This document shows, piece by piece, positions 1 through 52,397 of a stretch of 52,397 nt of DNA. The number at the start of each line of letters is the position of its first letter. Positions within the stretch are counted from its first letter, which is position 1. The notes under the pieces are model-generated. The model did not search any database and was not told the DNA's origin. It saw only the letters and a list, made by a program, of their open reading frames with translations. Source of the DNA: a virus (Duplodnaviria > Heunggongvirae > Uroviricota > Caudoviricetes); the IMG/VR virus record IMGVR_UViG_2690316086_000018. One strand, 5' to 3'. Made by a program: the position numbers and the translations under genes.

Positions 1-219
1 ATGAAAGAAAATATTGAAACCAGCGTAAAACGATTTATCCGCGTTCCTGATGTTTTAAATCGAGTGGGATTCAGTCGCACGACCTTATATGAGCGTATTA
101 AGGAAGGGAACTTTCCAGACAGAGTAAAAATAGGTCCGAGGTGTGTCGCTTTTGTTGAAAGTGAGATTGATGAATGGATTGACTCGACTATTCGAAACTC
201 ACGCCAGAACGCTGCATAA
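1..219 (+). CDS. alpA: AlpA-family regulatory protein (excisionase-like HTH)
   Basis: 72-aa ORF; R-V-P-D-V-L-N-R-V-G-F-S-R-T-T-L-Y-E-R-I...G-P-R-C-V-A-F-V-E-S-E-I-D-E-W-I pattern typical of AlpA/Vis-like proteins; AT-rich context. Confidence 0.6.
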   Translation: MKENIETSVKRFIRVPDVLNRVGFSRTTLYERIKEGNFPDRVKIGPRCVAFVESEIDEWIDSTIRNSRQNAA

Positions 220-288
220 AAACAGATACAAGATCTCGTGTCGAACAGATAACTGTTCGCACAGGGCATCTTATTATCCTAAACAATA

Positions 289-591
289 ATGGAGAAGAAT
301 ATGAAGATAGAACTTATTACGACAAAACAGTTTATTGAACAAGCCGAATGTTATTTCAGGAACTATATGGACGGATTGCGGAGGAATGCACCAGATGATT
401 TTTATTATTTTATCAACAATAAATACAATATGAATGACATTATGGAAAGTATCATTAAAAAAACGAGATATCATTTTTACGATGACACAGAAGAAGGCAA
501 AAGGAATCGGATTTATGGAGAAGTAAGCCACAGTAAGGTAAAGCAACACCTTCGTCAGCTTTGGATTATCTATAAGTGTGTATACCGCTAA
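289..591 (+). CDS. hypothetical protein
   Basis: 100-aa ORF directly downstream of alpA on same strand; no recognisable motif. Confidence 0.35.
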   Translation: MEKNMKIELITTKQFIEQAECYFRNYMDGLRRNAPDDFYYFINNKYNMNDIMESIIKKTRYHFYDDTEEGKRNRIYGEVSHSKVKQHLRQLWIIYKCVYR

Positions 592-676
592 TACTGCAGC
601 ATTTCATTTTTAATATTAACCAAAAGGTAAAACTAATGAATACATTTAAGAATAAAAATACTAAATCTTTTATGTT

Positions 677-931
677 GTGTCCTTGCATATCTATGCGGAG
701 CTTTTTAACTCAAAGGATAAAACAACCAGCAATATGATTATAACGCATGTAATGGATCATGAGTTTGTCTTTAGGCTAATCGATCTGGCGATGAGAAATG
801 CTGAGAAACATCTTCTGAAAAAAGCATGGAAAAAGAATGCTGCTGAAAAACTGTCTGAGGTGGATTTTAAAGGGGTTAAGCAGGCATTAGCCAAAATGCA
901 TTACACTGTTCTGGCAGAATCAATATGTTGA
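677..931 (+). CDS. hypothetical protein (start uncertain)
   Basis: 84-aa ORF, same-strand run of small genes. Confidence 0.25.
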   Translation: MSLHIYAELFNSKDKTTSNMIITHVMDHEFVFRLIDLAMRNAEKHLLKKAWKKNAAEKLSEVDFKGVKQALAKMHYTVLAESIC

Positions 932-1004
932 TATGTTCTGACGTCTATCGGCCCCGTTATGGGGCTGAGAACAAATCTTATTTGTCTATCCAAGGAGCAA
1001 AAAA

Positions 1005-1247
1005 ATGATTGATGAATTTCATGTGATGTATATGTATAAAAAAATCCAAGCAGAAGCCGCAACTACCGACATCAAAACACTTGAACAGCTTTTGAAAAAG
1101 TTCAGGAGCGTGGTTCACGAACGTCGTGAAGAATACTATCAGGAAGTTGGTGAGAAAAAAGCGCGTAAGTTGAAAATGAAAAGAGCACAAAGAATGCTTG
1201 AGAAAATGGAATGTGACCGGGTCTCGCCAGAAGATCTCATTGACTGA
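1005..1247 (+). CDS. hypothetical Lys/Glu-rich small protein
   Basis: 80-aa ORF preceded by aaggag RBS at ~990. Confidence 0.4.
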   Translation: MIDEFHVMYMYKKIQAEAATTDIKTLEQLLKKFRSVVHERREEYYQEVGEKKARKLKMKRAQRMLEKMECDRVSPEDLID

Positions 1248-1284
1248 TAAGAGTTCTGTATAATAATGTATCTACATCAAAAAC

Positions 1285-1692
1285 ATGGAGGTGGTTATGG
1301 GCTGGGAGCTTCACATAGTAAGAACGGAACATTGGTTCGATAGCGCAAGTGTTCCAATCAGTAGTGAAGAATGGCTCCAGCTTGTTAATGATGATAAAGA
1401 ACTCTCCATAGATAACAAGAATGGTGATTTTTTTGCTCTATGGAGTGGTCAAAGTGAACTCGATGAACCTTGGCTTGACTGGAGTGATGGAAGGATTTCA
1501 ACAAAGCATCCTGACGAAGCCCTTTACTGTAAAATGTTGCAGATAGCTGAGAAGCTACATGCTGTAGTCGTTGATGAGGATGATCATAAATATTCGCTAC
1601 CAAGTGACCTGATGAATCCTTCATGGGCGAATTCATCACCAGTTGGTAAAAAACAATCTTTATGGGAAAAGTTAATTTCAAAACTAAAATAA
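1285..1692 (+). CDS. hypothetical protein
   Basis: 135-aa ORF; ggaggtg RBS before internal ATG at 1297. Confidence 0.4.
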   Translation: MEVVMGWELHIVRTEHWFDSASVPISSEEWLQLVNDDKELSIDNKNGDFFALWSGQSELDEPWLDWSDGRISTKHPDEALYCKMLQIAEKLHAVVVDEDDHKYSLPSDLMNPSWANSSPVGKKQSLWEKLISKLK

Positions 1693-1697
1693 TGTTC

Positions 1698-2168
1698 TTA
1701 TATAGTTTTCGTCGGGTCATTATCAACCACTGTTGCTTTCAAAGCATCAAGCTCTGAGATATAAGAGTCCAAAAGTTGAATGCATTCTCTTGCTAATTGT
1801 AAGGCATCATATATTTTGCCATCACATAAAATAGTATATTTGCATGTCATTACTTCACCACCACCTGTTCCTGAATACCAAGTAGATGTTTGTTTTTGTT
1901 TAGCTGCGATGTGAGGTTGGCGACTAGTTCGCATTGAGCGAGTTAATTTGCAATGTTTAGAACCATTAGCTAAATCAGCGCAAATCTTCAATGCTTGGTG
2001 TTCATTGATGAATATATCCACATGACTTGCTCTGATATTCAAAGTGTTAAGGTGAATGATCCAATCTCTAATATGATAGCAATGGATGAAAAATGAAATA
2101 ACATCATCATCGTAGTCTTCTTCGTTATGTCCTGAAGAAGAAATAATACCCGAGTAGATTTTCTCCAT
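1698..2168 (-). CDS. hypothetical protein
   Basis: 156-aa ORF, last gene of minus-strand run downstream of rep. Confidence 0.4.
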   Translation of the reverse strand: MEKIYSGIISSSGHNEEDYDDDVISFFIHCYHIRDWIIHLNTLNIRASHVDIFINEHQALKICADLANGSKHCKLTRSMRTSRQPHIAAKQKQTSTWYSGTGGGEVMTCKYTILCDGKIYDALQLARECIQLLDSYISELDALKATVVDNDPTKTI

Positions 2169-2273
2169 TCGATTAAGATATTTTTGCTTCTTTTAACCTG
2201 TTCCATTTATCGTTTCCATCATCAGTATTAACAATTGATAAGATTGCTAATATTATATTATGAAGGTTTGGAT

Positions 2274-2753
2274 TTAGATAGACATTTTCCTGCTCTTCTG
2301 GCTTGATGGTTCGAACTCTGACGAGATACGAGATAGTTGCTCAAGACTCTGTTCAATTGAACGCTGGAACTCCATAGCGGCTTCTGTGCGTTGTTTTATG
2401 ACTAAGGCTACTATTTCTTCATCACTCTTTTCTGAAATGGCCTTACGGTATAACACGCGTTCGTTAAATAAATCGAGATTACCAGTTGATCTCGCTGATG
2501 TGTTAGCTTTTGAACTGCTGATAGGATTTAACTCGTCAATAAAGTATTCAATAAGAGATCCTCTCTTTTTTTCAAGTCTGCGAAGTTCGGTATGTGCAGA
2601 CTTAAATTTTTGAGCCTTAACCAATGGAATGTCATCGGAACGCAGTTTGCGATATTCATTTCTGTATTCTTCTATAGAAATATGATTTTTTAGTTCTTTG
2701 ACTGTATTTACGTATTCGATTAAATCACTGTTGTCTGTTTTTACTTTTCTCAT
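2274..2753 (-). CDS. hypothetical coiled-coil protein
   Basis: 159-aa ORF immediately downstream of rep on minus strand. Confidence 0.4.
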   Translation of the reverse strand: MRKVKTDNSDLIEYVNTVKELKNHISIEEYRNEYRKLRSDDIPLVKAQKFKSAHTELRRLEKKRGSLIEYFIDELNPISSSKANTSARSTGNLDLFNERVLYRKAISEKSDEEIVALVIKQRTEAAMEFQRSIEQSLEQLSRISSEFEPSSQKSRKMSI

Positions 2754-2842
2754 AAGAAATACCTCGTAGATAAAATAGGGGATATGTTTATATTACGATA
2801 TATGGTGTAAGTGTCAAATGGCCTAATATATAGGCAAAAGTT

Positions 2843-3550
2843 TTATATGTTTTCTTCTTCATCAAACTCATCTTCTTGAGAATAATCATCAAATATGTTG
2901 TCTTCTGAAAAAGAGTCCCAATCAATATCCTCATCGGGTGTGGAAAGCAAAGGTTTATCATCTTCTTTATTGATTGATTTCTCTTCGTGGTTTTTAAATA
3001 TCCTATCTTTATAAACGGTGACGAATACGTCCTCGATGCCTTCACTGGTTGTTCTCAGCGACTTCTGAACATATTCTTTCCTTATTGGATTTAATGTTCT
3101 GTATTGGCCTTTCAGGAATAGATTGGCGTTTATTAAAGTGTGTTTACCGTCTTGAATAAGAATGCCTTTATTGATAAGTTTTTTCCAGCATTTGCACACA
3201 TTAGATTTGCTCATACCAAGCTCTTCTGCGAGTGCTGACTGAGATATACTGGCTATCAGATTCCCATGCTGCATGAGTTTACACAAACGGATCATTATTG
3301 TGTATTCAGCACCAGACATATTTTTACCAAGCTTTTCCAGATTATCGACAAAAGCATGAACATAGGCTATTCCCGGCTGTATATCCGAACTTCGTTCCTT
3401 TTTAATATTGACGGTTATTTTATCTTTTCGGTTTCTGTTATAAAAACTGTAAATCTCTAGTTTCTGTTTATCGGTAAAATCATTTTTGTTGATATAATCT
3501 TCCAATTGTTCACTACTTGAGGTCATTATTGTGTTGTAATCAATGCTCAT
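2843..3550 (-). CDS. putative iteron-binding replication initiator (winged-HTH, acidic C-terminal tail)
   Basis: 235-aa ORF with HTH-like segment ISQSALAEELGMSKSNVCKCWKKLINKGIL; AT-rich region and iteron array immediately upstream. Confidence 0.45.
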   Translation of the reverse strand: MSIDYNTIMTSSSEQLEDYINKNDFTDKQKLEIYSFYNRNRKDKITVNIKKERSSDIQPGIAYVHAFVDNLEKLGKNMSGAEYTIMIRLCKLMQHGNLIASISQSALAEELGMSKSNVCKCWKKLINKGILIQDGKHTLINANLFLKGQYRTLNPIRKEYVQKSLRTTSEGIEDVFVTVYKDRIFKNHEEKSINKEDDKPLLSTPDEDIDWDSFSEDNIFDDYSQEDEFDEEENI

Positions 3551-3689
3551 GGTTTTTCCTTTTATTATTATTGTTGTTTTTTATATATAATGCAGTATGT
3601 GCTTTTGTCAAAAATAAATGTGAAAAAAAGAAAAATAATACACTTTTGCGAAATAGCGTCCACTGCTTGCTTGCGGATTTTAACTATTG

Positions 3690-3790
3690 AAAGTTTCCAC
3701 GGAAGAAACTTTGGTTTCTGTACAGGAAACTTCGGTTTCCATAGAAGAAACTTAAATTTCCGTACAGGAAACTTTTTCCGTAAAATCTCC
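3690..3790. repeat. iteron-like array, ~4 direct repeats of ~21-22 bp (GAAACTTnnnnTTTCCGTACAG-like)
   Basis: direct repeats visible: ggaagaaactttggtttctgtaca / ggaaacttcggtttccataga / agaaacttaaatttccgtaca / ggaaactttttccgtaaaatc. Confidence 0.55.
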
Positions 3791-3915
3791 TTTAAAAATA
3801 ATGGTTTATGCTTCCTTAATACTATAATATGTTTAATAACTTTAACGTGGAGTGTGCCGGATAAATGGCACCGTTTGGTTTTTTTATTATTTTTACTTTA
3901 TGTTATGAACAGCCA

Positions 3916-3947
3916 GTGATTGTTTTGCACAATCACGAAATGCTGCT
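3916..3947. repeat. partial third copy of palindrome-containing repeat (GTGATTG..CAATCAC..GAARTGCTGCT)
   Basis: gtgattgttttgcacaatcacgaaatgctgct matches the core of the repeats at 4015 and 4516. Confidence 0.5.
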
Positions 3948-4014
3948 TTTATTGTGAGAGCTTATTTAAGATTTCTTTTACTTTATATGCGTCTTCGATG
4001 CGATCTTTTTTGGA

Positions 4015-4150
4015 TAAATCCATCATTAACAGGGGCAAGCCCTGTCCAACAAAGTGATTGGTGTGAACAATCACGAAGTGCTGCTACTAAATATATAGTT
4101 TTCCTATGTGTTTAAGAGCAAATGCTATATGTCAGAGGGGAAATGCTATG
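4015..4150. repeat. ~135-bp direct repeat copy A with two internal hairpins
   Basis: ~90 percent identical to 4516-4650; contains CAGGG-gcaag-CCCTG and GTGATTG-n7-CAATCAC inverted repeats. Confidence 0.65.
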
Positions 4151-4515
4151 TTCGAACATAGGATCTGATGTTAACTTGATAGAGTGAATAGTGAGATTAA
4201 GATCATGTTGTTTTCCATTGATAAAATAGTAATAACTTATAAGTGAACAAGAAAAATAGTTTTATACCAGTATCAGGGGCGTAGCCGTGCGCCAGCACAA
4301 TGTATATATTTTCAAAAAAAATAATTGAATGTATCAGGTAAGAATAAATATCAATAAATATAAGTAATAGTGTTCTATAAGCTGTTAATAAACCGCACAG
4401 GAAGCTTGCTAAGACGTTGGAAGCAGGAAGATGACACATATAACCATCTTCATACTTAAAACGCTTATAATTGATTACAGGCAGTAATTTATATGGAAAA
4501 AATCATTAATTGAAA

Positions 4516-4650
4516 AATCCATCATTAACAGGAACAAGCCCTGTCCAGCAAAGTGATTGTTGGCAACAATCACGAAGTGCTGCTACTAAAGATATAGTTT
4601 TCCTATACATTTAAGAGCAAATGCTATATGTCAGAGATGAAATGCTATTT
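4516..4650. repeat. ~135-bp direct repeat copy B
   Basis: near-identical to 4015-4150. Confidence 0.65.
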
Positions 4651-4748
4651 TTAATTATTTAGTGTTATGAAAAACTAGATCCTGTTTATATCCGCTTGGT
4701 TTCAGCACTCACACAGATGTGTGAAGAAACTATAAAATCACAGATGTT

Positions 4749-4795
4749 ATAAAATATCATAAATATCATAAATATCATAAATATCATAAATATTT
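4749..4795. repeat. tandem 9-bp repeat (ATCATAAAT) x4 plus partial copy
   Basis: atcataaatatcataaatatcataaatatcataaat read directly; ~80 bp upstream of operon start. Confidence 0.75.
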
Positions 4796-4873
4796 TTGAT
4801 ATTACGACTGGTTGCATGGTATTAAATAAAAATAATAACAAAAATCTACTTGGCTACAGCTTTGACAGGAAAC

Positions 4874-5227
4874 ATGGATAAACACTATATCCCTGTTTTA
4901 CAGGATTTAAGAAGAGTGATATACAGCGACAGAATGTTATCAAGGCTTGCAGATAGCGGCAATATTGTTATCCATAGTTCAGTTGGGTATCCGGTTGCTA
5001 AATACAAAAACACGGGGATTAGCATAGGTATAGAACCATTGAATCCAATGATAAGACAAGATCTGACTCTTGGATATATAGTGGTCGTCAGAAACGGGAA
5101 AACATCACAGGAGATTAATGGTTTACTTAACAGGTCATTGCCAAAAGCAATAAGCACTTTTAAGGATCACATCAATGAATATGAAGCAGTAAAAAGTAAA
5201 ATGCGACAACAAACTATGATCTGGTAA
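4874..5227 (+). CDS. hypothetical protein (first gene of unknown operon)
   Basis: ATG at 4874 preceded by AGGAA; track ORF begins at TTG 4850. Confidence 0.4.
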   Translation: MDKHYIPVLQDLRRVIYSDRMLSRLADSGNIVIHSSVGYPVAKYKNTGISIGIEPLNPMIRQDLTLGYIVVVRNGKTSQEINGLLNRSLPKAISTFKDHINEYEAVKSKMRQQTMIW

Positions 5228-5264
5228 AATATTTAGTCTGATAACTTCAGGAGGAGGATGAGCG

Positions 5265-6227
5265 ATGGAAGGTAAGTTAATTTTTTGTTCCGATGCAATA
5301 CTACGGTTTCAGTCCGATTACGATGAAACCGCTGCCGTTCCATTGCTATCCATCCAGAACGTCATAGCCGATACCGATCCGTTTTTTCTTCTCCGTTTCT
5401 TCCACCATACCGTTCTGATTGAAGAAGGAACAACGCTGGCAAGTATCTTTCTGGCAATAGAACCGTGGAAGGCTTTGTTAGCGGCTTATCTGGACAGAGA
5501 TGTTGGTGCTTATATAGATGAGGTAAGAAAACCGTCCGGGCCAACGACATGGGATATTGAATGGATTGGGATTGATCGTCGTAGCATGGTTTACCGTGCT
5601 TATAAACGTCAGGAGATGCAAGATGATGAGGACGTTTCTGACTATTTAAACCGGGAACGCGTTCTGACCGATGAATTTGAGATTGAAAGTGGCTGTGAGG
5701 CTTCTGGCTTCATTAAAGGTGATAAAGAACGCTGGAGCATCAGTGGTGATGTTCACGAGATAAAGAATCTGCCTGTAATCCTCTATAGCAAACAGACATT
5801 GATGACTTCACCGAAAGACGGTTTGCTGAAGAAAAACGTATCGGGTGTGAAGAGTTCCAAGCACAGTTGCTTCGTTTATGGCGATACCTCGTTTTCATTG
5901 AGAGAGGTTATGGAAGCCATCTTCATTAGCGGGCTGTTCTTCTATGCGCCAAGAGACGCCGCCAGTAGTCTTGATGAGCTGAAAGCGAGTGTGGCTGAAC
6001 TGGAAGAAGAACGCGCTGAAAATCCAAATGCGGAGTCGACTGGCAATGAAACAGAGGAAGAACCTACCATCGTCGTAGCCGAAGGTGCATTTGATTCGCT
6101 CGCAGCTCACATGGAGTCTGAAAACGCGGAGTGGCAATACATTAAGAAGTTGTGCCAGCAAGAAGGTGAGCTGCCCATACGTATTGGCAACATCAAAATG
6201 GCTGAGCCACCAGAGTTTCATTTTTAG
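5265..6227 (+). CDS. hypothetical protein, 320 aa
   Basis: strong RBS aggaggagg before ATG; acidic C-terminal region; no recognised motif. Confidence 0.5.
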   Translation: MEGKLIFCSDAILRFQSDYDETAAVPLLSIQNVIADTDPFFLLRFFHHTVLIEEGTTLASIFLAIEPWKALLAAYLDRDVGAYIDEVRKPSGPTTWDIEWIGIDRRSMVYRAYKRQEMQDDEDVSDYLNRERVLTDEFEIESGCEASGFIKGDKERWSISGDVHEIKNLPVILYSKQTLMTSPKDGLLKKNVSGVKSSKHSCFVYGDTSFSLREVMEAIFISGLFFYAPRDAASSLDELKASVAELEEERAENPNAESTGNETEEEPTIVVAEGAFDSLAAHMESENAEWQYIKKLCQQEGELPIRIGNIKMAEPPEFHF

Positions 6228-6278
6228 TTTAAAAGCAATAATCTACCACTTAATGATTACGAAACTATAAGTCGAAGG

Positions 6279-7460
6279 ATGATTCACATGCCGCATAAAA
6301 AAGTAGCGCTACAGCTTATTGAGGAAACGCTTAAAGAACTTGAGTCCCCAAAAGGCTCTTTGTTATCGGCTATACAAAAGCTCCAAAGGACCGCAGATAT
6401 CATTAATGATGAAGATACAAAAATATGGTGTGCTATTCAGTTGGGGGACGATAAATACACAACACCACTTAAATTATTTTTAAAATTCTTAATCGATAAC
6501 AAAAATACAACTACGAAGACTTATGAGGAAAAATTAAGCAAACATATAAAAGTGTTATCTGATACAGGAATTAAGTCTGGAGTTCACTATTCTAACGAAG
6601 AACTTACGTTAAAAAGTAATGAAAGTGGTGGTGGATATAATAATATCGGGTTTATTGAAGAGAAATATGCAGATCTTGTAAGAAAAAAAGAAGGTAATGA
6701 TGGGACATACTATAAAAATAACTTAAACCAACATATTAATTATGTGAGAAAAAAAGCACATGAGTTAGCATCACAAATATTTAATCAACTAAAATTCTCA
6801 GGCACTGTCAGTAACTGTTTTGATATACTAAAAAATGCTGTCGATGATAAACTATTAGATCTAAATCCAGTGATCGCAGAACAGCTAATGTTGGCATTTA
6901 AAGCCATCTCTTCTGATAAAGAAGAAGAATGGTCTCAAGCTTTAACTACATGCCGTCGACTTCTGGAGGGATTGGCTGATGAACTTTACCCTGCATCAAA
7001 GGAGAAATTTAATGGTCGGGCCGTTGGGCAAGGTCAATATGTAAATCGCTTGTGGGCATTTATGGATGGGGCTATTCAATCCGAAAGTAATAAAGACCTT
7101 GCCAAAGCTCATATAGATTTTCTTGGATCATGGTTGGATAAAGTTAACAAGTTAACAAATAAAGGTGTTCATGCCGAGTTAAATCGGATTGAAGCTGTAA
7201 AGTCAGTATTTCATACGTATTTAGTTGTGGCAGATTTGCTTGAGTATATGTCAAATACTAAGATCACTGTCTCTAAGCCTGATATCAATAAAGCTACTTT
7301 AGATGAACTGGAGGCGTTGTTAAATATAAATAGAGCAATCGCTAAAGAAATTGTTAAAGCACGAGTTCGTGAAGGGAAGCTTGATCTGGATATTTTAAAA
7401 AATATAAAAGGTATAGGTGCCAAGACACTTAGTAATATACAAGAAGTGTTTGTTTTGTAA
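6279..7460 (+). CDS. hypothetical protein with C-terminal helix-hairpin-helix (ComEA-like) DNA-binding motif
   Basis: 393-aa ORF ending LDLDILKNIKGIGAKTLSNIQEVF; alternative start ATG 6288. Confidence 0.5.
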   Translation: MIHMPHKKVALQLIEETLKELESPKGSLLSAIQKLQRTADIINDEDTKIWCAIQLGDDKYTTPLKLFLKFLIDNKNTTTKTYEEKLSKHIKVLSDTGIKSGVHYSNEELTLKSNESGGGYNNIGFIEEKYADLVRKKEGNDGTYYKNNLNQHINYVRKKAHELASQIFNQLKFSGTVSNCFDILKNAVDDKLLDLNPVIAEQLMLAFKAISSDKEEEWSQALTTCRRLLEGLADELYPASKEKFNGRAVGQGQYVNRLWAFMDGAIQSESNKDLAKAHIDFLGSWLDKVNKLTNKGVHAELNRIEAVKSVFHTYLVVADLLEYMSNTKITVSKPDINKATLDELEALLNINRAIAKEIVKARVREGKLDLDILKNIKGIGAKTLSNIQEVFVL

Positions 7461-7499
7461 TTTATTTAGCATTTGATTGATATAATATTATGAAATAAA

Positions 7500-7534
7500 G
7501 TCGGGAGTTCATACGTAGCAACTCCCGATTTTAC
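7500..7534. terminator. bidirectional rho-independent terminator-like hairpin
   Basis: cgggagtt / aactcccg 8-bp stem followed by T-run, between convergent genes. Confidence 0.5.
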
Positions 7535-7551
7535 GATGATACGTTGTATTA

Positions 7552-7929
7552 TCAATCCATCAAACCGCGTGAAGTCTTACTTGCAGTATGACGAAAATCA
7601 TAACGTTCCACAACATCACCCTTAAACCAGATATCCAGAGATTTAATGTGCGCCGTGCTGCTATTGGTCAACAGAGCAAGGCCCGGTATATAGTTAGATA
7701 GTTGGTTTTCTCCCGTCATACTTGAGTAGTTCCACATCTCCTGCCCATCATTCGTAGCGCGTGTCTGAGGCTCTCCAAAGGCAGCAAGAATTTCTTGTTG
7801 GGTAGTTTTTCCCTTGACGATTTTAACTTTAACCGTCTGATGATTTTCATCAGTTAGGGATTTATTGCCATGAACGGTACAGCCACCAAGCGGAAGTATG
7901 ATAAAAATAGCAAATAATAAATTTTTCAT
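7552..7929 (-). CDS. putative lipoprotein
   Basis: MKNLLFAIFIILPLGGC signal peptide plus lipobox; track ORF extends to 8001. Confidence 0.5.
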   Translation of the reverse strand: MKNLLFAIFIILPLGGCTVHGNKSLTDENHQTVKVKIVKGKTTQQEILAAFGEPQTRATNDGQEMWNYSSMTGENQLSNYIPGLALLTNSSTAHIKSLDIWFKGDVVERYDFRHTASKTSRGLMD

Positions 7930-7960
7930 TTTTGTTCCATAAATAGATGAAAGGTGAGAC

Positions 7961-8449
7961 TCAGAAAACATACTTTTTAAATACCAGCATCCATCGCTCA
8001 CAAAGTTCGTGATTTGAAGTGCTTTTATTTTTCAGGGGAACATTAACTTTCCACATGGGATTTTTAATATCATCGGTTAAAATATTTAGGCCAGACCTTT
8101 TATTCGCTGAAAGTTGTTCTTTCCAGTTAGCAATAGCCGCATTATTCATACCTCGTAATGTTCCATTGCCGTAAAACTTACCACCCTCTGAAAGCGTGTA
8201 ATTTATTTCCCGGATTTCATCAAAAGTATATGTGCTGTCTTTATTTTTATTGAAAATACGGATAGTATGTTTTTGAGTATCAATTACAATACCTGTCTGC
8301 TGGCATTCATACGAAAGAATGTCGCCGTCCAGAACTTCTGTGAAGTTGTTGTAGTGCTTTTTCTTCTGTATATCTGCTGCGGTCATGATAATGACGAAGA
8401 GCACCACTAAAAACACGATACCTGTTGCTTCCACTCTTACTTCCTCCAT
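7961..8449 (-). CDS. membrane-anchored hypothetical protein
   Basis: 162-aa ORF with N-terminal hydrophobic helix GIVFLVVLFVIIMTAA; upstream of lipoprotein on same strand. Confidence 0.45.
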   Translation of the reverse strand: MEEVRVEATGIVFLVVLFVIIMTAADIQKKKHYNNFTEVLDGDILSYECQQTGIVIDTQKHTIRIFNKNKDSTYTFDEIREINYTLSEGGKFYGNGTLRGMNNAAIANWKEQLSANKRSGLNILTDDIKNPMWKVNVPLKNKSTSNHELCERWMLVFKKYVF

Positions 8450-8569
8450 GTAAATGAGTTAAAGAGACTGAACCCGCTCACAGAGCTTTGCTTCGTTTTA
8501 TACGTCCTACAGCACCAAACTCATGGCGTCGGTCTCGGCGTTGCAAGGCTATCAGAACTTGAAATCATG

Positions 8570-8707
8570 ATCGATATAAAAGATCGATAATGAGTTATTG
8601 ATAGATTTTAACGATTAAATAGATGATATCGATCGGCAATTAATTGTTATTATCGATCGAATATCAACTTATGATAGCTACAAGCTATCATGTGGTCGTT
8701 TTTGATC
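8570..8707. promoter_or_regulatory. GATC / ATCGAT-rich divergent intergenic region (possible Dam-sensitive control region)
   Basis: 5 GATC sites in ~140 bp (8570, 8583, 8631, 8656, 8704) plus 9-bp-arm palindrome atgatagct-aca-agctatcat. Confidence 0.4.
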
Positions 8708-8854
8708 GTTTTAAACGATATGACGAGACGCTAAAAGAATTGAATCCTATCAATTGGTTAAGCGGTGGTTTTGCCATGTGATATTAGCCGGATCCCGCAA
8801 CAACTCTAGCCCTGACCGGATTAGGTCAAAAATTTAGGCACTTTGATTATCAGG

Positions 8855-9397
8855 ATGGATAAGCAGATGAAGAAGATTTTACTCGTTGCTGGCGCAGCTC
8901 TGGCACTGGCGGGATGTGGTGAGAAAGGTGATTTTGAGAAAGCGATCAATGCCAAGATTGGGCAGGACAAATACTGCTTCTCGCTGGATAACAATAACAC
9001 CAGCTTCCCCATCCGTCTTGCCAAGCCACGGCTTGATTCGACTGGCACAGGAACGAATTCAGTGATCCTCGATGGATTTGTTGAACAGGGAATGATGGTC
9101 TTTGAACAGGGCTATGACTCGAACGTCTTAGGGATAACAGAGGAAGGCAAAAAAGCCAAAGTCTGGAGCACACAAGATGGTGCCTGTGTTGGTCGTCGTG
9201 CCGTTGACGAAATTAAGGAATGGACGGAACCGGGTGAAGGTGGTCAGAAAGTTGTTCGCGTATCTTATACATGGAAGCTTACTGACGTTCCGAGCTGGAT
9301 TGACAAAAAAGTGTTCGCCAACGTTAAAGGGATGAATGAACCTGCTGATGGCGTAATGAATCTCTTTAAGACCAGTAATGGTTGGAAAGCTAACTAA
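8855..9397 (+). CDS. putative lipoprotein
   Basis: MKKILLVAGAALALAGCG signal peptide plus lipobox; track ORF starts at TTG 8843. Confidence 0.55.
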   Translation: MDKQMKKILLVAGAALALAGCGEKGDFEKAINAKIGQDKYCFSLDNNNTSFPIRLAKPRLDSTGTGTNSVILDGFVEQGMMVFEQGYDSNVLGITEEGKKAKVWSTQDGACVGRRAVDEIKEWTEPGEGGQKVVRVSYTWKLTDVPSWIDKKVFANVKGMNEPADGVMNLFKTSNGWKAN

Positions 9398-9826
9398 AAG
9401 GATACTGGATCGTTAAATGCCCCTGTTGCTTTGTAGAAGGTCAGAGCCGGGGCATGTTTGCACAGGTTGAATAACCACGGTTTTATATGATGTGTATCCG
9501 CAGTGGTATGTCATCATGATCAATTTATTGTTTTTTGGGCGGTCTTCTCTCATTGGGATGTCAACAGGAATGGCTGATGCTGCTATTAGCTTTCCGAGAA
9601 TTACTATCGTGGGATTTGTTTCTGGTAAAGCTATTTACTCTGATAATGTTGCGTTCAGGTGATTAATGTAGAATCATTTGTAATGACCCATGCTTTTTGT
9701 TACTAGCGTGGGTTTTTATAGATGTCCTTGTTTACAATCAGACTGTAAATAATATTATCTTTACATTTTGTTTGGTATGTGATAATGAATTTATTCCTGT
9801 CTTATGGTCATTGTTAAGGATTTTTT

Positions 9827-10795
9827 ATGAAGGATAGAATAAAAATAACAATCCCGTTCTCAGAAGAGAATAAAGCTTTCCTTGAGTTTGTTGATGCTTG
9901 GGATCAAATAATTCCAACATGCTATTTTGTCGATATATGTTGTGTTGGTAATATAAAAAATAGCGCTAAATATCTTCTCGAAGAAAATGTAGGTACGAAA
10001 AAATTTTATTTTATAAAATCATTAGAGAGAATAGACCTAAAGCATAACACAATTTCATATTTCCCAGCCTTGATGGAAAAAGTAAGTGATTTTTATAATG
10101 ATAAACCAATTCAGAGATTGAGAGAAGAAGCTAAAGAAGACCTTAATGCGCTGCGATGTTTTTTCAAAAATGTTAGAGTTATGGAGGATACTGATTTTAC
10201 TAACATGTATATTGAAGGTATGAAGTCTCATCACCCTGAAGTTGATGGTGAAAAATATCATCAATTTCTCTCCTTTATTAATGAAAGTGGAATAATCGAC
10301 CCTGTTTCTCCTGACGAAAGATTAGATTTTGTAAGGTTATTCTGTGAACAAGCAAATAGATTGACTCTTGATAAAAGAAGTGTTGTATTTGTTTCGTCTG
10401 TAGCTTGTATTTATGGATGTTTACCTGCAAGAAGATTAATGAAATTCAAACGAGATCCGACTAAATTCAATAGTAGTAACGTGTTGGCAGATTTGCAATC
10501 GGTAAGTCGAGTTGCTAGGTTGTCATCTGAAATCGAATGCACTGGAAGGTCTGCTTTCGCTAGATTCTCATATCTGACTGAGGATAATAACCTTAAAATA
10601 TTATCTGATTGTTTTTTTGTAAGGAATGTCGAGAGAGAAACTATACCAAATGGTATATCTAATAAACTAACTACAACCATAGATGGAAAAAGATTGTTTC
10701 CGGCTCTTTTCAATAGTGATGGTTATTTAATTAATGAGAAAGCAGAACAGGAGTTCAATGAACTATTAACGCTGTTAGGAGTCGATGTACCATAA
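9827..10795 (+). CDS. hypothetical protein, 322 aa
   Basis: AT-rich ORF with aagga RBS; convergent with AbiGi-like gene. Confidence 0.45.
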   Translation: MKDRIKITIPFSEENKAFLEFVDAWDQIIPTCYFVDICCVGNIKNSAKYLLEENVGTKKFYFIKSLERIDLKHNTISYFPALMEKVSDFYNDKPIQRLREEAKEDLNALRCFFKNVRVMEDTDFTNMYIEGMKSHHPEVDGEKYHQFLSFINESGIIDPVSPDERLDFVRLFCEQANRLTLDKRSVVFVSSVACIYGCLPARRLMKFKRDPTKFNSSNVLADLQSVSRVARLSSEIECTGRSAFARFSYLTEDNNLKILSDCFFVRNVERETIPNGISNKLTTTIDGKRLFPALFNSDGYLINEKAEQEFNELLTLLGVDVP

Positions 10796-10848
10796 ATTGA
10801 GAATGTGCTATATAAAAATAACTCTCTTAGCTGATTATGATATATTCT

Positions 10849-10886
10849 ATAGCCTTGTTTTATACTATGCCAAGGCTATATTTATT
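10849..10886. terminator. hairpin between convergent genes
   Basis: atagccttg ... caaggctat inverted repeat followed by A/T-rich run. Confidence 0.35.
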
Positions 10887-10891
10887 AATAA

Positions 10892-11656
10892 TTATAGATC
10901 ATCATTGTTCTGGGAAGAATAGAAAATTTTACTTATTAATTCGTTGCTGACCTCTAGGCCTTTCTTATCAAGATTTTTAATGAATGAACTTAATTGGCTT
11001 TTGTTTTTTAGTATTATATAGTTAATGTCATTTATCCCAAAATCAAGATGAATACTATTTATTTTATCATTATATTCATTCTTTTTTTCAGTGCTTTTTA
11101 TTTTACTGAGTAATGCTATTGGTATTATCCCCTCTTGGTGGGTAGGAACAAATCGCCACTCCATTTCATCTGCAAAACAATAGTCAATTTCTTTTTTGCC
11201 TTCTCTCGTTAGTGGTCCTGTATGATTCTTCATATAACGGAGTATATTTATCAAAGACTGATAATCATTATTTTTGGAATATTCATTCGCAATATCTTTA
11301 TCGTTCTTGAATTTTCTAATCTGCTGATCAAGTAAGGTGAATACATCCGAATATCTACTCATGTATAATACAGGGTTTAAATTGTTTTTTGAGGCCCAGT
11401 CGTCATTAAGACCAATTCCATAATGTCCATACTTCTTTGTATGTTCAGATAACAAAGATAGCCTGATATTACAAAAGGAAACCATTGGTATTCCAAAACG
11501 TCGAGCTACACCATCTTTATTATATATGGTCTCTCTGGCATATGAGGGCCGAAAATATCCATCAGTTAAAATTGATTCCAGCTTGGATTTTTTATCCGTA
11601 AAGTGTAAAAATGTTTTTGGATATAGACTTTTAGTCAATTTCATGAGCCTCGTCAA
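10892..11656 (-). CDS. possible AbiGi-like abortive-infection protein
   Basis: 254-aa ORF; N-terminal FLHFT...LESIL, IPMVSFCNI and YGHYGIGL motifs resemble the AbiGi family as I remember it; not verified by search. Confidence 0.4.
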   Translation of the reverse strand: MTRLMKLTKSLYPKTFLHFTDKKSKLESILTDGYFRPSYARETIYNKDGVARRFGIPMVSFCNIRLSLLSEHTKKYGHYGIGLNDDWASKNNLNPVLYMSRYSDVFTLLDQQIRKFKNDKDIANEYSKNNDYQSLINILRYMKNHTGPLTREGKKEIDYCFADEMEWRFVPTHQEGIIPIALLSKIKSTEKKNEYNDKINSIHLDFGINDINYIILKNKSQLSSFIKNLDKKGLEVSNELISKIFYSSQNNDDL

Positions 11657-11772
11657 TTAATAATATGAAATATTATATATCAAAATAGTTGCTAAAGGAA
11701 CTCATGACTTTGTTAATGATAATAACATCACTTTTCCCACAGGGTAATCATGGCATCCTTGTGCTTCCATAG

Positions 11773-12465
11773 TTATTTAAATCTTGAATTTGGCTGTTTT
11801 GATTTTTGTGATTGTTTACTACTATGTTCAAACAACATTAATGGTGTCACTTCTATATTGCTATCGGTAGAATTCTCTCCCTTACGAGGACGACTTGGGA
11901 AACGAACGGTCTTGTCATTATCTGATACGTTTCCACAGAAGTCTGCTTCTGATGATTTTTGGTCATTGTTAAATTTAGCTCGTTTTTCAAACTCTGAACG
12001 TGGAACATTGACACCCAACACTTCATCAAAGATATAGTTTTCTGCGATACGCTTATCATGATCAGCATCAGTGGTATCGGGCTTCCTTCTGGCCCATACG
12101 AATCTCTCTCTTATATATCCTACCACCAGTAGTGTGAAACGCTTAAACAAACTACTCTGACGCGGCTTAATCTGTTTCCTACTACTCATGGGAGCACGGT
12201 TCATCACTTTGGTGTTTTGAAGAGATGGGGTTTTCAATTTAGTGGATGCATTTGGTTCAGGAACAACCAGAACAGGGGATTTCTTCCCTGAAACATTTAC
12301 TTTACTGACCTTATTAGGATCACGGTAAGATTTTGCTGCTGGTCTTCTGCTTGTAGTTGCTGTTGCCACAATCGGCTGCTGTTCTTCTACTGTCGGGAAG
12401 TCAGGGATAACAATCTCTTCGGGTTCAGCAAGATGTGTAATCGTAAAGCTTCTGACATCAACCAC
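11773..12465 (-). CDS. hypothetical basic low-complexity protein (GTG start) just downstream of reconstructed mobA end
   Basis: 230-aa K/P/S/T-rich ORF; starts at GTG. Confidence 0.3.
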   Translation of the reverse strand: MVDVRSFTITHLAEPEEIVIPDFPTVEEQQPIVATATTSRRPAAKSYRDPNKVSKVNVSGKKSPVLVVPEPNASTKLKTPSLQNTKVMNRAPMSSRKQIKPRQSSLFKRFTLLVVGYIRERFVWARRKPDTTDADHDKRIAENYIFDEVLGVNVPRSEFEKRAKFNNDQKSSEADFCGNVSDNDKTVRFPSRPRKGENSTDSNIEVTPLMLFEHSSKQSQKSKQPNSRFK

Positions 12466-12515
12466 GATCTCAAGTGGTAGCTCACTGAATGTGGTGTATA
12501 TAGCGCGGCGATTTT

Positions 12516-12581
12516 TTTGATACCGATTTGCATTTCATTTGATACCGCTGAAAAACGCCGATACGCAACTTATTTGATACT
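12516..12581. repeat. prophage-end repeats, three direct copies of TTTGATAC(C/T) (putative transposase-binding sites, mom end)
   Basis: copies at 12516, 12538, 12573; same motif in inverted orientation at the other prophage end. Confidence 0.5.
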
Positions 12582-12626
12582 AAATCGGCGCTTTTCTTTT
12601 GAGTTTTAGAATGAGTTTTTAAGCGC

Positions 12627-13364
12627 TCATTCACTCTCTTTCAAACCAGTTTTAACTGTTTGTGGTTTTGGGTAAGGCTGGACTTTGAATAGCTTTGTGT
12701 TGAGGCGTTTTCTGGCCCTCTTGTTCAGAAACCGGATGTAACGAAACTGTCGGAACTTATGCACACTGGCTCTGTCGATATTAGCCCTCAGATGTTCACC
12801 TCGTTGTCCGCCTCGTTTAATGGCACTCCTGCAAATCTCGTGATACCACTCGCCATCAAGTTCATAGAATGTTGATTCATGGCTGCCTACATAATCAAAA
12901 TTGCTTGCCTGATACACGACACCAAGACAGCCACAACGCTCATCTGCAAACGACTGAACCCACTGTACCTGCGGATAAAGCTGCCTGATTAGCTTGAGCG
13001 CGTAACTGATTGCCCTTGATTCGGAGTTTCTCGGCATACAGTCATGCATCCATAGCCGGTTAAGCTCCATATATTCTCGGTTCTGCGTACCCGTTACGAC
13101 GCGTGCACCACTGTTTGGGTTAAGGGCGTAACCCCATTGCATTACGCCAACAAGTTCCCGTTCTGAAAATATACCCAGATGAAGGTAGGAATTATTTACG
13201 AAACGGTGGCTGTAATGTTTATTGACGATAACCAGTCTGGCCAGCCAGCAACTTATTGTCTCAACCCGCAACTCACGGGAGCCATAACCAACGATATTGT
13301 CGTTATAGCGAATAAGTTCAGGCGTGCTGATGATACGGGATGTGACTTGCTTTCTGTTCCCCAC
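12627..13364 (-). CDS. mom: Mom-like DNA modification protein
   Basis: 245-aa ORF overlapping the 3' end of a Com-like gene, last gene before prophage end, GATC cluster upstream: the Mu com-mom arrangement. Confidence 0.6.
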
Positions 13365-13518
13365 GACAGGATTTCCTTGTGTATGTGGGGTGCTCTGTGG
13401 CGCTCGGAGATGTGATTTGATTGAGGGTTTTACAGCGCGGACATTTTACTTCCAGATAACTGAAACTGGCCCGTGCCAGTAGCTTATTGCAGTGTCGGCA
13501 CCGTATGTTTCGATACAT
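13318..13518 (-). CDS. com: Com-like zinc-finger translational activator of mom
   Basis: [15 protein letters not shown]...EVKCPRCK...EHPT closely matches remembered Mu Com; start taken at internal ATG. Confidence 0.7.
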
Positions 13519-13565
13519 GGCCGCATAACCTCCTGCTTTGTTGTTGATGCCTTTCTCATGCAATC

Positions 13566-13703
13566 GATCGACAAAAACGATCGATTCGATTTGTTTAATT
13601 GATACAACAAATAGATTTAAAAGTCATCAACAATGATTCAGGGCGGTGATTATTTACTTAAAGAAACGAAGAGTTAGGTGGTGAAAACGATCATAAAATG
13701 ATC
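13566..13703. promoter_or_regulatory. GATC cluster upstream of com-mom (probable Dam-dependent regulatory region)
   Basis: GATC at 13566, 13579, 13689, 13700 embedded in ATCGATCG-type motifs. Confidence 0.5.
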
Positions 13704-13924
13704 ATTTTATTGACTTTTTATACAGTGAAGGTAGGATCGCGCGTATATGTAGTATGTTTCAAATCAACAGGATACTACATAAAAGGGAAACCCAGCATAG
13801 CTGGAACTATGCTGGGTCAATCTGTAAAAACTTGCATCAATGCTTTACTTCGAGCTCGTGGCGTATCCTATGATATTCCCCGGTCTCCTGTAAAGCAGAG
13901 ATGCATAAAAAGGAGATCTTTATC

Positions 13925-14095
13925 ATGGATAAAGAGCCTGTTTGCCCTGCCTGTAAGACTCCCTTACAGCTCATCTATCGCCGTTCTCGATCTCAAAATG
14001 GCAAGACATACAAACCAAAAAATGCTTCCTGTTTCAGGATGCTGATATGTCCTGCCTGTTCTCCCCGGAGGGAAAATACACAAAACGTGCATTAA
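13925..14095 (+). CDS. small zinc-ribbon protein (CPAC...CPAC), possibly Ogr/Delta-like
   Basis: 56-aa ORF with strong aaaaggaga RBS; two CxxC pairs; divergent from com. Confidence 0.3.
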   Translation: MDKEPVCPACKTPLQLIYRRSRSQNGKTYKPKNASCFRMLICPACSPRRENTQNVH

Positions 14096-14133
14096 CAAAT
14101 TCACCCGGCAGGGAAACCTGCCGGTCGGTATTG

Positions 14134-14379
14134 TTACATCATAGTACCGTCAGTTCCGGGCTGAACCGGCTCTGGTTGCTCTACGGGTTGAGGCTCATTT
14201 TCCGTGCTGTTTTCAGCCGGAGAACGACCAACCATTCGGGCCAGCACTTCATCAACATATGCGTCGATTTGTGCCTCAAAATCCTTGCGAACCTGCGCCT
14301 TCAGCACGCGGTTCACTTCTTCAGAATAAAGTGCCTGTTTGACAAGCTCTTCAGTAACCGTGCCTTTAATCTCTGGCAT
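14134..14379 (-). CDS. hypothetical protein
   Basis: 81-aa ORF with aaggag RBS; acidic/Pro-rich C-terminus. Confidence 0.45.
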   Translation of the reverse strand: MPEIKGTVTEELVKQALYSEEVNRVLKAQVRKDFEAQIDAYVDEVLARMVGRSPAENSTENEPQPVEQPEPVQPGTDGTMM

Positions 14380-14414
14380 GAATATTCTCCTTTCCTTTTC
14401 TGGTTCACAAAAAA

Positions 14415-14594
14415 TTAAATCTGACCGGAGTCTTTCGGCTGCGGCATTACAGCACCGCTTTTTATCTTTTCCTCGGCAGCTGCATCAATTTTATTTCGAA
14501 AATAATTGCGAATAATTTTATAACCACCGCTGACAAGCAACAGACAACAAACCACCGTGCAGAAATACAGCAGGCAGACGTTTATATATGTCAT
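14415..14594 (-). CDS. small membrane protein, 59 aa (not in ORF track)
   Basis: hand translation MTYINVCLLYFCTVVCCLLLVSGGYKIIRNYF...; GAGG RBS; one N-terminal TM helix. Confidence 0.3.
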   Translation of the reverse strand: MTYINVCLLYFCTVVCCLLLVSGGYKIIRNYFRNKIDAAAEEKIKSGAVMPQPKDSGQI

Positions 14595-14651
14595 ATAAGC
14601 CTCACTCTTATTAACTGATGTTACAGCCGGATAAATTCCCGGCCGTCACGA

Positions 14652-16709
14652 TTATGCCGCAGGGGTATTAACCTCAAGGACAACGCTCTCAAAAGACACG
14701 CCATAAGTTGCCCCTTTGGTGACATCTGTCAGTGTCAGCGTATCTTTGGCAGGGGAAAGTGCATCTTTCACCATCTGGAATGCCTGGCCCGGAGTGCCAT
14801 CCAGCACAGGCGTTACCTGGGCACTTCCCGCCGTAAACTTCAGGACAAGTGTATGCCACTGGTTATTGTAGGCTCCAAATGATCCCAGTTTCGTATTCCC
14901 CCCTGTTTTATGGTGCATCAGATTTAACTGGCCGCCTGTTGTCTGGAGATAATACGCCATCAGGAACGGTGTGCCTGTACCACTCATGGTTACACCTTCC
15001 GGGACCGTATCGGTGTGGAGGTAAATACCCAGAGCAAACTGGCCTTCTTTTACTTCACCTGACAGACGGAATTTACAGGTCAACTGACCACCATGCTTCA
15101 GAAGTTCACCGGCTGCATCAGTTCCATGGGTAAGCGCCCAGGTTTTTCCGCTTTGTTTGGATACGGTCAACGCTTTACCTTCGTCCGTCAGCTGGATTGT
15201 ACCATCTGTAATTTTCCAGCCCTGAGCCGGGGCTTCTCCTGCTGATGCTTTAAGTGAAAGCAGCGTACGGAGTGACGGGGATGTCGGATGGGGGGACTCA
15301 CTGCCTCCTGGCTGACTACCTGTCGGCGCTTCCGGTTTCCCACCCGGCGCGGGCTGAGGCAGGGCTTCACCATCAGGGGCCACACCGGCAATAAATGCAG
15401 AGGTCAGACCTGCATATTTAAGAATTGCTGATGCAAAACGATCTGAGACCAGAAAACGGCGCGCCCAGGAGCTAAAATGGGTTGCCCTGGATGCTGTTGT
15501 CCAGTTGCCATCTCCCCGTGATTCCGCACCATAATACCCGGCAGAAGCGATATCCGGGTCGTGCTCCGGCAGGTTGGTCGCGGTTTTATTACCGAACTCA
15601 TCGTGCATCAGTGGAACAAAGTGAATGTTCTCGGAAGCCCGGTTTTTATATCCGCTATAAATGGTTTCATATGCCGCCGGGTTCTTCTCTTTCCAGTCAT
15701 AGGTTGTGTCACCACATAACCACGGCACACTGTCTGATGAACCACCAATACACTGACCGGAGAAAGCACCAAGATCCGCACGGAATTTTTTCACCATCGC
15801 AGTAAACTGGGCACCATGCTGGGCCGGGGTCGCTTTAAGGTCTCCTTCCCCCTGAATCCATACGACAGATAACAGCACATTCTTTGGATTCGCCTCAAGT
15901 GCCGCTTTAGTTCGACTGACAAGATCCTGATACAGTGGGGTATCCACTCCCCAGCGTAGTGACGCCTCGGCTGCACCACTTGCCGGATCGAATGAGCCAA
16001 CTGCGCCGGTTGTAAAAGCAGAGCCGCCACGGGCACAGGGAACCAGTAAAATCCCGGCATCAGCAGGAATCACCGGTAATACTTTTTTCGCAATATGAAG
16101 TCCCTGCCCCACACAACCATACTGCCCTTTTTTCAGGTCTGCTTTTGGATGGTTCAGCAGACTCATATTCTGAACATCATGAAGGCAGTGATCTGCTGGA
16201 ATGATTTCATTGTATTTGCAGGGAATACCTCCGGGGGTTTGTGTATTCCTGCGTGCCAGCTGCATAATACGTGGATCAGGACGATCATAAGAATCCGGAA
16301 GGGGCAACCCTTCACCATAAGATGAAGCATTGGACTGGCCGGCTATAACAATCACGTAATACCAGGAAGGGGAGCTGGAAGCCGTTTCATTTCCTGCCGG
16401 ACGGGTATGTGTTTCTGCATTATCCCAGTCTGACGGTTCAGTAGTACCGGCAACATCAGCACTTAACGGAATGACAGCACCAATACCCGCTCCGGTAATT
16501 TCCACGTTCGGATCACCGGATACTGGCCTTACCCACAGGCAATCCTGTGTATTAAAACTGATGAGACAGTCAGCAAATGTCATTCCTCCTTTCGTTTCAG
16601 CAGGAGGAAAGGGAGCCTCAAGAAATGCCGCTGTACCACCGGAAACTTTAACGGTAAAGTTTCCGGGCATTGATGATAGTTGAACCCATTTGGACGTCAT
16701 AATATTCAT
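14652..16709 (-). CDS. SGNH/SASA-type carbohydrate esterase-domain protein with C-terminal beta-sandwich-like domain (prophage cargo gene)
   Basis: 685-aa ORF with VIVIAGQSNASSYGEG (GQSN serine motif of sialate-O-acetylesterase-like SGNH hydrolases); lies between gin and com-mom. Confidence 0.6.
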   Translation of the reverse strand: MNIMTSKWVQLSSMPGNFTVKVSGGTAAFLEAPFPPAETKGGMTFADCLISFNTQDCLWVRPVSGDPNVEITGAGIGAVIPLSADVAGTTEPSDWDNAETHTRPAGNETASSSPSWYYVIVIAGQSNASSYGEGLPLPDSYDRPDPRIMQLARRNTQTPGGIPCKYNEIIPADHCLHDVQNMSLLNHPKADLKKGQYGCVGQGLHIAKKVLPVIPADAGILLVPCARGGSAFTTGAVGSFDPASGAAEASLRWGVDTPLYQDLVSRTKAALEANPKNVLLSVVWIQGEGDLKATPAQHGAQFTAMVKKFRADLGAFSGQCIGGSSDSVPWLCGDTTYDWKEKNPAAYETIYSGYKNRASENIHFVPLMHDEFGNKTATNLPEHDPDIASAGYYGAESRGDGNWTTASRATHFSSWARRFLVSDRFASAILKYAGLTSAFIAGVAPDGEALPQPAPGGKPEAPTGSQPGGSESPHPTSPSLRTLLSLKASAGEAPAQGWKITDGTIQLTDEGKALTVSKQSGKTWALTHGTDAAGELLKHGGQLTCKFRLSGEVKEGQFALGIYLHTDTVPEGVTMSGTGTPFLMAYYLQTTGGQLNLMHHKTGGNTKLGSFGAYNNQWHTLVLKFTAGSAQVTPVLDGTPGQAFQMVKDALSPAKDTLTLTDVTKGATYGVSFESVVLEVNTPAA

Positions 16710-16799
16710 CCTGTTCCTGAATAAACAGAATTATCATATCCACAGACCGATAAACGCCATTTTGCGTTAATTCAGTAAAGGCCCAACAAAGGGAGCGTC

Positions 16800-17360
16800 T
16801 TATTTTTCCGAAACGCTCGCAGGATAATAACGATAAAGGGTTGAAAGGCCGATATCAAAAATAAGTGCCACCTGTCTTCGACTGACACCCCCGGCCAGTA
16901 AACGCCCGACCTGCTCGTATTGTTCCTGCGTGAGACGACGGGGTCTGCCGCCGGTTCGTCCCCTTTCACGGGCAGCTGCAAGACCAGCCCGTGTCCGTTC
17001 GACAATTAATTCACGCTCCATTTCTGCCAGCGCACCCATTATGTGAAAAAAGAAGCGCCCCATGGGGGTTGACGTATCAATGTTGTCAGTAAGACTACGA
17101 AAATTTATCCCCTGTTGCTGTAATTCATCTGTCAGCGCAACAAGGTGGCGCATACTGCGCCCCAGCCTGTCCAGTTTCCAGACCATCAGTGTGTCACCGG
17201 GTTTTAGTTTCTTCAGTGCCCGCTTCAGTCCCGGCCGCTGTGTCGTTTTACCACTCATTTTGTCTTCAAAAATCTGCTCACATCCTGCACATTCCAGCGC
17301 ATTTCTTTGTAAACCGGTGTTCTGGTCATTTGTTGATACGCGTATATAGCCAATCAGCAT
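16800..17360 (-). CDS. gin: Gin-type serine DNA invertase
   Basis: MLIGYIRVSTNDQNTGLQRNAL...DRLGRSM...; near-identical in pattern to Mu Gin/Hin/Cin. Confidence 0.9.
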   Translation of the reverse strand: MLIGYIRVSTNDQNTGLQRNALECAGCEQIFEDKMSGKTTQRPGLKRALKKLKPGDTLMVWKLDRLGRSMRHLVALTDELQQQGINFRSLTDNIDTSTPMGRFFFHIMGALAEMERELIVERTRAGLAAARERGRTGGRPRRLTQEQYEQVGRLLAGGVSRRQVALIFDIGLSTLYRYYPASVSEK

Positions 17361-17414
17361 GTATTTACCTTCCTTAAAAAGAGGTGGAAAGGCCTTTTAA
17401 AGCAGATATACGGC

Positions 17415-17440
17415 ATCCCTGAAACCTCGGTTTACGGGAT
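17415..17440. other. gix-like invertase crossover site (left)
   Basis: ATCCCTGAAACCTCGGTTTACGGGAT; core AAACCTCGGTTTAC matches the Mu gix core. Confidence 0.7.
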
Positions 17441-17785
17441 ACTGTAAACAGGGCCGCGAATGCCCTGCCATCGAACGGAACGGCTGTTGCAGCGAATAAA
17501 CTCGCCACTCCAAGAAATATTAATGGTGTCCCATTTGACGGAACGCAGGATATAAATATTACATCGGGGATGACGCAGTCTGTGGCTGACTCACGTTATG
17601 TTCAAAGCATTCGAAGAGGTTCAAGGTCAACGATTGGAATGCAATATAATATTTTTGAAGTTCCTGACGGATGCGTACTTACAGGGCTTGATGTCGCTGG
17701 TGATGGTAATGCAACGGTAACCGCATATTATCGACCTGTTCAGTTTCTGATAGATGGTTCGTGGAAAACAGCTTCCAGCGCATAA
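17423..17785 (+). CDS. alternative tail-fibre C-terminal segment (promoterless in current orientation)
   Basis: in-frame translation from the gix site gives NLGLRDTVNRAANALPS...RPVQFLIDGSWKTASSA, homologous to residues ~176-303 of fibre 18421-19332. Confidence 0.6.
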   Translation, partial: NLGLRDTVNRAANALPSNGTAVAANKLATPRNINGVPFDGTQDINITSGMTQSVADSRYVQSIRRGSRSTIGMQYNIFEVPDGCVLTGLDVAGDGNATVTAYYRPVQFLIDGSWKTASSA

Positions 17786-17864
17786 AAGTGCAGTAGTTCA
17801 AAAAACAGATTATCTGAATAAATATATGATGATTTTGTCTTTTCAACAAAAACAAGGTGAAATA

Positions 17865-18386
17865 ATGGAGCTTATTAACGTAAAACGATATTACCCGGAA
17901 CACAAACCCTATGGTGAGGATGTTCAGTATTTCCAGAGTGAGGACGGAAGGGATTTTTATGAATCTATCCCGCTTTTCACAAAGAAATACAAACTCTGTA
18001 TTTCGCCTGTAACGGGTATTATCTGCTCTGTTGCTGAAGATGTCTCTGCTTTATATCCGGCAGGTTTTACTGTTGTTGAAGTGGACGAACTGCCGGAAGG
18101 TGTGAATATTGACGGTAACTGGCAGTGTTCTGATGGCCTGATATCAAAGGTGCCGGTAAACTGGAAGACGGTTGCTGAAAAGCGTCGCTCATCGCTGCTC
18201 CAGGAAGCCAACGAAACCGTGGATGACTGGAAAACAGAATTAAAACTGGACATGATTAGCGATGAAAATAAATTACAGCTGACGCGCTGGATGGCGTATA
18301 TCCGACAGCTTAAAGAAATGCACTTTAATGATATTGCCAGTGAGGGGCATTACCAGGCGATTCCCTGGCCGGAAAAACCGGAATAA
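17865..18386 (+). CDS. tail fibre assembly protein (chaperone)
   Basis: MELINVKRYYPE...QLTRWMAYIRQLKEM...WPEKPE typical Tfa family; aaggtga RBS; track ORF starts at 17754. Confidence 0.85.
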   Translation: MELINVKRYYPEHKPYGEDVQYFQSEDGRDFYESIPLFTKKYKLCISPVTGIICSVAEDVSALYPAGFTVVEVDELPEGVNIDGNWQCSDGLISKVPVNWKTVAEKRRSSLLQEANETVDDWKTELKLDMISDENKLQLTRWMAYIRQLKEMHFNDIASEGHYQAIPWPEKPE

Positions 18387-18391
18387 TTCAG

Positions 18392-18415
18392 AGGGTGCAT
18401 TCAGCACCCTTTTCT
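18392..18415 (+). terminator. rho-independent terminator after tfa
   Basis: agggtgc-attca-gcaccct hairpin followed by TTTT. Confidence 0.55.
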
Positions 18416-18420
18416 GTGGT

Positions 18421-19332
18421 TTACACTGAACTTACCGTTCTCCAGGCATTATTAATATAAATCTGAACCGGGCGATAATAGACCCCACCGATATTGTCCG
18501 CAGACCGGGAGCCGGTTTCCTGCACGTTAATACCGGAAAGCATACAACCGGAAGGTGCGCTGTAATTCCATGATATTTCATTGCCTCCGGGTGAATGATA
18601 GCTCTGTGCTCCAAGCTGAACATTCTGTACATACCGGCCATCTGCGGTTGACTGCGTCATTCCTGACGTGATGTTGATATCCTGCGTTCCGTCAAAAGGA
18701 ACGCCATTAATATTTCTTGGGGTGGCGAGTCTGTTTGCTGCCACGGCGGTTCCACCCGATGGCAGGGCATCAGCAGCCTTATTTACCGTTTCCCGTAAAC
18801 CGACGTTATCGATAAAAGCGCCTTTATCCGGAATGTCTGCGCCGTTCTGCTCCCTGCGCAGGTAACGGTTATCACCTTCGCTTTTGCTGTAAACATCCAG
18901 ATTATTACGGGCGGTTCCCGCATTCTCCAGGTCGGCAAGGTTCTGATCCTTCGCCAGAGCATTAACGTCACCGGGACCAAGACTGTTTTTTGTGGCAAGC
19001 GCCCCAAGACCAAGATAACCACGGGCAAGACGCTGGGCTTCCGCACCGGCATCAGCAATTTCTTTCAGGTTGTTTTTCCGGGAAAAGGCATTCGCAGCGA
19101 TAATGGCTTTAATGGACAGCGTAAGCTGGTTTAACTGCGCCTTATCCGGCTGAATACTGGCTTCAGCCAGAATATTCAGCAGTTCGGCCTGGAGAATATT
19201 CAGCCAGTCCTGACCAATCCAGCTGATACCTTTTTGTCCGTCACCTTCGGTAAACCAGGTGGTGGTATTACTCTGCGCCGGTGCCAGCGCAGGCATATTC
19301 GCCACGCCGGAATTATTATCAACATGAAACAT
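18421..19332 (-). CDS. tail fibre protein (constant N-part plus currently attached variable C-part)
   Basis: 303 aa; gix site inside the gene at codons ~176-184 (IDNVGLRETV). Confidence 0.8.
   Translation of the reverse strand: MFHVDNNSGVANMPALAPAQSNTTTWFTEGDGQKGISWIGQDWLNILQAELLNILAEASIQPDKAQLNQLTLSIKAIIAANAFSRKNNLKEIADAGAEAQRLARGYLGLGALATKNSLGPGDVNALAKDQNLADLENAGTARNNLDVYSKSEGDNRYLRREQNGADIPDKGAFIDNVGLRETVNKAADALPSGGTAVAANRLATPRNINGVPFDGTQDINITSGMTQSTADGRYVQNVQLGAQSYHSPGGNEISWNYSAPSGCMLSGINVQETGSRSADNIGGVYYRPVQIYINNAWRTVSSV
18790..18815. other. gix-like invertase crossover site (right, inside tail-fibre gene)
   Basis: TTCCCGTAAACCGACGTTATCGATAA, ~22/26 identical to remembered Mu gix TTCCTGTAAACCGAGGTTTTGGATAA. 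Confidence 0.75.
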
Positions 19333-19892
19333 TAAATAGTCTCCTCTTCATGGCTGTTTGCATACACGTAAATAAACGTCTGCCATGCAGGCTTATAACG
19401 GTTCAGAATACATTCCAGCGCACCGCCTTCATAAATACGCAGCGGCGTGAGAATATCATCCAGCACATTCATATTCCGGTAGCCGGTTTCACTGTTAATC
19501 GTGACAATACTGACCCACTGTGAATCCGGTGATGGCTGAATATCTATTTCATAACCAAACTCTGCCGCAAACCGGATATAAAATTCACGGTTAAGAGAGG
19601 GTTTCATCCGGTATTTATTCCCGGCATAACGCTGACGCTCCTGAATTGTTGCGCCGGTCATATCACATTCCGGTAACCCCAGATAACGCTCCCAGTCTTC
19701 CAGCAGCAGACGGGATGAATCAGGAAAACGTTCTGCCAGCATCTGGTTACCGGTCCAGGAAACACGCTCCGTGGAATGACTGAGGCCCAGGCACAAAGCC
19801 GCAAGAACGGATGACGGCCGCTTATCCCATGCCAGCCCGTCAGGCAGCAACTGCAACAGGGCACGCTGATGCGGGGTCAGGGTTACAGCCAT
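19332..19892 (-). CDS. Mu gp48-like tail/baseplate protein
   Basis: position between baseplate J-like and fibre genes; 186 aa. Confidence 0.6.
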   Translation of the reverse strand: MAVTLTPHQRALLQLLPDGLAWDKRPSSVLAALCLGLSHSTERVSWTGNQMLAERFPDSSRLLLEDWERYLGLPECDMTGATIQERQRYAGNKYRMKPSLNREFYIRFAAEFGYEIDIQPSPDSQWVSIVTINSETGYRNMNVLDDILTPLRIYEGGALECILNRYKPAWQTFIYVYANSHEEETI

Positions 19893-20968
19893 GTGATTTC
19901 CCCCACGGTCAGCAACTCTGTATCTCCGGCCATCACGGACTTCAGCGGGCTGCGAACTTCAAAATCCTCCAGTCCTTTCACCCCTGCAACAGCCCGCCAG
20001 AATGATGAAGGCAATACAAGTCCACCCGGCCGCGATTCGTTATAAAGCAGGTCCGTTAATGCCTGTTTTACGGCAGCCTGATTTTCCGGCGTTTTGGGTA
20101 CAATCCTGATCTCAAACGCCACCGGCTTATTGGTCAGCTTAAACACGCTGATTGTCGGCCCAAGTGGCTGACCAACGGGCTGGCCCGTCGCCGGATCATC
20201 ATGACTGCGGATATAATCCGCCACCCGCTTCACATCACCTTCTCCGGGGAAAATGTCAGGGTTATTATCCTGAACAAAAGTCACACCAACACTACCCGCC
20301 TCAGGCCATTCAGGCTTACACCATGCCCGCGTCACGCCCGGTACTTCCCGTGCCCAGCGTTCAAAATCATACTGTGTTCCCCCTGATGGCGGGTTCTGTA
20401 CCCGGAATACCAGCCTGGACAGCAACTCCGGCACCGTTTCCACATCCGCACCACCGGTGAGTCCCGTGCCGGTGACCGTGGCTGTCTGGTTGATGCCCGC
20501 CTGTGGCGTGATAAAGGACAGGCGGGTTCCGGTCGGGGTATTTCCAGCGCGCCCCGCACTTTCCGCCTCCACATTAACATTCAGTGTTCCGGCTTTTCCG
20601 GTCGCAGAGCCGGTGATGCGGTACACAACACCATCGCTTCGCTGAAGGAGTACGCCTTCCGTGATCCCTGCATCCGTGGTCAGCATCAGTTGTACCGGTC
20701 CGTCAGCGCGGGAAGCCGGTTTACGGATGACACCCCAGAATGCGCAGTGTTTCAGGAGTTCGGCTTCATCAGCTTCTGTCGGAATTATCTGCCGGGAGAT
20801 CCAGGCCAGATGTTCATGCTCCTGTGCTGACAGACCCGCCAGTGCATACGCAATGGCATTCAGGGTGGTTTCATTCACGCCCGGCTGCGAACCGGGCAGG
20901 CGCTGGCTGATATCCTGTTGTGTCTGTGTGATCAGTTGCGCCAGTGGTAAGGGCTGATAAGGCATCAT
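19883..20968 (-). CDS. baseplate J-like protein (Mu gp47-like)
   Basis: 361 aa; order in baseplate module. Confidence 0.7.
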   Translation of the reverse strand: MMPYQPLPLAQLITQTQQDISQRLPGSQPGVNETTLNAIAYALAGLSAQEHEHLAWISRQIIPTEADEAELLKHCAFWGVIRKPASRADGPVQLMLTTDAGITEGVLLQRSDGVVYRITGSATGKAGTLNVNVEAESAGRAGNTPTGTRLSFITPQAGINQTATVTGTGLTGGADVETVPELLSRLVFRVQNPPSGGTQYDFERWAREVPGVTRAWCKPEWPEAGSVGVTFVQDNNPDIFPGEGDVKRVADYIRSHDDPATGQPVGQPLGPTISVFKLTNKPVAFEIRIVPKTPENQAAVKQALTDLLYNESRPGGLVLPSSFWRAVAGVKGLEDFEVRSPLKSVMAGDTELLTVGEITWL

Positions 20969-21402
20969 TCCCCCTTCATATCAGCATAAAAAATCATCGG
21001 ATGTCTGCTTCCGTCCGGCAGGGTGATTTTCACGGAAAGCGAAAGGCGAGCATGCCCCACACGCATGGCATGACATACCACGGATGTGGCAGCACCGCTT
21101 TTATGCAGCCACGCCAGCGCTTCATCAGCATAGGCCTGTGCACGGCTGACCACGGAGGACAGCGTCTTTTCACGGCTTAACAGCCAGAGACGGGAGCCAA
21201 CGGGGCGCTCCCGGAAACTGTCTCCCCACCATCCCCGACGGTCACGGGTGCCGTCAGGGATTTCATCGGAATCCAGCGCCCGCCTGTCCGTAAACAGTGA
21301 AATAATGACCGCAGTCAGCAGGCTGTTATCCGTCAGAAGATCTGCGCCGTTCAGTTGCAGGGAACCGCAACCCTGATCCCAGACGACAGCAATATCAGCC
21401 AT
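20965..21402 (-). CDS. Mu gp46-like baseplate protein
   Basis: likely start MADIAVVWDQ at 21402; track ORF extends to 21615 overlapping upstream gene. Confidence 0.55.
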   Translation of the reverse strand: MADIAVVWDQGCGSLQLNGADLLTDNSLLTAVIISLFTDRRALDSDEIPDGTRDRRGWWGDSFRERPVGSRLWLLSREKTLSSVVSRAQAYADEALAWLHKSGAATSVVCHAMRVGHARLSLSVKITLPDGSRHPMIFYADMKGE

Positions 21403-22009
21403 TCTCTGGTCCTCCCGTTTTGCTGCCTTCACCGTTATCGTGATGCACATGACCTGAATAGGTGATCCCGGCAATAACCGCTTCGGACATCGTGAACGTC
21501 CCCTGTGATCTTCCGGTGCCGTCAATGGACACATTGCCTTTGACATGCAGGTTCTTATCCACTGTGACATTACCGGTAAAGTGAGCCTCCGGTGTATCCA
21601 CCTGAACACCTTCATCGGCGTAAATCTCCAGCGTCTTACAGGTCACAATGATCCGGCCGTTCTTTGTCAGACGTATACGGTGCCCCTCATGGTGATACAC
21701 GCCGGTATCTCCGGCGGTAAGTCCGGTCGGGCGACTGCGGCGGTCTTCCACCACAAGCACCACGGCCTGATCCCGTTGTCCGCCAGCACAGGCCAGAAAA
21801 ACTTCCGCACCAGGCAGGGGGACGCTGATTTGCCCGTACTGCTGGGGGCGTTCAACGTCATCAAAGGTTTCACCATCCATACCGGTGATTTGCACATTCT
21901 GGATTTTCATCGTGTCCGTTGTGCCGGTCAGTACACCACGCCCGAACAGCAGACGAACACCCCGCATCACGGGGGCCAGAAGGCGGCTGATGACTTCGTC
22001 ATTCATCAT
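21395..22009 (-). CDS. baseplate assembly/spike protein (Mu gp45 / gpV-like)
   Basis: 204 aa; position and size. Confidence 0.6.
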   Translation of the reverse strand: MMNDEVISRLLAPVMRGVRLLFGRGVLTGTTDTMKIQNVQITGMDGETFDDVERPQQYGQISVPLPGAEVFLACAGGQRDQAVVLVVEDRRSRPTGLTAGDTGVYHHEGHRIRLTKNGRIIVTCKTLEIYADEGVQVDTPEAHFTGNVTVDKNLHVKGNVSIDGTGRSQGTFTMSEAVIAGITYSGHVHHDNGEGSKTGGPENG

Positions 22010-23123
22010 TGAATTTAATCCCCTGTTTTTTCATCTGTGCCCGCACGAAGGCGTCCACGTCACCCGCATTTCCGCTTCCGCTGTTTCCCGGCTCTGCCGG
22101 AACAATAAAGCCGTCACGGGGTGCCAGAATCAGACGGGTGGTTTCGCCGTGATTTGCATCCAGCGAAAACTCCACCTGACAGACAAGAAGATCACGCTCT
22201 TCCACTCCGGTGCGGGGAGCCGTGACAGCCGTCAGCAGGTTGATATCCCACAACTGGCCGTTCTCCCGAAACCAGTGCCGCACGGTGGCTGTCAGGCGCA
22301 CAGAGCGGGCAACCGCCCGGCGCATTTCCCGGACAGCCCTCTGGCGTGCACCGTCTGCATCAACAGCATGATCCGCCAGCACAATTTTCGGTCTGTAACG
22401 GTGGATGGCACTGTCTGTCACCGTACCAACGGGTGCGGCCAGCGTTCCGGCTGTCAGTGCATCCCCGGCATGACCACCACCACGCCCGTGCCCCCGTACA
22501 CGGTATTCACTGTGGCGCAGATGGTGATCCACGTTGTGATCCAAATCCAGCAGATTTTCGCCCAGCGTCAGCGTGTCGCCACGCTGACTGCCGGCCTGAG
22601 TGAAAACCAGTTCACCGGCGGCATTACTGGTTACCAGGACGCCTCTGTGTCTCGCGGCCCGTGTCAGCGCATCTGCCACGGTTTCTGAGTTTTCCAGTGT
22701 GAAGGTGGAAAAGGGCCGGGCTGCCGTTGCATCATTTACCTGCCAGCGCACCGTGACCCCGAACGGAGCACACAAATCTGAAGCAATGTGCTCCAGCGTG
22801 CGGTTCCTCCACTGGCTGCCCGGATGAATGGCTGAACAGTCCACCAGGTCACCGGTTTTATCCCGTCCGCTGAGCGTGATCTGAAAACGCGTGGCGCTGA
22901 TGCGCTGCCGGACCTGATCCAGCCAGCCAGTGATCACAGGCTGACCGTCAATGCGCAATTCCAGAGACTGACCGGCACGGACGGATGACGGAAGGCGTAC
23001 ACCGGGCATCATTACCCCCAGTTCAAAGGAGCCCGCCAGATGTTCAAGAGAGCGACGAACACTCACCGTCAGCCAGCCGGAAAAAATCTCACCGCCCAGA
23101 TACAGTTCAACCCTGCTGCTCAC
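21999..23123 (-). CDS. Mu P-like baseplate hub protein
   Basis: 374 aa; gene order after DNA circulation protein. Confidence 0.65.
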   Translation of the reverse strand: MSSRVELYLGGEIFSGWLTVSVRRSLEHLAGSFELGVMMPGVRLPSSVRAGQSLELRIDGQPVITGWLDQVRQRISATRFQITLSGRDKTGDLVDCSAIHPGSQWRNRTLEHIASDLCAPFGVTVRWQVNDATAARPFSTFTLENSETVADALTRAARHRGVLVTSNAAGELVFTQAGSQRGDTLTLGENLLDLDHNVDHHLRHSEYRVRGHGRGGGHAGDALTAGTLAAPVGTVTDSAIHRYRPKIVLADHAVDADGARQRAVREMRRAVARSVRLTATVRHWFRENGQLWDINLLTAVTAPRTGVEERDLLVCQVEFSLDANHGETTRLILAPRDGFIVPAEPGNSGSGNAGDVDAFVRAQMKKQGIKFNDE

Positions 23124-24477
23124 TAATCACCTCCACTGAATGGCCTCCGGGAATGAACAGCGGATCAACAATACCGTTACGGCGCACAAAACGTTGCCAG
23201 CCGGTACTGTTCCCGGTGGCACGGTACAGGGTCACCAGTGCAGGCTCGGTGGTACGTACAGTCACTACTGTTGCACCGGGTAGCTGAACTCCCCGTGTAT
23301 TCAGATCCTCTGTCAGTGCCAGTCTGGCATCACGAAGCGTCAGCGCCGTGGCGGTATACCCCTGCCCGGACAGTGTCATCACCTGCCGTTCGAGCGCTTC
23401 GCTTAAGTCACGGTTAATGCGCTGAAGATCAACTGAACTTTCCAGCCAGACAGGCCAGGTACGGTGGGCTGCGTCACTGTCCGGCAGGGTTTCCTGACTG
23501 AGAACCTGATCCAGCAGTTTTCCCACGGTCTGTGCCTGGGCCACCACGGCAGCACTCTGCATTACCGCCCGTATCAGACGAATATTCTTTTGTGCTGCCG
23601 GTGTCAGACCGATGAGAGTCTGCGGATTATCCTGCTCATCCAGCACGTAACGCAGGGAAGATAATGTCCTGTACAGTTGCGGCATTCCCTGAGAGACGGC
23701 GGATGTCGTCCGGCCGATACTGCCACCGGGCCGGGTATTCAGGCCTCCTGAAGACAGTGACGGCAGCGATGGCAGGGTGATCAGGGCACTGAAAAGCCCC
23801 GCAAAAGATGAGGCCATGCGGGAAGGTGCTGTCAGTAATGCCGTGGCATTCCCTTTCAGCGCCGTGAACGTGGCAGTAAAGGCACTGATATCCTGTACAA
23901 TCCCCATGCCGGAAACGGCATTTTCCAGGGCGGACACCTTATCGCTGATGGTTTCGGTCATTGCCTGGACATCGTGCATTCCGTCAGAAATCACCGTCCA
24001 GCCCGCTTCCAGGGTTTCAAAAACCTTCCCGAGCGCGGTGGTACTCTTCTGCTCCAGAATGGCGGCCGTGTCCTGTGTGACAGCAGGTGCGGTATCATCA
24101 CTTACCGGCGTGACATTAATGGTGAACTCAACCACGCCCTGTTCAGCAGCGTTATAACGACTTTCAAAGCTGTTTATCAGCACATTTAACGTGCCGTAAT
24201 CCGGGTGAAGCAGCTCCCCGGCACCGGGTGCACGAAGGGCATCACGCAGACGATTTCGCTGTGTCTGAACATCATCCCCCATCACAAGTACACTGAACGT
24301 AAATTCAGCCAGTTTAGGTCCCAGATCGTCTGCACCACCGGTTTCCCGTAACGGATATTCCCGACGGACAATGTTTCGCCCGCCACGTTCGCGCTGCTCA
24401 CGCCAGACGAGGAACGGCACACCACGGAACGCACCACGACCGTCACCAGAGGCCATAATTCCCTCCGTTCCAGACAT
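23107..24477 (-). CDS. Mu N-like DNA circulation protein
   Basis: 456 aa directly downstream of tape measure, as in Mu. Confidence 0.65.
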   Translation of the reverse strand: MSGTEGIMASGDGRGAFRGVPFLVWREQRERGGRNIVRREYPLRETGGADDLGPKLAEFTFSVLVMGDDVQTQRNRLRDALRAPGAGELLHPDYGTLNVLINSFESRYNAAEQGVVEFTINVTPVSDDTAPAVTQDTAAILEQKSTTALGKVFETLEAGWTVISDGMHDVQAMTETISDKVSALENAVSGMGIVQDISAFTATFTALKGNATALLTAPSRMASSFAGLFSALITLPSLPSLSSGGLNTRPGGSIGRTTSAVSQGMPQLYRTLSSLRYVLDEQDNPQTLIGLTPAAQKNIRLIRAVMQSAAVVAQAQTVGKLLDQVLSQETLPDSDAAHRTWPVWLESSVDLQRINRDLSEALERQVMTLSGQGYTATALTLRDARLALTEDLNTRGVQLPGATVVTVRTTEPALVTLYRATGNSTGWQRFVRRNGIVDPLFIPGGHSVEVISEQQG

Positions 24478-26518
24478 TCACATCCAGTCCGTGACCGGAC
24501 GTGTCATCAATATCAATACTGCGAGCCTGCCACCCTTCCGGGGCAACCAGCTCCACACGGGCAGAGGCTTTTTGTACCGCCTGTCCACTGCTTTCATCAT
24601 CACTGCCCCGTAATTTCTGCCAGGCTTCAGTCAGCCATCCCCCCAGATAGTTACCGAGATAGCTGCCCACCGTAGAACCAATGGCAATCCCCACAGGTCC
24701 GGCTGCCGCCCCCAGCGCACCACCGGCAATACTGCCTGCAAGAGAGCCGACCGCTTCTCCCTTGTCTGTGGCACTGGCGCTGCCATCCAGCAGAACCGGG
24801 GCTGCCATCGCGCCAGCCCACAGGGCACCTCCACCCAGCCGGCCGGCCAGTCCACCGGCACTGCGGAAAAAGCCGGAGAAACGCCCCAGCCCCATGCGGC
24901 TACCGACAGACGAAAGTAACCCACCGGCGCGCCCCATCATGCGCCCCCAGAACCCTGCCCCACCAGAAGAGGGAGACGGTGGCACTGGGGACGGTGGCAG
25001 GGGAGGCGTGACCGGTCTTCCGCGCCCCGGTCCGCGTTTCCTGCGGCCCCGCCCCTGACGTCCGCCTGAGGATGTATCGGTCGCGCCGGTGCCGGACAGT
25101 CCTCCTGTGGGCCAGTTTGTTACAAGTACTGGCTGAACGGCTGCCGGATTTACCCCGGTAAGAAAGTTTATAAAACGTTGCCCTCGTCCCTGAGATGTGC
25201 CTGGTGGTGTTCCGGCCGGAGGAGAGCGCCGGAAAGGTGAAGTCAGGAAGGCCGCCGCTGATAATCCGTATCCCAGCAATGCAGCACCCGGACGTATAAT
25301 CCCCGTTCCGACAGCCCGCGCCATTTTCAGGGCACGGGTGGCGAGATACATGTACAGCAGGTATTTCGCGGCAGTCTGTGCCCCCTGACCAATGCGATCC
25401 AGCGCATCACCATAGCCCGCATCCCGCAGAGCCTGAAGCGTGTCGCGTACCTTTCTGATCGCCTGATAAAACCCTGTCACTGCATCACGGGCATACTCAA
25501 AGCCCTGGTTCATGGCTGATGCCGTGCTTTCCGCCAGGGAATGGTAACTGCCATCAGATTTGGCACTGTCAACCCATGAAAGAAATCCCCTGAGATTACC
25601 CTTCAGTTTTTCAAATGGCCCACTGTCCATCACATCCCGGGCAAACTGGTCCCAGACGTCACCCATCATGGCCGTCAGGCCACTCCAGGAATTCATTGCG
25701 TCCTTTTGTGCTCCCCTGGCCTGTTCCGCCAGCGTCTGAAATAACAGGCGAATACTGTCCGGCCCAAGCAGCCCTTTTTCACCAAGTTTTCTGACCACTT
25801 TCTGGTCCACACCCAGACGATCAGCCAGCACGCGGTAGGCATTAATGCCGTAGGTGGCAAGAATATTTGCATCCGCCGCCTGAATACTGCCTCTTGCATA
25901 CATCTGTTTCAGTTGCAGGGATGCCCCCTGTGCATCGGACAGTGACCAGCCGCCCACGGCCCCCTGATCCTGAAGCATGGTGACAAAATTTCGGGCCTCC
26001 CTGTCACTCATACCAAAGCCCAGACTGGACGTATATTCCTGCATGACGCCAGCCAGCCCCCAGGTGGTTTCCTTCGCATTCTGTATTGCCCACCTGCGGA
26101 CATCATCAGTTTTCGCCCGATCCCCTTTGTAAAGGGAGTTCAGGCGAATCATATAGGTTTCCATCTCCGCTGCCGGGCGAATAAATCCCCGGTTAAAGCC
26201 ATATACAGCAGCACCACCGGCCAGCATTCCGTAAAGATTGCTGATCCGCCCGATGGTGCCGGTAATACTGCCCTGAAGACGGTCAAAATCAGAAGTGACA
26301 TGGCGGATACTGCCCCGCACCCCGGCCAGCGTGCGCTGCATCCTGCTTCCGAGTACATCTGTTTCCTGCCCGGCACGGCGGGCAGCATTTCCCAGGCCAC
26401 CCAGCCCCGCCTGGCCGGAGCGTGAGAATGCCCCCAGCTCCTGTGACCACTGGCGGGATTTGGCTGAGATATTGCCGAGCAAATCAACTATCAGAGATGC
26501 TCTGAGATTTCGGGCCAT
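24443..26518 (-). CDS. tail tape measure protein
   Basis: 691 aa, Gly/Ala-rich low-complexity C-terminal region, follows chaperone. Confidence 0.75.
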   Translation of the reverse strand: MARNLRASLIVDLLGNISAKSRQWSQELGAFSRSGQAGLGGLGNAARRAGQETDVLGSRMQRTLAGVRGSIRHVTSDFDRLQGSITGTIGRISNLYGMLAGGAAVYGFNRGFIRPAAEMETYMIRLNSLYKGDRAKTDDVRRWAIQNAKETTWGLAGVMQEYTSSLGFGMSDREARNFVTMLQDQGAVGGWSLSDAQGASLQLKQMYARGSIQAADANILATYGINAYRVLADRLGVDQKVVRKLGEKGLLGPDSIRLLFQTLAEQARGAQKDAMNSWSGLTAMMGDVWDQFARDVMDSGPFEKLKGNLRGFLSWVDSAKSDGSYHSLAESTASAMNQGFEYARDAVTGFYQAIRKVRDTLQALRDAGYGDALDRIGQGAQTAAKYLLYMYLATRALKMARAVGTGIIRPGAALLGYGLSAAAFLTSPFRRSPPAGTPPGTSQGRGQRFINFLTGVNPAAVQPVLVTNWPTGGLSGTGATDTSSGGRQGRGRRKRGPGRGRPVTPPLPPSPVPPSPSSGGAGFWGRMMGRAGGLLSSVGSRMGLGRFSGFFRSAGGLAGRLGGGALWAGAMAAPVLLDGSASATDKGEAVGSLAGSIAGGALGAAAGPVGIAIGSTVGSYLGNYLGGWLTEAWQKLRGSDDESSGQAVQKASARVELVAPEGWQARSIDIDDTSGHGLDVNVWNGGNYGLW

Positions 26519-26520
26519 AC

Positions 26521-26703
26521 TTACTGCTTCGTTCTGATGATTTTTTCTGTCTGTCGGCAGTGCCGGTAAAGTTGCGACAGGGGGAGGTTAAGCGCCCATT
26601 CCGGACCGCTTTTTGTCACCATCCCCAGGATAATTGCCGCTTCTTCAATCTGATCCCGACACTGCGCCTGATCGCCCCCGGTCAGCTGCCAGCTTTCCGG
26701 CAA
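26521..26703 (-). CDS. probable frameshift extension of tail assembly chaperone
   Basis: overlaps the 3' end of 26645-27139 in another frame and stops immediately before the tape measure start. Confidence 0.35.
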   Translation of the reverse strand: MPESWQLTGGDQAQCRDQIEEAAIILGMVTKSGPEWALNLPLSQLYRHCRQTEKIIRTKQ

Positions 26704-27139
26704 GCGCGGTATCCAGCAGGCTGACCGCTGCCATCAGGCGGGAGAGATCGCGCTCGCTTAACTGTCCAATCTGACGGGGTGACAACGGACCTTCAATGTC
26801 TCCCACTGCGGCAATCTGACGGCGCAGCAGTGCAACACCGCGTAACGACGGAGACGCTATCAGCATCGGGCCATTGTTTGTCTCCACCACGCGCTCGGCT
26901 TCTGCTTCTGCGTCAATACTGTCTTTCGCTGTCAGTTCCCGGAACGTGACACGATATTCACGGGTCTCACCAAACGGCAGACCATCAAGCAGATCCACAT
27001 ATCCCTTTGCCAGTTGCTCTGTCAGCCCGGCAGTGCGTGGATCAGCCCCCTCAAGTGCTTCCCGGATTGCCTCCATCACGGCTGCCTCGGAAACTGCCGT
27101 TTTTTTCTTACGTGTGGTCATTTTATTTTTCCTGATCAC
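26645..27139 (-). CDS. tail assembly chaperone (Mu gp41-like)
   Basis: 164 aa between tube and tape measure. Confidence 0.55.
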   Translation of the reverse strand: MIRKNKMTTRKKKTAVSEAAVMEAIREALEGADPRTAGLTEQLAKGYVDLLDGLPFGETREYRVTFRELTAKDSIDAEAEAERVVETNNGPMLIASPSLRGVALLRRQIAAVGDIEGPLSPRQIGQLSERDLSRLMAAVSLLDTALAGKLAADRGRSGAVSGSD

Positions 27140-27501
27140 TGAACACGGGTACTGGTGGCGCTGGCGAACTTCACGGAGATCTCCCCGCCACCGTCAAGCG
27201 AGGCCGGTTCACTGCTCCAGGCCTTCGTCATCATGTGGACTTCGCCGGTATCCGCCACAAACTCGATAGTGACCGCAGTCCAGTTGTTGATTTCATCAGC
27301 GGCTGGTGAGCCTTCTCCGCCTGCCGGAAATTTGCAGTCCAGCGTCGCTTCACGTGGTTTCTGGCGGTAACCATAGACTTTCGCGCCTTTCACCACTTCA
27401 CGTTCAAAACCTGACGGAGAAAATGTAGCCCCCTCAAGCGTCTCGTATTCCTGACCGTTCACACGGATAGTGGCCGTGCCCTGATACTGTTTTCCGCTCA
27501 T
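27136..27501 (-). CDS. tail tube protein (Mu M-like)
   Basis: 121 aa immediately after sheath. Confidence 0.7.
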   Translation of the reverse strand: MSGKQYQGTATIRVNGQEYETLEGATFSPSGFEREVVKGAKVYGYRQKPREATLDCKFPAGGEGSPAADEINNWTAVTIEFVADTGEVHMMTKAWSSEPASLDGGGEISVKFASATSTRVQ

Positions 27502-27509
27502 GCCTTACC

Positions 27510-29012
27510 TCACAAAATGAAACGGATCTGTGCTGCCAGGAAGCGGAACTGGTTAACCAGATCCGGCGTGCATAACACGTCAAGACGGTTTCGATCTGAC
27601 GCATTACGCTCCACAAGCAGATTCTTTTTAAAGGTGTCCAGATTTTCGACCAGCCCGAGTTCCACCCACTCTTCACCCAGCGAAATTAACTGAAGCTTCA
27701 TGATCTCCGGCGTCACGATATTCTGACCGGCACGAACGGGCGTCCCGTCATCAGCCAGTTTATGGCGCGGAAAACGTTGTGTGATAAAAGTACGCAGGGA
27801 ATAACGCAGCCAGGAGAGGGTGTAGATGGTTTCCACATCCAGATAGCTGGGATCACTTTCGCCGTACACGTTCTGGCGATACATGGTCACCTGACGTTCG
27901 ATCTGAACCACATCACCGGCAGCCACACTGACCGTGGCAATCCCTCCCCACAGCAGACTGTTACGCTCTTCACGCGTCAGACGATCGGCCGGAGCCGGGG
28001 CCATGCGTGACGGAAGCGCCAGCGTCTGAAGCGGACGCGCAGGATCTGCTCCCAGAGAGGGTGCACAGGTGGCACAGACCGCCGCTGCCCAGAGGTAATC
28101 CGGTTCAGGGGCTTTGGGAATGGATGTGCAGGTCGCCAGAAAATCATTGCGTTTTGCCCCGAATGCCTGCACCTCACCAAACGTGCCGGTATGTGCCAGC
28201 CACAGCACGCCGTCAGACATTTTGGCCGGTCCCCAGCGTTTCAGAAGCTCATCACTGATGATTTTCAGGTTTGCATCATCCTTATAGGGCATGACGACAT
28301 AGTTGTACTGGCGATCGCCCATCCCCGCCACGCTTCGGGTGATATCCGGGTTAGCCGCTTTTTGTTTCGGATAGGCTATAGCGACCTGTATTCCTTCCGG
28401 GGTTGCTTCCCCGTCGTGATAGTTCAGGCGCACATCATGAACGGAGCATTCACCGGTAAAGCGGGCGGTGATCCCCAGAGACCCTTTCAGACCTGCGCCA
28501 TTATCACCACTTCCTGCACCAGAGGAGGCCGTGAAGGGCGCGTCAGGATCGGCATTGATCAGCGCGGCCAGCTCGTCGGTCAGTTCTTTGCCTTTCTTAC
28601 CTTTTGGTGCCGGGAGTGTATAACGCCGCCCCCCCACGCAGGCATAAACAATCCCGTCACGGGTGACCGTTCCGGTCAGATTCATGGCCGCAGCCGTTGC
28701 CTGTCCGGTGCCGTTCCCCTGAGCAATGGCATACAGTTCAGCATCAGGATTGATGGCGATAAATTCCGCCACCATCAGGGCAATCATGGAACCGCGCCCC
28801 CAGAGTTCTGTTGCCTGAGACGCACGGGTGATCCTGACCGGAACATCCAGAACACCGGCACCGTCCACGGCATTCTCTTTCATTCTCGCCTGACCAAACA
28901 GCAGCACACACTGACGCTGTGCCGGAGTGCCGGTGACAGCCATGGAGTTATTAAACTCAACCTCAATCAGCGGTATACGGCGGTCATTACCGATCCCGTC
29001 AAAATTAATCAT
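27510..29012 (-). CDS. contractile tail sheath protein (Mu L-like)
   Basis: 500 aa; position and size. Confidence 0.8.
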   Translation of the reverse strand: MINFDGIGNDRRIPLIEVEFNNSMAVTGTPAQRQCVLLFGQARMKENAVDGAGVLDVPVRITRASQATELWGRGSMIALMVAEFIAINPDAELYAIAQGNGTGQATAAAMNLTGTVTRDGIVYACVGGRRYTLPAPKGKKGKELTDELAALINADPDAPFTASSGAGSGDNGAGLKGSLGITARFTGECSVHDVRLNYHDGEATPEGIQVAIAYPKQKAANPDITRSVAGMGDRQYNYVVMPYKDDANLKIISDELLKRWGPAKMSDGVLWLAHTGTFGEVQAFGAKRNDFLATCTSIPKAPEPDYLWAAAVCATCAPSLGADPARPLQTLALPSRMAPAPADRLTREERNSLLWGGIATVSVAAGDVVQIERQVTMYRQNVYGESDPSYLDVETIYTLSWLRYSLRTFITQRFPRHKLADDGTPVRAGQNIVTPEIMKLQLISLGEEWVELGLVENLDTFKKNLLVERNASDRNRLDVLCTPDLVNQFRFLAAQIRFIL

Positions 29013-29254
29013 TGCGGTTTCTCCTTATCGGATGCCGGTTGGGCGACCGGTTTTTCTGTCGCAGTCGTTGCATCCGCAGATACAGCCGGAGCCTCTTCAG
29101 CGGCTTTTTCAGCCTGAATGACATCGCCGTCATCAAGACGCCGACACCAGAACGGCGTAAAGGGCTTTTCCTCCCCCTCCTGTGCCAGCGGGCGCATTGT
29201 GTCGGGATCACGAATCAGGCGTCCCGGCGCGGGTTTGATAAAGATGGTTTTCAT
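29009..29254 (-). CDS. hypothetical head-tail joining protein
   Basis: 81-aa ORF in conserved position. Confidence 0.4.
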   Translation of the reverse strand: MKTIFIKPAPGRLIRDPDTMRPLAQEGEEKPFTPFWCRRLDDGDVIQAEKAAEEAPAVSADATTATEKPVAQPASDKEKPQ

Positions 29255-29815
29255 TTACAGTTCCTCCGGCGGTTCGACCGCCGTTGTCGTGTTCCCCGGC
29301 AAATCAATATGTGCCTCAAACGGCGGCGTACCGGGCGGCTCCACAAAGGTTTCGTAATGACGCAGGAAGTCGTCCAGCGAGCTGGTATCGGTCAGCGGTG
29401 CGATCATTTCCTCGCAGGAGAAATAAAGCGCATACATCACCGCACCACTGTCCGCCTGGGTTTCGGTGTAACCGTTGACCGCCTTTTCAAAGTAAAGCGG
29501 TGAGGTTTTTTCTGTTCTGAAGCCGTTAAGCACGGCAATCAGCCGGGCCACAATCTGATACAGTCCGGGACGGCTGGCCTCACGCCCGTTGAGCATGTCG
29601 CCGATGACGTAGAACACCCAGTGACTGACCAGGCGACCACGGGTACGGCCTTCACCGGCACCCAGCCAGGCAACGTAGATCGCCGGGGCGTTAATCAACA
29701 TGGTGCGCAGTACGCTGTCGCTCCAGTCGCCGGGATGCGTGTCAACAGACACCAGTTCATTCCCGAAATACTCACGGATACGGGCGATGTATGCCTGTTC
29801 GGTTTCCGTAATCAT
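29255..29815 (-). CDS. Mu gp37-like virion protein
   Basis: 186 aa; position. Confidence 0.5.
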   Translation of the reverse strand: MITETEQAYIARIREYFGNELVSVDTHPGDWSDSVLRTMLINAPAIYVAWLGAGEGRTRGRLVSHWVFYVIGDMLNGREASRPGLYQIVARLIAVLNGFRTEKTSPLYFEKAVNGYTETQADSGAVMYALYFSCEEMIAPLTDTSSLDDFLRHYETFVEPPGTPPFEAHIDLPGNTTTAVEPPEEL

Positions 29816-30231
29816 ATGAAGCCCTTCTGGTTGCGCCCGAATACCGCTGCATCAGACTGAACCTGTGGTAAATCCCCGGATTCAGGGGCCGCACCGTTCG
29901 TATCCACACCGACCGGCACATTGCCGTTCATGACATCTTTCAGCCAGGCCAGCGCTTCACGGTAACGGTCACGCGCCTGATCGGAGGCTCGCTGATCGCA
30001 CAGGTAATAAAAGGCAATCGCGCAACAGTGCTGAACAAGAACGGCCGGAATAACCTCCAGCGGCAACGTGTAACGGGCGGACAGATAGCTGTCGATAAGG
30101 GCTGACGCATCTGTCAGCGCCCGGTTCAGCTTGCGCGTGTCCGGCTCATCCGAACGGGGCACAGCCAGTAACGGCCTGAGCAAATCCTCGCGGTAACGCG
30201 CCCGCATATCGGTTTCAGTGGCGTAATTCAT
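29812..30231 (-). CDS. Mu gp36-like virion protein
   Basis: 139 aa; position. Confidence 0.5.
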   Translation of the reverse strand: MNYATETDMRARYREDLLRPLLAVPRSDEPDTRKLNRALTDASALIDSYLSARYTLPLEVIPAVLVQHCCAIAFYYLCDQRASDQARDRYREALAWLKDVMNGNVPVGVDTNGAAPESGDLPQVQSDAAVFGRNQKGFI

Positions 30232-30581
30232 GCGCGGGCCTTTTTCGCCTGTTTCGCTTTGTTACCGGTCTTTTTCCGGGGAGTATCCTGTCCGGCTTCG
30301 GCTAAATCTGTACCGGCCACTGCATGAACCACACCCGCCACGCTCCCCGCATCATCAGCAGGCGTCTGTAGTATTCGCACAGTGAGGCATGGCTCCGCCT
30401 CCAGTCGGGCAAGCTGCTCCGGGGAGACCTCAACCTGCTGACGTCCACGCGTGAACAGGAACCCCGCACGACGAAACGCCGAACGACTGCAACGCACTTC
30501 TGCCAGCACTGTGACAGAATTGTCACCACTGACCTGAAGACCTGAATCATCTGTTGCTGCCACAGTGTGATGTTCATTCAT
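30228..30581 (-). CDS. hypothetical head protein
   Basis: 117 aa downstream of major head gene. Confidence 0.4.
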   Translation of the reverse strand: MNEHHTVAATDDSGLQVSGDNSVTVLAEVRCSRSAFRRAGFLFTRGRQQVEVSPEQLARLEAEPCLTVRILQTPADDAGSVAGVVHAVAGTDLAEAGQDTPRKKTGNKAKQAKKARA

Positions 30582-30624
30582 ATTTGCCCTCCGCAGGGGC
30601 CGGGCCGTAAGCCCGGCTCACCGT

Positions 30625-31572
30625 TTACAGATAATCCGCGACAACCAGCTCCAGCTTGCCCTTCATCTCGTTAGAGACGGTTGCGTTTCCGTCTGCGAAC
30701 AGTTCACGCTCCAGCAGCTGCACCGCCTGTTTTTCCAGCGAGGTGGGGACAACAATATGGGTGGGTTTGATGCCGAGTTTGCGGCCACCGTCAGCGGTAA
30801 ATTCGCGCATGGCTGACCAGCCGTGCCACAGTGCATCCAGCGTCAGCGGTGACTGCATCATGTAGGCCATCTGCCAGAAGCCGTAGCCCACATTGCGACG
30901 GGCGGATGCACCAAACACAAATTCGTTATCGGTGAATGCGCGACCTTCATCGACTTTGGTCTGGGCAACCAGTTCAGCCTTACGGCGATCCTGATAAATC
31001 AGCGGTTTGATTGCGCGTGAACAGTCGAGCAGATACCAGGCAGGACCGCTGTAATCCGCTTGTGCACCGACAGAGCCGGTTTTTGCCACAAACATATTGC
31101 TGACCATCTGCGCATCCCCGGAGCCATCCACTTTGGGGTAAACAGGATGTTCGGTATCAAAGAAGTTCTGGCCGTCATAGCAGGCCGCATTAATCCCGTC
31201 ACGAAGAGCAGCAAAGACCAGTTCATCCGGTTGTGCCGCAGCAGCGCGCCCCATCTCCTGGAACAACGGGGAATAAATACCGAGGTTATCGTCTTCGAAG
31301 TCATCGCGGTTAATGGCGACGGTGCCTTCAAAGGTTTTGTTCACGATGGCATAGCCATAGGCCTTCATCTTCTCGATGACGCGGGAGCCGATCCACTCAC
31401 GGAACTGCGGGAACTGCCCCAGCCAGCCGTAGGTGTTGGATTTCGACGTGGACGGTACGGTCATCGCAATTTTTTTGTACTGCGACGGGGCCATGGACAT
31501 CCCGGCCTGAAAATCAGAACGGTAGCCCGTCATCAGGGCGGTGATCATCGCCGGTGTAATCGGGGTAGGCAT
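30625..31572 (-). CDS. major head subunit (Mu T-like)
   Basis: 315 aa immediately after protease/scaffold gene. Confidence 0.8.
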   Translation of the reverse strand: MPTPITPAMITALMTGYRSDFQAGMSMAPSQYKKIAMTVPSTSKSNTYGWLGQFPQFREWIGSRVIEKMKAYGYAIVNKTFEGTVAINRDDFEDDNLGIYSPLFQEMGRAAAAQPDELVFAALRDGINAACYDGQNFFDTEHPVYPKVDGSGDAQMVSNMFVAKTGSVGAQADYSGPAWYLLDCSRAIKPLIYQDRRKAELVAQTKVDEGRAFTDNEFVFGASARRNVGYGFWQMAYMMQSPLTLDALWHGWSAMREFTADGGRKLGIKPTHIVVPTSLEKQAVQLLERELFADGNATVSNEMKGKLELVVADYL

Positions 31573-32696
31573 TATTGCATTTCCTCTTTCATTTTCAGGA
31601 ACTCGGCTTCGGTTTTACCCAGCAGTTTGGCGGCCGCGATATCTTCAGCCGACAGCGCAGCGGTGGCAGTCTTTTTATCCGGCACGGTCACGGTGTCGGT
31701 CTGAAGAGAGGTCAGGGCCGCAACCGGCTGGCGGGCGTCAAGCTGTGCAGAAAGTGCCGCAACGCCAATCTGCCCGCCCAGTTGTTCCAGATAGCCGCGT
31801 TCGCTTTTGAAGATGCGCCCTTCGGATTCAGCCTTGTCCAGCACCTGCTCCAGCGTGGTGCTGCCGTGCTGCGCCGACAGCGCAACGTATTCGGTACGCA
31901 GGGCGTTATACGTTTCAACGGGCACGTATTTCGTCAGATCAATACTGCCGCCAGCCGGTGTGCCTTTTGCGGTTTCCAGCTCTGCCGACAGACTGGCGAC
32001 CTGTGTTTTCAGGTTGTCGTGTGCATCCGCACGGGTTTTGATCCCGGTGAGGGCAGACAGCGCCGCCGTGCCCAGCTCCGGCGTAAATTCGTCACCGTCA
32101 GCCACGGTCAGACCGAGCGCCGTCAGCAACTGGCGTAATTGCTCATTCATGGAGGTATCCTTTAAAGGAGGGTTTAAGGCGTTATAAAGGTCATCCGCCG
32201 ACAGTGCGGCGACAGGATTCATGCCGGTCAGACCGGGGTCACCGGTAATAGCCAGCATCCGAAGTTCGACAGGTTCGCCGGTGCTCTCGTCATAGCCAAT
32301 CACCGGTGAAAACCAGGGGAATTCGTTATTACGCAGATGTTCAAGGGCCGGAGGGTTCCACTTCGGGCGCACCTCGAAACCTCGCTCTTCACTGAAGCGA
32401 AAATTCTCCGGTGAGGCCATCACAAAACCGGCAGCCGGTGCCGGATGTCCCTCAATCAGGGTCTGGTGGTTGTAGTCAATTTTCACCGGCTGATTGAGCG
32501 CCACAACACGGGAGACCATGCGCTCAACGGCTGCATGGTTGATCAGCCAGCCCTCGGCCGGTTTTTCCGGGCGACCGTCACGGGCCTTTACCCGACCGGC
32601 TGGCATGATCTGACACCAGTCACCGTCCCCGTCTGCGGACAGGCTGATGGCATTCAGAATGGCATAAGCAAGTTTGGGCGTGTTTTTCGTCTTCAT
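31572..32696 (-). CDS. head maturation protease/scaffold (Mu I-like)
   Basis: 374 aa; Ala-rich coiled-coil C-terminal half. Confidence 0.75.
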   Translation of the reverse strand: MKTKNTPKLAYAILNAISLSADGDGDWCQIMPAGRVKARDGRPEKPAEGWLINHAAVERMVSRVVALNQPVKIDYNHQTLIEGHPAPAAGFVMASPENFRFSEERGFEVRPKWNPPALEHLRNNEFPWFSPVIGYDESTGEPVELRMLAITGDPGLTGMNPVAALSADDLYNALNPPLKDTSMNEQLRQLLTALGLTVADGDEFTPELGTAALSALTGIKTRADAHDNLKTQVASLSAELETAKGTPAGGSIDLTKYVPVETYNALRTEYVALSAQHGSTTLEQVLDKAESEGRIFKSERGYLEQLGGQIGVAALSAQLDARQPVAALTSLQTDTVTVPDKKTATAALSAEDIAAAKLLGKTEAEFLKMKEEMQ

Positions 32697-32872
32697 TCCG
32701 GCAGCATAGGCCGGGAATTTTCAGGGCGGGTTTTGCGGGATTTCAGGAAGTGCTTCCAGGGGAAAAATACAAAGGCGCTTCACGCAGATTTTAAAGCCCG
32801 TTAAATACAGGTTAGAAAATCACGACACGCGCCTGAAGGGGGTAAGGTAATGCATTTGCATACCTTAAACAA

Positions 32873-33346
32873 TTAAGGCGTTTCTGTGGCCTTTTTAAAG
32901 CGTTTTCTGATTTCGTCCATGATCTCCTGCTCTGCCACCTGATCAAAGCCCATATACGGACGTGCACCAATGGCCGCCGGTCCCGGCGGCATACCTGGCA
33001 GGCCACCCCACTGATGAATGGCCGCATAAGGCTCATTTGATCCAATCAGCGCCCAGGTGTCGCCATAATCCGTGGTCAGGCGTCGGGCCAGATCGCCGTT
33101 CAGCGTCAGGATTTTGCCGGGCATGTATCCCTTACGGGTACGCCACTTGCGGTAAGGATCTGACCAGTCATGCCAGCGTTCGCCGTCCGGCTCTTTTTCC
33201 TGTTCAAACGCCATTTCTGACGATGACAGAAGGCTGGACGCCACACTGCGGGCCAGGTCTTTTCCGCCACCCACAAACTGAAGCCGGGCAAAGACCCGCT
33301 GGAGACGCGTAACGTCAACAACGACGGCGGCATCAATGGATGACAT
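32873..33346 (-). CDS. virion morphogenesis protein (Mu G-like)
   Basis: 157 aa between F-like and I-like genes. Confidence 0.65.
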   Translation of the reverse strand: MSSIDAAVVVDVTRLQRVFARLQFVGGGKDLARSVASSLLSSSEMAFEQEKEPDGERWHDWSDPYRKWRTRKGYMPGKILTLNGDLARRLTTDYGDTWALIGSNEPYAAIHQWGGLPGMPPGPAAIGARPYMGFDQVAEQEIMDEIRKRFKKATETP

Positions 33347-33467
33347 ATTGCCTCCGTATAAAATATGAATATAAAATAAGCAGGCGGTCAGTGTACGCTT
33401 AACTGGTAAAGTCGGTGCCTGCCTCCGGGTGGATCATGTATGCGGGTTCGACCCCCGCCACTGACCG

Positions 33468-34799
33468 TTAATCAATATCTCCTTCCAGTACCTCAAGCAT
33501 TCCGCCCCGGATATCCGATTTCAGCTTATCCATATTGATAACCCGGTAAGCATTCACAATCACATCCAGTTTATCCGGCTGACGCTTCAGGCTGTACGGC
33601 GCATTAACGGCAATCTGCACACTGCCATCCTTACTTTCCACGATATACATCAGATTGTTGTGGCGTTTATCCCACAGTACCGCTTTTGGCTTTGCCAGCA
33701 TTGCCGGTAATCGCCCGAAATCCTCCGGCGTCAGGGCAATGCCGTCATTCTGATGTTTCATGCTGTCCGCATGGAGCACATTTTTACCGCTCATCGCCAG
33801 CAGGCGGGCCGGTGGCGTTCCCGTCCGGCTTTCCACCGCCTGCGCAATACTTTCGGTCATAAAGCCCAGCGTGCGGATATCGTTACCGCCTCGCCGGGTT
33901 TTCATGATGTTTTTTGCCCAGATGCGGAACGCCAGCTGCCGCTCCGGGCTGTTGTTCATCTCCTGAACCACCATTTCCCGTAACGCCGGGCTTTTCACCT
34001 CGATCAACTTGCGGAGCAGCGCCTGGTCTGTGCCGAACGCCGCCGAACCGGGGTTATATGACCAGCCCACATCCGGTGTCATGGTTCTGGTGCCATCTGA
34101 ATATGTGGTCACCGGCATTTCTCTGACTTCTCCGGTCTGCTTATCCACGCCAGCCTCAACATTGCGGGTGGAAAGATGATCCTGACCGGATGAAACGGAT
34201 AACCCCATTGCATCCAGACGGGCCTGAGACAATGGCCGGACACGGCAGCGGCAGTTCCAGCCATTGGGTGGGTAGTGTGTATTCCAGAACGGATCGTCAT
34301 AGCGGAATACCAGCCCGTTAAGGGCGGAATGCGCCGGGCGGGTGCGGCTGTCCATCACCGCCACATACTGCCAGAACGGATGCGTGTCCGTGTTGTTCAT
34401 CATCTGCGTGTAACGCCCGGCATTGTAAGCCACGCGGGTGTTCACGTTGTAAATCAGCGCCAGACGGCGGGGACTGCCCAGCTGCACTTCTTCTGCGTTA
34501 CCGGCGCTGTCCACCACAATCTGCTTTCCCCACCATCCCAGCTTTTGCAGGCGGGGTGTCAGTGTGCGGATAAATGCTTTCTGTGAAATCCCCTCATCAA
34601 CAGCACGCTGCACTTCCGCCTGTAGTGTGGTCAGTACGTCCAGGCGTGCCACTTTTGCCGCCGTGAATGAACGGGCATGAACATCTGCGTTTGTTTCGAA
34701 CCAGTTCCAGCTGATATGCGCCCCTTTGGCGCGGAAGTATGCCACCGCCTCTTTTGAGGGAAGGGTGGCGGCATAACCTAAATCAATCCCCTGTGCCAT
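33468..34799 (-). CDS. head morphogenesis protein (Mu F-like)
   Basis: 443 aa following portal. Confidence 0.7.
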   Translation of the reverse strand: MAQGIDLGYAATLPSKEAVAYFRAKGAHISWNWFETNADVHARSFTAAKVARLDVLTTLQAEVQRAVDEGISQKAFIRTLTPRLQKLGWWGKQIVVDSAGNAEEVQLGSPRRLALIYNVNTRVAYNAGRYTQMMNNTDTHPFWQYVAVMDSRTRPAHSALNGLVFRYDDPFWNTHYPPNGWNCRCRVRPLSQARLDAMGLSVSSGQDHLSTRNVEAGVDKQTGEVREMPVTTYSDGTRTMTPDVGWSYNPGSAAFGTDQALLRKLIEVKSPALREMVVQEMNNSPERQLAFRIWAKNIMKTRRGGNDIRTLGFMTESIAQAVESRTGTPPARLLAMSGKNVLHADSMKHQNDGIALTPEDFGRLPAMLAKPKAVLWDKRHNNLMYIVESKDGSVQIAVNAPYSLKRQPDKLDVIVNAYRVINMDKLKSDIRGGMLEVLEGDID

Positions 34800-36381
34800 C
34801 CAGCATCCCCTTCATTTCCGCAGCAAACATGGCATCACTGAGCAGCGTCATCAGGCGGGAATCATCCATTTCACGGTAAAGGGCAGGCAGGTCTGCCAGT
34901 GCCTCCGCCAGCCCCCGCGTTCTGATGGCTTCAATGACCGGCTCCAGTACCGGGTCGATGGCCTCCTGTAACCGGCGGGCAGGCACCGCATCCCCCATGT
35001 CGTCCAGTTCATCTCGGGGGCTGCTCTTCGCTTCCGGCAGTCTGGCAGCCAGCGCTGTCTGCTCTGTCTTTTCCTGTTTTTCCGGTGGCATCTCTTTGTC
35101 TGTCTGAGCAGGTTCATTGCCACTCTGACGGACACGGAAGATGGCTTCACCGGGGGCAGGCTGTGGAATACCGGTCTGCTCCCGTACCCAGGGATCAGGA
35201 ATATCCATCCCCGTACTGAGCTGCATCACCGCACTGGTGATTTTGGTGATATCCCCCGGCTCTTTTGTCTGGAAACAGATACGCGGCAGGCGACGGATAT
35301 CAATGGCGTGGGCGGTGTTCAGGGCATACAGCGGATACACCAGATCGCGGTTCAGCGTGGCGGCCAGCTGACGTAAATCAGAATCCCTGATTTCCCGGCG
35401 CACCTCGTTATGCACTTCACCCAGCGAACGTGCGCCCTTGTCTCCGGCTTCCGTGGTCAGCGTGCCGCCGAGGATAGCTTTGGAGATGGAACGCTCCCCC
35501 CACGAAATCATGGTTTCAAACGGATCGGCCTGACCGTTCGCTGCCGCCTGAAACTCCAGCGACATCCCGGCCGGGATGATCCCGCCTGTACGTCGCCCGA
35601 TATCCATCACCGCCCGCATCAGGGCGCTTTTCTGCTCCGGCGTTGCCCCGGACGGGTATTTACCGACCTTCATCGGCAGGCCGTACACCTCCAGAAATTC
35701 AGCCAGATCGCGCACGGAATAGTTTTTGAAAATGAACGGCCAGATAAGCGTCCTGACAAGCCCCGTTGCGCCGCCGTAACCGGTGCGTGAACGTGACTGA
35801 TGCACTATCCAGCCAAAGGGCTGAAACGCCACCCCGGCATGGCTGCCGTCACGCAGCCGCAGTTCGCTCAAATCATCCGGGTTAAGGCAGAAATGCCCGC
35901 TGTCACGCCAGCGGATGGCGCGGATGATGTGCATTTTACCGAGCATCCCGTGCTCAATCTCCATGCAGGAATAGCCTTTCAGGATGGCATCGGTGGCATC
36001 AAACAGCATGGCATCAAACCAGTCGGCGGAATGCAGATATTCGTCGAGCATTTCCGCGTCCTTTTTCTCATTCGCGCTGGCGTTCGGTGGCGGCTCAATA
36101 CTCCAGGGCACCCCCTGAATGGCAAGGCGTCGCTTGCCCAGCTCTGCAAAAAGGTGGGTATCCTTTTCTTCAATGTCAGCGGCCAGATCGGACTGGGCAA
36201 TCAGATCGCCACGTTCAGCCCCGCGAAGGCACTGTGCCGCCCGGTTCGGGGTGATACCCGAGGCCGGATGTTCAATATAACGGCTGGCAATCTGCGGAAT
36301 ATCCAGCGCGGCGCTCTGCATCTCCGGGTCAAAGGAGAAAGGTTTTCCGTCAAGATCAATTATACGTCCCACTACCAGCAC
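34783..36381 (-). CDS. portal protein (Mu gp29-like)
   Basis: 532 aa directly after large terminase. Confidence 0.8.
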   Translation of the reverse strand: MLVVGRIIDLDGKPFSFDPEMQSAALDIPQIASRYIEHPASGITPNRAAQCLRGAERGDLIAQSDLAADIEEKDTHLFAELGKRRLAIQGVPWSIEPPPNASANEKKDAEMLDEYLHSADWFDAMLFDATDAILKGYSCMEIEHGMLGKMHIIRAIRWRDSGHFCLNPDDLSELRLRDGSHAGVAFQPFGWIVHQSRSRTGYGGATGLVRTLIWPFIFKNYSVRDLAEFLEVYGLPMKVGKYPSGATPEQKSALMRAVMDIGRRTGGIIPAGMSLEFQAAANGQADPFETMISWGERSISKAILGGTLTTEAGDKGARSLGEVHNEVRREIRDSDLRQLAATLNRDLVYPLYALNTAHAIDIRRLPRICFQTKEPGDITKITSAVMQLSTGMDIPDPWVREQTGIPQPAPGEAIFRVRQSGNEPAQTDKEMPPEKQEKTEQTALAARLPEAKSSPRDELDDMGDAVPARRLQEAIDPVLEPVIEAIRTRGLAEALADLPALYREMDDSRLMTLLSDAMFAAEMKGMLDGTGD

Positions 36382-38036
36382 CCCCGATCAAATTCATGAT
36401 ATGCCTCATCGTCATCACGATAACCGCCCTCCATGGCCCGCGACCGCTCCGGCAGCGCCTGGCAGGCTGATTCATCCAGGATAAAGCCCTCCATGTATGA
36501 CGCCCGGTTTGCCATACAGAGCGCCACGGCAAAATCACCATGGCGGCGGGCGTTCACAGCCGTTGCGTTCTGGTCCTTCGTACGCCCCTTGTCGATTTGC
36601 GGGATACCGTTCACCACCTTCACATGGCGCAAATCATCAAGCGTGGTCTGATGGCGGGCGACGAGGATATTCTGATCCTCAAACTCGGCCTTCAGTTTTG
36701 GCATCCACTCGCCGTACCACTTCGGCGATAACATCACGCAGTCGATGATGTCCGGGCCAAAGGCCAGCAGCGCGGCTTCGGCCAGATAGCCGCCGTTACC
36801 GGTGGCGTCGAACGCCGCACCGACCAGCGCCGGAACGCGGGTCAGGATGTACATCATCACCTGCTCCTGCTGGGCATACGGCAGGTTGCGCAGCTCCACG
36901 CGAAACACCTCGCGTTTTGCCAGGGATTCAGTGATTTCCAGCAGCACAAAACAGGACAGGTCTCCGGTGCGGGCAAAGTCTTCCCCGAAGCTGAATCGGG
37001 AACGGGGATTTAACGCCTCTAAAAGCGGTTTTAAATGTTCTTCACACCAGGTTAAAACCTCCGATTCACGCAGCCATGCGGCACGGCTGATGAAGTCGTC
37101 CGGGGCTTCAAACGTCAGAATCGGGATGTCGCGGATCATCGCCATTTCAATAAGCGCGTGAGGAATATAGGCACCGCCGGATTTTTTCGGGATACAGCCG
37201 TATTCCTCGTCGGCATCCTCACGGGTCGGGGCGTTTTTGTAGAGATCATCACGCCACTTCTGCTCGCTTTCCGGTGACCATTCGCGGCCGGTGACATAAC
37301 AGATACGACGGTACAGCCCGTCCGCAATGGCATCATCCAGGGTAATGCGGTGGACGCTGTAATCCTTGCGCCCTTCGCGGGCTTCCTGAATGTACTGATT
37401 AAACAGATTATCGACGCCGTTATGCGTGGAGATAATACGCACGCGCGCGCCCCACATGGTAAGCGCCATTGCCGCCTTGAGAAGCTCATCCAGTGACTCG
37501 TGGAACGCGGCTTCATCAATCACCACATCCCCCTGAAGGCCGCGCAGGTTTGACGGACGGGAAGACAGTGCCTGAATTTTGAATCCACTGTTCGGAAAGC
37601 GGATCATGTAGGTCAGAATTTCTTCTTTTTTATCCCGATCCCAGAAGGTCTGCTCATACACATCAGCATCTGCCAGCTGGTTAAAGGCACGGGAGAACAG
37701 TGCACAGGCAGAAATATATTCCAGCGCCATCTCCTGCTTTGACCCCACATAAAACACATTGCGGCCACCGCGCCGCTTCGGTTTTGCAGCGGTAATGACG
37801 TTACGCCCGGCTTCCGCCCAGGTAAGCCCGGTGCGGCGGGATTTTTCCGCGATGCAGACCTCGCTTTCATCCTCAAACCAGCGGGCCTGATAATCCAGAA
37901 ATACCGGCATATCACCGGGCAAATCAAGGCTGTCCGGCACATCCACGCCCAGCAGGGCTTTTTCACCGGCCAGATCAATTTTGCGGGTGGAGACGGTATT
38001 CGTCAGTAAGGGGGAGAGTTCTTCGGCGTTATTCAT
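36372..38036 (-). CDS. terminase large subunit (Mu gp28-like)
   Basis: 554 aa; size and position. Confidence 0.85.
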   Translation of the reverse strand: MNNAEELSPLLTNTVSTRKIDLAGEKALLGVDVPDSLDLPGDMPVFLDYQARWFEDESEVCIAEKSRRTGLTWAEAGRNVITAAKPKRRGGRNVFYVGSKQEMALEYISACALFSRAFNQLADADVYEQTFWDRDKKEEILTYMIRFPNSGFKIQALSSRPSNLRGLQGDVVIDEAAFHESLDELLKAAMALTMWGARVRIISTHNGVDNLFNQYIQEAREGRKDYSVHRITLDDAIADGLYRRICYVTGREWSPESEQKWRDDLYKNAPTREDADEEYGCIPKKSGGAYIPHALIEMAMIRDIPILTFEAPDDFISRAAWLRESEVLTWCEEHLKPLLEALNPRSRFSFGEDFARTGDLSCFVLLEITESLAKREVFRVELRNLPYAQQEQVMMYILTRVPALVGAAFDATGNGGYLAEAALLAFGPDIIDCVMLSPKWYGEWMPKLKAEFEDQNILVARHQTTLDDLRHVKVVNGIPQIDKGRTKDQNATAVNARRHGDFAVALCMANRASYMEGFILDESACQALPERSRAMEGGYRDDDEAYHEFDRGCW

Positions 38037-38617
38037 CAGACTTTACCCAACAGAATCCCCTTAATACGGGACTCAAGCTGTTCACTCATCCCGTCCACGC
38101 CGCGCAGCTCGTCGGTGACGGCGTTTGCCATCTCTTCAGCAAATGCAGCCCTGATTTCTTTTTCACGCTTAATGCTGCGCTCGGCGGCACTTTCCGCACG
38201 CTGTGCTGACAGGAGGATGTCCTTAATAAGACGCATATCCACGTCGCTGTCACTGTTCAGGGATTCGGTCGCGGCACGCAGACGGCGGTACATCAGGGCG
38301 CGGGACATCTCCAGGATCAATGCAGTGGTTTCACCGGTTGGCTTGTCCCCCAGTTCGGCCATCATGGCTTTTGTCTGCTCGCGTAAATCACGCAGGTTAC
38401 GGGCAATCAGCTCATTACGGGAGGCTTCCCGGCTGATGGCCGCCGGTGAAAGCTGCTGCTCTTCCGGCAGGCCCGCCTCACGGATCAGACGGTTGATTTC
38501 CTCGCGTATCTGGACCTGCGTCAGACGTTTTTCACGCAGCATTTCCAGCAGTGGCTTACGGATGCTGTCGGGGAGCAAATCCACCTTGCGCACGCGTCCA
38601 CGCGTCGGCTTGTCCAT
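38036..38617 (-). CDS. terminase small subunit-like protein (Mu gp27-like)
   Basis: 193 aa immediately upstream of large terminase. Confidence 0.55.
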   Translation of the reverse strand: MDKPTRGRVRKVDLLPDSIRKPLLEMLREKRLTQVQIREEINRLIREAGLPEEQQLSPAAISREASRNELIARNLRDLREQTKAMMAELGDKPTGETTALILEMSRALMYRRLRAATESLNSDSDVDMRLIKDILLSAQRAESAAERSIKREKEIRAAFAEEMANAVTDELRGVDGMSEQLESRIKGILLGKV

Positions 38618-38619
38618 CG

Positions 38620-38910
38620 TTACCCCCTTGCGCGTGGTTTCTTCACACCCGGAACGCTGGCGCGGCCTTCCGCCACATCCTGCCCCCGGCCGGTCAGTTC
38701 CGCGATGAAATAACCGTTAATCAGAACGCGTTTGCGCACCAGTCCCTGCTCGGCAAGCCAGGCAATGTGGGTGTGAACGGTGTCGCGGGACACGCGGTGG
38801 CCGTAATCATCCAGACAGTCCTGGAGCACGGATTCACCCAGTTCACCGTTGTAATCTGCCAGCGACCGCAGAATGACCAGACGCTGATCTTCAGTAATGA
38901 AATCACTCAT
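38620..38910 (-). CDS. Mu gp26-like protein
   Basis: 96 aa; position. Confidence 0.4.
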   Translation of the reverse strand: MSDFITEDQRLVILRSLADYNGELGESVLQDCLDDYGHRVSRDTVHTHIAWLAEQGLVRKRVLINGYFIAELTGRGQDVAEGRASVPGVKKPRARG

Positions 38911-39214
38911 TCGTTTTTTTCCTTACCGCCTGCTCCAGCAGCAGTTCGTTCTGATAGGAGACAGAGCGGAGCGTGGCGTTCGTGGTTTTCAGTTCACCCC
39001 GCAGGGTCACGATTTCCACATTCAGACGGTTGACCTCAGCTTCTGTCGGCAGTGACGACAGGCGGGTTTCCACCTTCTCAACGCGGTCGGAGAGTTTTTC
39101 AAAGGCCTCGCGGGGGACAAACGTTTTGCGCATCAGCGCCATGAATATCCCGCCAGCGGTTGCCGTCGCCGAAAGGATCGGCACAACATAATCTTTAACG
39201 ATGCTGACCCACAT
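38903..39214 (-). CDS. Mu gp25-like small membrane protein (possible releasin of the lysis cassette)
   Basis: 103 aa, N-terminal TM segment then coiled coil. Confidence 0.4.
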   Translation of the reverse strand: MWVSIVKDYVVPILSATATAGGIFMALMRKTFVPREAFEKLSDRVEKVETRLSSLPTEAEVNRLNVEIVTLRGELKTTNATLRSVSYQNELLLEQAVRKKTNE

Positions 39215-39422
39215 GACGGGCCTCCATGATGTTCTGGCAGTTCACACAACGGATGGCATCCGGCACAGCAACAAGACGTGCGGCGGGGATCTCTCCGCCA
39301 CAGTCCGCGCAGACACGTCTGCCCGGAGCATCCATTGCCCGGCGCTTACGTGTCAGCCGGTTACAAAGGGCGCGTTCTGATCCCCGCTCCATCACAGCCT
39401 GAGCACGATCTGAATCATCCAT
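39195..39422 (-). CDS. TraR/DksA-family C4 zinc-finger protein
   Basis: CADCGGEIPAARL...CVNCQ motif; start at ATG 39422 with aaggaaaaagg RBS. Confidence 0.6.
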   Translation of the reverse strand: MDDSDRAQAVMERGSERALCNRLTRKRRAMDAPGRRVCADCGGEIPAARLVAVPDAIRCVNCQNIMEARHVGQHR

Positions 39423-39432
39423 ACCTTTTTCC

Positions 39433-39804
39433 TTACTTCGTCTTTCCTGCCGGAACAGCAGGCGTTCCGGCCATATCAGTAAATTCATGTTGTCGCCGCG
39501 CCTCCAGACGACGAATACTGGCCTTGTCCACGTTGCAGTTCTTGATCACCGCCAGCAGTTGCAGGTTGTAAGTGACCGATGCCCCAAACGTGAACGGCTC
39601 CGGCACAGGAGGGACCAGGCAGTCAGCCAGCCATTCAGCGGGGATCGGCACCGGCTTCACAGGCACGTATTTCACAGACGGCCCGGCGCACCCGATCAGC
39701 CACATCATCAGGAACAGGGGCAGAGGCCGCAGGCACCGCTGCCAGCGACCGGCGGACAACGCTCTGCTGTCCCTCGCTGTGCTGAATGTTCTGTTGTTTT
39801 TCAT
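39433..39804 (-). CDS. o-spanin-like outer-membrane lipoprotein (start uncertain)
   Basis: lipobox LIGC followed by proline-rich segment; overlaps end of i-spanin frame. Confidence 0.45.
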   Translation of the reverse strand: MKNNRTFSTARDSRALSAGRWQRCLRPLPLFLMMWLIGCAGPSVKYVPVKPVPIPAEWLADCLVPPVPEPFTFGASVTYNLQLLAVIKNCNVDKASIRRLEARRQHEFTDMAGTPAVPAGKTK

Positions 39805-40135
39805 TCGTGGCCGCCTCACTGATTTGTGAAATGAGTTGCAGGGTGTGCTGCTGATTTGCCAGCACCTGACGCGCCTCATCCCGCTCACGCACAAGCACCT
39901 GATTATTGTCTTCAAGGCGCTGCGTCTTCTGGTGCATTCCCCATATCGCGGCAACCAGTACAGCGATAATCCCCAGCGCCGCCATGCACGCCCCGGCAAT
40001 CAGGGCCGGTAAGGCATTATTCACCGCAGCCACAGGACACCCCGTAACAGCAGTACCGCACACAGCAGCGCTATCATGAGCGGTCGCCAGAAGCGGTTCA
40101 GACGTTCGGCAAGTCGTAGCGACATAACCATTCAT
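39635..40135 (-). CDS. i-spanin-like protein (start uncertain)
   Basis: TM helix LPALIAGACMAALGIIAVLVAAIWG followed by coiled coil; directly after endolysin. Confidence 0.45.
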   Translation of the reverse strand: MNGYVATTCRTSEPLLATAHDSAAVCGTAVTGCPVAAVNNALPALIAGACMAALGIIAVLVAAIWGMHQKTQRLEDNNQVLVRERDEARQVLANQQHTLQLISQISEAATNEKQQNIQHSEGQQSVVRRSLAAVPAASAPVPDDVADRVRRAVCEIRACEAGADPR

Positions 40136-40598
40136 CCGCCGAACGGCGGGCCTCAAGGCCGGGGAGTTTCACCCCCTTTGAATAAATCCAGCGGATATAC
40201 TGCTTACAGGACGCGGGCATCTGCCCGGCATTGATCAGGCGCAGAAGCGTGGAGTTGCGGAAGTTCGTTTCACCGGCCCAGAAGATCCACGAAGCCAGCG
40301 CCACAGTCTGACCACGGGTAAGCGGCACCTGAACACGCCGATCAATGGCCGCAAAGGCCCATTTCATGTCCTTTTCCAGTAGTTCCAGGCATTCTTCATC
40401 CGTCAGGGTCATACCCGGTTTCACATCCGGGCCGGTATGGCCGTAACAGATGGTGGGTGTACCGGTGGGATCGATATACGTGGAGTTTTCTTTCCCTTCC
40501 CAGTAACCGGTGTAATGCGTGGCAATCGTGAACGTCCCGGCACCGGCCAGAACAAGGGCAATCAGCTTTTTACGCAGTGGTGCGGGGAGTTTTGGCAT
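40098..40598 (-). CDS. SAR-type endolysin (T4-lysozyme-like)
   Basis: N-terminal hydrophobic SAR-like segment LIALVLAGAGTFTIA then E-x8-D-x5-T catalytic pattern (EGKENSTYIDPTGTPTICYGHT). Confidence 0.8.
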   Translation of the reverse strand: MPKLPAPLRKKLIALVLAGAGTFTIATHYTGYWEGKENSTYIDPTGTPTICYGHTGPDVKPGMTLTDEECLELLEKDMKWAFAAIDRRVQVPLTRGQTVALASWIFWAGETNFRNSTLLRLINAGQMPASCKQYIRWIYSKGVKLPGLEARRSADEWLCRYDLPNV

Positions 40599-40669
40599 TG
40601 TTACGCTGTCTCATGATGTTCTCTGAGTCAGCGTAACGGTGAAGGAAAGGCGGCAGGCTTTGCGGAATA

Positions 40670-41095
40670 TCAGAAAAGTGGCGGTTGCGTTCTTGCCAGA
40701 TGCAGACGGCGCTGTTCACGTATGACGGTATAAATCTGGGTTTCTGACATCCGGTAATGGCGGCGAAGGGATTCAATTTTCTCGCCCCGGTCCCAGCGCG
40801 AAAATATCTCATTGTTTCGCAGCTCGGCAAAGAGAGATTCCCCGACCGGCAGGTAATAACCCCGTCCGCCCATATAGGCTGCCTGAGCCGCAGCCACCTT
40901 GCGTGCCAGTTTACCGGCCAGTACCGGCTCAATCCCCTGACGCTGAAGTTCTGCGCCGGTGACTTCAACCAGTTCTGACAGGGTCCGCGGCCAGTTCTTT
41001 TTGAGAACATCATCAGGGATGTCATCAAGGCGGTCGATAAGGGCGTGCAGTTGCTCACTGTCACCACCAAACATGCTCATCTGAGTTTCTGCCAT
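40670..41095 (-). CDS. mor: Mor/C-family transcriptional activator
   Basis: 141 aa with C-terminal HTH (MSETQIYTVIREQRR); between gemA-like and lysis genes. Confidence 0.65.
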   Translation of the reverse strand: MAETQMSMFGGDSEQLHALIDRLDDIPDDVLKKNWPRTLSELVEVTGAELQRQGIEPVLAGKLARKVAAAQAAYMGGRGYYLPVGESLFAELRNNEIFSRWDRGEKIESLRRHYRMSETQIYTVIREQRRLHLARTQPPLF

Positions 41096-41164
41096 ATCAG
41101 CCTCCGGTTCTCGCGTTCCCGGTAAGTTTAAAATAAAAATCCCGCGTTGTGGCGGGATTTGGAG

Positions 41165-41674
41165 TTAACGGGGAAGTGATTTTTCATACTGCCTGCAAAC
41201 GGCGTCATACCCCATCAGCGTGCGTTCGGGCATTCCCATCGCGGCCAGCATTTTGCGGCGGTGCCATCGCTTGAGACGCTCCAGCACATCTGAGGCCAGG
41301 GCGGGGTGTTGCTCCAGCCACTGCCAGTTTGCCACACCTTCGCCGCCGTTCTGCGCGGCCGTCTGCGATTTCACCCAGCGGTTAAGGGCGGTTTCCGCAC
41401 CATCGGTGATAAAGCCCTGCCGGTGCATCACCTTCCAGATGGCGCGAATTTTGGCGGTCACCGTACCCGGTTTTAAGGCCCGGTTAACCGGGTTCTGACG
41501 CACTTTAAAACCGCGTTTTTTGAAAACATCCAGCACGCGGGATAACTCATCCGGTGACATATCCCGGCAGCTGGTTTTGCCGGTGGCTGCCAGCAGCGCG
41601 GATGTATAAGTCTCATCATCCAGGGCAAGCTCGCGCTTTGCCACATGAATGGCGGATATCAGTTTTCCTCTCAT
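41165..41674 (-). CDS. gemA: GemA-like protein (Mu gp16 family)
   Basis: N-terminus LISAIHVAKRELALDDETY typical of the gp16/GemA family. Confidence 0.65.
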   Translation of the reverse strand: MRGKLISAIHVAKRELALDDETYTSALLAATGKTSCRDMSPDELSRVLDVFKKRGFKVRQNPVNRALKPGTVTAKIRAIWKVMHRQGFITDGAETALNRWVKSQTAAQNGGEGVANWQWLEQHPALASDVLERLKRWHRRKMLAAMGMPERTLMGYDAVCRQYEKSLPR

Positions 41675-41967
41675 ACCGTATTTACCTTTTTACGGACATG
41701 GAAAGCCTTTTCTGCCTCATCCCACCGGGCATGGTGTGTTGGTGGAATAATCATTATGTGCCAGCCATCTCTGGTTGTTATCCGGCAGAAAAATTCACCG
41801 CTATATAACACAATGGCCTGCTGAATGAGCGCATCAGCCGCCCGTTCAACCGGATGTCTTTTATCAAAAAAGCAGATGATTTTTCGACATAACCACCGGG
41901 TAATAACAAATGCGCCGAAAAAGGATGTGATATATAAGCACCAGAACAACAGAGAACTATTGTCCAT
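41671..41967 (-). CDS. hypothetical membrane protein (early region)
   Basis: 98 aa, hydrophobic N-terminus. Confidence 0.4.
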   Translation of the reverse strand: MDNSSLLFWCLYITSFFGAFVITRWLCRKIICFFDKRHPVERAADALIQQAIVLYSGEFFCRITTRDGWHIMIIPPTHHARWDEAEKAFHVRKKVNTV

Positions 41968-42154
41968 TATCTTTCTCCTTATTCACTCTTCTGCGGCATT
42001 CGGCACAGTCATCAGGGCTTTCAAATGTATCCGGCTCGCGATTATGAGCCAGATATAACCACCGTCCACATATACTGATATTTTCGCCTGTTTTAAAAAA
42101 ATGATGCTTCCTGGCCATTAGTGGCCGCGCCCATCCAGCGGGTAGACTATTCAT
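41957..42154 (-). CDS. hypothetical small Cys-containing protein
   Basis: 65-aa ORF in early operon. Confidence 0.35.
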   Translation of the reverse strand: MNSLPAGWARPLMARKHHFFKTGENISICGRWLYLAHNREPDTFESPDDCAECRRRVNKEKDNGQ

Positions 42155-42482
42155 TTGCTTTATCCTCCATGCTGGACAGAATCATATGTATTAATGTCGG
42201 GCGTGGAGATATACGCATTTCATTAAGCGTCTGAAGGGCAGCAACAGCTGCCTGTTTATCGGTGCCTTTGGCAATTTCAGCAAGAGAATGCACAATCCAT
42301 AACGGGCTTAACGCTACGGCTGAATGCAGAATCATGTCATCCATAATAATTTCTGGCATATCCCGTTTGTCACATTCTTTATCCATAAAAGAAACGATTT
42401 TTTCTGCATCTTCCGGTTTCATGCCTCCGGCGATGAGAATTTTACGATATTCATAAGACGATCTTAATTCAATACTCATCAT
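42147..42482 (-). CDS. hypothetical early-region protein
   Basis: 111 aa, translationally coupled run. Confidence 0.4.
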   Translation of the reverse strand: MMSIELRSSYEYRKILIAGGMKPEDAEKIVSFMDKECDKRDMPEIIMDDMILHSAVALSPLWIVHSLAEIAKGTDKQAAVAALQTLNEMRISPRPTLIHMILSSMEDKANE

Positions 42483-42494
42483 TCACCTGCCTGT

Positions 42495-42887
42495 TTAATC
42501 AGTTTCCAGTGCTTTGCTACGGGCAACAGCCTCACACTCAAAAAATACCGACTCCGGCACACGCTCCTTTAATTCACGAACAAGAAAATCATTAACGAGT
42601 TCATGACGTCTTATATTTCTTTCCTTTTCCTCCTGGCGCAATACAGCAAGGCGGTATTCAACAGTCCGGCGTTGTTTCTGAAAGACAGCCAGTGCTTTTC
42701 TGGCAGAGTTACGCCATGTATCATCGCCACAGGGTTCGTATTCAAGCTGAAATTTAATCTCTTCAATGGTTTCTTTTATTTTTGCCAGCAAGCTAAGACA
42801 GTCGCTGATTGTCTTCAGTTTTTCATTATCAATATAACTTCTCACGCACTCACCTCCCGTCATTCCGGTAAAGCTGAAATATGGCAC
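42495..42887 (-). CDS. hypothetical early-region protein
   Basis: 130 aa. Confidence 0.4.
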   Translation of the reverse strand: MPYFSFTGMTGGECVRSYIDNEKLKTISDCLSLLAKIKETIEEIKFQLEYEPCGDDTWRNSARKALAVFQKQRRTVEYRLAVLRQEEKERNIRRHELVNDFLVRELKERVPESVFFECEAVARSKALETD

Positions 42888-43171
42888 CAGTGCGTCACCT
42901 GTCCGTCCTCATCTTCAAGGCAGGCTCCGGTTTCTTCATCAATAAAAAAGCCTTCATACCCCATATGGCCGATGCGCAGTTCCTGTTGGTCACCATACTG
43001 AACAATCAGCACGACAGCCTCCATATCAGGCGGAAATGCGTCATCCAGTGAATGCCAGGGATAACCGCGCAAATCCCCGAAATAAACACCGGTCAGCGTT
43101 CCGCCACAAACCGACATTCCGGCGGCACATACCAGAGGCTCGTCTGATTCAACAAATAATGTCGTTATCAT
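42860..43171 (-). CDS. hypothetical early-region protein
   Basis: 103 aa. Confidence 0.4.
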   Translation of the reverse strand: MITTLFVESDEPLVCAAGMSVCGGTLTGVYFGDLRGYPWHSLDDAFPPDMEAVVLIVQYGDQQELRIGHMGYEGFFIDEETGACLEDEDGQVTHWCHISALPE

Positions 43172-43719
43172 GGCATTAACTCCCGTAATACAACATCTTC
43201 GGCAGTCCGGCGATGGTGATAAATAAAATTCACCGTACTCTCGGATAATTCAAATTTCTCGCCTATTTCCCGGAAGGTAAGACGTCGTGGTGATTCAGCA
43301 TCCCGTAATTCACGAATAAGATGAACATCATCATCAGGTATACGGGTGAAGGGCAGCAACTCTCCGTATTTTTTCATGCTTACGCCAATATATCGCGCCC
43401 GTTTGTGGACAGAATCCCGGTCTCGCCCCAGATATTCTCCTATTTGCTTACCGGTCATCGTTCTGGCATTTTTTCGGATAAATTTATCTTCATCATGTTT
43501 AAATCTTGGACGTTTGCATTTGAGCAACTCCGGGTAAGTACCGCGTAATAAAACAATCCGGTTATGTACACCCCAGAAACTTCTTTTTACCCTGACAGCA
43601 ATATCCTTAACCGGGGTGGATGGATAAAGCGCAATCAGCAGTGCATCTTCTTCAGGTGTCCACGCACGGACATGAGCGGGTGCACGGCCTTTTCGCCCCA
43701 TGGGTTGTAAAATCATCAT
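43168..43719 (-). CDS. hypothetical early-region protein (possible DNA-binding)
   Basis: 183 aa, basic. Confidence 0.4.
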   Translation of the reverse strand: MMILQPMGRKGRAPAHVRAWTPEEDALLIALYPSTPVKDIAVRVKRSFWGVHNRIVLLRGTYPELLKCKRPRFKHDEDKFIRKNARTMTGKQIGEYLGRDRDSVHKRARYIGVSMKKYGELLPFTRIPDDDVHLIRELRDAESPRRLTFREIGEKFELSESTVNFIYHHRRTAEDVVLRELMP

Positions 43720-43722
43720 ACA

Positions 43723-44238
43723 TCACCCCCTGACTCGCTTTTCAGCAGCATAAAACTCATCAGACAGAATTTCGGTCATTTTCTGTTTTGCGGGTTTTAC
43801 GCCGCACTGAAGGTAAATCACATCGTCAACGCAGAACCACTCCACAGGGCCAAACAGGATTGCCGAGAAATCAATACCCAGCCAGAACAACAGGGCATCG
43901 GTTCTGGCATACGTGACGGGCGAATATTCACGCCACAGACTGTTAAGTTCGTCAGAGGCAGCGCACAGGGCTTTGGGAATACACGATGTGCGCGGCGTGC
44001 AGCTCCAGCCATTCGACGCAGTCGGTTTTCGCCATAAGTCGCGATGAAAAGGATATTTGTTATCCGTAAAACGCAGTCCTTTAAAATAAAAACCATTGAT
44101 ACCGGATACAAATACCGACCGACAATCAACATTCAGCACGGCCTCAAGACGTTTTGCCTCATCCTTAACTTTCTTGTAGTCCTGCTGGTATTTTTGCCAC
44201 GCAGCCAGCGCGGAAGGGTTTGATGTTTTAAAGAACAT
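43723..44238 (-). CDS. hypothetical early-region protein
   Basis: 171 aa. Confidence 0.4.
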   Translation of the reverse strand: MFFKTSNPSALAAWQKYQQDYKKVKDEAKRLEAVLNVDCRSVFVSGINGFYFKGLRFTDNKYPFHRDLWRKPTASNGWSCTPRTSCIPKALCAASDELNSLWREYSPVTYARTDALLFWLGIDFSAILFGPVEWFCVDDVIYLQCGVKPAKQKMTEILSDEFYAAEKRVRG

Positions 44239-44771
44239 TACGCCACCTCCGCAGATATCCCGGCAGGCGCAGCCGTCCGGTCAACAATCAGGTAACGCAG
44301 AACATGTTCGGTGATATTCCAGCCGCTTAAACCGCAGATAATGACACCCAGGCGAATGTCGATATACGCCATCACAAACTGGGGCACGCCTTCTTTCATG
44401 GCCTGCTCATCAACTTCAGCCACCACATAAACGGTTTCGCAGGTCAGTACGCCCTGAGCAAATTCCCACGCCATCGACGGAATATCATGCCCCTCAATCC
44501 ACGGCAGGGACTTTCTGAAGCTGCACCACTGAACATCATCAGCCGCACCTTCCTGGCTGCATTTGCGACGAACCGGCTGCACCGGGCGGGGACGCGGAAT
44601 ATCATAAAAACCGTTACATTCCGTCAGCACCCCGGCATCGACCGCATCACGCAGAAAATAAACCATCGAGGATGGCGGCATATTCATTTTTTCAGCCAGA
44701 ATGCCGCAGGTCAGACGCCCGTAAATACTCAGCCAGTTTTTAACCCCTTCAAGCACTTTTGCATCAATCAT
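44238..44771 (-). CDS. hypothetical early-region protein
   Basis: 177 aa. Confidence 0.4.
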   Translation of the reverse strand: MIDAKVLEGVKNWLSIYGRLTCGILAEKMNMPPSSMVYFLRDAVDAGVLTECNGFYDIPRPRPVQPVRRKCSQEGAADDVQWCSFRKSLPWIEGHDIPSMAWEFAQGVLTCETVYVVAEVDEQAMKEGVPQFVMAYIDIRLGVIICGLSGWNITEHVLRYLIVDRTAAPAGISAEVA

Positions 44772-44774
44772 GAA

Positions 44775-45317
44775 TTATTCCTCCGTCAGCGCCACATATT
44801 CAGAATGTTTAATTTCCTGGCATTCTTCAGGAATACACCCTTTTATTTCCCTGCCATAAGCGCCTACTTTAAACACCACGCACAGGGCATCACGGGAGAG
44901 CGACGGGGTCCACCAGGAGTCCGTGTTAAACATGGAGGGGATTCTCATTACCCCCAGCTTTTCACAGAGCCAGACAAGGAAATCAGGACGCTTTCTTAAC
45001 TCGCGTTCAGCGGCTTCAATCATTGCGGCAATCGCCGGTCCTTCAGGGCATGACTCATCAGGTCTGGCAATAAAGCACGGTCCGTCCCCGATAAAAGCCA
45101 CATCATCGCGCTTACGCCAGCCCGCAGGCAGAGCACCAGAAAAATAAAACTCACTGATTACGTCCATGGCAAACGGCTTTAAGCGCAATCCGGCAGCGCC
45201 TGTATTTTTCAGTAATGCCCGAAGAATACTGTTGCGTAGCGGTAAAACAGTCTGTTGATATTTGGTGAAATATTTATTTGTCTGCACACGGTCTAATTTG
45301 AAATAAAAATATGCCAT
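44775..45317 (-). CDS. hypothetical early-region protein
   Basis: 180 aa. Confidence 0.4.
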   Translation of the reverse strand: MAYFYFKLDRVQTNKYFTKYQQTVLPLRNSILRALLKNTGAAGLRLKPFAMDVISEFYFSGALPAGWRKRDDVAFIGDGPCFIARPDESCPEGPAIAAMIEAAERELRKRPDFLVWLCEKLGVMRIPSMFNTDSWWTPSLSRDALCVVFKVGAYGREIKGCIPEECQEIKHSEYVALTEE

Positions 45318-45414
45318 ATATCCTGTTCCTTATTTTCAGTTTACAGGCGCAGGCAGTCCCCTGACGCGAGCGCCATAATTAAAACGAAGTGATATTTAAT
45401 TGATTAATGCGGTG

Positions 45415-45945
45415 TTATTTATTCAGTCCGGCGTCCTGTTCAAAAGGCTCGACATAAAAACTTTCAGCGCCTTTATTCACCTTAATACCGGCAATCCCTT
45501 TCACCGCATCCGGCTCCGCCAGGACCGCTTCCTTGTTCACTTCCTCTTTCGTGCGGATAAAACGCTCAAGGCCCATACGGCGCAGCATTTCAATCACACC
45601 TTCCACATCACGACTGACGCTGCATGATGGATTCCCCAGTCGCCATGACACCGTTCCGGTGGTCAGATTGGCAGTTTTGGTTTTGCCGCCGTTCGTCAGC
45701 TCATCACGGTTGGTTTTGCACCAGTCCTGAATCCCCTTAAAAAGCACTTTGATTTCTTTTTTAAGGTTTTCAATCTGCGGCGTATAACGGGCGGTGATTT
45801 CTGCCACTTCATCATTCATCGCTGTTTCCAGGCGCAGCGCCTCTCGCTGAATATCGCCCAGGGTGCGGATATCGCGGCTGACCTCTTCACGGGTCTGCGG
45901 TGCCGCCTCTGCTGCGGCCTTTAATTTTGTAACGCGTTTTGCCAT
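45415..45945 (-). CDS. gam: Gam-like host-nuclease inhibitor (DNA-end binding)
   Basis: near-collinear match to Mu Gam: RLETAMNDEVAEIT...NRDELTNGGKTKTANLTTGTVSWR...ERFIRTKEEVNKEA. Confidence 0.85.
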   Translation of the reverse strand: MAKRVTKLKAAAEAAPQTREEVSRDIRTLGDIQREALRLETAMNDEVAEITARYTPQIENLKKEIKVLFKGIQDWCKTNRDELTNGGKTKTANLTTGTVSWRLGNPSCSVSRDVEGVIEMLRRMGLERFIRTKEEVNKEAVLAEPDAVKGIAGIKVNKGAESFYVEPFEQDAGLNK

Positions 45946-45956
45946 TTTGTTTTTCC

Positions 45957-46277
45957 TTATTGCAGTGTGCCTGATGCTTTATGCACGCGGTGGCGTTTAA
46001 TGATGGCATCCGCCCCAAAAGCCTGTACAGATGCCTGAAATTCCGCTGAGAGAAACTGAATAATTTCAGGGCTGTGATACTGGAGAATACTTGCATAAAC
46101 GTCACAGAGTGACGTCGGCCTGTTATTCGTATCACGTTCTGTTTTTACATCCACACCAATCTTTTCATGCACTTCAACACAGTCATTGCCTGCCGGTTTT
46201 TCGTCATGCGAAACATGCTTAAATTCAAAAATAACGCGTACTTTGCTCATGGAATTACCCCTGCTGATTAAATTCAT
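45957..46277 (-). CDS. hypothetical protein, paralogue of 46255-46527
   Basis: N-terminus MSKVRVIFEFKHV resembles MSKVVRIIFEYKEHV of neighbour. Confidence 0.4.
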   Translation of the reverse strand: MNLISRGNSMSKVRVIFEFKHVSHDEKPAGNDCVEVHEKIGVDVKTERDTNNRPTSLCDVYASILQYHSPEIIQFLSAEFQASVQAFGADAIIKRHRVHKASGTLQ

Positions 46278-46527
46278 TACCTTTAATAACCCCGGAACGC
46301 ATGCTCATATCTTTCATGAGCGCACTGGCTTTCATTGCCACAAGTTCAGCAAAGTCTCTGCTTTCCGCGAGCATAACCACCCCAAAAATCATGGCGGGTC
46401 CATCACCTTTCTGCTTTATCCCGGTTGAACGTATGTCCAGACTTACCCCCATGCGCACTGTTCCATCAGCGTTTTTATGGATAACGTGCTCCTTGTATTC
46501 GAAAATAATGCGTACGACTTTACTCAT
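46255..46527 (-). CDS. hypothetical protein, paralogue of 45957-46277
   Basis: 90 aa; shared N-terminal motif. Confidence 0.4.
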   Translation of the reverse strand: MSKVVRIIFEYKEHVIHKNADGTVRMGVSLDIRSTGIKQKGDGPAMIFGVVMLAESRDFAELVAMKASALMKDMSMRSGVIKGNEFNQQG

Positions 46528-46805
46528 CCTCTGGTCCTCGTTCTGTTTGGATAACTGACCCGGCGTCTGACCTCACGGCAGAACCGAATCATGGCATTAA
46601 AGGCTTCTTCCTCCGTCACCGCTTCCGGTATCCCCGGAACCAGTAACTGCTCCTGTTCATCACGTCCATGACGCGCCATAACCTCAATCACATGCCGTAC
46701 CGTGGCAGGCTTTCCGGCAACTATCGGCAATGCACCTTCCGGCAGGACGTAACCAAACTCAATAAGACCACTCGACCACGCCCATGCAATGAGATTTTTT
46801 TTCAC
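46524..46805 (-). CDS. hypothetical early-region protein
   Basis: 93 aa. Confidence 0.4.
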   Translation of the reverse strand: MKKNLIAWAWSSGLIEFGYVLPEGALPIVAGKPATVRHVIEVMARHGRDEQEQLLVPGIPEAVTEEEAFNAMIRFCREVRRRVSYPNRTRTRG

Positions 46806-46806
46806 C

Positions 46807-47073
46807 TCACACCTCCCAGTAAACCGTGCAGCCGCTGATGCGGGTGGCCTTCACACGGCGGCGCAGGCCGTTGGTCTGTATGGTGATTTCAATTTCACCG
46901 GTTCCCTGCACGTTGCCTACCGGCGGCGTGGTTTTCAGTGCAAAACGTTGCGGATAGCGCTTACTGCGTTCCAGTACCGCACCGGCAAGTTCGGTCAGAC
47001 GGCGCGCGCTGTTCAGGGAGTCGAATAAATTCATTTTGTTACCGCAGGATTGCATATTCATATAACACCTCAT
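46807..47073 (-). CDS. hypothetical early-region protein
   Basis: 88 aa. Confidence 0.35.
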   Translation of the reverse strand: MRCYMNMQSCGNKMNLFDSLNSARRLTELAGAVLERSKRYPQRFALKTTPPVGNVQGTGEIEITIQTNGLRRRVKATRISGCTVYWEV

Positions 47074-47301
47074 TTAGCTGACTTGTTTCGCACCAACAGA
47101 ACGGCATATTCCGCTGTAAACGTCTGTCGCACCTTCTCGATCAAGTCCGGCAGATATCACCATTCGTGTGCGGTCATTAAATTCAAAAAGTAAATCGCCA
47201 CATTCTTTATTTTCGGCCAGTGAAATCACCTTCACGTTATCGAAATTAACCAGGTAAAAGCGTCCGTAAATATCAGGAATATTAAATACCGCCATAATCA
47301 C
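47074..47301 (-). CDS. hypothetical early-region protein (kil-position)
   Basis: 75 aa immediately downstream of B. Confidence 0.35.
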   Translation of the reverse strand: MIMAVFNIPDIYGRFYLVNFDNVKVISLAENKECGDLLFEFNDRTRMVISAGLDREGATDVYSGICRSVGAKQVS

Positions 47302-48230
47302 ACCTGTGAGAGTAATTCAGGGTTGGTATAAACCTCTTTAAAGGCCGCATTAATATGTTTTTCTGTCAGCGCCGCGCCTTCACCGCTGGCGGTGAGCCAC
47401 GCCTGGTTAAGCGTATGTGTCAGAACGCGTAACGCTCCCGGCTTTTCAGCGATAGCCTGCATGACGGCCAGCTCGGCCTCACCACTGATCCCCCACGCCC
47501 TGGCAATGGCCAGCACATCCGCCTTTTTGGCCTTGCGAAGTTGTTTTGTACGGGCAAGACGGCTGAACAGGCGCGATAAATCATCAAAGGTGCGGCGTCC
47601 ACCTTTAAACAATCCGCGCGGGTTACCAATAAGCACCATCCCGATCCCCGTGGCGTCCTGAATTGCCCGGAGTTGCTCCAGACCGTCAATACCAAGATGA
47701 TCCGCCTCATCCACAATAACCAGTCCACGCGTTCCCATCAGGCGACGGCGGATGGCGCGGGATAATGCCCCTTTGTTCGCGCGGGTGTAATCAATCCCCA
47801 GCGCATCGGCCAGCTCCAGCAGACACTCCGTGACGCTGGAGTGCGCGGGTGACAGGGTGATCATCCAGGTGTTTGGTTGCTCCTGGCAGTAATTACGGGC
47901 AGTGGCCGTTTTACCCACACCCGGTACGCCCACAATAACGTTAATACAGCCCATCAGACGAACCGCCTGAAACAGTGCGCGCAGCTCCTGGACTGTCTGC
48001 GTTTCCACAAACTGCGGCGGTTCCGGCAGTGCGCTTTGTTTATTCCAGTTCTCATACCAGGAACGCAGGGAAGCAGCCACAGCAGCGTTATCGCCTTTAT
48101 ATTTTCCCTTACGGAAAGCCGATAATGTGCCGTCGGAAATTCCCGCCTCTCTGGCGATGGCATACTGCGTCAGTACGCCGCCATCAATAAGTTCATCAAT
48201 GGTCTTGATTACATCGTTAATATCAGTCAT
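47298..48230 (-). CDS. B: MuB-like AAA+ ATPase (transposition target-DNA activator)
   Basis: near-collinear similarity to Mu B: GDNAAVAASLRSWYENW...LPEPPQFVETQTVQEL...GVPGVGKT...GLVIVDEADHLG...KPGALRVL. Confidence 0.9.
   Translation of the reverse strand: MTDINDVIKTIDELIDGGVLTQYAIAREAGISDGTLSAFRKGKYKGDNAAVAASLRSWYENWNKQSALPEPPQFVETQTVQELRALFQAVRLMGCINVIVGVPGVGKTATARNYCQEQPNTWMITLSPAHSSVTECLLELADALGIDYTRANKGALSRAIRRRLMGTRGLVIVDEADHLGIDGLEQLRAIQDATGIGMVLIGNPRGLFKGGRRTFDDLSRLFSRLARTKQLRKAKKADVLAIARAWGISGEAELAVMQAIAEKPGALRVLTHTLNQAWLTASGEGAALTEKHINAAFKEVYTNPELLSQV

Positions 48231-52397: not shown

Follow-up and report, generated by a model that had tools for sequence, protein, structure and literature searches.

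In phage Mu, the DNA invertase gene gin is followed directly by com-mom. The locus described here raises the question of why a Mu-like prophage carries a large esterase gene between them, and of what the encoded enzyme does. The window (the whole stretch of 52,397 nucleotides that was analysed) contains a complete Mu-like prophage of Escherichia coli with a Mu-type gene set, including MuA, MuB, Mor, GemA, Mu I protease and Gp45/46/48. Its boundaries are at about 12495-12499 and near 51613. The 5-bp flanks, compared as a target-site duplication, agree at 4/5 positions, and the prophage ends are therefore stated to within about 5 bp. The 685-aa open reading frame was confirmed as intact with an ATG start, and an identical CDS is annotated by RefSeq in a 100%-identical genome. 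The phage genes and the surroundings of the esterase gene are as follows.

48302..50392: MuA
47298..48230: MuB
16800..17360, minus strand: Gin-type DNA invertase (Resolvase and HTH_7; 75% identity to Mu Gin)
14415..14594, minus strand: DUF1378 gene, 59 aa, with a hydrophobic N-terminal segment and a charged tail (Pfam PF07125, E=9e-24)
14134..14379, minus strand: DUF826 gene, 81 aa, acidic, last of the module (Pfam PF05696, E=3e-15)
14105..14124, minus strand: GC-rich hairpin CCGGCAGG-TTTC-CCTGCCGG, 10 nt past the DUF826 stop codon
13789..13818, minus strand: second, stronger terminator-like hairpin (13-bp stem and T-run) separating the cassette from the mom regulatory region
13599..13738, minus strand: mom control region, kept intact 3' of the cassette (GATC at 13689, 13700 and 13735)
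13599-13641, minus strand: half-site promoter candidate for com/mom (CTGAAT...-21-TATCAA), with spacing as in the other late promoters
13318-13518/13563, minus strand: com
12627..13364, minus strand: mom

In phage Mu (NC_000929), which lacks the esterase gene, 94 bp separate the end of gin from com, so this prophage has about 3.2 kb extra. The initial annotation proposed a cargo insertion of about 3 kb carrying one large protein. The size of the insertion was right, but the extra segment consists of three genes (esterase, DUF1378 and DUF826) and a spacer of about 570 bp that includes the mom regulatory region and hairpins resembling terminators. The hairpin at 14105..14124 is likely to be the end of the transcription unit, as judged from its sequence and position. 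It is also present in the gin-less relative L010, where it was scored as terminator-like. Pmom of Mu is controlled by Dam, OxyR and C, and by analogy the intact mom control region of this prophage may be regulated in the same way. Dependence of Pmom on C has been reported in Mu (PMC2582627).

By family, as judged from sequence and domain matches, the 685-aa protein is a NanS-p-type sialate O-acetylesterase. It matches phrog_143 with E=2.8e-273, it is 50-61% identical to NanS-p from 353 Stx and other lambdoid phages, and public databases already name it "sialate O-acetylesterase". The layout of the protein is as follows.

14652..16709, minus strand: NanS-p-type esterase, 685 aa, with three globular modules and two disordered linkers in the full-length AF2 model
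16464..16688, minus strand: Mu-lineage-specific N-terminal domain, residues 8-82, a predicted small all-beta cupin-like barrel in the place of DUF1737
16371..16463, minus strand: disordered linker 1, residues 83-113 (pLDDT<50)
15405..16370, minus strand: SASA/SGNH catalytic core, residues 114-435 (3PT5 match)
15276..15404, minus strand: disordered linker 2, Pro/Ser/Gly-rich, residues 436-478 (pLDDT<50)
14655..15275, minus strand: C-terminal jelly-roll lectin-like domain (DUF6645), residues 479-685 (6YP6 match)

The initial annotation described an SGNH/SASA esterase-like protein with a GQSN motif and a C-terminal beta-sandwich-like region, and named lack of SGNH homology or presence of the gene in canonical Mu as grounds for giving up this description. 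Neither was found, and both parts of the description are borne out. Pfam SASA (PF03629) matches residues 119-315 with E=1.6e-13, and the core matches E. coli NanS (3PT5) over residues 108-432 with E=3.7e-110. GQSN is located at residues 124-127, with S126 as the conserved Ser of that block, and the further SGNH blocks are RGGSAF (227-232), QGEGD (286-290) and R408/H411. S126, G228/G229, Q286/E288/D290 and R408/H411 are invariant in all aligned Mu-borne and lambdoid homologues. Block IV is RATH in this protein and RASH or RSSH in published forms. The allele in the window is the most divergent of those examined, with 67-68% identity to lambdoid forms in the core and 38-61% in the C-terminal domain, and it differs locally from assayed enzymes at GQSNASS, PCARGG and QGEGD. 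The C-terminal domain matches DUF6645 (PF20350) at residues 537-647 (Pfam, E=8e-26) and the jelly-roll lectin domain of NanS-p (6YP6, E=1e-41), and has a pLDDT of about 90 in the AF2 model. Its type is divergent, sharing 61% identity with the corresponding domain of a lambdoid Stx1a-phage NanS-p and about 40% with the 933W/phi24B type. Of the four aromatics proposed to form the sugar site, F558, Y563 and Y587 are retained and the fourth is missing. The N-domain, the core and the C-terminal domain are each under purifying selection. Linker 2 cannot be aligned across alleles (12-31% identity).

Chromosomal NanS is a single-domain protein of about 330 residues in the chromosomal sialic-acid regulon. 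The catalytic domain of the window protein is homologous to NanS (YjhS, 3PT5) over its whole length with conserved Ser and His blocks, but the window protein is phage-borne and adds the N-terminal barrel, two linkers and the lectin-like domain. The resemblance to lambdoid NanS-p is closer, with identical catalytic blocks in the SASA/SGNH core, a DUF6645 jelly-roll domain, disordered linkers of the same kind, no signal peptide and DUF1378 and DUF826 as the next genes in order. In the lambdoid phage PhiR12_2, DUF1378 follows NanS-p and precedes holin S, and the order of DUF1378 and DUF826 is the same (PMC10462455). Few phage matches to DUF826 were found by tblastn, and the gene trio was confirmed by this one lambdoid example. 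Both forms are late genes, which for the Mu-borne form is our inference. The differences concern the carrier, the position and the control of the gene. Lambdoid NanS-p is carried by lambdoid phages, lies between Q/stx and holin S and is expressed by pR'/Q antitermination, whereas the Mu-borne form is carried by a transposable Mu-like myophage, lies between gin and com-mom and has a putative promoter of the C/Mor-dependent type. Lambdoid forms begin with DUF1737, in place of which the Mu-borne form has an unrelated beta-barrel of about 75 residues.

DUF1737 (PF08410) has no Pfam match in the window protein or the M3 protein, but scores 1e-15 to 4e-18 in three lambdoid NanS-p proteins, and the N-terminal regions of Mu-borne and lambdoid forms are 11-20% identical. 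The N-domain is restricted to Mu-like prophages in 10/10 contexts, Salmonella included, and DUF1737 occurs in lambdoid forms only among the contexts compared. A word-index search, a phmmer search run exhaustively against 1.84 billion representatives and a profile search found no homologues of the N-domain outside the N-termini of enterobacterial esterases, and no stand-alone copies or other fusions. P0006 (1445 aa, 9 stretches) was considered as a homologue and rejected, as this Ala/Gly-rich repeat protein was judged to match by composition.

What distinguishes near-identical prophages is a cassette of about 2 kb with sharp boundaries, comprising the esterase core, the lectin domain and DUF1378. 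A breakpoint map places the left boundary of the exchanged cassette within linker 1, and the N-domain stays 97-100% identical while different bodies are exchanged behind it. DUF1378 lies inside the low-identity cassette and is exchanged along with the esterase body, whereas DUF826 lies outside and is 98-100% identical between alleles. The cassette body types are common to Mu-like and lambdoid phages. The esterase slot is conserved in all ten Mu-like contexts, including a Salmonella Mu-like prophage that has the module in the same slot with an N-domain identity of 28%. No DNA match of at least 85% was found by megablast outside Mu-like contexts, and together with the same slot in the Salmonella prophage this rejects a recent transfer from a lambdoid phage. 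Rather than a one-off insertion, the three-gene module is long established and conserved in this Mu-like (Sp18-type) lineage. N-domain DNA is present in 205 of 5426 complete E. coli genomes (about 4%), many of them STEC, with up to four Mu-like copies per genome. The exact esterase protein was found on 524 contigs, and the gene is present in O157:H7 genomes.

The expression of the module was approached from its upstream sequence, in which the following sites were recognised.

16733..16779, minus strand: candidate late promoter, of Mu type (C/Mor-activator-dependent), for the esterase cassette, from sequence
40630-40673: late-promoter-like copy upstream of lysozyme, downstream of the adjoining Mor/C-family gene at 40670-41095
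32703-32746: late-promoter-like copy upstream of the Mu-like I protease

The candidate has a T-rich/CTGAATTAACGCAAAA element at 16760-16775 and a -10-like TATGAT at 16733-16738, 21-22 nt after CGCAAA, without a -35 hexamer; the esterase ATG is 23 nt past the end of TATGAT. Every E. coli Mu-like locus has kept the element 5' of the esterase, and the spacing from CGCAAA to TATGAT, fixed at 22 nt, is identical in 8 E. coli loci although the spacers have diverged. The window contains 3 matches to the composite CGCAAA-N21-24-TAYGMT against 0.16 expected from shuffling, a statistic that is optimistic because the pattern was defined after the three sites had been seen. Mu late promoters require the region from -52 to -34 and have no -35 (PMC2582627), and the geometry of the esterase candidate agrees with this. 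Like the late units of Mu (Plys, PI, PP and Pmom, with activator C), it combines a -10 and no -35 with a conserved element at about -52 to -34, and copies of the element precede lysozyme and the I protease as in Mu. No clear copy was found in the window as an equivalent of PP. Mu lacks a late unit in the interval from gin to Pmom, and the recognition sequence in this lineage, TTnCTGAWAT..CGCAAA, is a different one, with putative activation. The esterase module thus seems to have its own activator-dependent late promoter of Mu type. A generic sigma-70 scan of the gap between gin and the esterase found nothing above chance. TTGATA-17-TATCGT in the 3' end of gin was rejected as a promoter, since it is degenerate in M3 and its conservation can be attributed to its being coding, or left over from gin. 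The 90-nt gap itself showed no terminator, so that read-through from gin is possible.

Our literature search on Mu-like phages together with nanS or O-acetylesterase found nothing relevant, and a prior mention in Rangel 2016 or Saile 2016 is possible. To this extent, the N-domain in place of the capsid-binding DUF1737, the exchange of cassettes between otherwise identical prophages and the promoter-like element with Mu C-dependent geometry 5' of the esterase all appear to be undescribed.

The protein is probably a late-expressed NanS-p esterase that is released at lysis and de-O-acetylates mucin sialic acids. Assays of NanS-p enzymes, all of them on lambdoid alleles, have shown Neu5,9Ac2 esterase activity, support of growth and action on mucin O-glycans, with sialic acids of host mucin rather than surface polysaccharide of bacteria as the substrate (PMC8065619). 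By analogy with these homologues, which are 67-68% identical in the core, the SGNH/SASA core of the Mu-borne form would remove O-acetyl groups, chiefly 9-O-acetyl, from sialic acids, and the jelly-roll domain, tethered by a flexible linker, would presumably direct the enzyme to glycans. Given the late promoter of Mu type and the terminator hairpins that the module seems to have for itself, the enzyme would be made only during lytic growth. The signal-peptide check proposed in the initial annotation was negative, as neither a signal-peptide-like segment nor a membrane anchor was found in the esterase; its release would accordingly come with phage lysis. The released enzyme may then turn Neu5,9Ac2 of gut mucin into Neu5Ac, a form that sibling lysogens still alive could use. 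A simple model of a soluble enzyme released at lysis, however, leaves the conserved and selectively maintained N-domain without a role.

Alternatively, the protein might be a virion component, in which the N-terminal barrel docks esterase and lectin onto the Mu-like particle, at capsid hexons or at a tail or fibre site, where they would bind and process mucus or cell-surface glycans. We regard this as possible but rather doubtful. The homologue gp84 of phi24B, abundant and processed by proteolysis, decorates the capsid. It is anchored by its N-terminal DUF1737, a hexamer on the central hexon of the T=9 capsid, and its SSP motifs have been proposed as processing sites (preprint 10.64898/2026.04.10.717836). 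The Mu-borne form has the same order of N-module, linker with an SSP-type motif, esterase, linker and jelly roll. Its disordered linkers are long like those of gp84, and linker 1 terminates with an ...ASSSPS motif directly N-terminal to the catalytic domain. The N-module of gp84, however, consists of a helix and three strands, while that of the Mu form is a predicted all-beta barrel. The N-module tracks the phage type, as set out above, and the combination of this lineage specificity with the capsid decoration in phi24B makes a virion-associated role plausible. The purifying selection on the N-domain points the same way, and its constancy in front of swapped bodies is a pattern typical of virion-anchored modular proteins, but recombination within the conserved SASA-coding region would also retain the N-domain without any need for selection. 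The putative late promoter is of the same class as the promoters of the structural and lysis operons, and in L010 the esterase gene comes right after the gene for fibre assembly, with both on one strand. Against this, the fold of the N-domain is a generic cupin-like barrel without a significant match to any virion protein, and DUF1737 forms occur in lambdoid phages of differing head types, which leaves a specificity of N-domain for capsid unproven. Only tentatively, then, can the barrel be seen as a second, independently evolved virion-docking adaptor that tethers an exchangeable esterase and lectin 'warhead' to particles of Mu-like myoviruses.

The initial annotation suggested two other roles, both of which fit less well. 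Lysogenic conversion, in which the prophage would express the esterase to modify the surface polysaccharide of its own lysogen, is highly improbable. Mu gin is expressed in the prophage state, and the esterase is accessory cargo at the prophage end beside com-mom and immediately 3' of gin, with no terminator found between the two. The protein has neither a signal peptide nor a membrane anchor, however, and the apparent Mu-type late promoter argues against classical lysogenic conversion. The NanS-p family targets host sialoglycans such as those of mucin, and the lambdoid homologues are expressed late, being induced along with stx (PMC8065619). We also consider it improbable, if less so, that the protein binds or modifies a receptor and de-O-acetylates bacterial O-antigen or capsule at adsorption or release, as do the esterase tailspikes of G7C and the Vi phages (known through their citation in PMC8065619). 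The gene adjoins the host-range region of fibre and invertase genes, the alleles have hypervariable C-terminal domains, a trait also of receptor-binding proteins, and a database relative, P0117, has a phage tail-collar domain. There is also a weak PHROG match to the 'tail protein' family phrog_25867 (E=1e-6), but only a portion of the esterase fold is covered. The core most closely resembles NanS, which is specific for sialate, and O-acetylated sialic acid is not known from the surface of typical STEC hosts. The AF2 model contains no beta-helix and no coiled-coil trimerisation module, unlike the architecture of an esterase tailspike or depolymerase, and prophages of podo-, sipho- and myovirus type, whose adsorption machineries are unrelated, share the same kinds of body.

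NanS-p esterases, of which STEC strains carry several copies, are believed to assist these bacteria in feeding on O-acetylated mucin sialic acids, and transposing Mu-like prophages add a further set of these copies. Mitomycin reportedly does not induce Sp18-type prophages (PMC2669165), so their induction signals would differ from those of lambdoid NanS-p phages. As the prophages were not SOS-inducible in this one case and the cassette apparently belongs to the Mu late cascade, NanS-p output may not be tied solely to the induction of Stx phages. If the N-domain does dock to virions, NanS-p proteins would primarily be modular, particle-displayed devices for binding and processing mucus, in which lectin domains shuffled between phage families retune glycan specificity and anchors are matched to the virion type. 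The phage-type-specific N-module, set against the shuffled bodies, provides a handle on the question of whether NanS-p is mainly a nutrition factor of the bacterium or a glycan tool displayed on the virion.

The 685-aa open reading frame reported in the initial annotation is real: it lies at 14652..16709 (-) and is annotated identically in a RefSeq genome 100% identical to the window. The genes around it are as follows.

16800..17360, Gin-type invertase, on one side of the esterase gene
13318..13563, Com, on the side opposite Gin
12627..13364, Mom, on the side opposite Gin

These genes belong to a complete prophage of Mu type. Its products include MuA, MuB, GemA, a Mor-family activator, a virion-morphogenesis protein, lysozyme and a Mu-like I protease, and it has head, tail and baseplate genes of Mu type. 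In phage Mu, 94 bp separate gin from com, against ~3.2 kb in the window. The prophage ends lie near 12495-12499 and 51613, and in other strains the same prophage occupies different chromosomal sites, as expected of a transposable phage. Several O157:H7 genomes carry the esterase gene. Sp18, a Mu-like prophage of O157 Sakai, is reported to be intact, efficiently packaged and not inducible by mitomycin (PMC2669165).

Beyond gin there is a G-segment-like invertible region (17423-18807). At its two edges are inverted repeats of 158 bp (17423-17580 and 18650-18807, 83% identical), and it contains only two features.

17754-18386 (+), fibre-assembly gene (Caudo_TAP), the only one in the region
17570-17785 (+), alternative fibre C-terminus, the only one in the region

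The fibre gene at 18421-19332 (-) has no co-oriented chaperone gene in the present orientation of the segment. Two related loci, L012 and L013, are the same prophage with the segment in opposite orientations; therefore inversion is active in this lineage. Both have a DNA cytosine methyltransferase gene (PF00145, 10474-11526) 3' of com where the window has mom, that is, a different DNA-modification gene in the same com-controlled slot, and strain 90-3040 (Megablast H115) has the same arrangement. Directly outside the prophage end is a low-GC flank (9827-12465) with three genes.

9827-10795 (+), neighbour of the AbiGi-family gene, no Pfam family
10892-11656 (-), AbiGi-family gene
11773-12465 (-), neighbour of the AbiGi-family gene, no Pfam family

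This flank may be an abortive-infection or defence islet, with the Mu-like phage integrated within it or next to it.

The initial annotation proposed an SGNH/SASA esterase fold and a C-terminal beta-sandwich-like region, and both were borne out. Pfam identified SASA (E=1.6e-13) and DUF6645 (E=8e-26), and PHROGs assigned the protein to phrog_143 (E=2.8e-273). Compared with solved structures, the protein matches E. coli NanS/YjhS over residues 108-432 (3PT5, E=3.7e-110) and, over residues 481-682, the crystallised C-terminal domain (CTD) of NanS-p, the prophage sialate O-acetylesterase (6YP6, E=1e-41). The NanS-type SGNH blocks are unbroken (S126 in GQSN, RGGSAF, QGExD and R408-x-x-H411). A full-length AlphaFold model predicts globular modules at 8-82, 114-434 and 479-682, with two low-confidence linkers between them. 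The two small genes 3' of the esterase gene are DUF1378 and DUF826 (Pfam); this pair also follows NanS-p, before holin S, in the lambdoid phage PhiR12_2, and is mentioned for Stx2a phages (PMC10462455). By tblastn, 353 phage records contain homologues (50-61% identity); nearly all of these phages are Stx phages or other lambdoids. The exact sequence, present on 524 contigs, is named 'sialate O-acetylesterase / DUF6645 domain-containing protein' in public sources. Because of these matches, homologues and existing annotation, the predicted enzymatic identity is ordinary and already covered by annotation; the enzyme family, the three-domain layout and the lambdoid context are known.

The N-terminus is different. 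Lambdoid NanS-p proteins start with DUF1737 (PF08410), as confirmed in three, whereas the window protein and M3, a further Mu-borne relative, lack it. Residues ~8-82 are instead modelled as a confident all-beta barrel (pLDDT 85-91), for which no Pfam family was found at E<=1. In an exhaustive phmmer search and a profile search, the barrel occurred solely as the N-terminal part of E. coli, Shigella and Salmonella esterases, with neither a stand-alone form nor another fusion partner. In the full-length search, the matches spanning ~99% of the query all lacked PF08410, whereas DUF1737-bearing matches spanned only ~84%. The domain has at least five subtypes, with 28-97% identity to that of the window, and it lay in the same gene slot of a Mu-like prophage in all 10 genomic contexts examined (the window and the related loci L001, L002, L005, L006, L009 from Salmonella, and L010-L013). 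Loci that lack gin still have a piece of its 3' end, which means that they lost gin secondarily. The dN/dS ratio of 0.05-0.10 in close pairs, and pN of 0.26 versus pS of 0.75 in distant pairs, indicate purifying selection on the N-domain. In L009, a Salmonella enterica contig that stops within the esterase gene, so that the downstream genes lie outside it, two small ORFs (58 and 87 aa, 9426-9910) lie between invertase and esterase; neither matched Pfam.

Behind this N-domain, the body of the protein (esterase core and lectin-like domain) is exchanged. On either flank of the esterase gene, the window and the O157:H7 FRIK944 prophage share 96-100% identity, which falls to 26-76% from ~16,400 to ~14,377. 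The left edge of the cassette is codon ~113, precisely the linker/SASA junction, and the right edge is the start of DUF826. Synonymous divergence is 0.11 in the N-domain and saturated in the adjacent SASA region, which shows recombinational replacement and not fast evolution in place. Among proteins of N-domain subtype A (N-domains 97-100% identical), identity is 67-69% between SASA cores and 34-38% between CTDs. The window CTD shares 61% identity with its counterpart in a lambdoid Stx1a phage, and the FRIK944-type CTD shares 78% with the 933W type; these identities indicate that body types cross phage families. N-domain DNA occurs in ~205 of 5426 complete E. coli genomes (246 places, up to four per genome), and the window allele in ~38 genomes.

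A Mu-like phage of this lineage with its own NanS-p allele lies inside a Stx2c-converting lambdoid phage (L002, LC727881.1, 4645-16083), and a Mu-like insertion likewise lies inside Stx1a phage LC727895. These composite prophages of ~93 kb place two different nanS-p-type genes next to each other and are an obvious setting for exchange of body cassettes. Among the homologous proteins, P0117 (752 aa) is a DUF1737-type NanS-p with a phage tail-collar domain (PF07484) continuing from its C-terminus; it represents an uncommon tail-fibre-module fusion or else an assembly or annotation chimera. In P0045 (707 aa, lambdoid type), ~90 residues of the SASA core are tandemly duplicated, with the WMQGEFD...TNAP segment repeated, which may be an assembly artefact or real.

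Alignment upstream of diverged esterase loci revealed that an element ~55 nt ahead of the start codon is conserved. The window contains one copy with 1 mismatch in the gap upstream of the I protease gene and another with 3 mismatches upstream of the lysozyme gene, which is directly downstream of a Mor/C-family activator gene.

32703-32746 (-), late-promoter-like copy (CTGAWAT..CGCAAA-N22/23-TAYGCT) upstream of the I protease gene, candidate PI equivalent
40630-40673 (-), late-promoter-like copy (same pattern) upstream of the lysozyme gene, candidate Plys equivalent
40670-41095, Mor/C-family activator gene

These copies occupy the PI and Plys positions of Mu; no clear PP equivalent was found in the window. 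The three sites share TTnCTGAWAT..CGCAAA, followed 22-23 nt on by TA(T/C)G(A/C)T, without a -35. The composite pattern occurs 3 times versus 0.16 expected, a statistic that is optimistic since the pattern was defined post hoc. The independent argument is one of position: random 16-mer matches (up to 3 mismatches, 7.5 expected across the whole window) would land in two given 100-nt upstream regions, and on the right strand, with a probability of the order of 1e-4. In 8/8 E. coli loci, the element before the esterase gene keeps its 22-nt spacing and a TAT(G/T)NT hexamer despite differing spacers. Mu late promoters have a -10 hexamer and no -35, and require -52 to -34, where C binds an imperfect dyad centred at -43.5 (PMC2582627); the window element spans about this interval. 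The I protease and lysozyme copies together define a candidate recognition motif for the Mor/C-family activator of the lineage.

Two hairpins lie 3' of the cassette.

14105-14124, GC-rich hairpin 3' of the DUF826 stop codon, with a terminator-like score in L010, a gin-less relative
13789-13818, stronger terminator-like hairpin

Downstream of them, before com, are a cluster of GATC sites and a half-site promoter candidate of equal spacing; the mom control region thus appears intact. We infer that the esterase, DUF1378 and DUF826 genes form a separate late transcription unit. Antisense to the spacer between cassette and com are ORFs at 13698-14418 (+), for example 13901-14095, which include a 64-aa CxxC...CxxC zinc-ribbon-like peptide. 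RefSeq has the antisense gene as a frameshifted hypothetical in the identical genome (L001 20134-20597) and as an intact 154-aa protein in FRIK944 (L006 4136-4600).

In the searchable literature, whose coverage is incomplete, we found no description of a Mu-borne NanS-p with an alternative N-terminal domain, a Mu-type late promoter of NanS-p or a bounded NanS-p body-swap cassette. As for function, a particle-bound Mu form is a serious alternative. A 2026 preprint (10.64898/2026.04.10.717836) reports that gp84, the homologue in phi24B, decorates the capsid as an abundant, processed protein anchored by DUF1737, the N-terminal module of the Mu form is lineage-specific, conserved and unrelated to DUF1737, and body exchange behind such a module is the usual signature of virion-anchored modular proteins. 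However, recombination in the conserved SASA-coding region alone gives the same N-domain retention, and the N-domain fold offers no functional clue; we therefore regard a particle-bound role as possible rather than probable. Of the roles raised in the initial annotation, receptor binding fits the evidence poorly and is improbable, and lysogenic conversion of the bacterial surface, also a poor fit, is very improbable.

The tested NanS-p proteins of O157:H7 and O104:H4 prophages are active as esterases on Neu5,9Ac2; they enable growth on this sugar and remove O-acetyl groups from mucin glycans, and 933W nanS-p is a late gene induced together with stx (PMC8065619). Given its homology to them, the window protein most likely catalyses the same reaction. 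It would be synthesised late in the phage cycle and, because no signal-peptide-like stretch was found in the 685-aa protein, would leave the cell at lysis.

Follow-up and report, generated by a model that had tools for sequence, protein, structure and literature searches.

Several site-specific switches in phages and bacteria are built from the same few parts. By description, the Cin/cix system of the P1 C segment, the Pin system of the e14 P segment and the Hin/hix system of Salmonella each combine a small serine invertase with 26-bp sites and a 2-bp core. P1 and e14 carry two tfa genes each, and Hin controls a promoter, not a coding exchange. By description too, alternative fibre C-termini are common to the Cin and Pin switches and not to Hin (for e14, PMC4272514). 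The closest described system is the G segment of phage Mu, with its invertase Gin, its gix sites and the genes S, U, U′ and S′. In a Mu prophage of the enteropathogenic strain EPEC E2348/69, inversion has been confirmed by sequencing and PCR (Goldberg et al., 2014; PMC4272514). The prophage Sp18 is described as carrying an invertible host-specificity region whose genes are unlike those of Mu (Asadulghani et al., 2009; PMC2669165). In the open-access literature searched, no description was found of Sp18-type site sequences, of the crossover, of a single tfa or of core polymorphism.

Judged by its sequence, the stretch of DNA analysed here (52,397 nucleotides, the window) is an Sp18-type Mu-like prophage of EHEC. 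A 2.7-kb stretch used for comparison is 100% identical to several O157/STEC chromosomes, and Sp18 of E. coli O157:H7 Sakai (ECs_4989-ECs_4992) is the same element, with the same gene order and orientation. There the genes are annotated as DNA-invertase, tail fiber, tail fiber assembly protein and tail fiber protein fragment. Sakai Sp18 differs from the window in its recombination cores, which are TT/TT instead of TC/TC. No recognisable prophage ends were found at the positions predicted by collinearity with the Sakai Sp18 coordinates. Between 16800 and 19332 the late phage genes run on the minus strand, and the fibre gene is preceded by homologues of Mu gp48 (Pfam Phage_Mu_Gp48) and gp47 (Baseplate_J); unlike Mu, the window has cargo genes between gin and com/mom. 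The sequence evidence makes it highly probable that this region is the counterpart of the G segment in an Sp18-type Mu-like prophage, where a Gin-type inversion swaps the tips of the tail fibre. The mechanism is the classical Gin-type inversion and an invertible region in Sp18 is already in the literature, so that the finding is real but ordinary. Two of its features appear to be undescribed, namely a single tfa for two tips and a 2-bp core that varies among natural copies.

The DNA invertase gene (16800..17360, minus strand) encodes a Gin homologue of 186 aa with the Pfam domains Resolvase (1.4e-51) and HTH_7. Like the other members of the Din family, this is a small serine recombinase with a catalytic N-terminal domain and a C-terminal helix-turn-helix. 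Its identity to Mu Gin is 74.7% over 182 aa, and it aligns end to end with the Mu Gin structures 3UJ3 and 4M6F (E = 2e-91). The protein is intact, with the catalytic S9 present and R42 also conserved. Residues uniquely conserved in Fis/enhancer-dependent invertases have been defined in Hin as K47, K/R48 and K/R51 of helix B and Q151, R154 and L155 of the first helix of the DNA-binding domain (McLean et al., 2013; PMC3798978). All of them are present in the window's invertase, which keeps K46, R47, K50, Q150, R153 and L154 (Gin numbering). As in Mu, the gene lies just outside the invertible segment and its 5′ end points at it. Members of the Din family use a recombinational enhancer that holds two Fis sites near the 5′ end of the invertase gene, in Mu within the start of gin, and their inversion depends on host Fis and negative supercoiling. 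Compared in blocks of 30 nt, the first 120 nt of the window's gene show 73-87% identity to Mu gin. When an enhancer was sought as an excess of synonymous conservation against Mu gin, the difference between the first 35 codons (18/30, 60%) and the remainder (46/101, 46%) was non-significant (p = 0.21).

The two recombination sites lie at 17415-17440 and 18790-18815, exact to the base where an earlier reading made from the sequence alone (the sequence-only reading) had placed a pair of inverted 26-bp sites. The gin-side site reads ATCCCTGAAACC-TC-GGTTTACGGGAT, while the fibre-side site, inside the fibre ORF, reads TTATCGATAACG-TC-GGTTTACGGGAA as the reverse complement. The sites are inverted relative to each other and consist of imperfect 12-bp half-sites around an identical, non-palindromic 2-bp core, which is the arrangement of Din-family sites. 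The Mu gix reference, read from record AF083977 (TTATCCAAAACCTCGGTTTACAGGAA), has the halves TTATCCAAAACC-TC-GGTTTACAGGAA and an inverted partner. Direct alignment to this record gives 19/26 for the gin-side and 22/26 for the fibre-side site; the TC core of both is that of Mu gix, in agreement with the match that the sequence-only reading had asserted. The outer half of the gin-side site is degenerate (7/12 against Mu gix). A search of the window with the Mu gix 26-mer at up to 3 mismatches returned no match, as the true sites carry 4 and 7 mismatches to it. A 17-mer common to both sites, AACSTCGGTTTACGGGA, stands on opposite strands and occurs nowhere else in the 52-kb window; shuffles give a chance expectation of 0.01 for such a shared pair. 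A shufflon with a third crossover site was also considered and set aside, as a relaxed pattern run over the 52-kb window gave weak, unpaired matches only.

The fibre-side site corresponds to codons 173-181 (F-I-D-N-V-G-L-R-E) of the fibre ORF, and the crossover dinucleotide falls in codon V177. The earlier claim that this site marks the boundary between the constant and variable parts of the fibre stands. A gix site is embedded in the Mu fibre gene at the homologous position (Mu ...FIQNLGLQETVNRA against FIDNVGLRETVNKA in the window). The inverted repeat is longer than the sites themselves. Its arms cover 182 nt (17423-17604 and 18626-18807) and are 79% complementary, compared with the 34 bp reported for Mu and SfMu (PMC4406740). 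The extra length reflects the near identity of the two variable parts over their first ~50 codons.

The invertible segment, counted from core dinucleotide to core dinucleotide, measures 1377 bp (17427..18803); its limits come from mapped breakpoints and from an in-silico inversion that matches 23 complete genomes. At 1.38 kb it is shorter than the 3.06-kb segment of Mu. The tail-fibre gene as now assembled (18421..19332, minus strand, 303 aa) matches phrog_1833 over its full length and is constant to codon ~177, after which tip A begins. The alternative C-terminus, tip B, lies silent on the plus strand, as the sequence-only reading had it, in a frame that is open from the site onwards (17423..17785; 120 codons without a start of their own; phrog_1833/2901 tail fibre). 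As in a G segment, two opposed alternative C-termini are thus combined with one constant N-terminal part outside the segment. Inversion exchanges the current C-terminal part of 126 aa for an alternative of 118 aa. The same reading had put the exchanged tip at 75 aa, a figure that describes the divergent portion and falls short of the whole swapped part: strong divergence is confined to the last ~75 aa of the current tip and the last ~67 aa of the alternative. The tips are homologous to each other, at 58% over the swapped part and much less in the last 70 residues. In orientation A, that of the window, the fibre has 303 aa and ends in ...YINNAWRTVSSV, and in orientation B it has 295 aa and ends in ...LIDGSWKTASSA. 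RefSeq WP_032213164.1 (strain 2-6-2, 295 aa) and the B fibre predicted from the window differ by one residue, and both fusion proteins, constant part with tip A and constant part with tip B, are annotated in natural genomes.

Pfam assigns no domain to the fibre or to tip B, and searches of PHROGs and of PDB sequences were informative. Residues 1-198 of the fibre align with Mu S 1-191, including the site-encoded motif FI(D/Q)N(V/L)GL(R/Q)ETVN, and residues 228-302 align with the C-terminal domain of Mu S, 434-503 (PDB 5YVQ_A, an entry that also contains the chaperone U). With its constant part and its extreme C-terminal domain both aligning with Mu S, the fibre is a Mu S cut short, without the long middle stretch of the variable part. 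The variable parts number 126 and 118 aa in the window and more than 330 aa in Mu, and the middle of Mu Sv is missing. The nearest phage relatives of tip A are found in E. coli phage Rac-SA53 (65%), among P2-like H proteins and in SfMu S′. Those of tip B are found in Hafnia phage yong1 (57%) and then in Mu S. A hint on host range may be read from this list, in that the nearest relatives of tip A belong to E. coli/Shigella phages and that of tip B to the Hafnia phage yong1.

Both orientations exist in nature. The window sequence and its in-silico inversion of 17427-18803 were compared with 5,426 complete E. coli genomes, of which 182 match the window orientation (A) and 23 match the inverted form (B) as one collinear full-length piece, with a best identity of 99.3%. 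The ratio of A to B is thus about 89:11, against the 1:1 expected of a freely equilibrating switch. In strain 8479 the prophage is present twice, on the chromosome and on a 167-kb plasmid, and over 5.7 kb these copies differ only by an exact inversion. Strain SMN197SH3 has one copy in each orientation. Two outcomes had been named in advance as fatal to the proposal of the sequence-only reading: sites absent on exact alignment, or an inactivated invertase with only one orientation ever observed. Both sites are present on exact alignment, the 186-aa invertase is intact with its S9, and public genomes contain both orientations with junctions at the predicted crossover.

The breakpoints place the exchange at the core. 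In strain 8479 the breakpoint can lie anywhere in a perfect repeat of 28 bp that has the TC as its outer edge. The window's own site sequences recur in four flipped loci (strain 2-6-2, copy b of SMN197SH3, FORC_044 and ECP19-198), and in 4/4 of these the exchange falls within 13 bp, TCGGTTTACGGGA, starting at the central TC. On the outside this interval is limited by the base adjoining the core, which is a C in one site and a G in the other. The junctions in the four loci join the outer half of the gin-side site to the inner flank of the fibre-side site, and the converse. Genome comparison thus locates strand exchange at the central dinucleotide on two grounds, the 13-bp bound and the co-variation of the cores described below. 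These data also bear on the idea that the two orientations are produced by RecA-dependent recombination of homologous sequences, namely the imperfect inverted repeats of 182 nt, and not by a site-specific reaction, an idea to which we give hardly any credence. The repeats are indeed long and 79% identical, and recombination at repeats is known from E. coli O157 prophages (PMC7430833). However, in the inspected flipped loci with informative flanks the exchange is always inside 13 bp from the TC core, the two cores co-vary, and an intact Gin homologue adjoins the sites. Homologous recombination would have very little sequence to work with in 13 bp, or in the 28 bp of the 8479 lineage. Among the inspected flipped loci with informative flanks, no exchange was found elsewhere in the 182-nt homology, which argues against ordinary homologous recombination.

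Site-specific inversion of the Gin type is therefore preferred, and onto the observed anatomy, intact parts, two natural orientations and exchange position the following course of events would be placed. The Gin-family serine invertase (16800-17360) would bind both 26-bp sites and cut each at the central TC with a 2-nt stagger; rejoining after a 180-degree rotation of subunits would leave 17427-18803 inverted. In orientation A the late operon would consist of gp47, gp48 and the fibre constant part with tip A (303 aa). In orientation B it would run through the fibre constant part with tip B (295 aa) to tfa and a terminator. A lysogenic population would in this way release virions with two different receptor-binding tips. 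Dependence on Fis and an enhancer is inferred, as is the rate of switching. From the homology to the fibre tips of Mu S/S′ and P2 H, we infer that the two tips may confer different host ranges.

The arrangement of the chaperone gene departs from the Mu plan. The window has only one tail-fibre assembly gene, tfa (17865..18386, plus strand, 173 aa; Pfam Caudo_TAP 5e-18; phrog_136), which is homologous to Mu U (PDB 5YVQ_B). A tblastn search of the window for a second copy found none, whereas Mu has two, U and U′, so that each tip in a G segment has an assembly gene of its own; here the single tfa stands behind tip B. The gene is tail-to-tail with the fibre gene, and the open frame of tip B lies upstream of it. 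A hairpin followed by a T-run (18390..18412, plus strand) comes after tfa and is terminator-like only when read in the tfa direction. With the segment in orientation A, tfa lies antisense to the late operon. With the segment in B, it follows the fibre gene on the same strand and is succeeded by the terminator-like hairpin, and the earlier statement that inversion brings the only tfa into the fibre operon is thus confirmed. In a promoter scan for tfa in orientation A, no sigma-70-like site was found upstream and the total number of sites was not above that in shuffles. The same one-tfa layout is present in the diverged relatives UTME-3 and STEC2018-553. The nearest phage homologue of tfa (52.6%) belongs to Rac-SA53, where it comes immediately after the A-like tip.

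Going by homology, tip A would be expected to require a chaperone, and in orientation A the operon contains none. Three readings of this oddity can be offered: tfa might be expressed in both orientations via an undetected signal, tip A might fold without tfa, or A-phase virions might lack working fibres. The last of these fits poorly, because orientation A predominates. It would turn the inversion into an ON/OFF switch for functional fibres in place of a choice between two host ranges, as a chaperone would be supplied in cis only in B and A virions would carry misfolded fibres or none. We regard such a switch as unlikely, even with several points in its favour. There is one tfa, antisense to the late operon in A and with no promoter-like site upstream. 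In other phages, tips of the A type are followed by tfa, as in Rac-SA53 (whose fibre lies next to the nearest tfa homologue), P2 H and SfMu S′. Tip A is also homologous to the Mu S domain that was co-crystallised with chaperone U (PDB 5YVQ). However, orientation A is the commoner one (182 against 23), and its tip ORF is intact and conserved, without decay. Apparently A-locked alleles are present in strains labelled O157, O26 and O103, a hint that phage in this phase is still spreading. Furthermore, contractile-tailed Mu-like particles in Sakai cultures have been attributed to Sp18, whose assembled genome is in orientation A, in a study that did not assay infectivity (Asadulghani et al., PMC2669165).

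The 2-bp core itself is polymorphic among natural copies. Core states were obtained from counts by identity band together with 24 loci inspected individually, out of ~205 loci; the counts are not phylogenetically independent and come from a collection that holds E. coli only, so that a phage locked in B in another genus would go unseen. The window and many other copies have TC/TC cores. TT/TT cores are found in Sakai Sp18 and E2855 in orientation A, and in Z1323MEC0002 and 2014C-3050 in orientation B. Mixed pairs occur as well, with TT on the gin side and TC on the fibre side in 13E0780, and the reverse in FRIK804 and strain 113. In E2865 and H2495 the gin side has a 3-nt TTC and the fibre side TT. 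By identity-band count, the fibre side in orientation A has a TT core in 90 records, and the gin side in orientation A has TT in 24 and TC in 76; by subtraction, roughly 57-64 further gin-side records would be TTC. With 90 TT cores on the fibre side against 24 on the gin side, at least 66 orientation-A loci must have unmatched cores. The cores are matched in 12/12 of the orientation-B loci inspected.

In serine invertases unmatched cores block productive inversion, and rare events carry a core from one site to the other. Iida and Hiestand-Nauer are said to have reported such localized conversion experimentally for P1 Cin in 1986. The core states seen here agree with this rule. Going by their core sequences, the orientation-A loci with unmatched cores, at least 66 in number, are probably locked. 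The co-variation of the two cores is what exchange within a 2-bp overlap predicts, and it supports TC as the true crossover. A large fraction of copies is probably fixed in A, which may also account for the orientation bias of roughly 9:1. It could be asked whether the window's own copy is frozen in the same manner, with the sequence present and flipping lost. Many natural copies do appear locked (at least 66 A loci with TT at the fibre side only, and roughly 57-64 with a seemingly 3-nt TTC on the gin side). The window, in contrast, has matched TC/TC cores with the normal 2-bp spacing and an intact invertase, and its site sequences are the same as in four flipped genomes, which makes a frozen copy very improbable. 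A switch still able to flip is the reading that we retain for the window.

A broader interpretation is put forward tentatively, as a possibility open to considerable doubt. The Sp18-type cassette would be a reduced, asymmetric Mu G segment, with one chaperone that serves, or fails to serve, both tips, and with a crossover core that is evolving in the wild. Recombination between TC and TT cores would spread core mutations from site to site by localized conversion, and occasional dead ends, mixed or TTC, would lock the orientation that infects E. coli. If this is true, EHEC genomes are a natural record of a phase-variable host-range switch becoming fixed to a single specificity. Both the asymmetry in chaperone supply and the locked alleles found in nature are modest points of specialist interest. 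Those who use Sp18-type phages or fibres, in host-range engineering or in work on Mu-like transposition in STEC, would have to reckon with two tips and one chaperone. The core-dinucleotide polymorphism, for its part, allows the 2-bp-overlap rule of serine invertases to be tested cheaply at the level of populations.

The locus also gives rise to annotation artefacts in genomes. The silent tip is entered as a ‘tail fiber protein’ of 67 aa, and some flipped genomes have no gene call for the intact fibre.

The two-base crossover core at the centre of each recombination site (17427-17428 and 18802-18803) is polymorphic across natural Sp18-type prophages (loci L013, L014 and L018-L024). The states found in such prophages are TC/TC, TT/TT in both orientations, and both mixed combinations, and the gin-side site of some carries a three-nucleotide TTC core. 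Cores are unmatched in at least 66 loci in orientation A, that of the window, and these loci are probably phase-locked. All 12 of the orientation-B (flipped) loci inspected have matched cores.

In one lineage (L001, L003-L005 and L011), the gin-side site contains an additional A in its outer half-site (TGAAAACC versus TGAAACC), accompanied by a 28-bp perfect inner repeat. Inversion still occurs in this lineage, as is evident from the pair of oppositely oriented prophages in strain 8479 (L003/L004). Two or more Mu-like prophage copies with opposite segment orientations also occur in SMN197SH3 (L007/L008) and Z869 (database matches H20 and H56). One of the copies in 8479 lies on a 167-kb plasmid, and L007 is a truncated copy that adjoins dusA. 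A 94%-identical copy of the Mu-like element is present in phage records LC727881.1 and LC727895.1, annotated as an insertion within the genomes of Stx2c- and Stx1a-converting phages.

The segment encodes two fibre tips and a single tail-fibre assembly gene, tfa (17865-18386 versus 18421-18803), which runs antisense to the late operon when the segment is in orientation A, the commoner of the two. The closest phage homologue of tfa, tail2 of Rac-SA53, immediately follows an A-type tip, not a B-type one.

Several annotations around 17374-17785 (loci L002, L007, L015 and L016) are artefacts. A 67-aa ‘tail fiber protein’, WP_010917875.1, is the name given to the silent tip, and a ‘hypothetical protein’ has been called from an antisense ORF. 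The intact 295-aa fibre ORF is left uncalled in several flipped genomes.

The interval between the invertase gene and the com and mom homologues (13318-13563 and 12627-13364, minus strand; region 12627-16709) holds a 685-aa SASA/DUF6645 esterase-like ORF (14652-16709). DUF1378 and DUF826 genes are also placed in this interval by the RefSeq annotation of a locus that showed no differences across the part compared. Similar cargo, of the SASA/DUF6645, DUF1378 and DUF826 kind, is known from Stx phages, in their late regions.

Follow-up and report, generated by a model that had tools for sequence, protein, structure and literature searches.

A 5.6-kb block of small genes between B and gemA as the probable semi-essential early region of an Sp18-type Mu-like prophage

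The window (the whole 52,397-nt stretch of viral DNA analysed here) carries a block of small genes between the transposition gene B and gemA. This raises the question of whether it is the ordinary early region of a Mu-like phage or a reservoir of genes directed against host defences. From B (47298-48230) to gemA (41165-41674), both the ORF list and an identical copy annotated in RefSeq give 15 genes, all co-oriented on the minus strand. In this annotation they are Gam and 14 "hypothetical proteins", which confirms the 14 uncharacterised genes plus gam described by an earlier note. The flanks carry Pfam matches (MuB_C, GemA and Mor): B encodes a MuB-type AAA+ transposition protein (Phage-MuB_C, E 2.5e-25; 49% identity to MuB) and gemA matches GemA (E 3.2e-30). 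Together with gam, these flanks support the proposal of the same note that the block belongs to a transposable, Mu-like prophage, of which it is the semi-essential (SE) early region. More precisely, we consider, with a probability of about 85%, that this prophage is of the Sp18 type and that the block is the distal, SE part of its early operon. The genes other than gam are named here w01 to w15 from the B side. Start codons were corrected for three of them, using PGAP and the position at which PHROG matches start: 47295 instead of 47301 for w01, 46250 (MSKVRV...) instead of 46277 for w05, and 42845 for w12. Compared with allelic variants from other loci, all 15 ORFs have dN/dS values of 0.07-0.34 and are therefore true genes under purifying selection, not chance ORFs.

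Gene junctions across the block range from -11 to +15 nt, with one exception, a 97-nt gap after gam that is the sole sizeable gap in the operon. A strong terminator-like hairpin with a T-run (41137-41160, minus strand) lies immediately after gemA, and a terminator scan of the coding strand within the block gave only weak terminator-like matches, none of them convincing. The block would be transcribed on the minus strand from an early promoter beside ner, via A and B and through gemA; we infer this single early promoter from the gene arrangement and from Mu. The SE region of Mu comprises about 14 ORFs that are co-transcribed with A and B, and it encodes lethal functions (PMC3325207). It is dispensable for plaque formation and harms the host when expressed, properties known for Mu only (PMC3325207), and the functions of its genes are mostly unknown (PMC3820752). 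By analogy with Mu, the block genes would be expressed early after induction or infection, alongside the transposition proteins, and would be dispensable for laboratory growth. Their products would act on the host: Gam would protect DNA ends, the Kil-like protein would block division or kill, and others would bind DNA. These putative functions are assigned by homology alone.

The SE region of Mu (AF083977, Mu_5 to Mu_54) has the same place and orientation, between B and gemA/mor, and forms the same tight operon. Both share gam (57% identity), gp11 (68%), gp12 (54%), gp9-type HTH repeats, a Kil-like gene near B, a member of the gp7 family and a non-coding spacer after gam. However, the block has 15 genes in 5.6 kb whereas Mu has 11 in 3.9 kb. 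It lacks counterparts of Mu gp6, gp8, gp13, gp14 and Mu_54, and eight or nine of its genes (w01, w03, w07, w11-w15 and one extra gp7-family copy) have no Mu equivalent. The block is thus not a set of Mu core proteins of known function: five or six of the 14 non-gam genes have Mu counterparts (gp11, gp12, gp9-related, Kil-like and gp7-like) and, among these counterparts, Kil alone has an assigned function.

Sp18-type Mu-like prophages of enterohaemorrhagic E. coli (EHEC) are the same element as the one carrying the block, and full-length copies of the block, with 96-100% identity, occur in 213 complete genomes. The Mu-like inserts of the Stx phages LC727881 and LC727895 also correspond to this element (block 96.4% identical in LC727881). 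Sp18-type copies differ from the window only in alleles or cassettes and in their insertion site: the left end of the window prophage, at 51613, interrupts a MobA/MobL gene. This prophage is widespread in pathogenic E. coli and its SE region is judged ordinary. The practical value of the analysis is modest: the early region of a widespread EHEC prophage is mapped, gene by gene, onto Mu. In Pseudomonas transposable phages (DMS3, D3112, JBD), the layout is the same as in the block (B, small ORFs, gam, small ORFs, gemA). The w03 homologue DMS3-12 lies directly beside gam (43-50% identity in these phages), but their remaining small ORFs are unrelated in sequence to those of the block. In the gene-order maps, no homologue of the gp7 family, gp11 or gp12 was detected in non-enterobacterial loci.

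The earlier note had found no recognisable function besides gam. The genes are indeed largely uncharacterised, but this statement is too strong for w02, w07, w08, w09 and w10. On the B side, w01 (47074..47295) encodes an acidic protein of 73 aa that matches phrog_3375 (unknown function, E 8.9e-47), has a dN/dS of 0.19 and gave no match in Pfam, NCBIfam or PADLOC. Its relatives (34-40% identity) replace gp5-gp7 in some Mu-type loci. The basic 84-aa product of w02 (46807..47061) matches phrog_2679, "Kil protein" (E 7.8e-46), and cross-matches phrog_2743 (E 1e-3). Reciprocally, Mu Kil matches phrog_2743 (E 1.3e-42) and cross-matches phrog_2679 (E 9e-5). BLASTP aligns w02 with the last 39 aa of Mu Kil (33% identity, E 1.5e-4), with an hhalign probability of just 19%. 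We therefore call w02 Kil-like, a predicted relationship based on the PHROG cross-matches and on the 33% identity over 39 aa. The next gene, w03 (46524..46805, 93 aa, phrog_1518, E 3.8e-43), travels with gam: homologues that are 43-50% identical adjoin gam in the Pseudomonas phages DMS3, D3112 and JBD and in the Burkholderia phage BcepMigl. Among Sp18-type loci, w03 is either present or absent, and it has no match in Pfam or PDB. Its propagated name, "host nuclease inhibitor", derives from annotation only and is corrected here, as it does not designate a demonstrated function. The gene gam (45415..45945) encodes a putative DNA-end-binding inhibitor of host nuclease (PF07352, E 1.5e-41; 57% identity to Mu Gam).

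Beyond the spacer, w07 (44775..45317, 180 aa) behaves as a cassette: loci have it, lack it or carry a different allele in its place. When w07 and its alleles are combined into a profile, many PF17457 proteins of Salmonella and E. coli are retrieved end to end (E 1e-66 to 1e-35), and the conserved C-terminal motif IKHSEF.A.TEE is common to w07 and DUF5420 proteins. The protein, whose identity to the DUF5420 branch is about 24-32%, appears to be a divergent DUF5420 (PF17457) member; w07 itself has no Pfam match at E <= 0.1 and does not reach the PF17457 model, so that the link is made through the family profile alone. In the literature library searched, no paper mentions DUF5420. The two following genes are homologues of Mu gp11 and gp12: w08 (44238..44771) matches Gp11_C (PF25754, E 5.7e-41) and is 68% identical to Mu gp11 over 177 aa, and w09 (43723..44238) is 54% identical to Mu gp12, both belonging to phrog_2314. 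PDB searches found no relative of w08 or w09. The basic protein w10 (43168..43719, 183 aa, pI 10.0) matches phrog_323, "transcriptional regulator" (E 6e-58). It appears to be a three-HTH protein, with HTH-type repeats and several Pfam HTH matches that are all sub-threshold, it aligns with Mu gp9 (hhalign 97%) and it exists as two alleles about 70% identical.

On the gemA side, the acidic w11 (42860..43171, 103 aa, phrog_6925, pI 4.1) is replaced in other loci by a 61-aa ORF, and only some loci have w12 (42495..42845, 116 aa, phrog_6158, dN/dS 0.13). For w13 (42147..42479, 110 aa, phrog_1988), near relatives of Mu have related genes (32-36% identity) placed between gp13 and gp14; a PDB search with w13 gave no match. 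The 65-aa product of w14 (41957..42154, phrog_2358) has three cysteines including a CxxC pair. Lastly, w15 (41671..41967, 98 aa, phrog_17269) has a hydrophobic N-terminal segment (mean Kyte-Doolittle value of 1.82 over the 19 residues 5-23) and is probably a membrane protein.

The gap after gam (45318..45414, minus strand) is a conserved non-coding spacer of 97 nt with a GC-rich palindrome, GGCGC..GCGTCAGGGGA..GCGCC. It follows gam in Mu as well as in loci of the Sp18 type and of Kluyvera, irrespective of the next gene. Between Mu and the window, it is 71% identical, compared with 47% for the third codon positions of gam. It showed no covariation, no Rfam match and no terminator tail. This element is flagged here and also found in Mu. 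In a speculative reading that we consider improbable, it may be a protein-binding or RNA-processing site and, in all Mu-like phages of enterobacteria, mark the edge of an exchangeable accessory module.

Gene-order maps of about 100 related loci indicate that the block is a patchwork of exchangeable cassettes. This bears on an alternative related to the counter-defence idea of the earlier note, namely that it is mainly a counter-defence island in which w01, w03, w04, w05, w07 and w11-w15 would be swapped inhibitors of host anti-phage systems. The candidates are small proteins without known domains, and Gam itself is a nuclease inhibitor. The only support for this reading, which is indirect, comes from cassette mosaicism (w03, w05, w07, w10 and w11-w15 are present or absent, or replaced by other alleles, among near-identical prophages) and from somewhat raised dN/dS values, the highest being those of w04, w05 and w07 (0.32-0.34, whereas B and gam have 0.07-0.09). 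However, these values are far below 1, and cassette mosaicism is general in early regions of temperate phages, not specific to counter-defence. Furthermore, none of the 15 proteins matches a PHROG annotated as anti-defence, their labels being "unknown", Kil, Gam or transcription regulator, and NCBIfam gave no anti-defence match either. The PADLOC scan, which covered 10 of the 14 proteins (w01-w05 and w07-w11), had no match above noise, its sole match being a weak one of a homing endonuclease to w10 (E 0.0017, 16 bits). AlphaFold models of two block proteins led to no informative solved structure and to no anti-defence fold. Moreover, a core role in the phage is suggested for w03, gp11 and gp12 by their conservation in different genera or from one Mu type to another. 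We therefore regard a counter-defence island as rather unlikely and retain the ordinary SE region. If variable cassettes were nevertheless counter-defence or host-takeover factors, which nothing found here shows, Mu genetics would make testing easy.

Two neighbouring genes of this SE region, w04 (46255..46527, 90 aa, phrog_4107, dN/dS 0.32) and w05 (45957..46250, 97 aa, phrog_2230, two alleles about 60% identical), had been proposed to be tandem paralogues on the basis of a common N-terminal motif. The motif is present (BLASTP: 70% identity over 17 aligned positions, E 0.02), a similarity that is weak alone, and profile comparisons extend it to most of the length. The two proteins align with an hhalign probability of 83.5% (E 8e-6) in the best comparison, the values ranging from 71 to 84% in the comparisons of the gp7 family and from 21 to 84% overall, depending on how the alignments are built, and w04 aligns with the profile of all other family members at 80% (E 1.4e-5, 74 columns). 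The link with Mu gp7 is made in steps. First, w05 aligns at 96-97% with proteins of 89 aa that Mu-type phages carry in the gp7 slot and that themselves align with Mu gp7 at 71-92%, and a bridging subgroup aligns at 97% with gp7, 97% with w05 and 75% with w04. Since the direct comparison of w05 with Mu gp7 is weak (hhalign 2-8%), its membership of the gp7 (E6) family is transitive; the direct comparison of w04 with Mu gp7 gave no hhalign score. The best BLASTP links within the family have 23-30% identity over 86-91 columns. Altogether, w04 and w05 are probably homologous and, judging from these alignments, probably ancient paralogues within a small Enterobacteriaceae family with Mu gp7 among its members.

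Alternatively, w04 and w05 could be non-homologous, the N-terminal peptide reflecting convergence or a translation-initiation constraint and the rest a chance resemblance between two beta-beta-alpha-alpha proteins. BLASTP indeed sees the first 17 residues only (E 0.02), some hhalign set-ups give probabilities of 21-46%, the genes belong to separate PHROG families, and a profile built without w04 retrieved 34 matches among 1.84 billion representatives, none of them of the w04 type. This explanation is nonetheless unlikely: several independent alignments are colinear and near full length (69-91 columns, E 7e-6 to 2.5e-5), the genes are neighbours of similar lengths, the motif is kept as protein while most synonymous positions have changed, and this same motif opens every member of the gp7 family.

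The most likely role of w04 and w05 would be that of small proteins binding a partner from the host or the phage. The AlphaFold2 model of w05 (pLDDT 84) predicts a beta-hairpin followed by two helices and had no structural match in PDB. A joint reading, in which gp7-like proteins are fast-diversifying inhibitors with a variable host target and the spacer after gam is a cis-acting element, is speculative and in our opinion improbable; such inhibitors may act in counter-defence or superinfection exclusion, and tandem copies would widen their specificity.

As for the local duplication proposed in the earlier note, a recent tandem event in this prophage lineage would fit adjacent genes with a common start motif but is extremely improbable, being contradicted by an overall identity of just about 20%, by the codons of the motif (6 of 13 aligned codons differ, 4 of them solely at synonymous positions) and by lineages that occur apart, with w05-type proteins alone in the gp7 slot of Mu-type phages and w05 without w04 in one related locus (L045). 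Given this low identity, the synonymous divergence and a family that includes Mu gp7, the pair is not a recent local duplication, and only the homology part of the proposal stands, as probable. The comparison brings three separate PHROGs (10252, 2230 and, probably, 4107) together in a single gp7-like family, which has one slot in Mu-type phages, filled either by gp7 or by the 89-aa alternative.

The 15 small ORFs located between B and gemA (41671-47301, minus strand; named w01 to w15 from the B side, w06 being gam) are the semi-essential (SE) early region of a known and widespread Mu-like prophage. The early note's block of early genes, mostly without known function, is real but ordinary. The left (early) arm of this prophage (38000-52397) is read on the minus strand and includes ner (50394-50642), the transposase gene A (48302-50392), B (47298-48230), the 15 small ORFs, gemA (41165-41674), mor (40670-41095) and then a lysozyme gene; a repressor-side ORF lies on the plus strand (50758-51363). 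Mu left-end sequence is absent from the window, and the prophage end was placed by comparing the window with another insertion. Gene junctions within the block range from -11 to +15 nt, with the sole exception of a 97-nt gap after gam, and the terminator scan called no strong terminator-like site on the coding strand inside the block. A strong terminator-like hairpin (9 bp, GC-rich, followed by a T-run) is found directly after the gemA stop, before mor (41137-41160, minus strand), whereas the Mu record has gemA and mor overlapping, with a terminator predicted downstream of mor. The layout of the block is that of one long early operon, matching what is described for Mu, whose SE region is co-transcribed with A and B and is a source of host-lethal functions (PMC3325207). 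This region of Mu is largely uncharacterised (PMC3820752).

When the window alleles were set against the different alleles found at about 60 related loci, dN/dS was 0.07-0.34 for every ORF, the strongest constraint being on B (0.09) and gam (0.07) and the weakest on w04, w05 and w07 (0.32-0.34). The block was also compared with a re-annotated Mu genome by BLASTP, all-against-all hhalign and PHROGs. Three ORFs correspond to Mu proteins by sequence identity: w06 to Gam (57%), w08 to gp11 (68%; Pfam Gp11_C, E 5.7e-41) and w09 to gp12 (54%). Furthermore, gp9 is matched by the C-terminal two-thirds of w10 (hhalign probability 97%), a protein of pI 10 that has three HTH-type repeats versus two in gp9. 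The putative correspondence of w02 to Mu Kil (gp5) comes from a Kil-type PHROG showing reciprocal cross-hits with the PHROG of Mu Kil, with only 33% identity over 39 aa. The gene set overlaps that of Mu only in part: eight ORFs (w01, w03, w07 and w11 to w15) are without Mu counterpart, whereas gp6, gp8, gp13, gp14 and Mu_54 of Mu are missing from the block. Queried alone, w07 reaches no Pfam model, and a profile built from its alleles brings up numerous DUF5420-bearing proteins; its kinship with w09, suspected by eye, is unsupported by hhalign. In addition, the N-terminus of w15 contains a hydrophobic segment, and two of the three cysteines of w14 form a CxxC pair.

Otherwise near-identical Sp18-type prophages differ in this region. 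For instance, w03 is present in some and absent in others, and w07 is either 93-99% identical, replaced by an allele with 23-24% identity, or absent. Two alleles exist for w05 (about 60% identical) and for w10 (about 70% identical). The gemA-proximal end has three versions: w11-w12-w13, a 61-aa ORF followed by w13-w14-w15, or w11 followed by homologues of Mu gp13 and gp14. Relatives have between about 1 kb and 5.6 kb separating B from gemA, and the window is at the top of this range. This mosaic is consistent with a set of accessory genes that can be exchanged; as evidence for counter-defence it is insufficient on its own, since such a pattern is typical of temperate-phage early regions generally. 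Searches of the block ORFs against Pfam, NCBIfam and PHROGs matched no defence or anti-defence family, NCBIfam giving no match at all for the block genes. PADLOC, applied to ten of the 14 unknowns (w01 to w05 and w07 to w11), returned a single hit, a weak match of w10 to a homing endonuclease (E 0.0017). Neither sequence searches of the PDB (w03, w08, w09, w10 and w13) nor profile searches (w07 and the gp7 family) returned anything below E 0.1, and we found no relevant literature on whether the early region of Mu has anti-defence roles or on DUF5420. The suggestion that the block is a reservoir of counter-defence genes has no support from these results and is a possible but less likely reading.

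Source names in a 15-billion-protein collection, retrieved for ten proteins, are 'hypothetical' save for w08 ('Gp11 C-terminal domain-containing protein'), w10 ('AsnC family protein') and w03 (46524-46805), which several sources call 'host nuclease inhibitor'. The latter name originates from Pseudomonas phage records (D3112, DMS3-12), in which the homologue (5495-5776 in the DMS3 locus, L106) directly adjoins the true gam. Homologues of w03 in different genera keep 43-50% identity, and the family does not resemble Gam. The label appears to have been transferred from the adjacent gam gene during annotation, and the function it names is at most putative.

The adjacent ORFs w04 (46255-46527, minus strand) and w05 (45957-46250, minus strand) had been viewed as a local duplication. 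BLASTP aligns only their first 17 positions (70% identity, E 0.02). Within this motif, the DNA differs at six of the 13 aligned codons, and in four of these the change is confined to synonymous positions; since most codon differences are synonymous, this indicates that selection has preserved the peptide and that the similarity does not stem from recent copying. Maps of gene order across 23 genomic and 80 IMG/VR loci show only one slot here in Mu-type phages, filled by gp7 or by an 89-aa protein starting with MAKVIFEF. Judged by hhalign probability, w05 matches these 89-aa proteins (96-97%), which in turn match Mu gp7 (71-92%). A bridging subgroup from the global search matches gp7 (97%), w05 (97%) and w04 (75%). 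Moreover, w04 matches w05 (71-84%) and, over 74 colinear columns, a profile built from the rest of the family (80%, E 1.4e-5), and the best BLASTP links from w04 type to w05 type have 23-30% identity over 86-91 columns. Against this link, the hhalign probability drops to 21-46% in some alignment set-ups, w04 scores nothing directly against gp7, and a profile built without w04 retrieved 34 family members from 1.84 billion representatives, none of w04 type. On balance, these comparisons suggest that w04 and w05 are homologous (probability of about 0.8); at about 20% identity, their homology, if real, would be old. Rather than a local duplication, the pair is probably a tandem of two ancient proteins from the Mu gp7 family. 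This gp7-like family is small, is divided into three by PHROGs and, according to source names from a word-indexed search, is found only in E. coli, Salmonella, Yersinia and Cronobacter. The w05 model (pLDDT 84) consists of a long beta-hairpin followed by two helices and has no informative structural neighbour. Three tandem small ORFs of a Pantoea locus, gp7-like by appearance, gave no profile score.

The gap after gam is a conserved 97-nt non-coding spacer (45318-45414, minus strand; equivalent to 6326-6423 of Mu, L001). It is kept in Mu, in every locus of Mu type or Sp18 type and in prophages of Kluyvera, regardless of the downstream gene, with one copy per contig, and consists of an AT-rich stretch followed by a GC palindrome, GGCGC..GCGTCAGGGGA..GCGCC. 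Mu and the window share 71% identity in the spacer versus 64% in gam overall and 47% at gam third codon positions; the spacer is therefore under constraint. It could bind a protein, be a site of RNA processing or serve as a recombination linker joining modules. A structured RNA is not favoured, given an ordinary folding energy (z-score -0.35), no match in Rfam and no covariation, the latter because the outer stem is invariant. No sigma-70-like promoter was called in the spacer, and an intrinsic terminator was rejected, as there is no T-run and the terminator scan called none. Both the spacer and the gp7-family link are minor and unrecorded in the libraries and annotations searched: PHROGs keeps the gp7-like proteins separate, and no feature is annotated at the spacer in the Mu record.

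At the other end of the prophage, the right arm is recognisable by a Mom family protein (12627-13364; Pfam E 8.5e-77). Just beyond its gene, in AT-rich DNA (about 32% GC), an AbiGi-family abortive-infection protein is encoded (10892-11656; E 4e-25), adjoining an unassigned 230-aa ORF (11773-12465). The left 12-14 kb of the window (1-14000) has a GC content of 32-44% versus 55-60% for the prophage and encodes mostly unassigned proteins, among them one with a replication-protein-O-like/wHTH region (2843-3550) and one with an HHH_3 motif (6279-7460); this segment looks like a different mobile element. Finally, a 685-aa protein encoded on the minus strand (14652-16709) carries SASA carbohydrate-esterase and DUF6645 domains and is probably a tail-fibre or receptor-modifying protein located where the late region ends.
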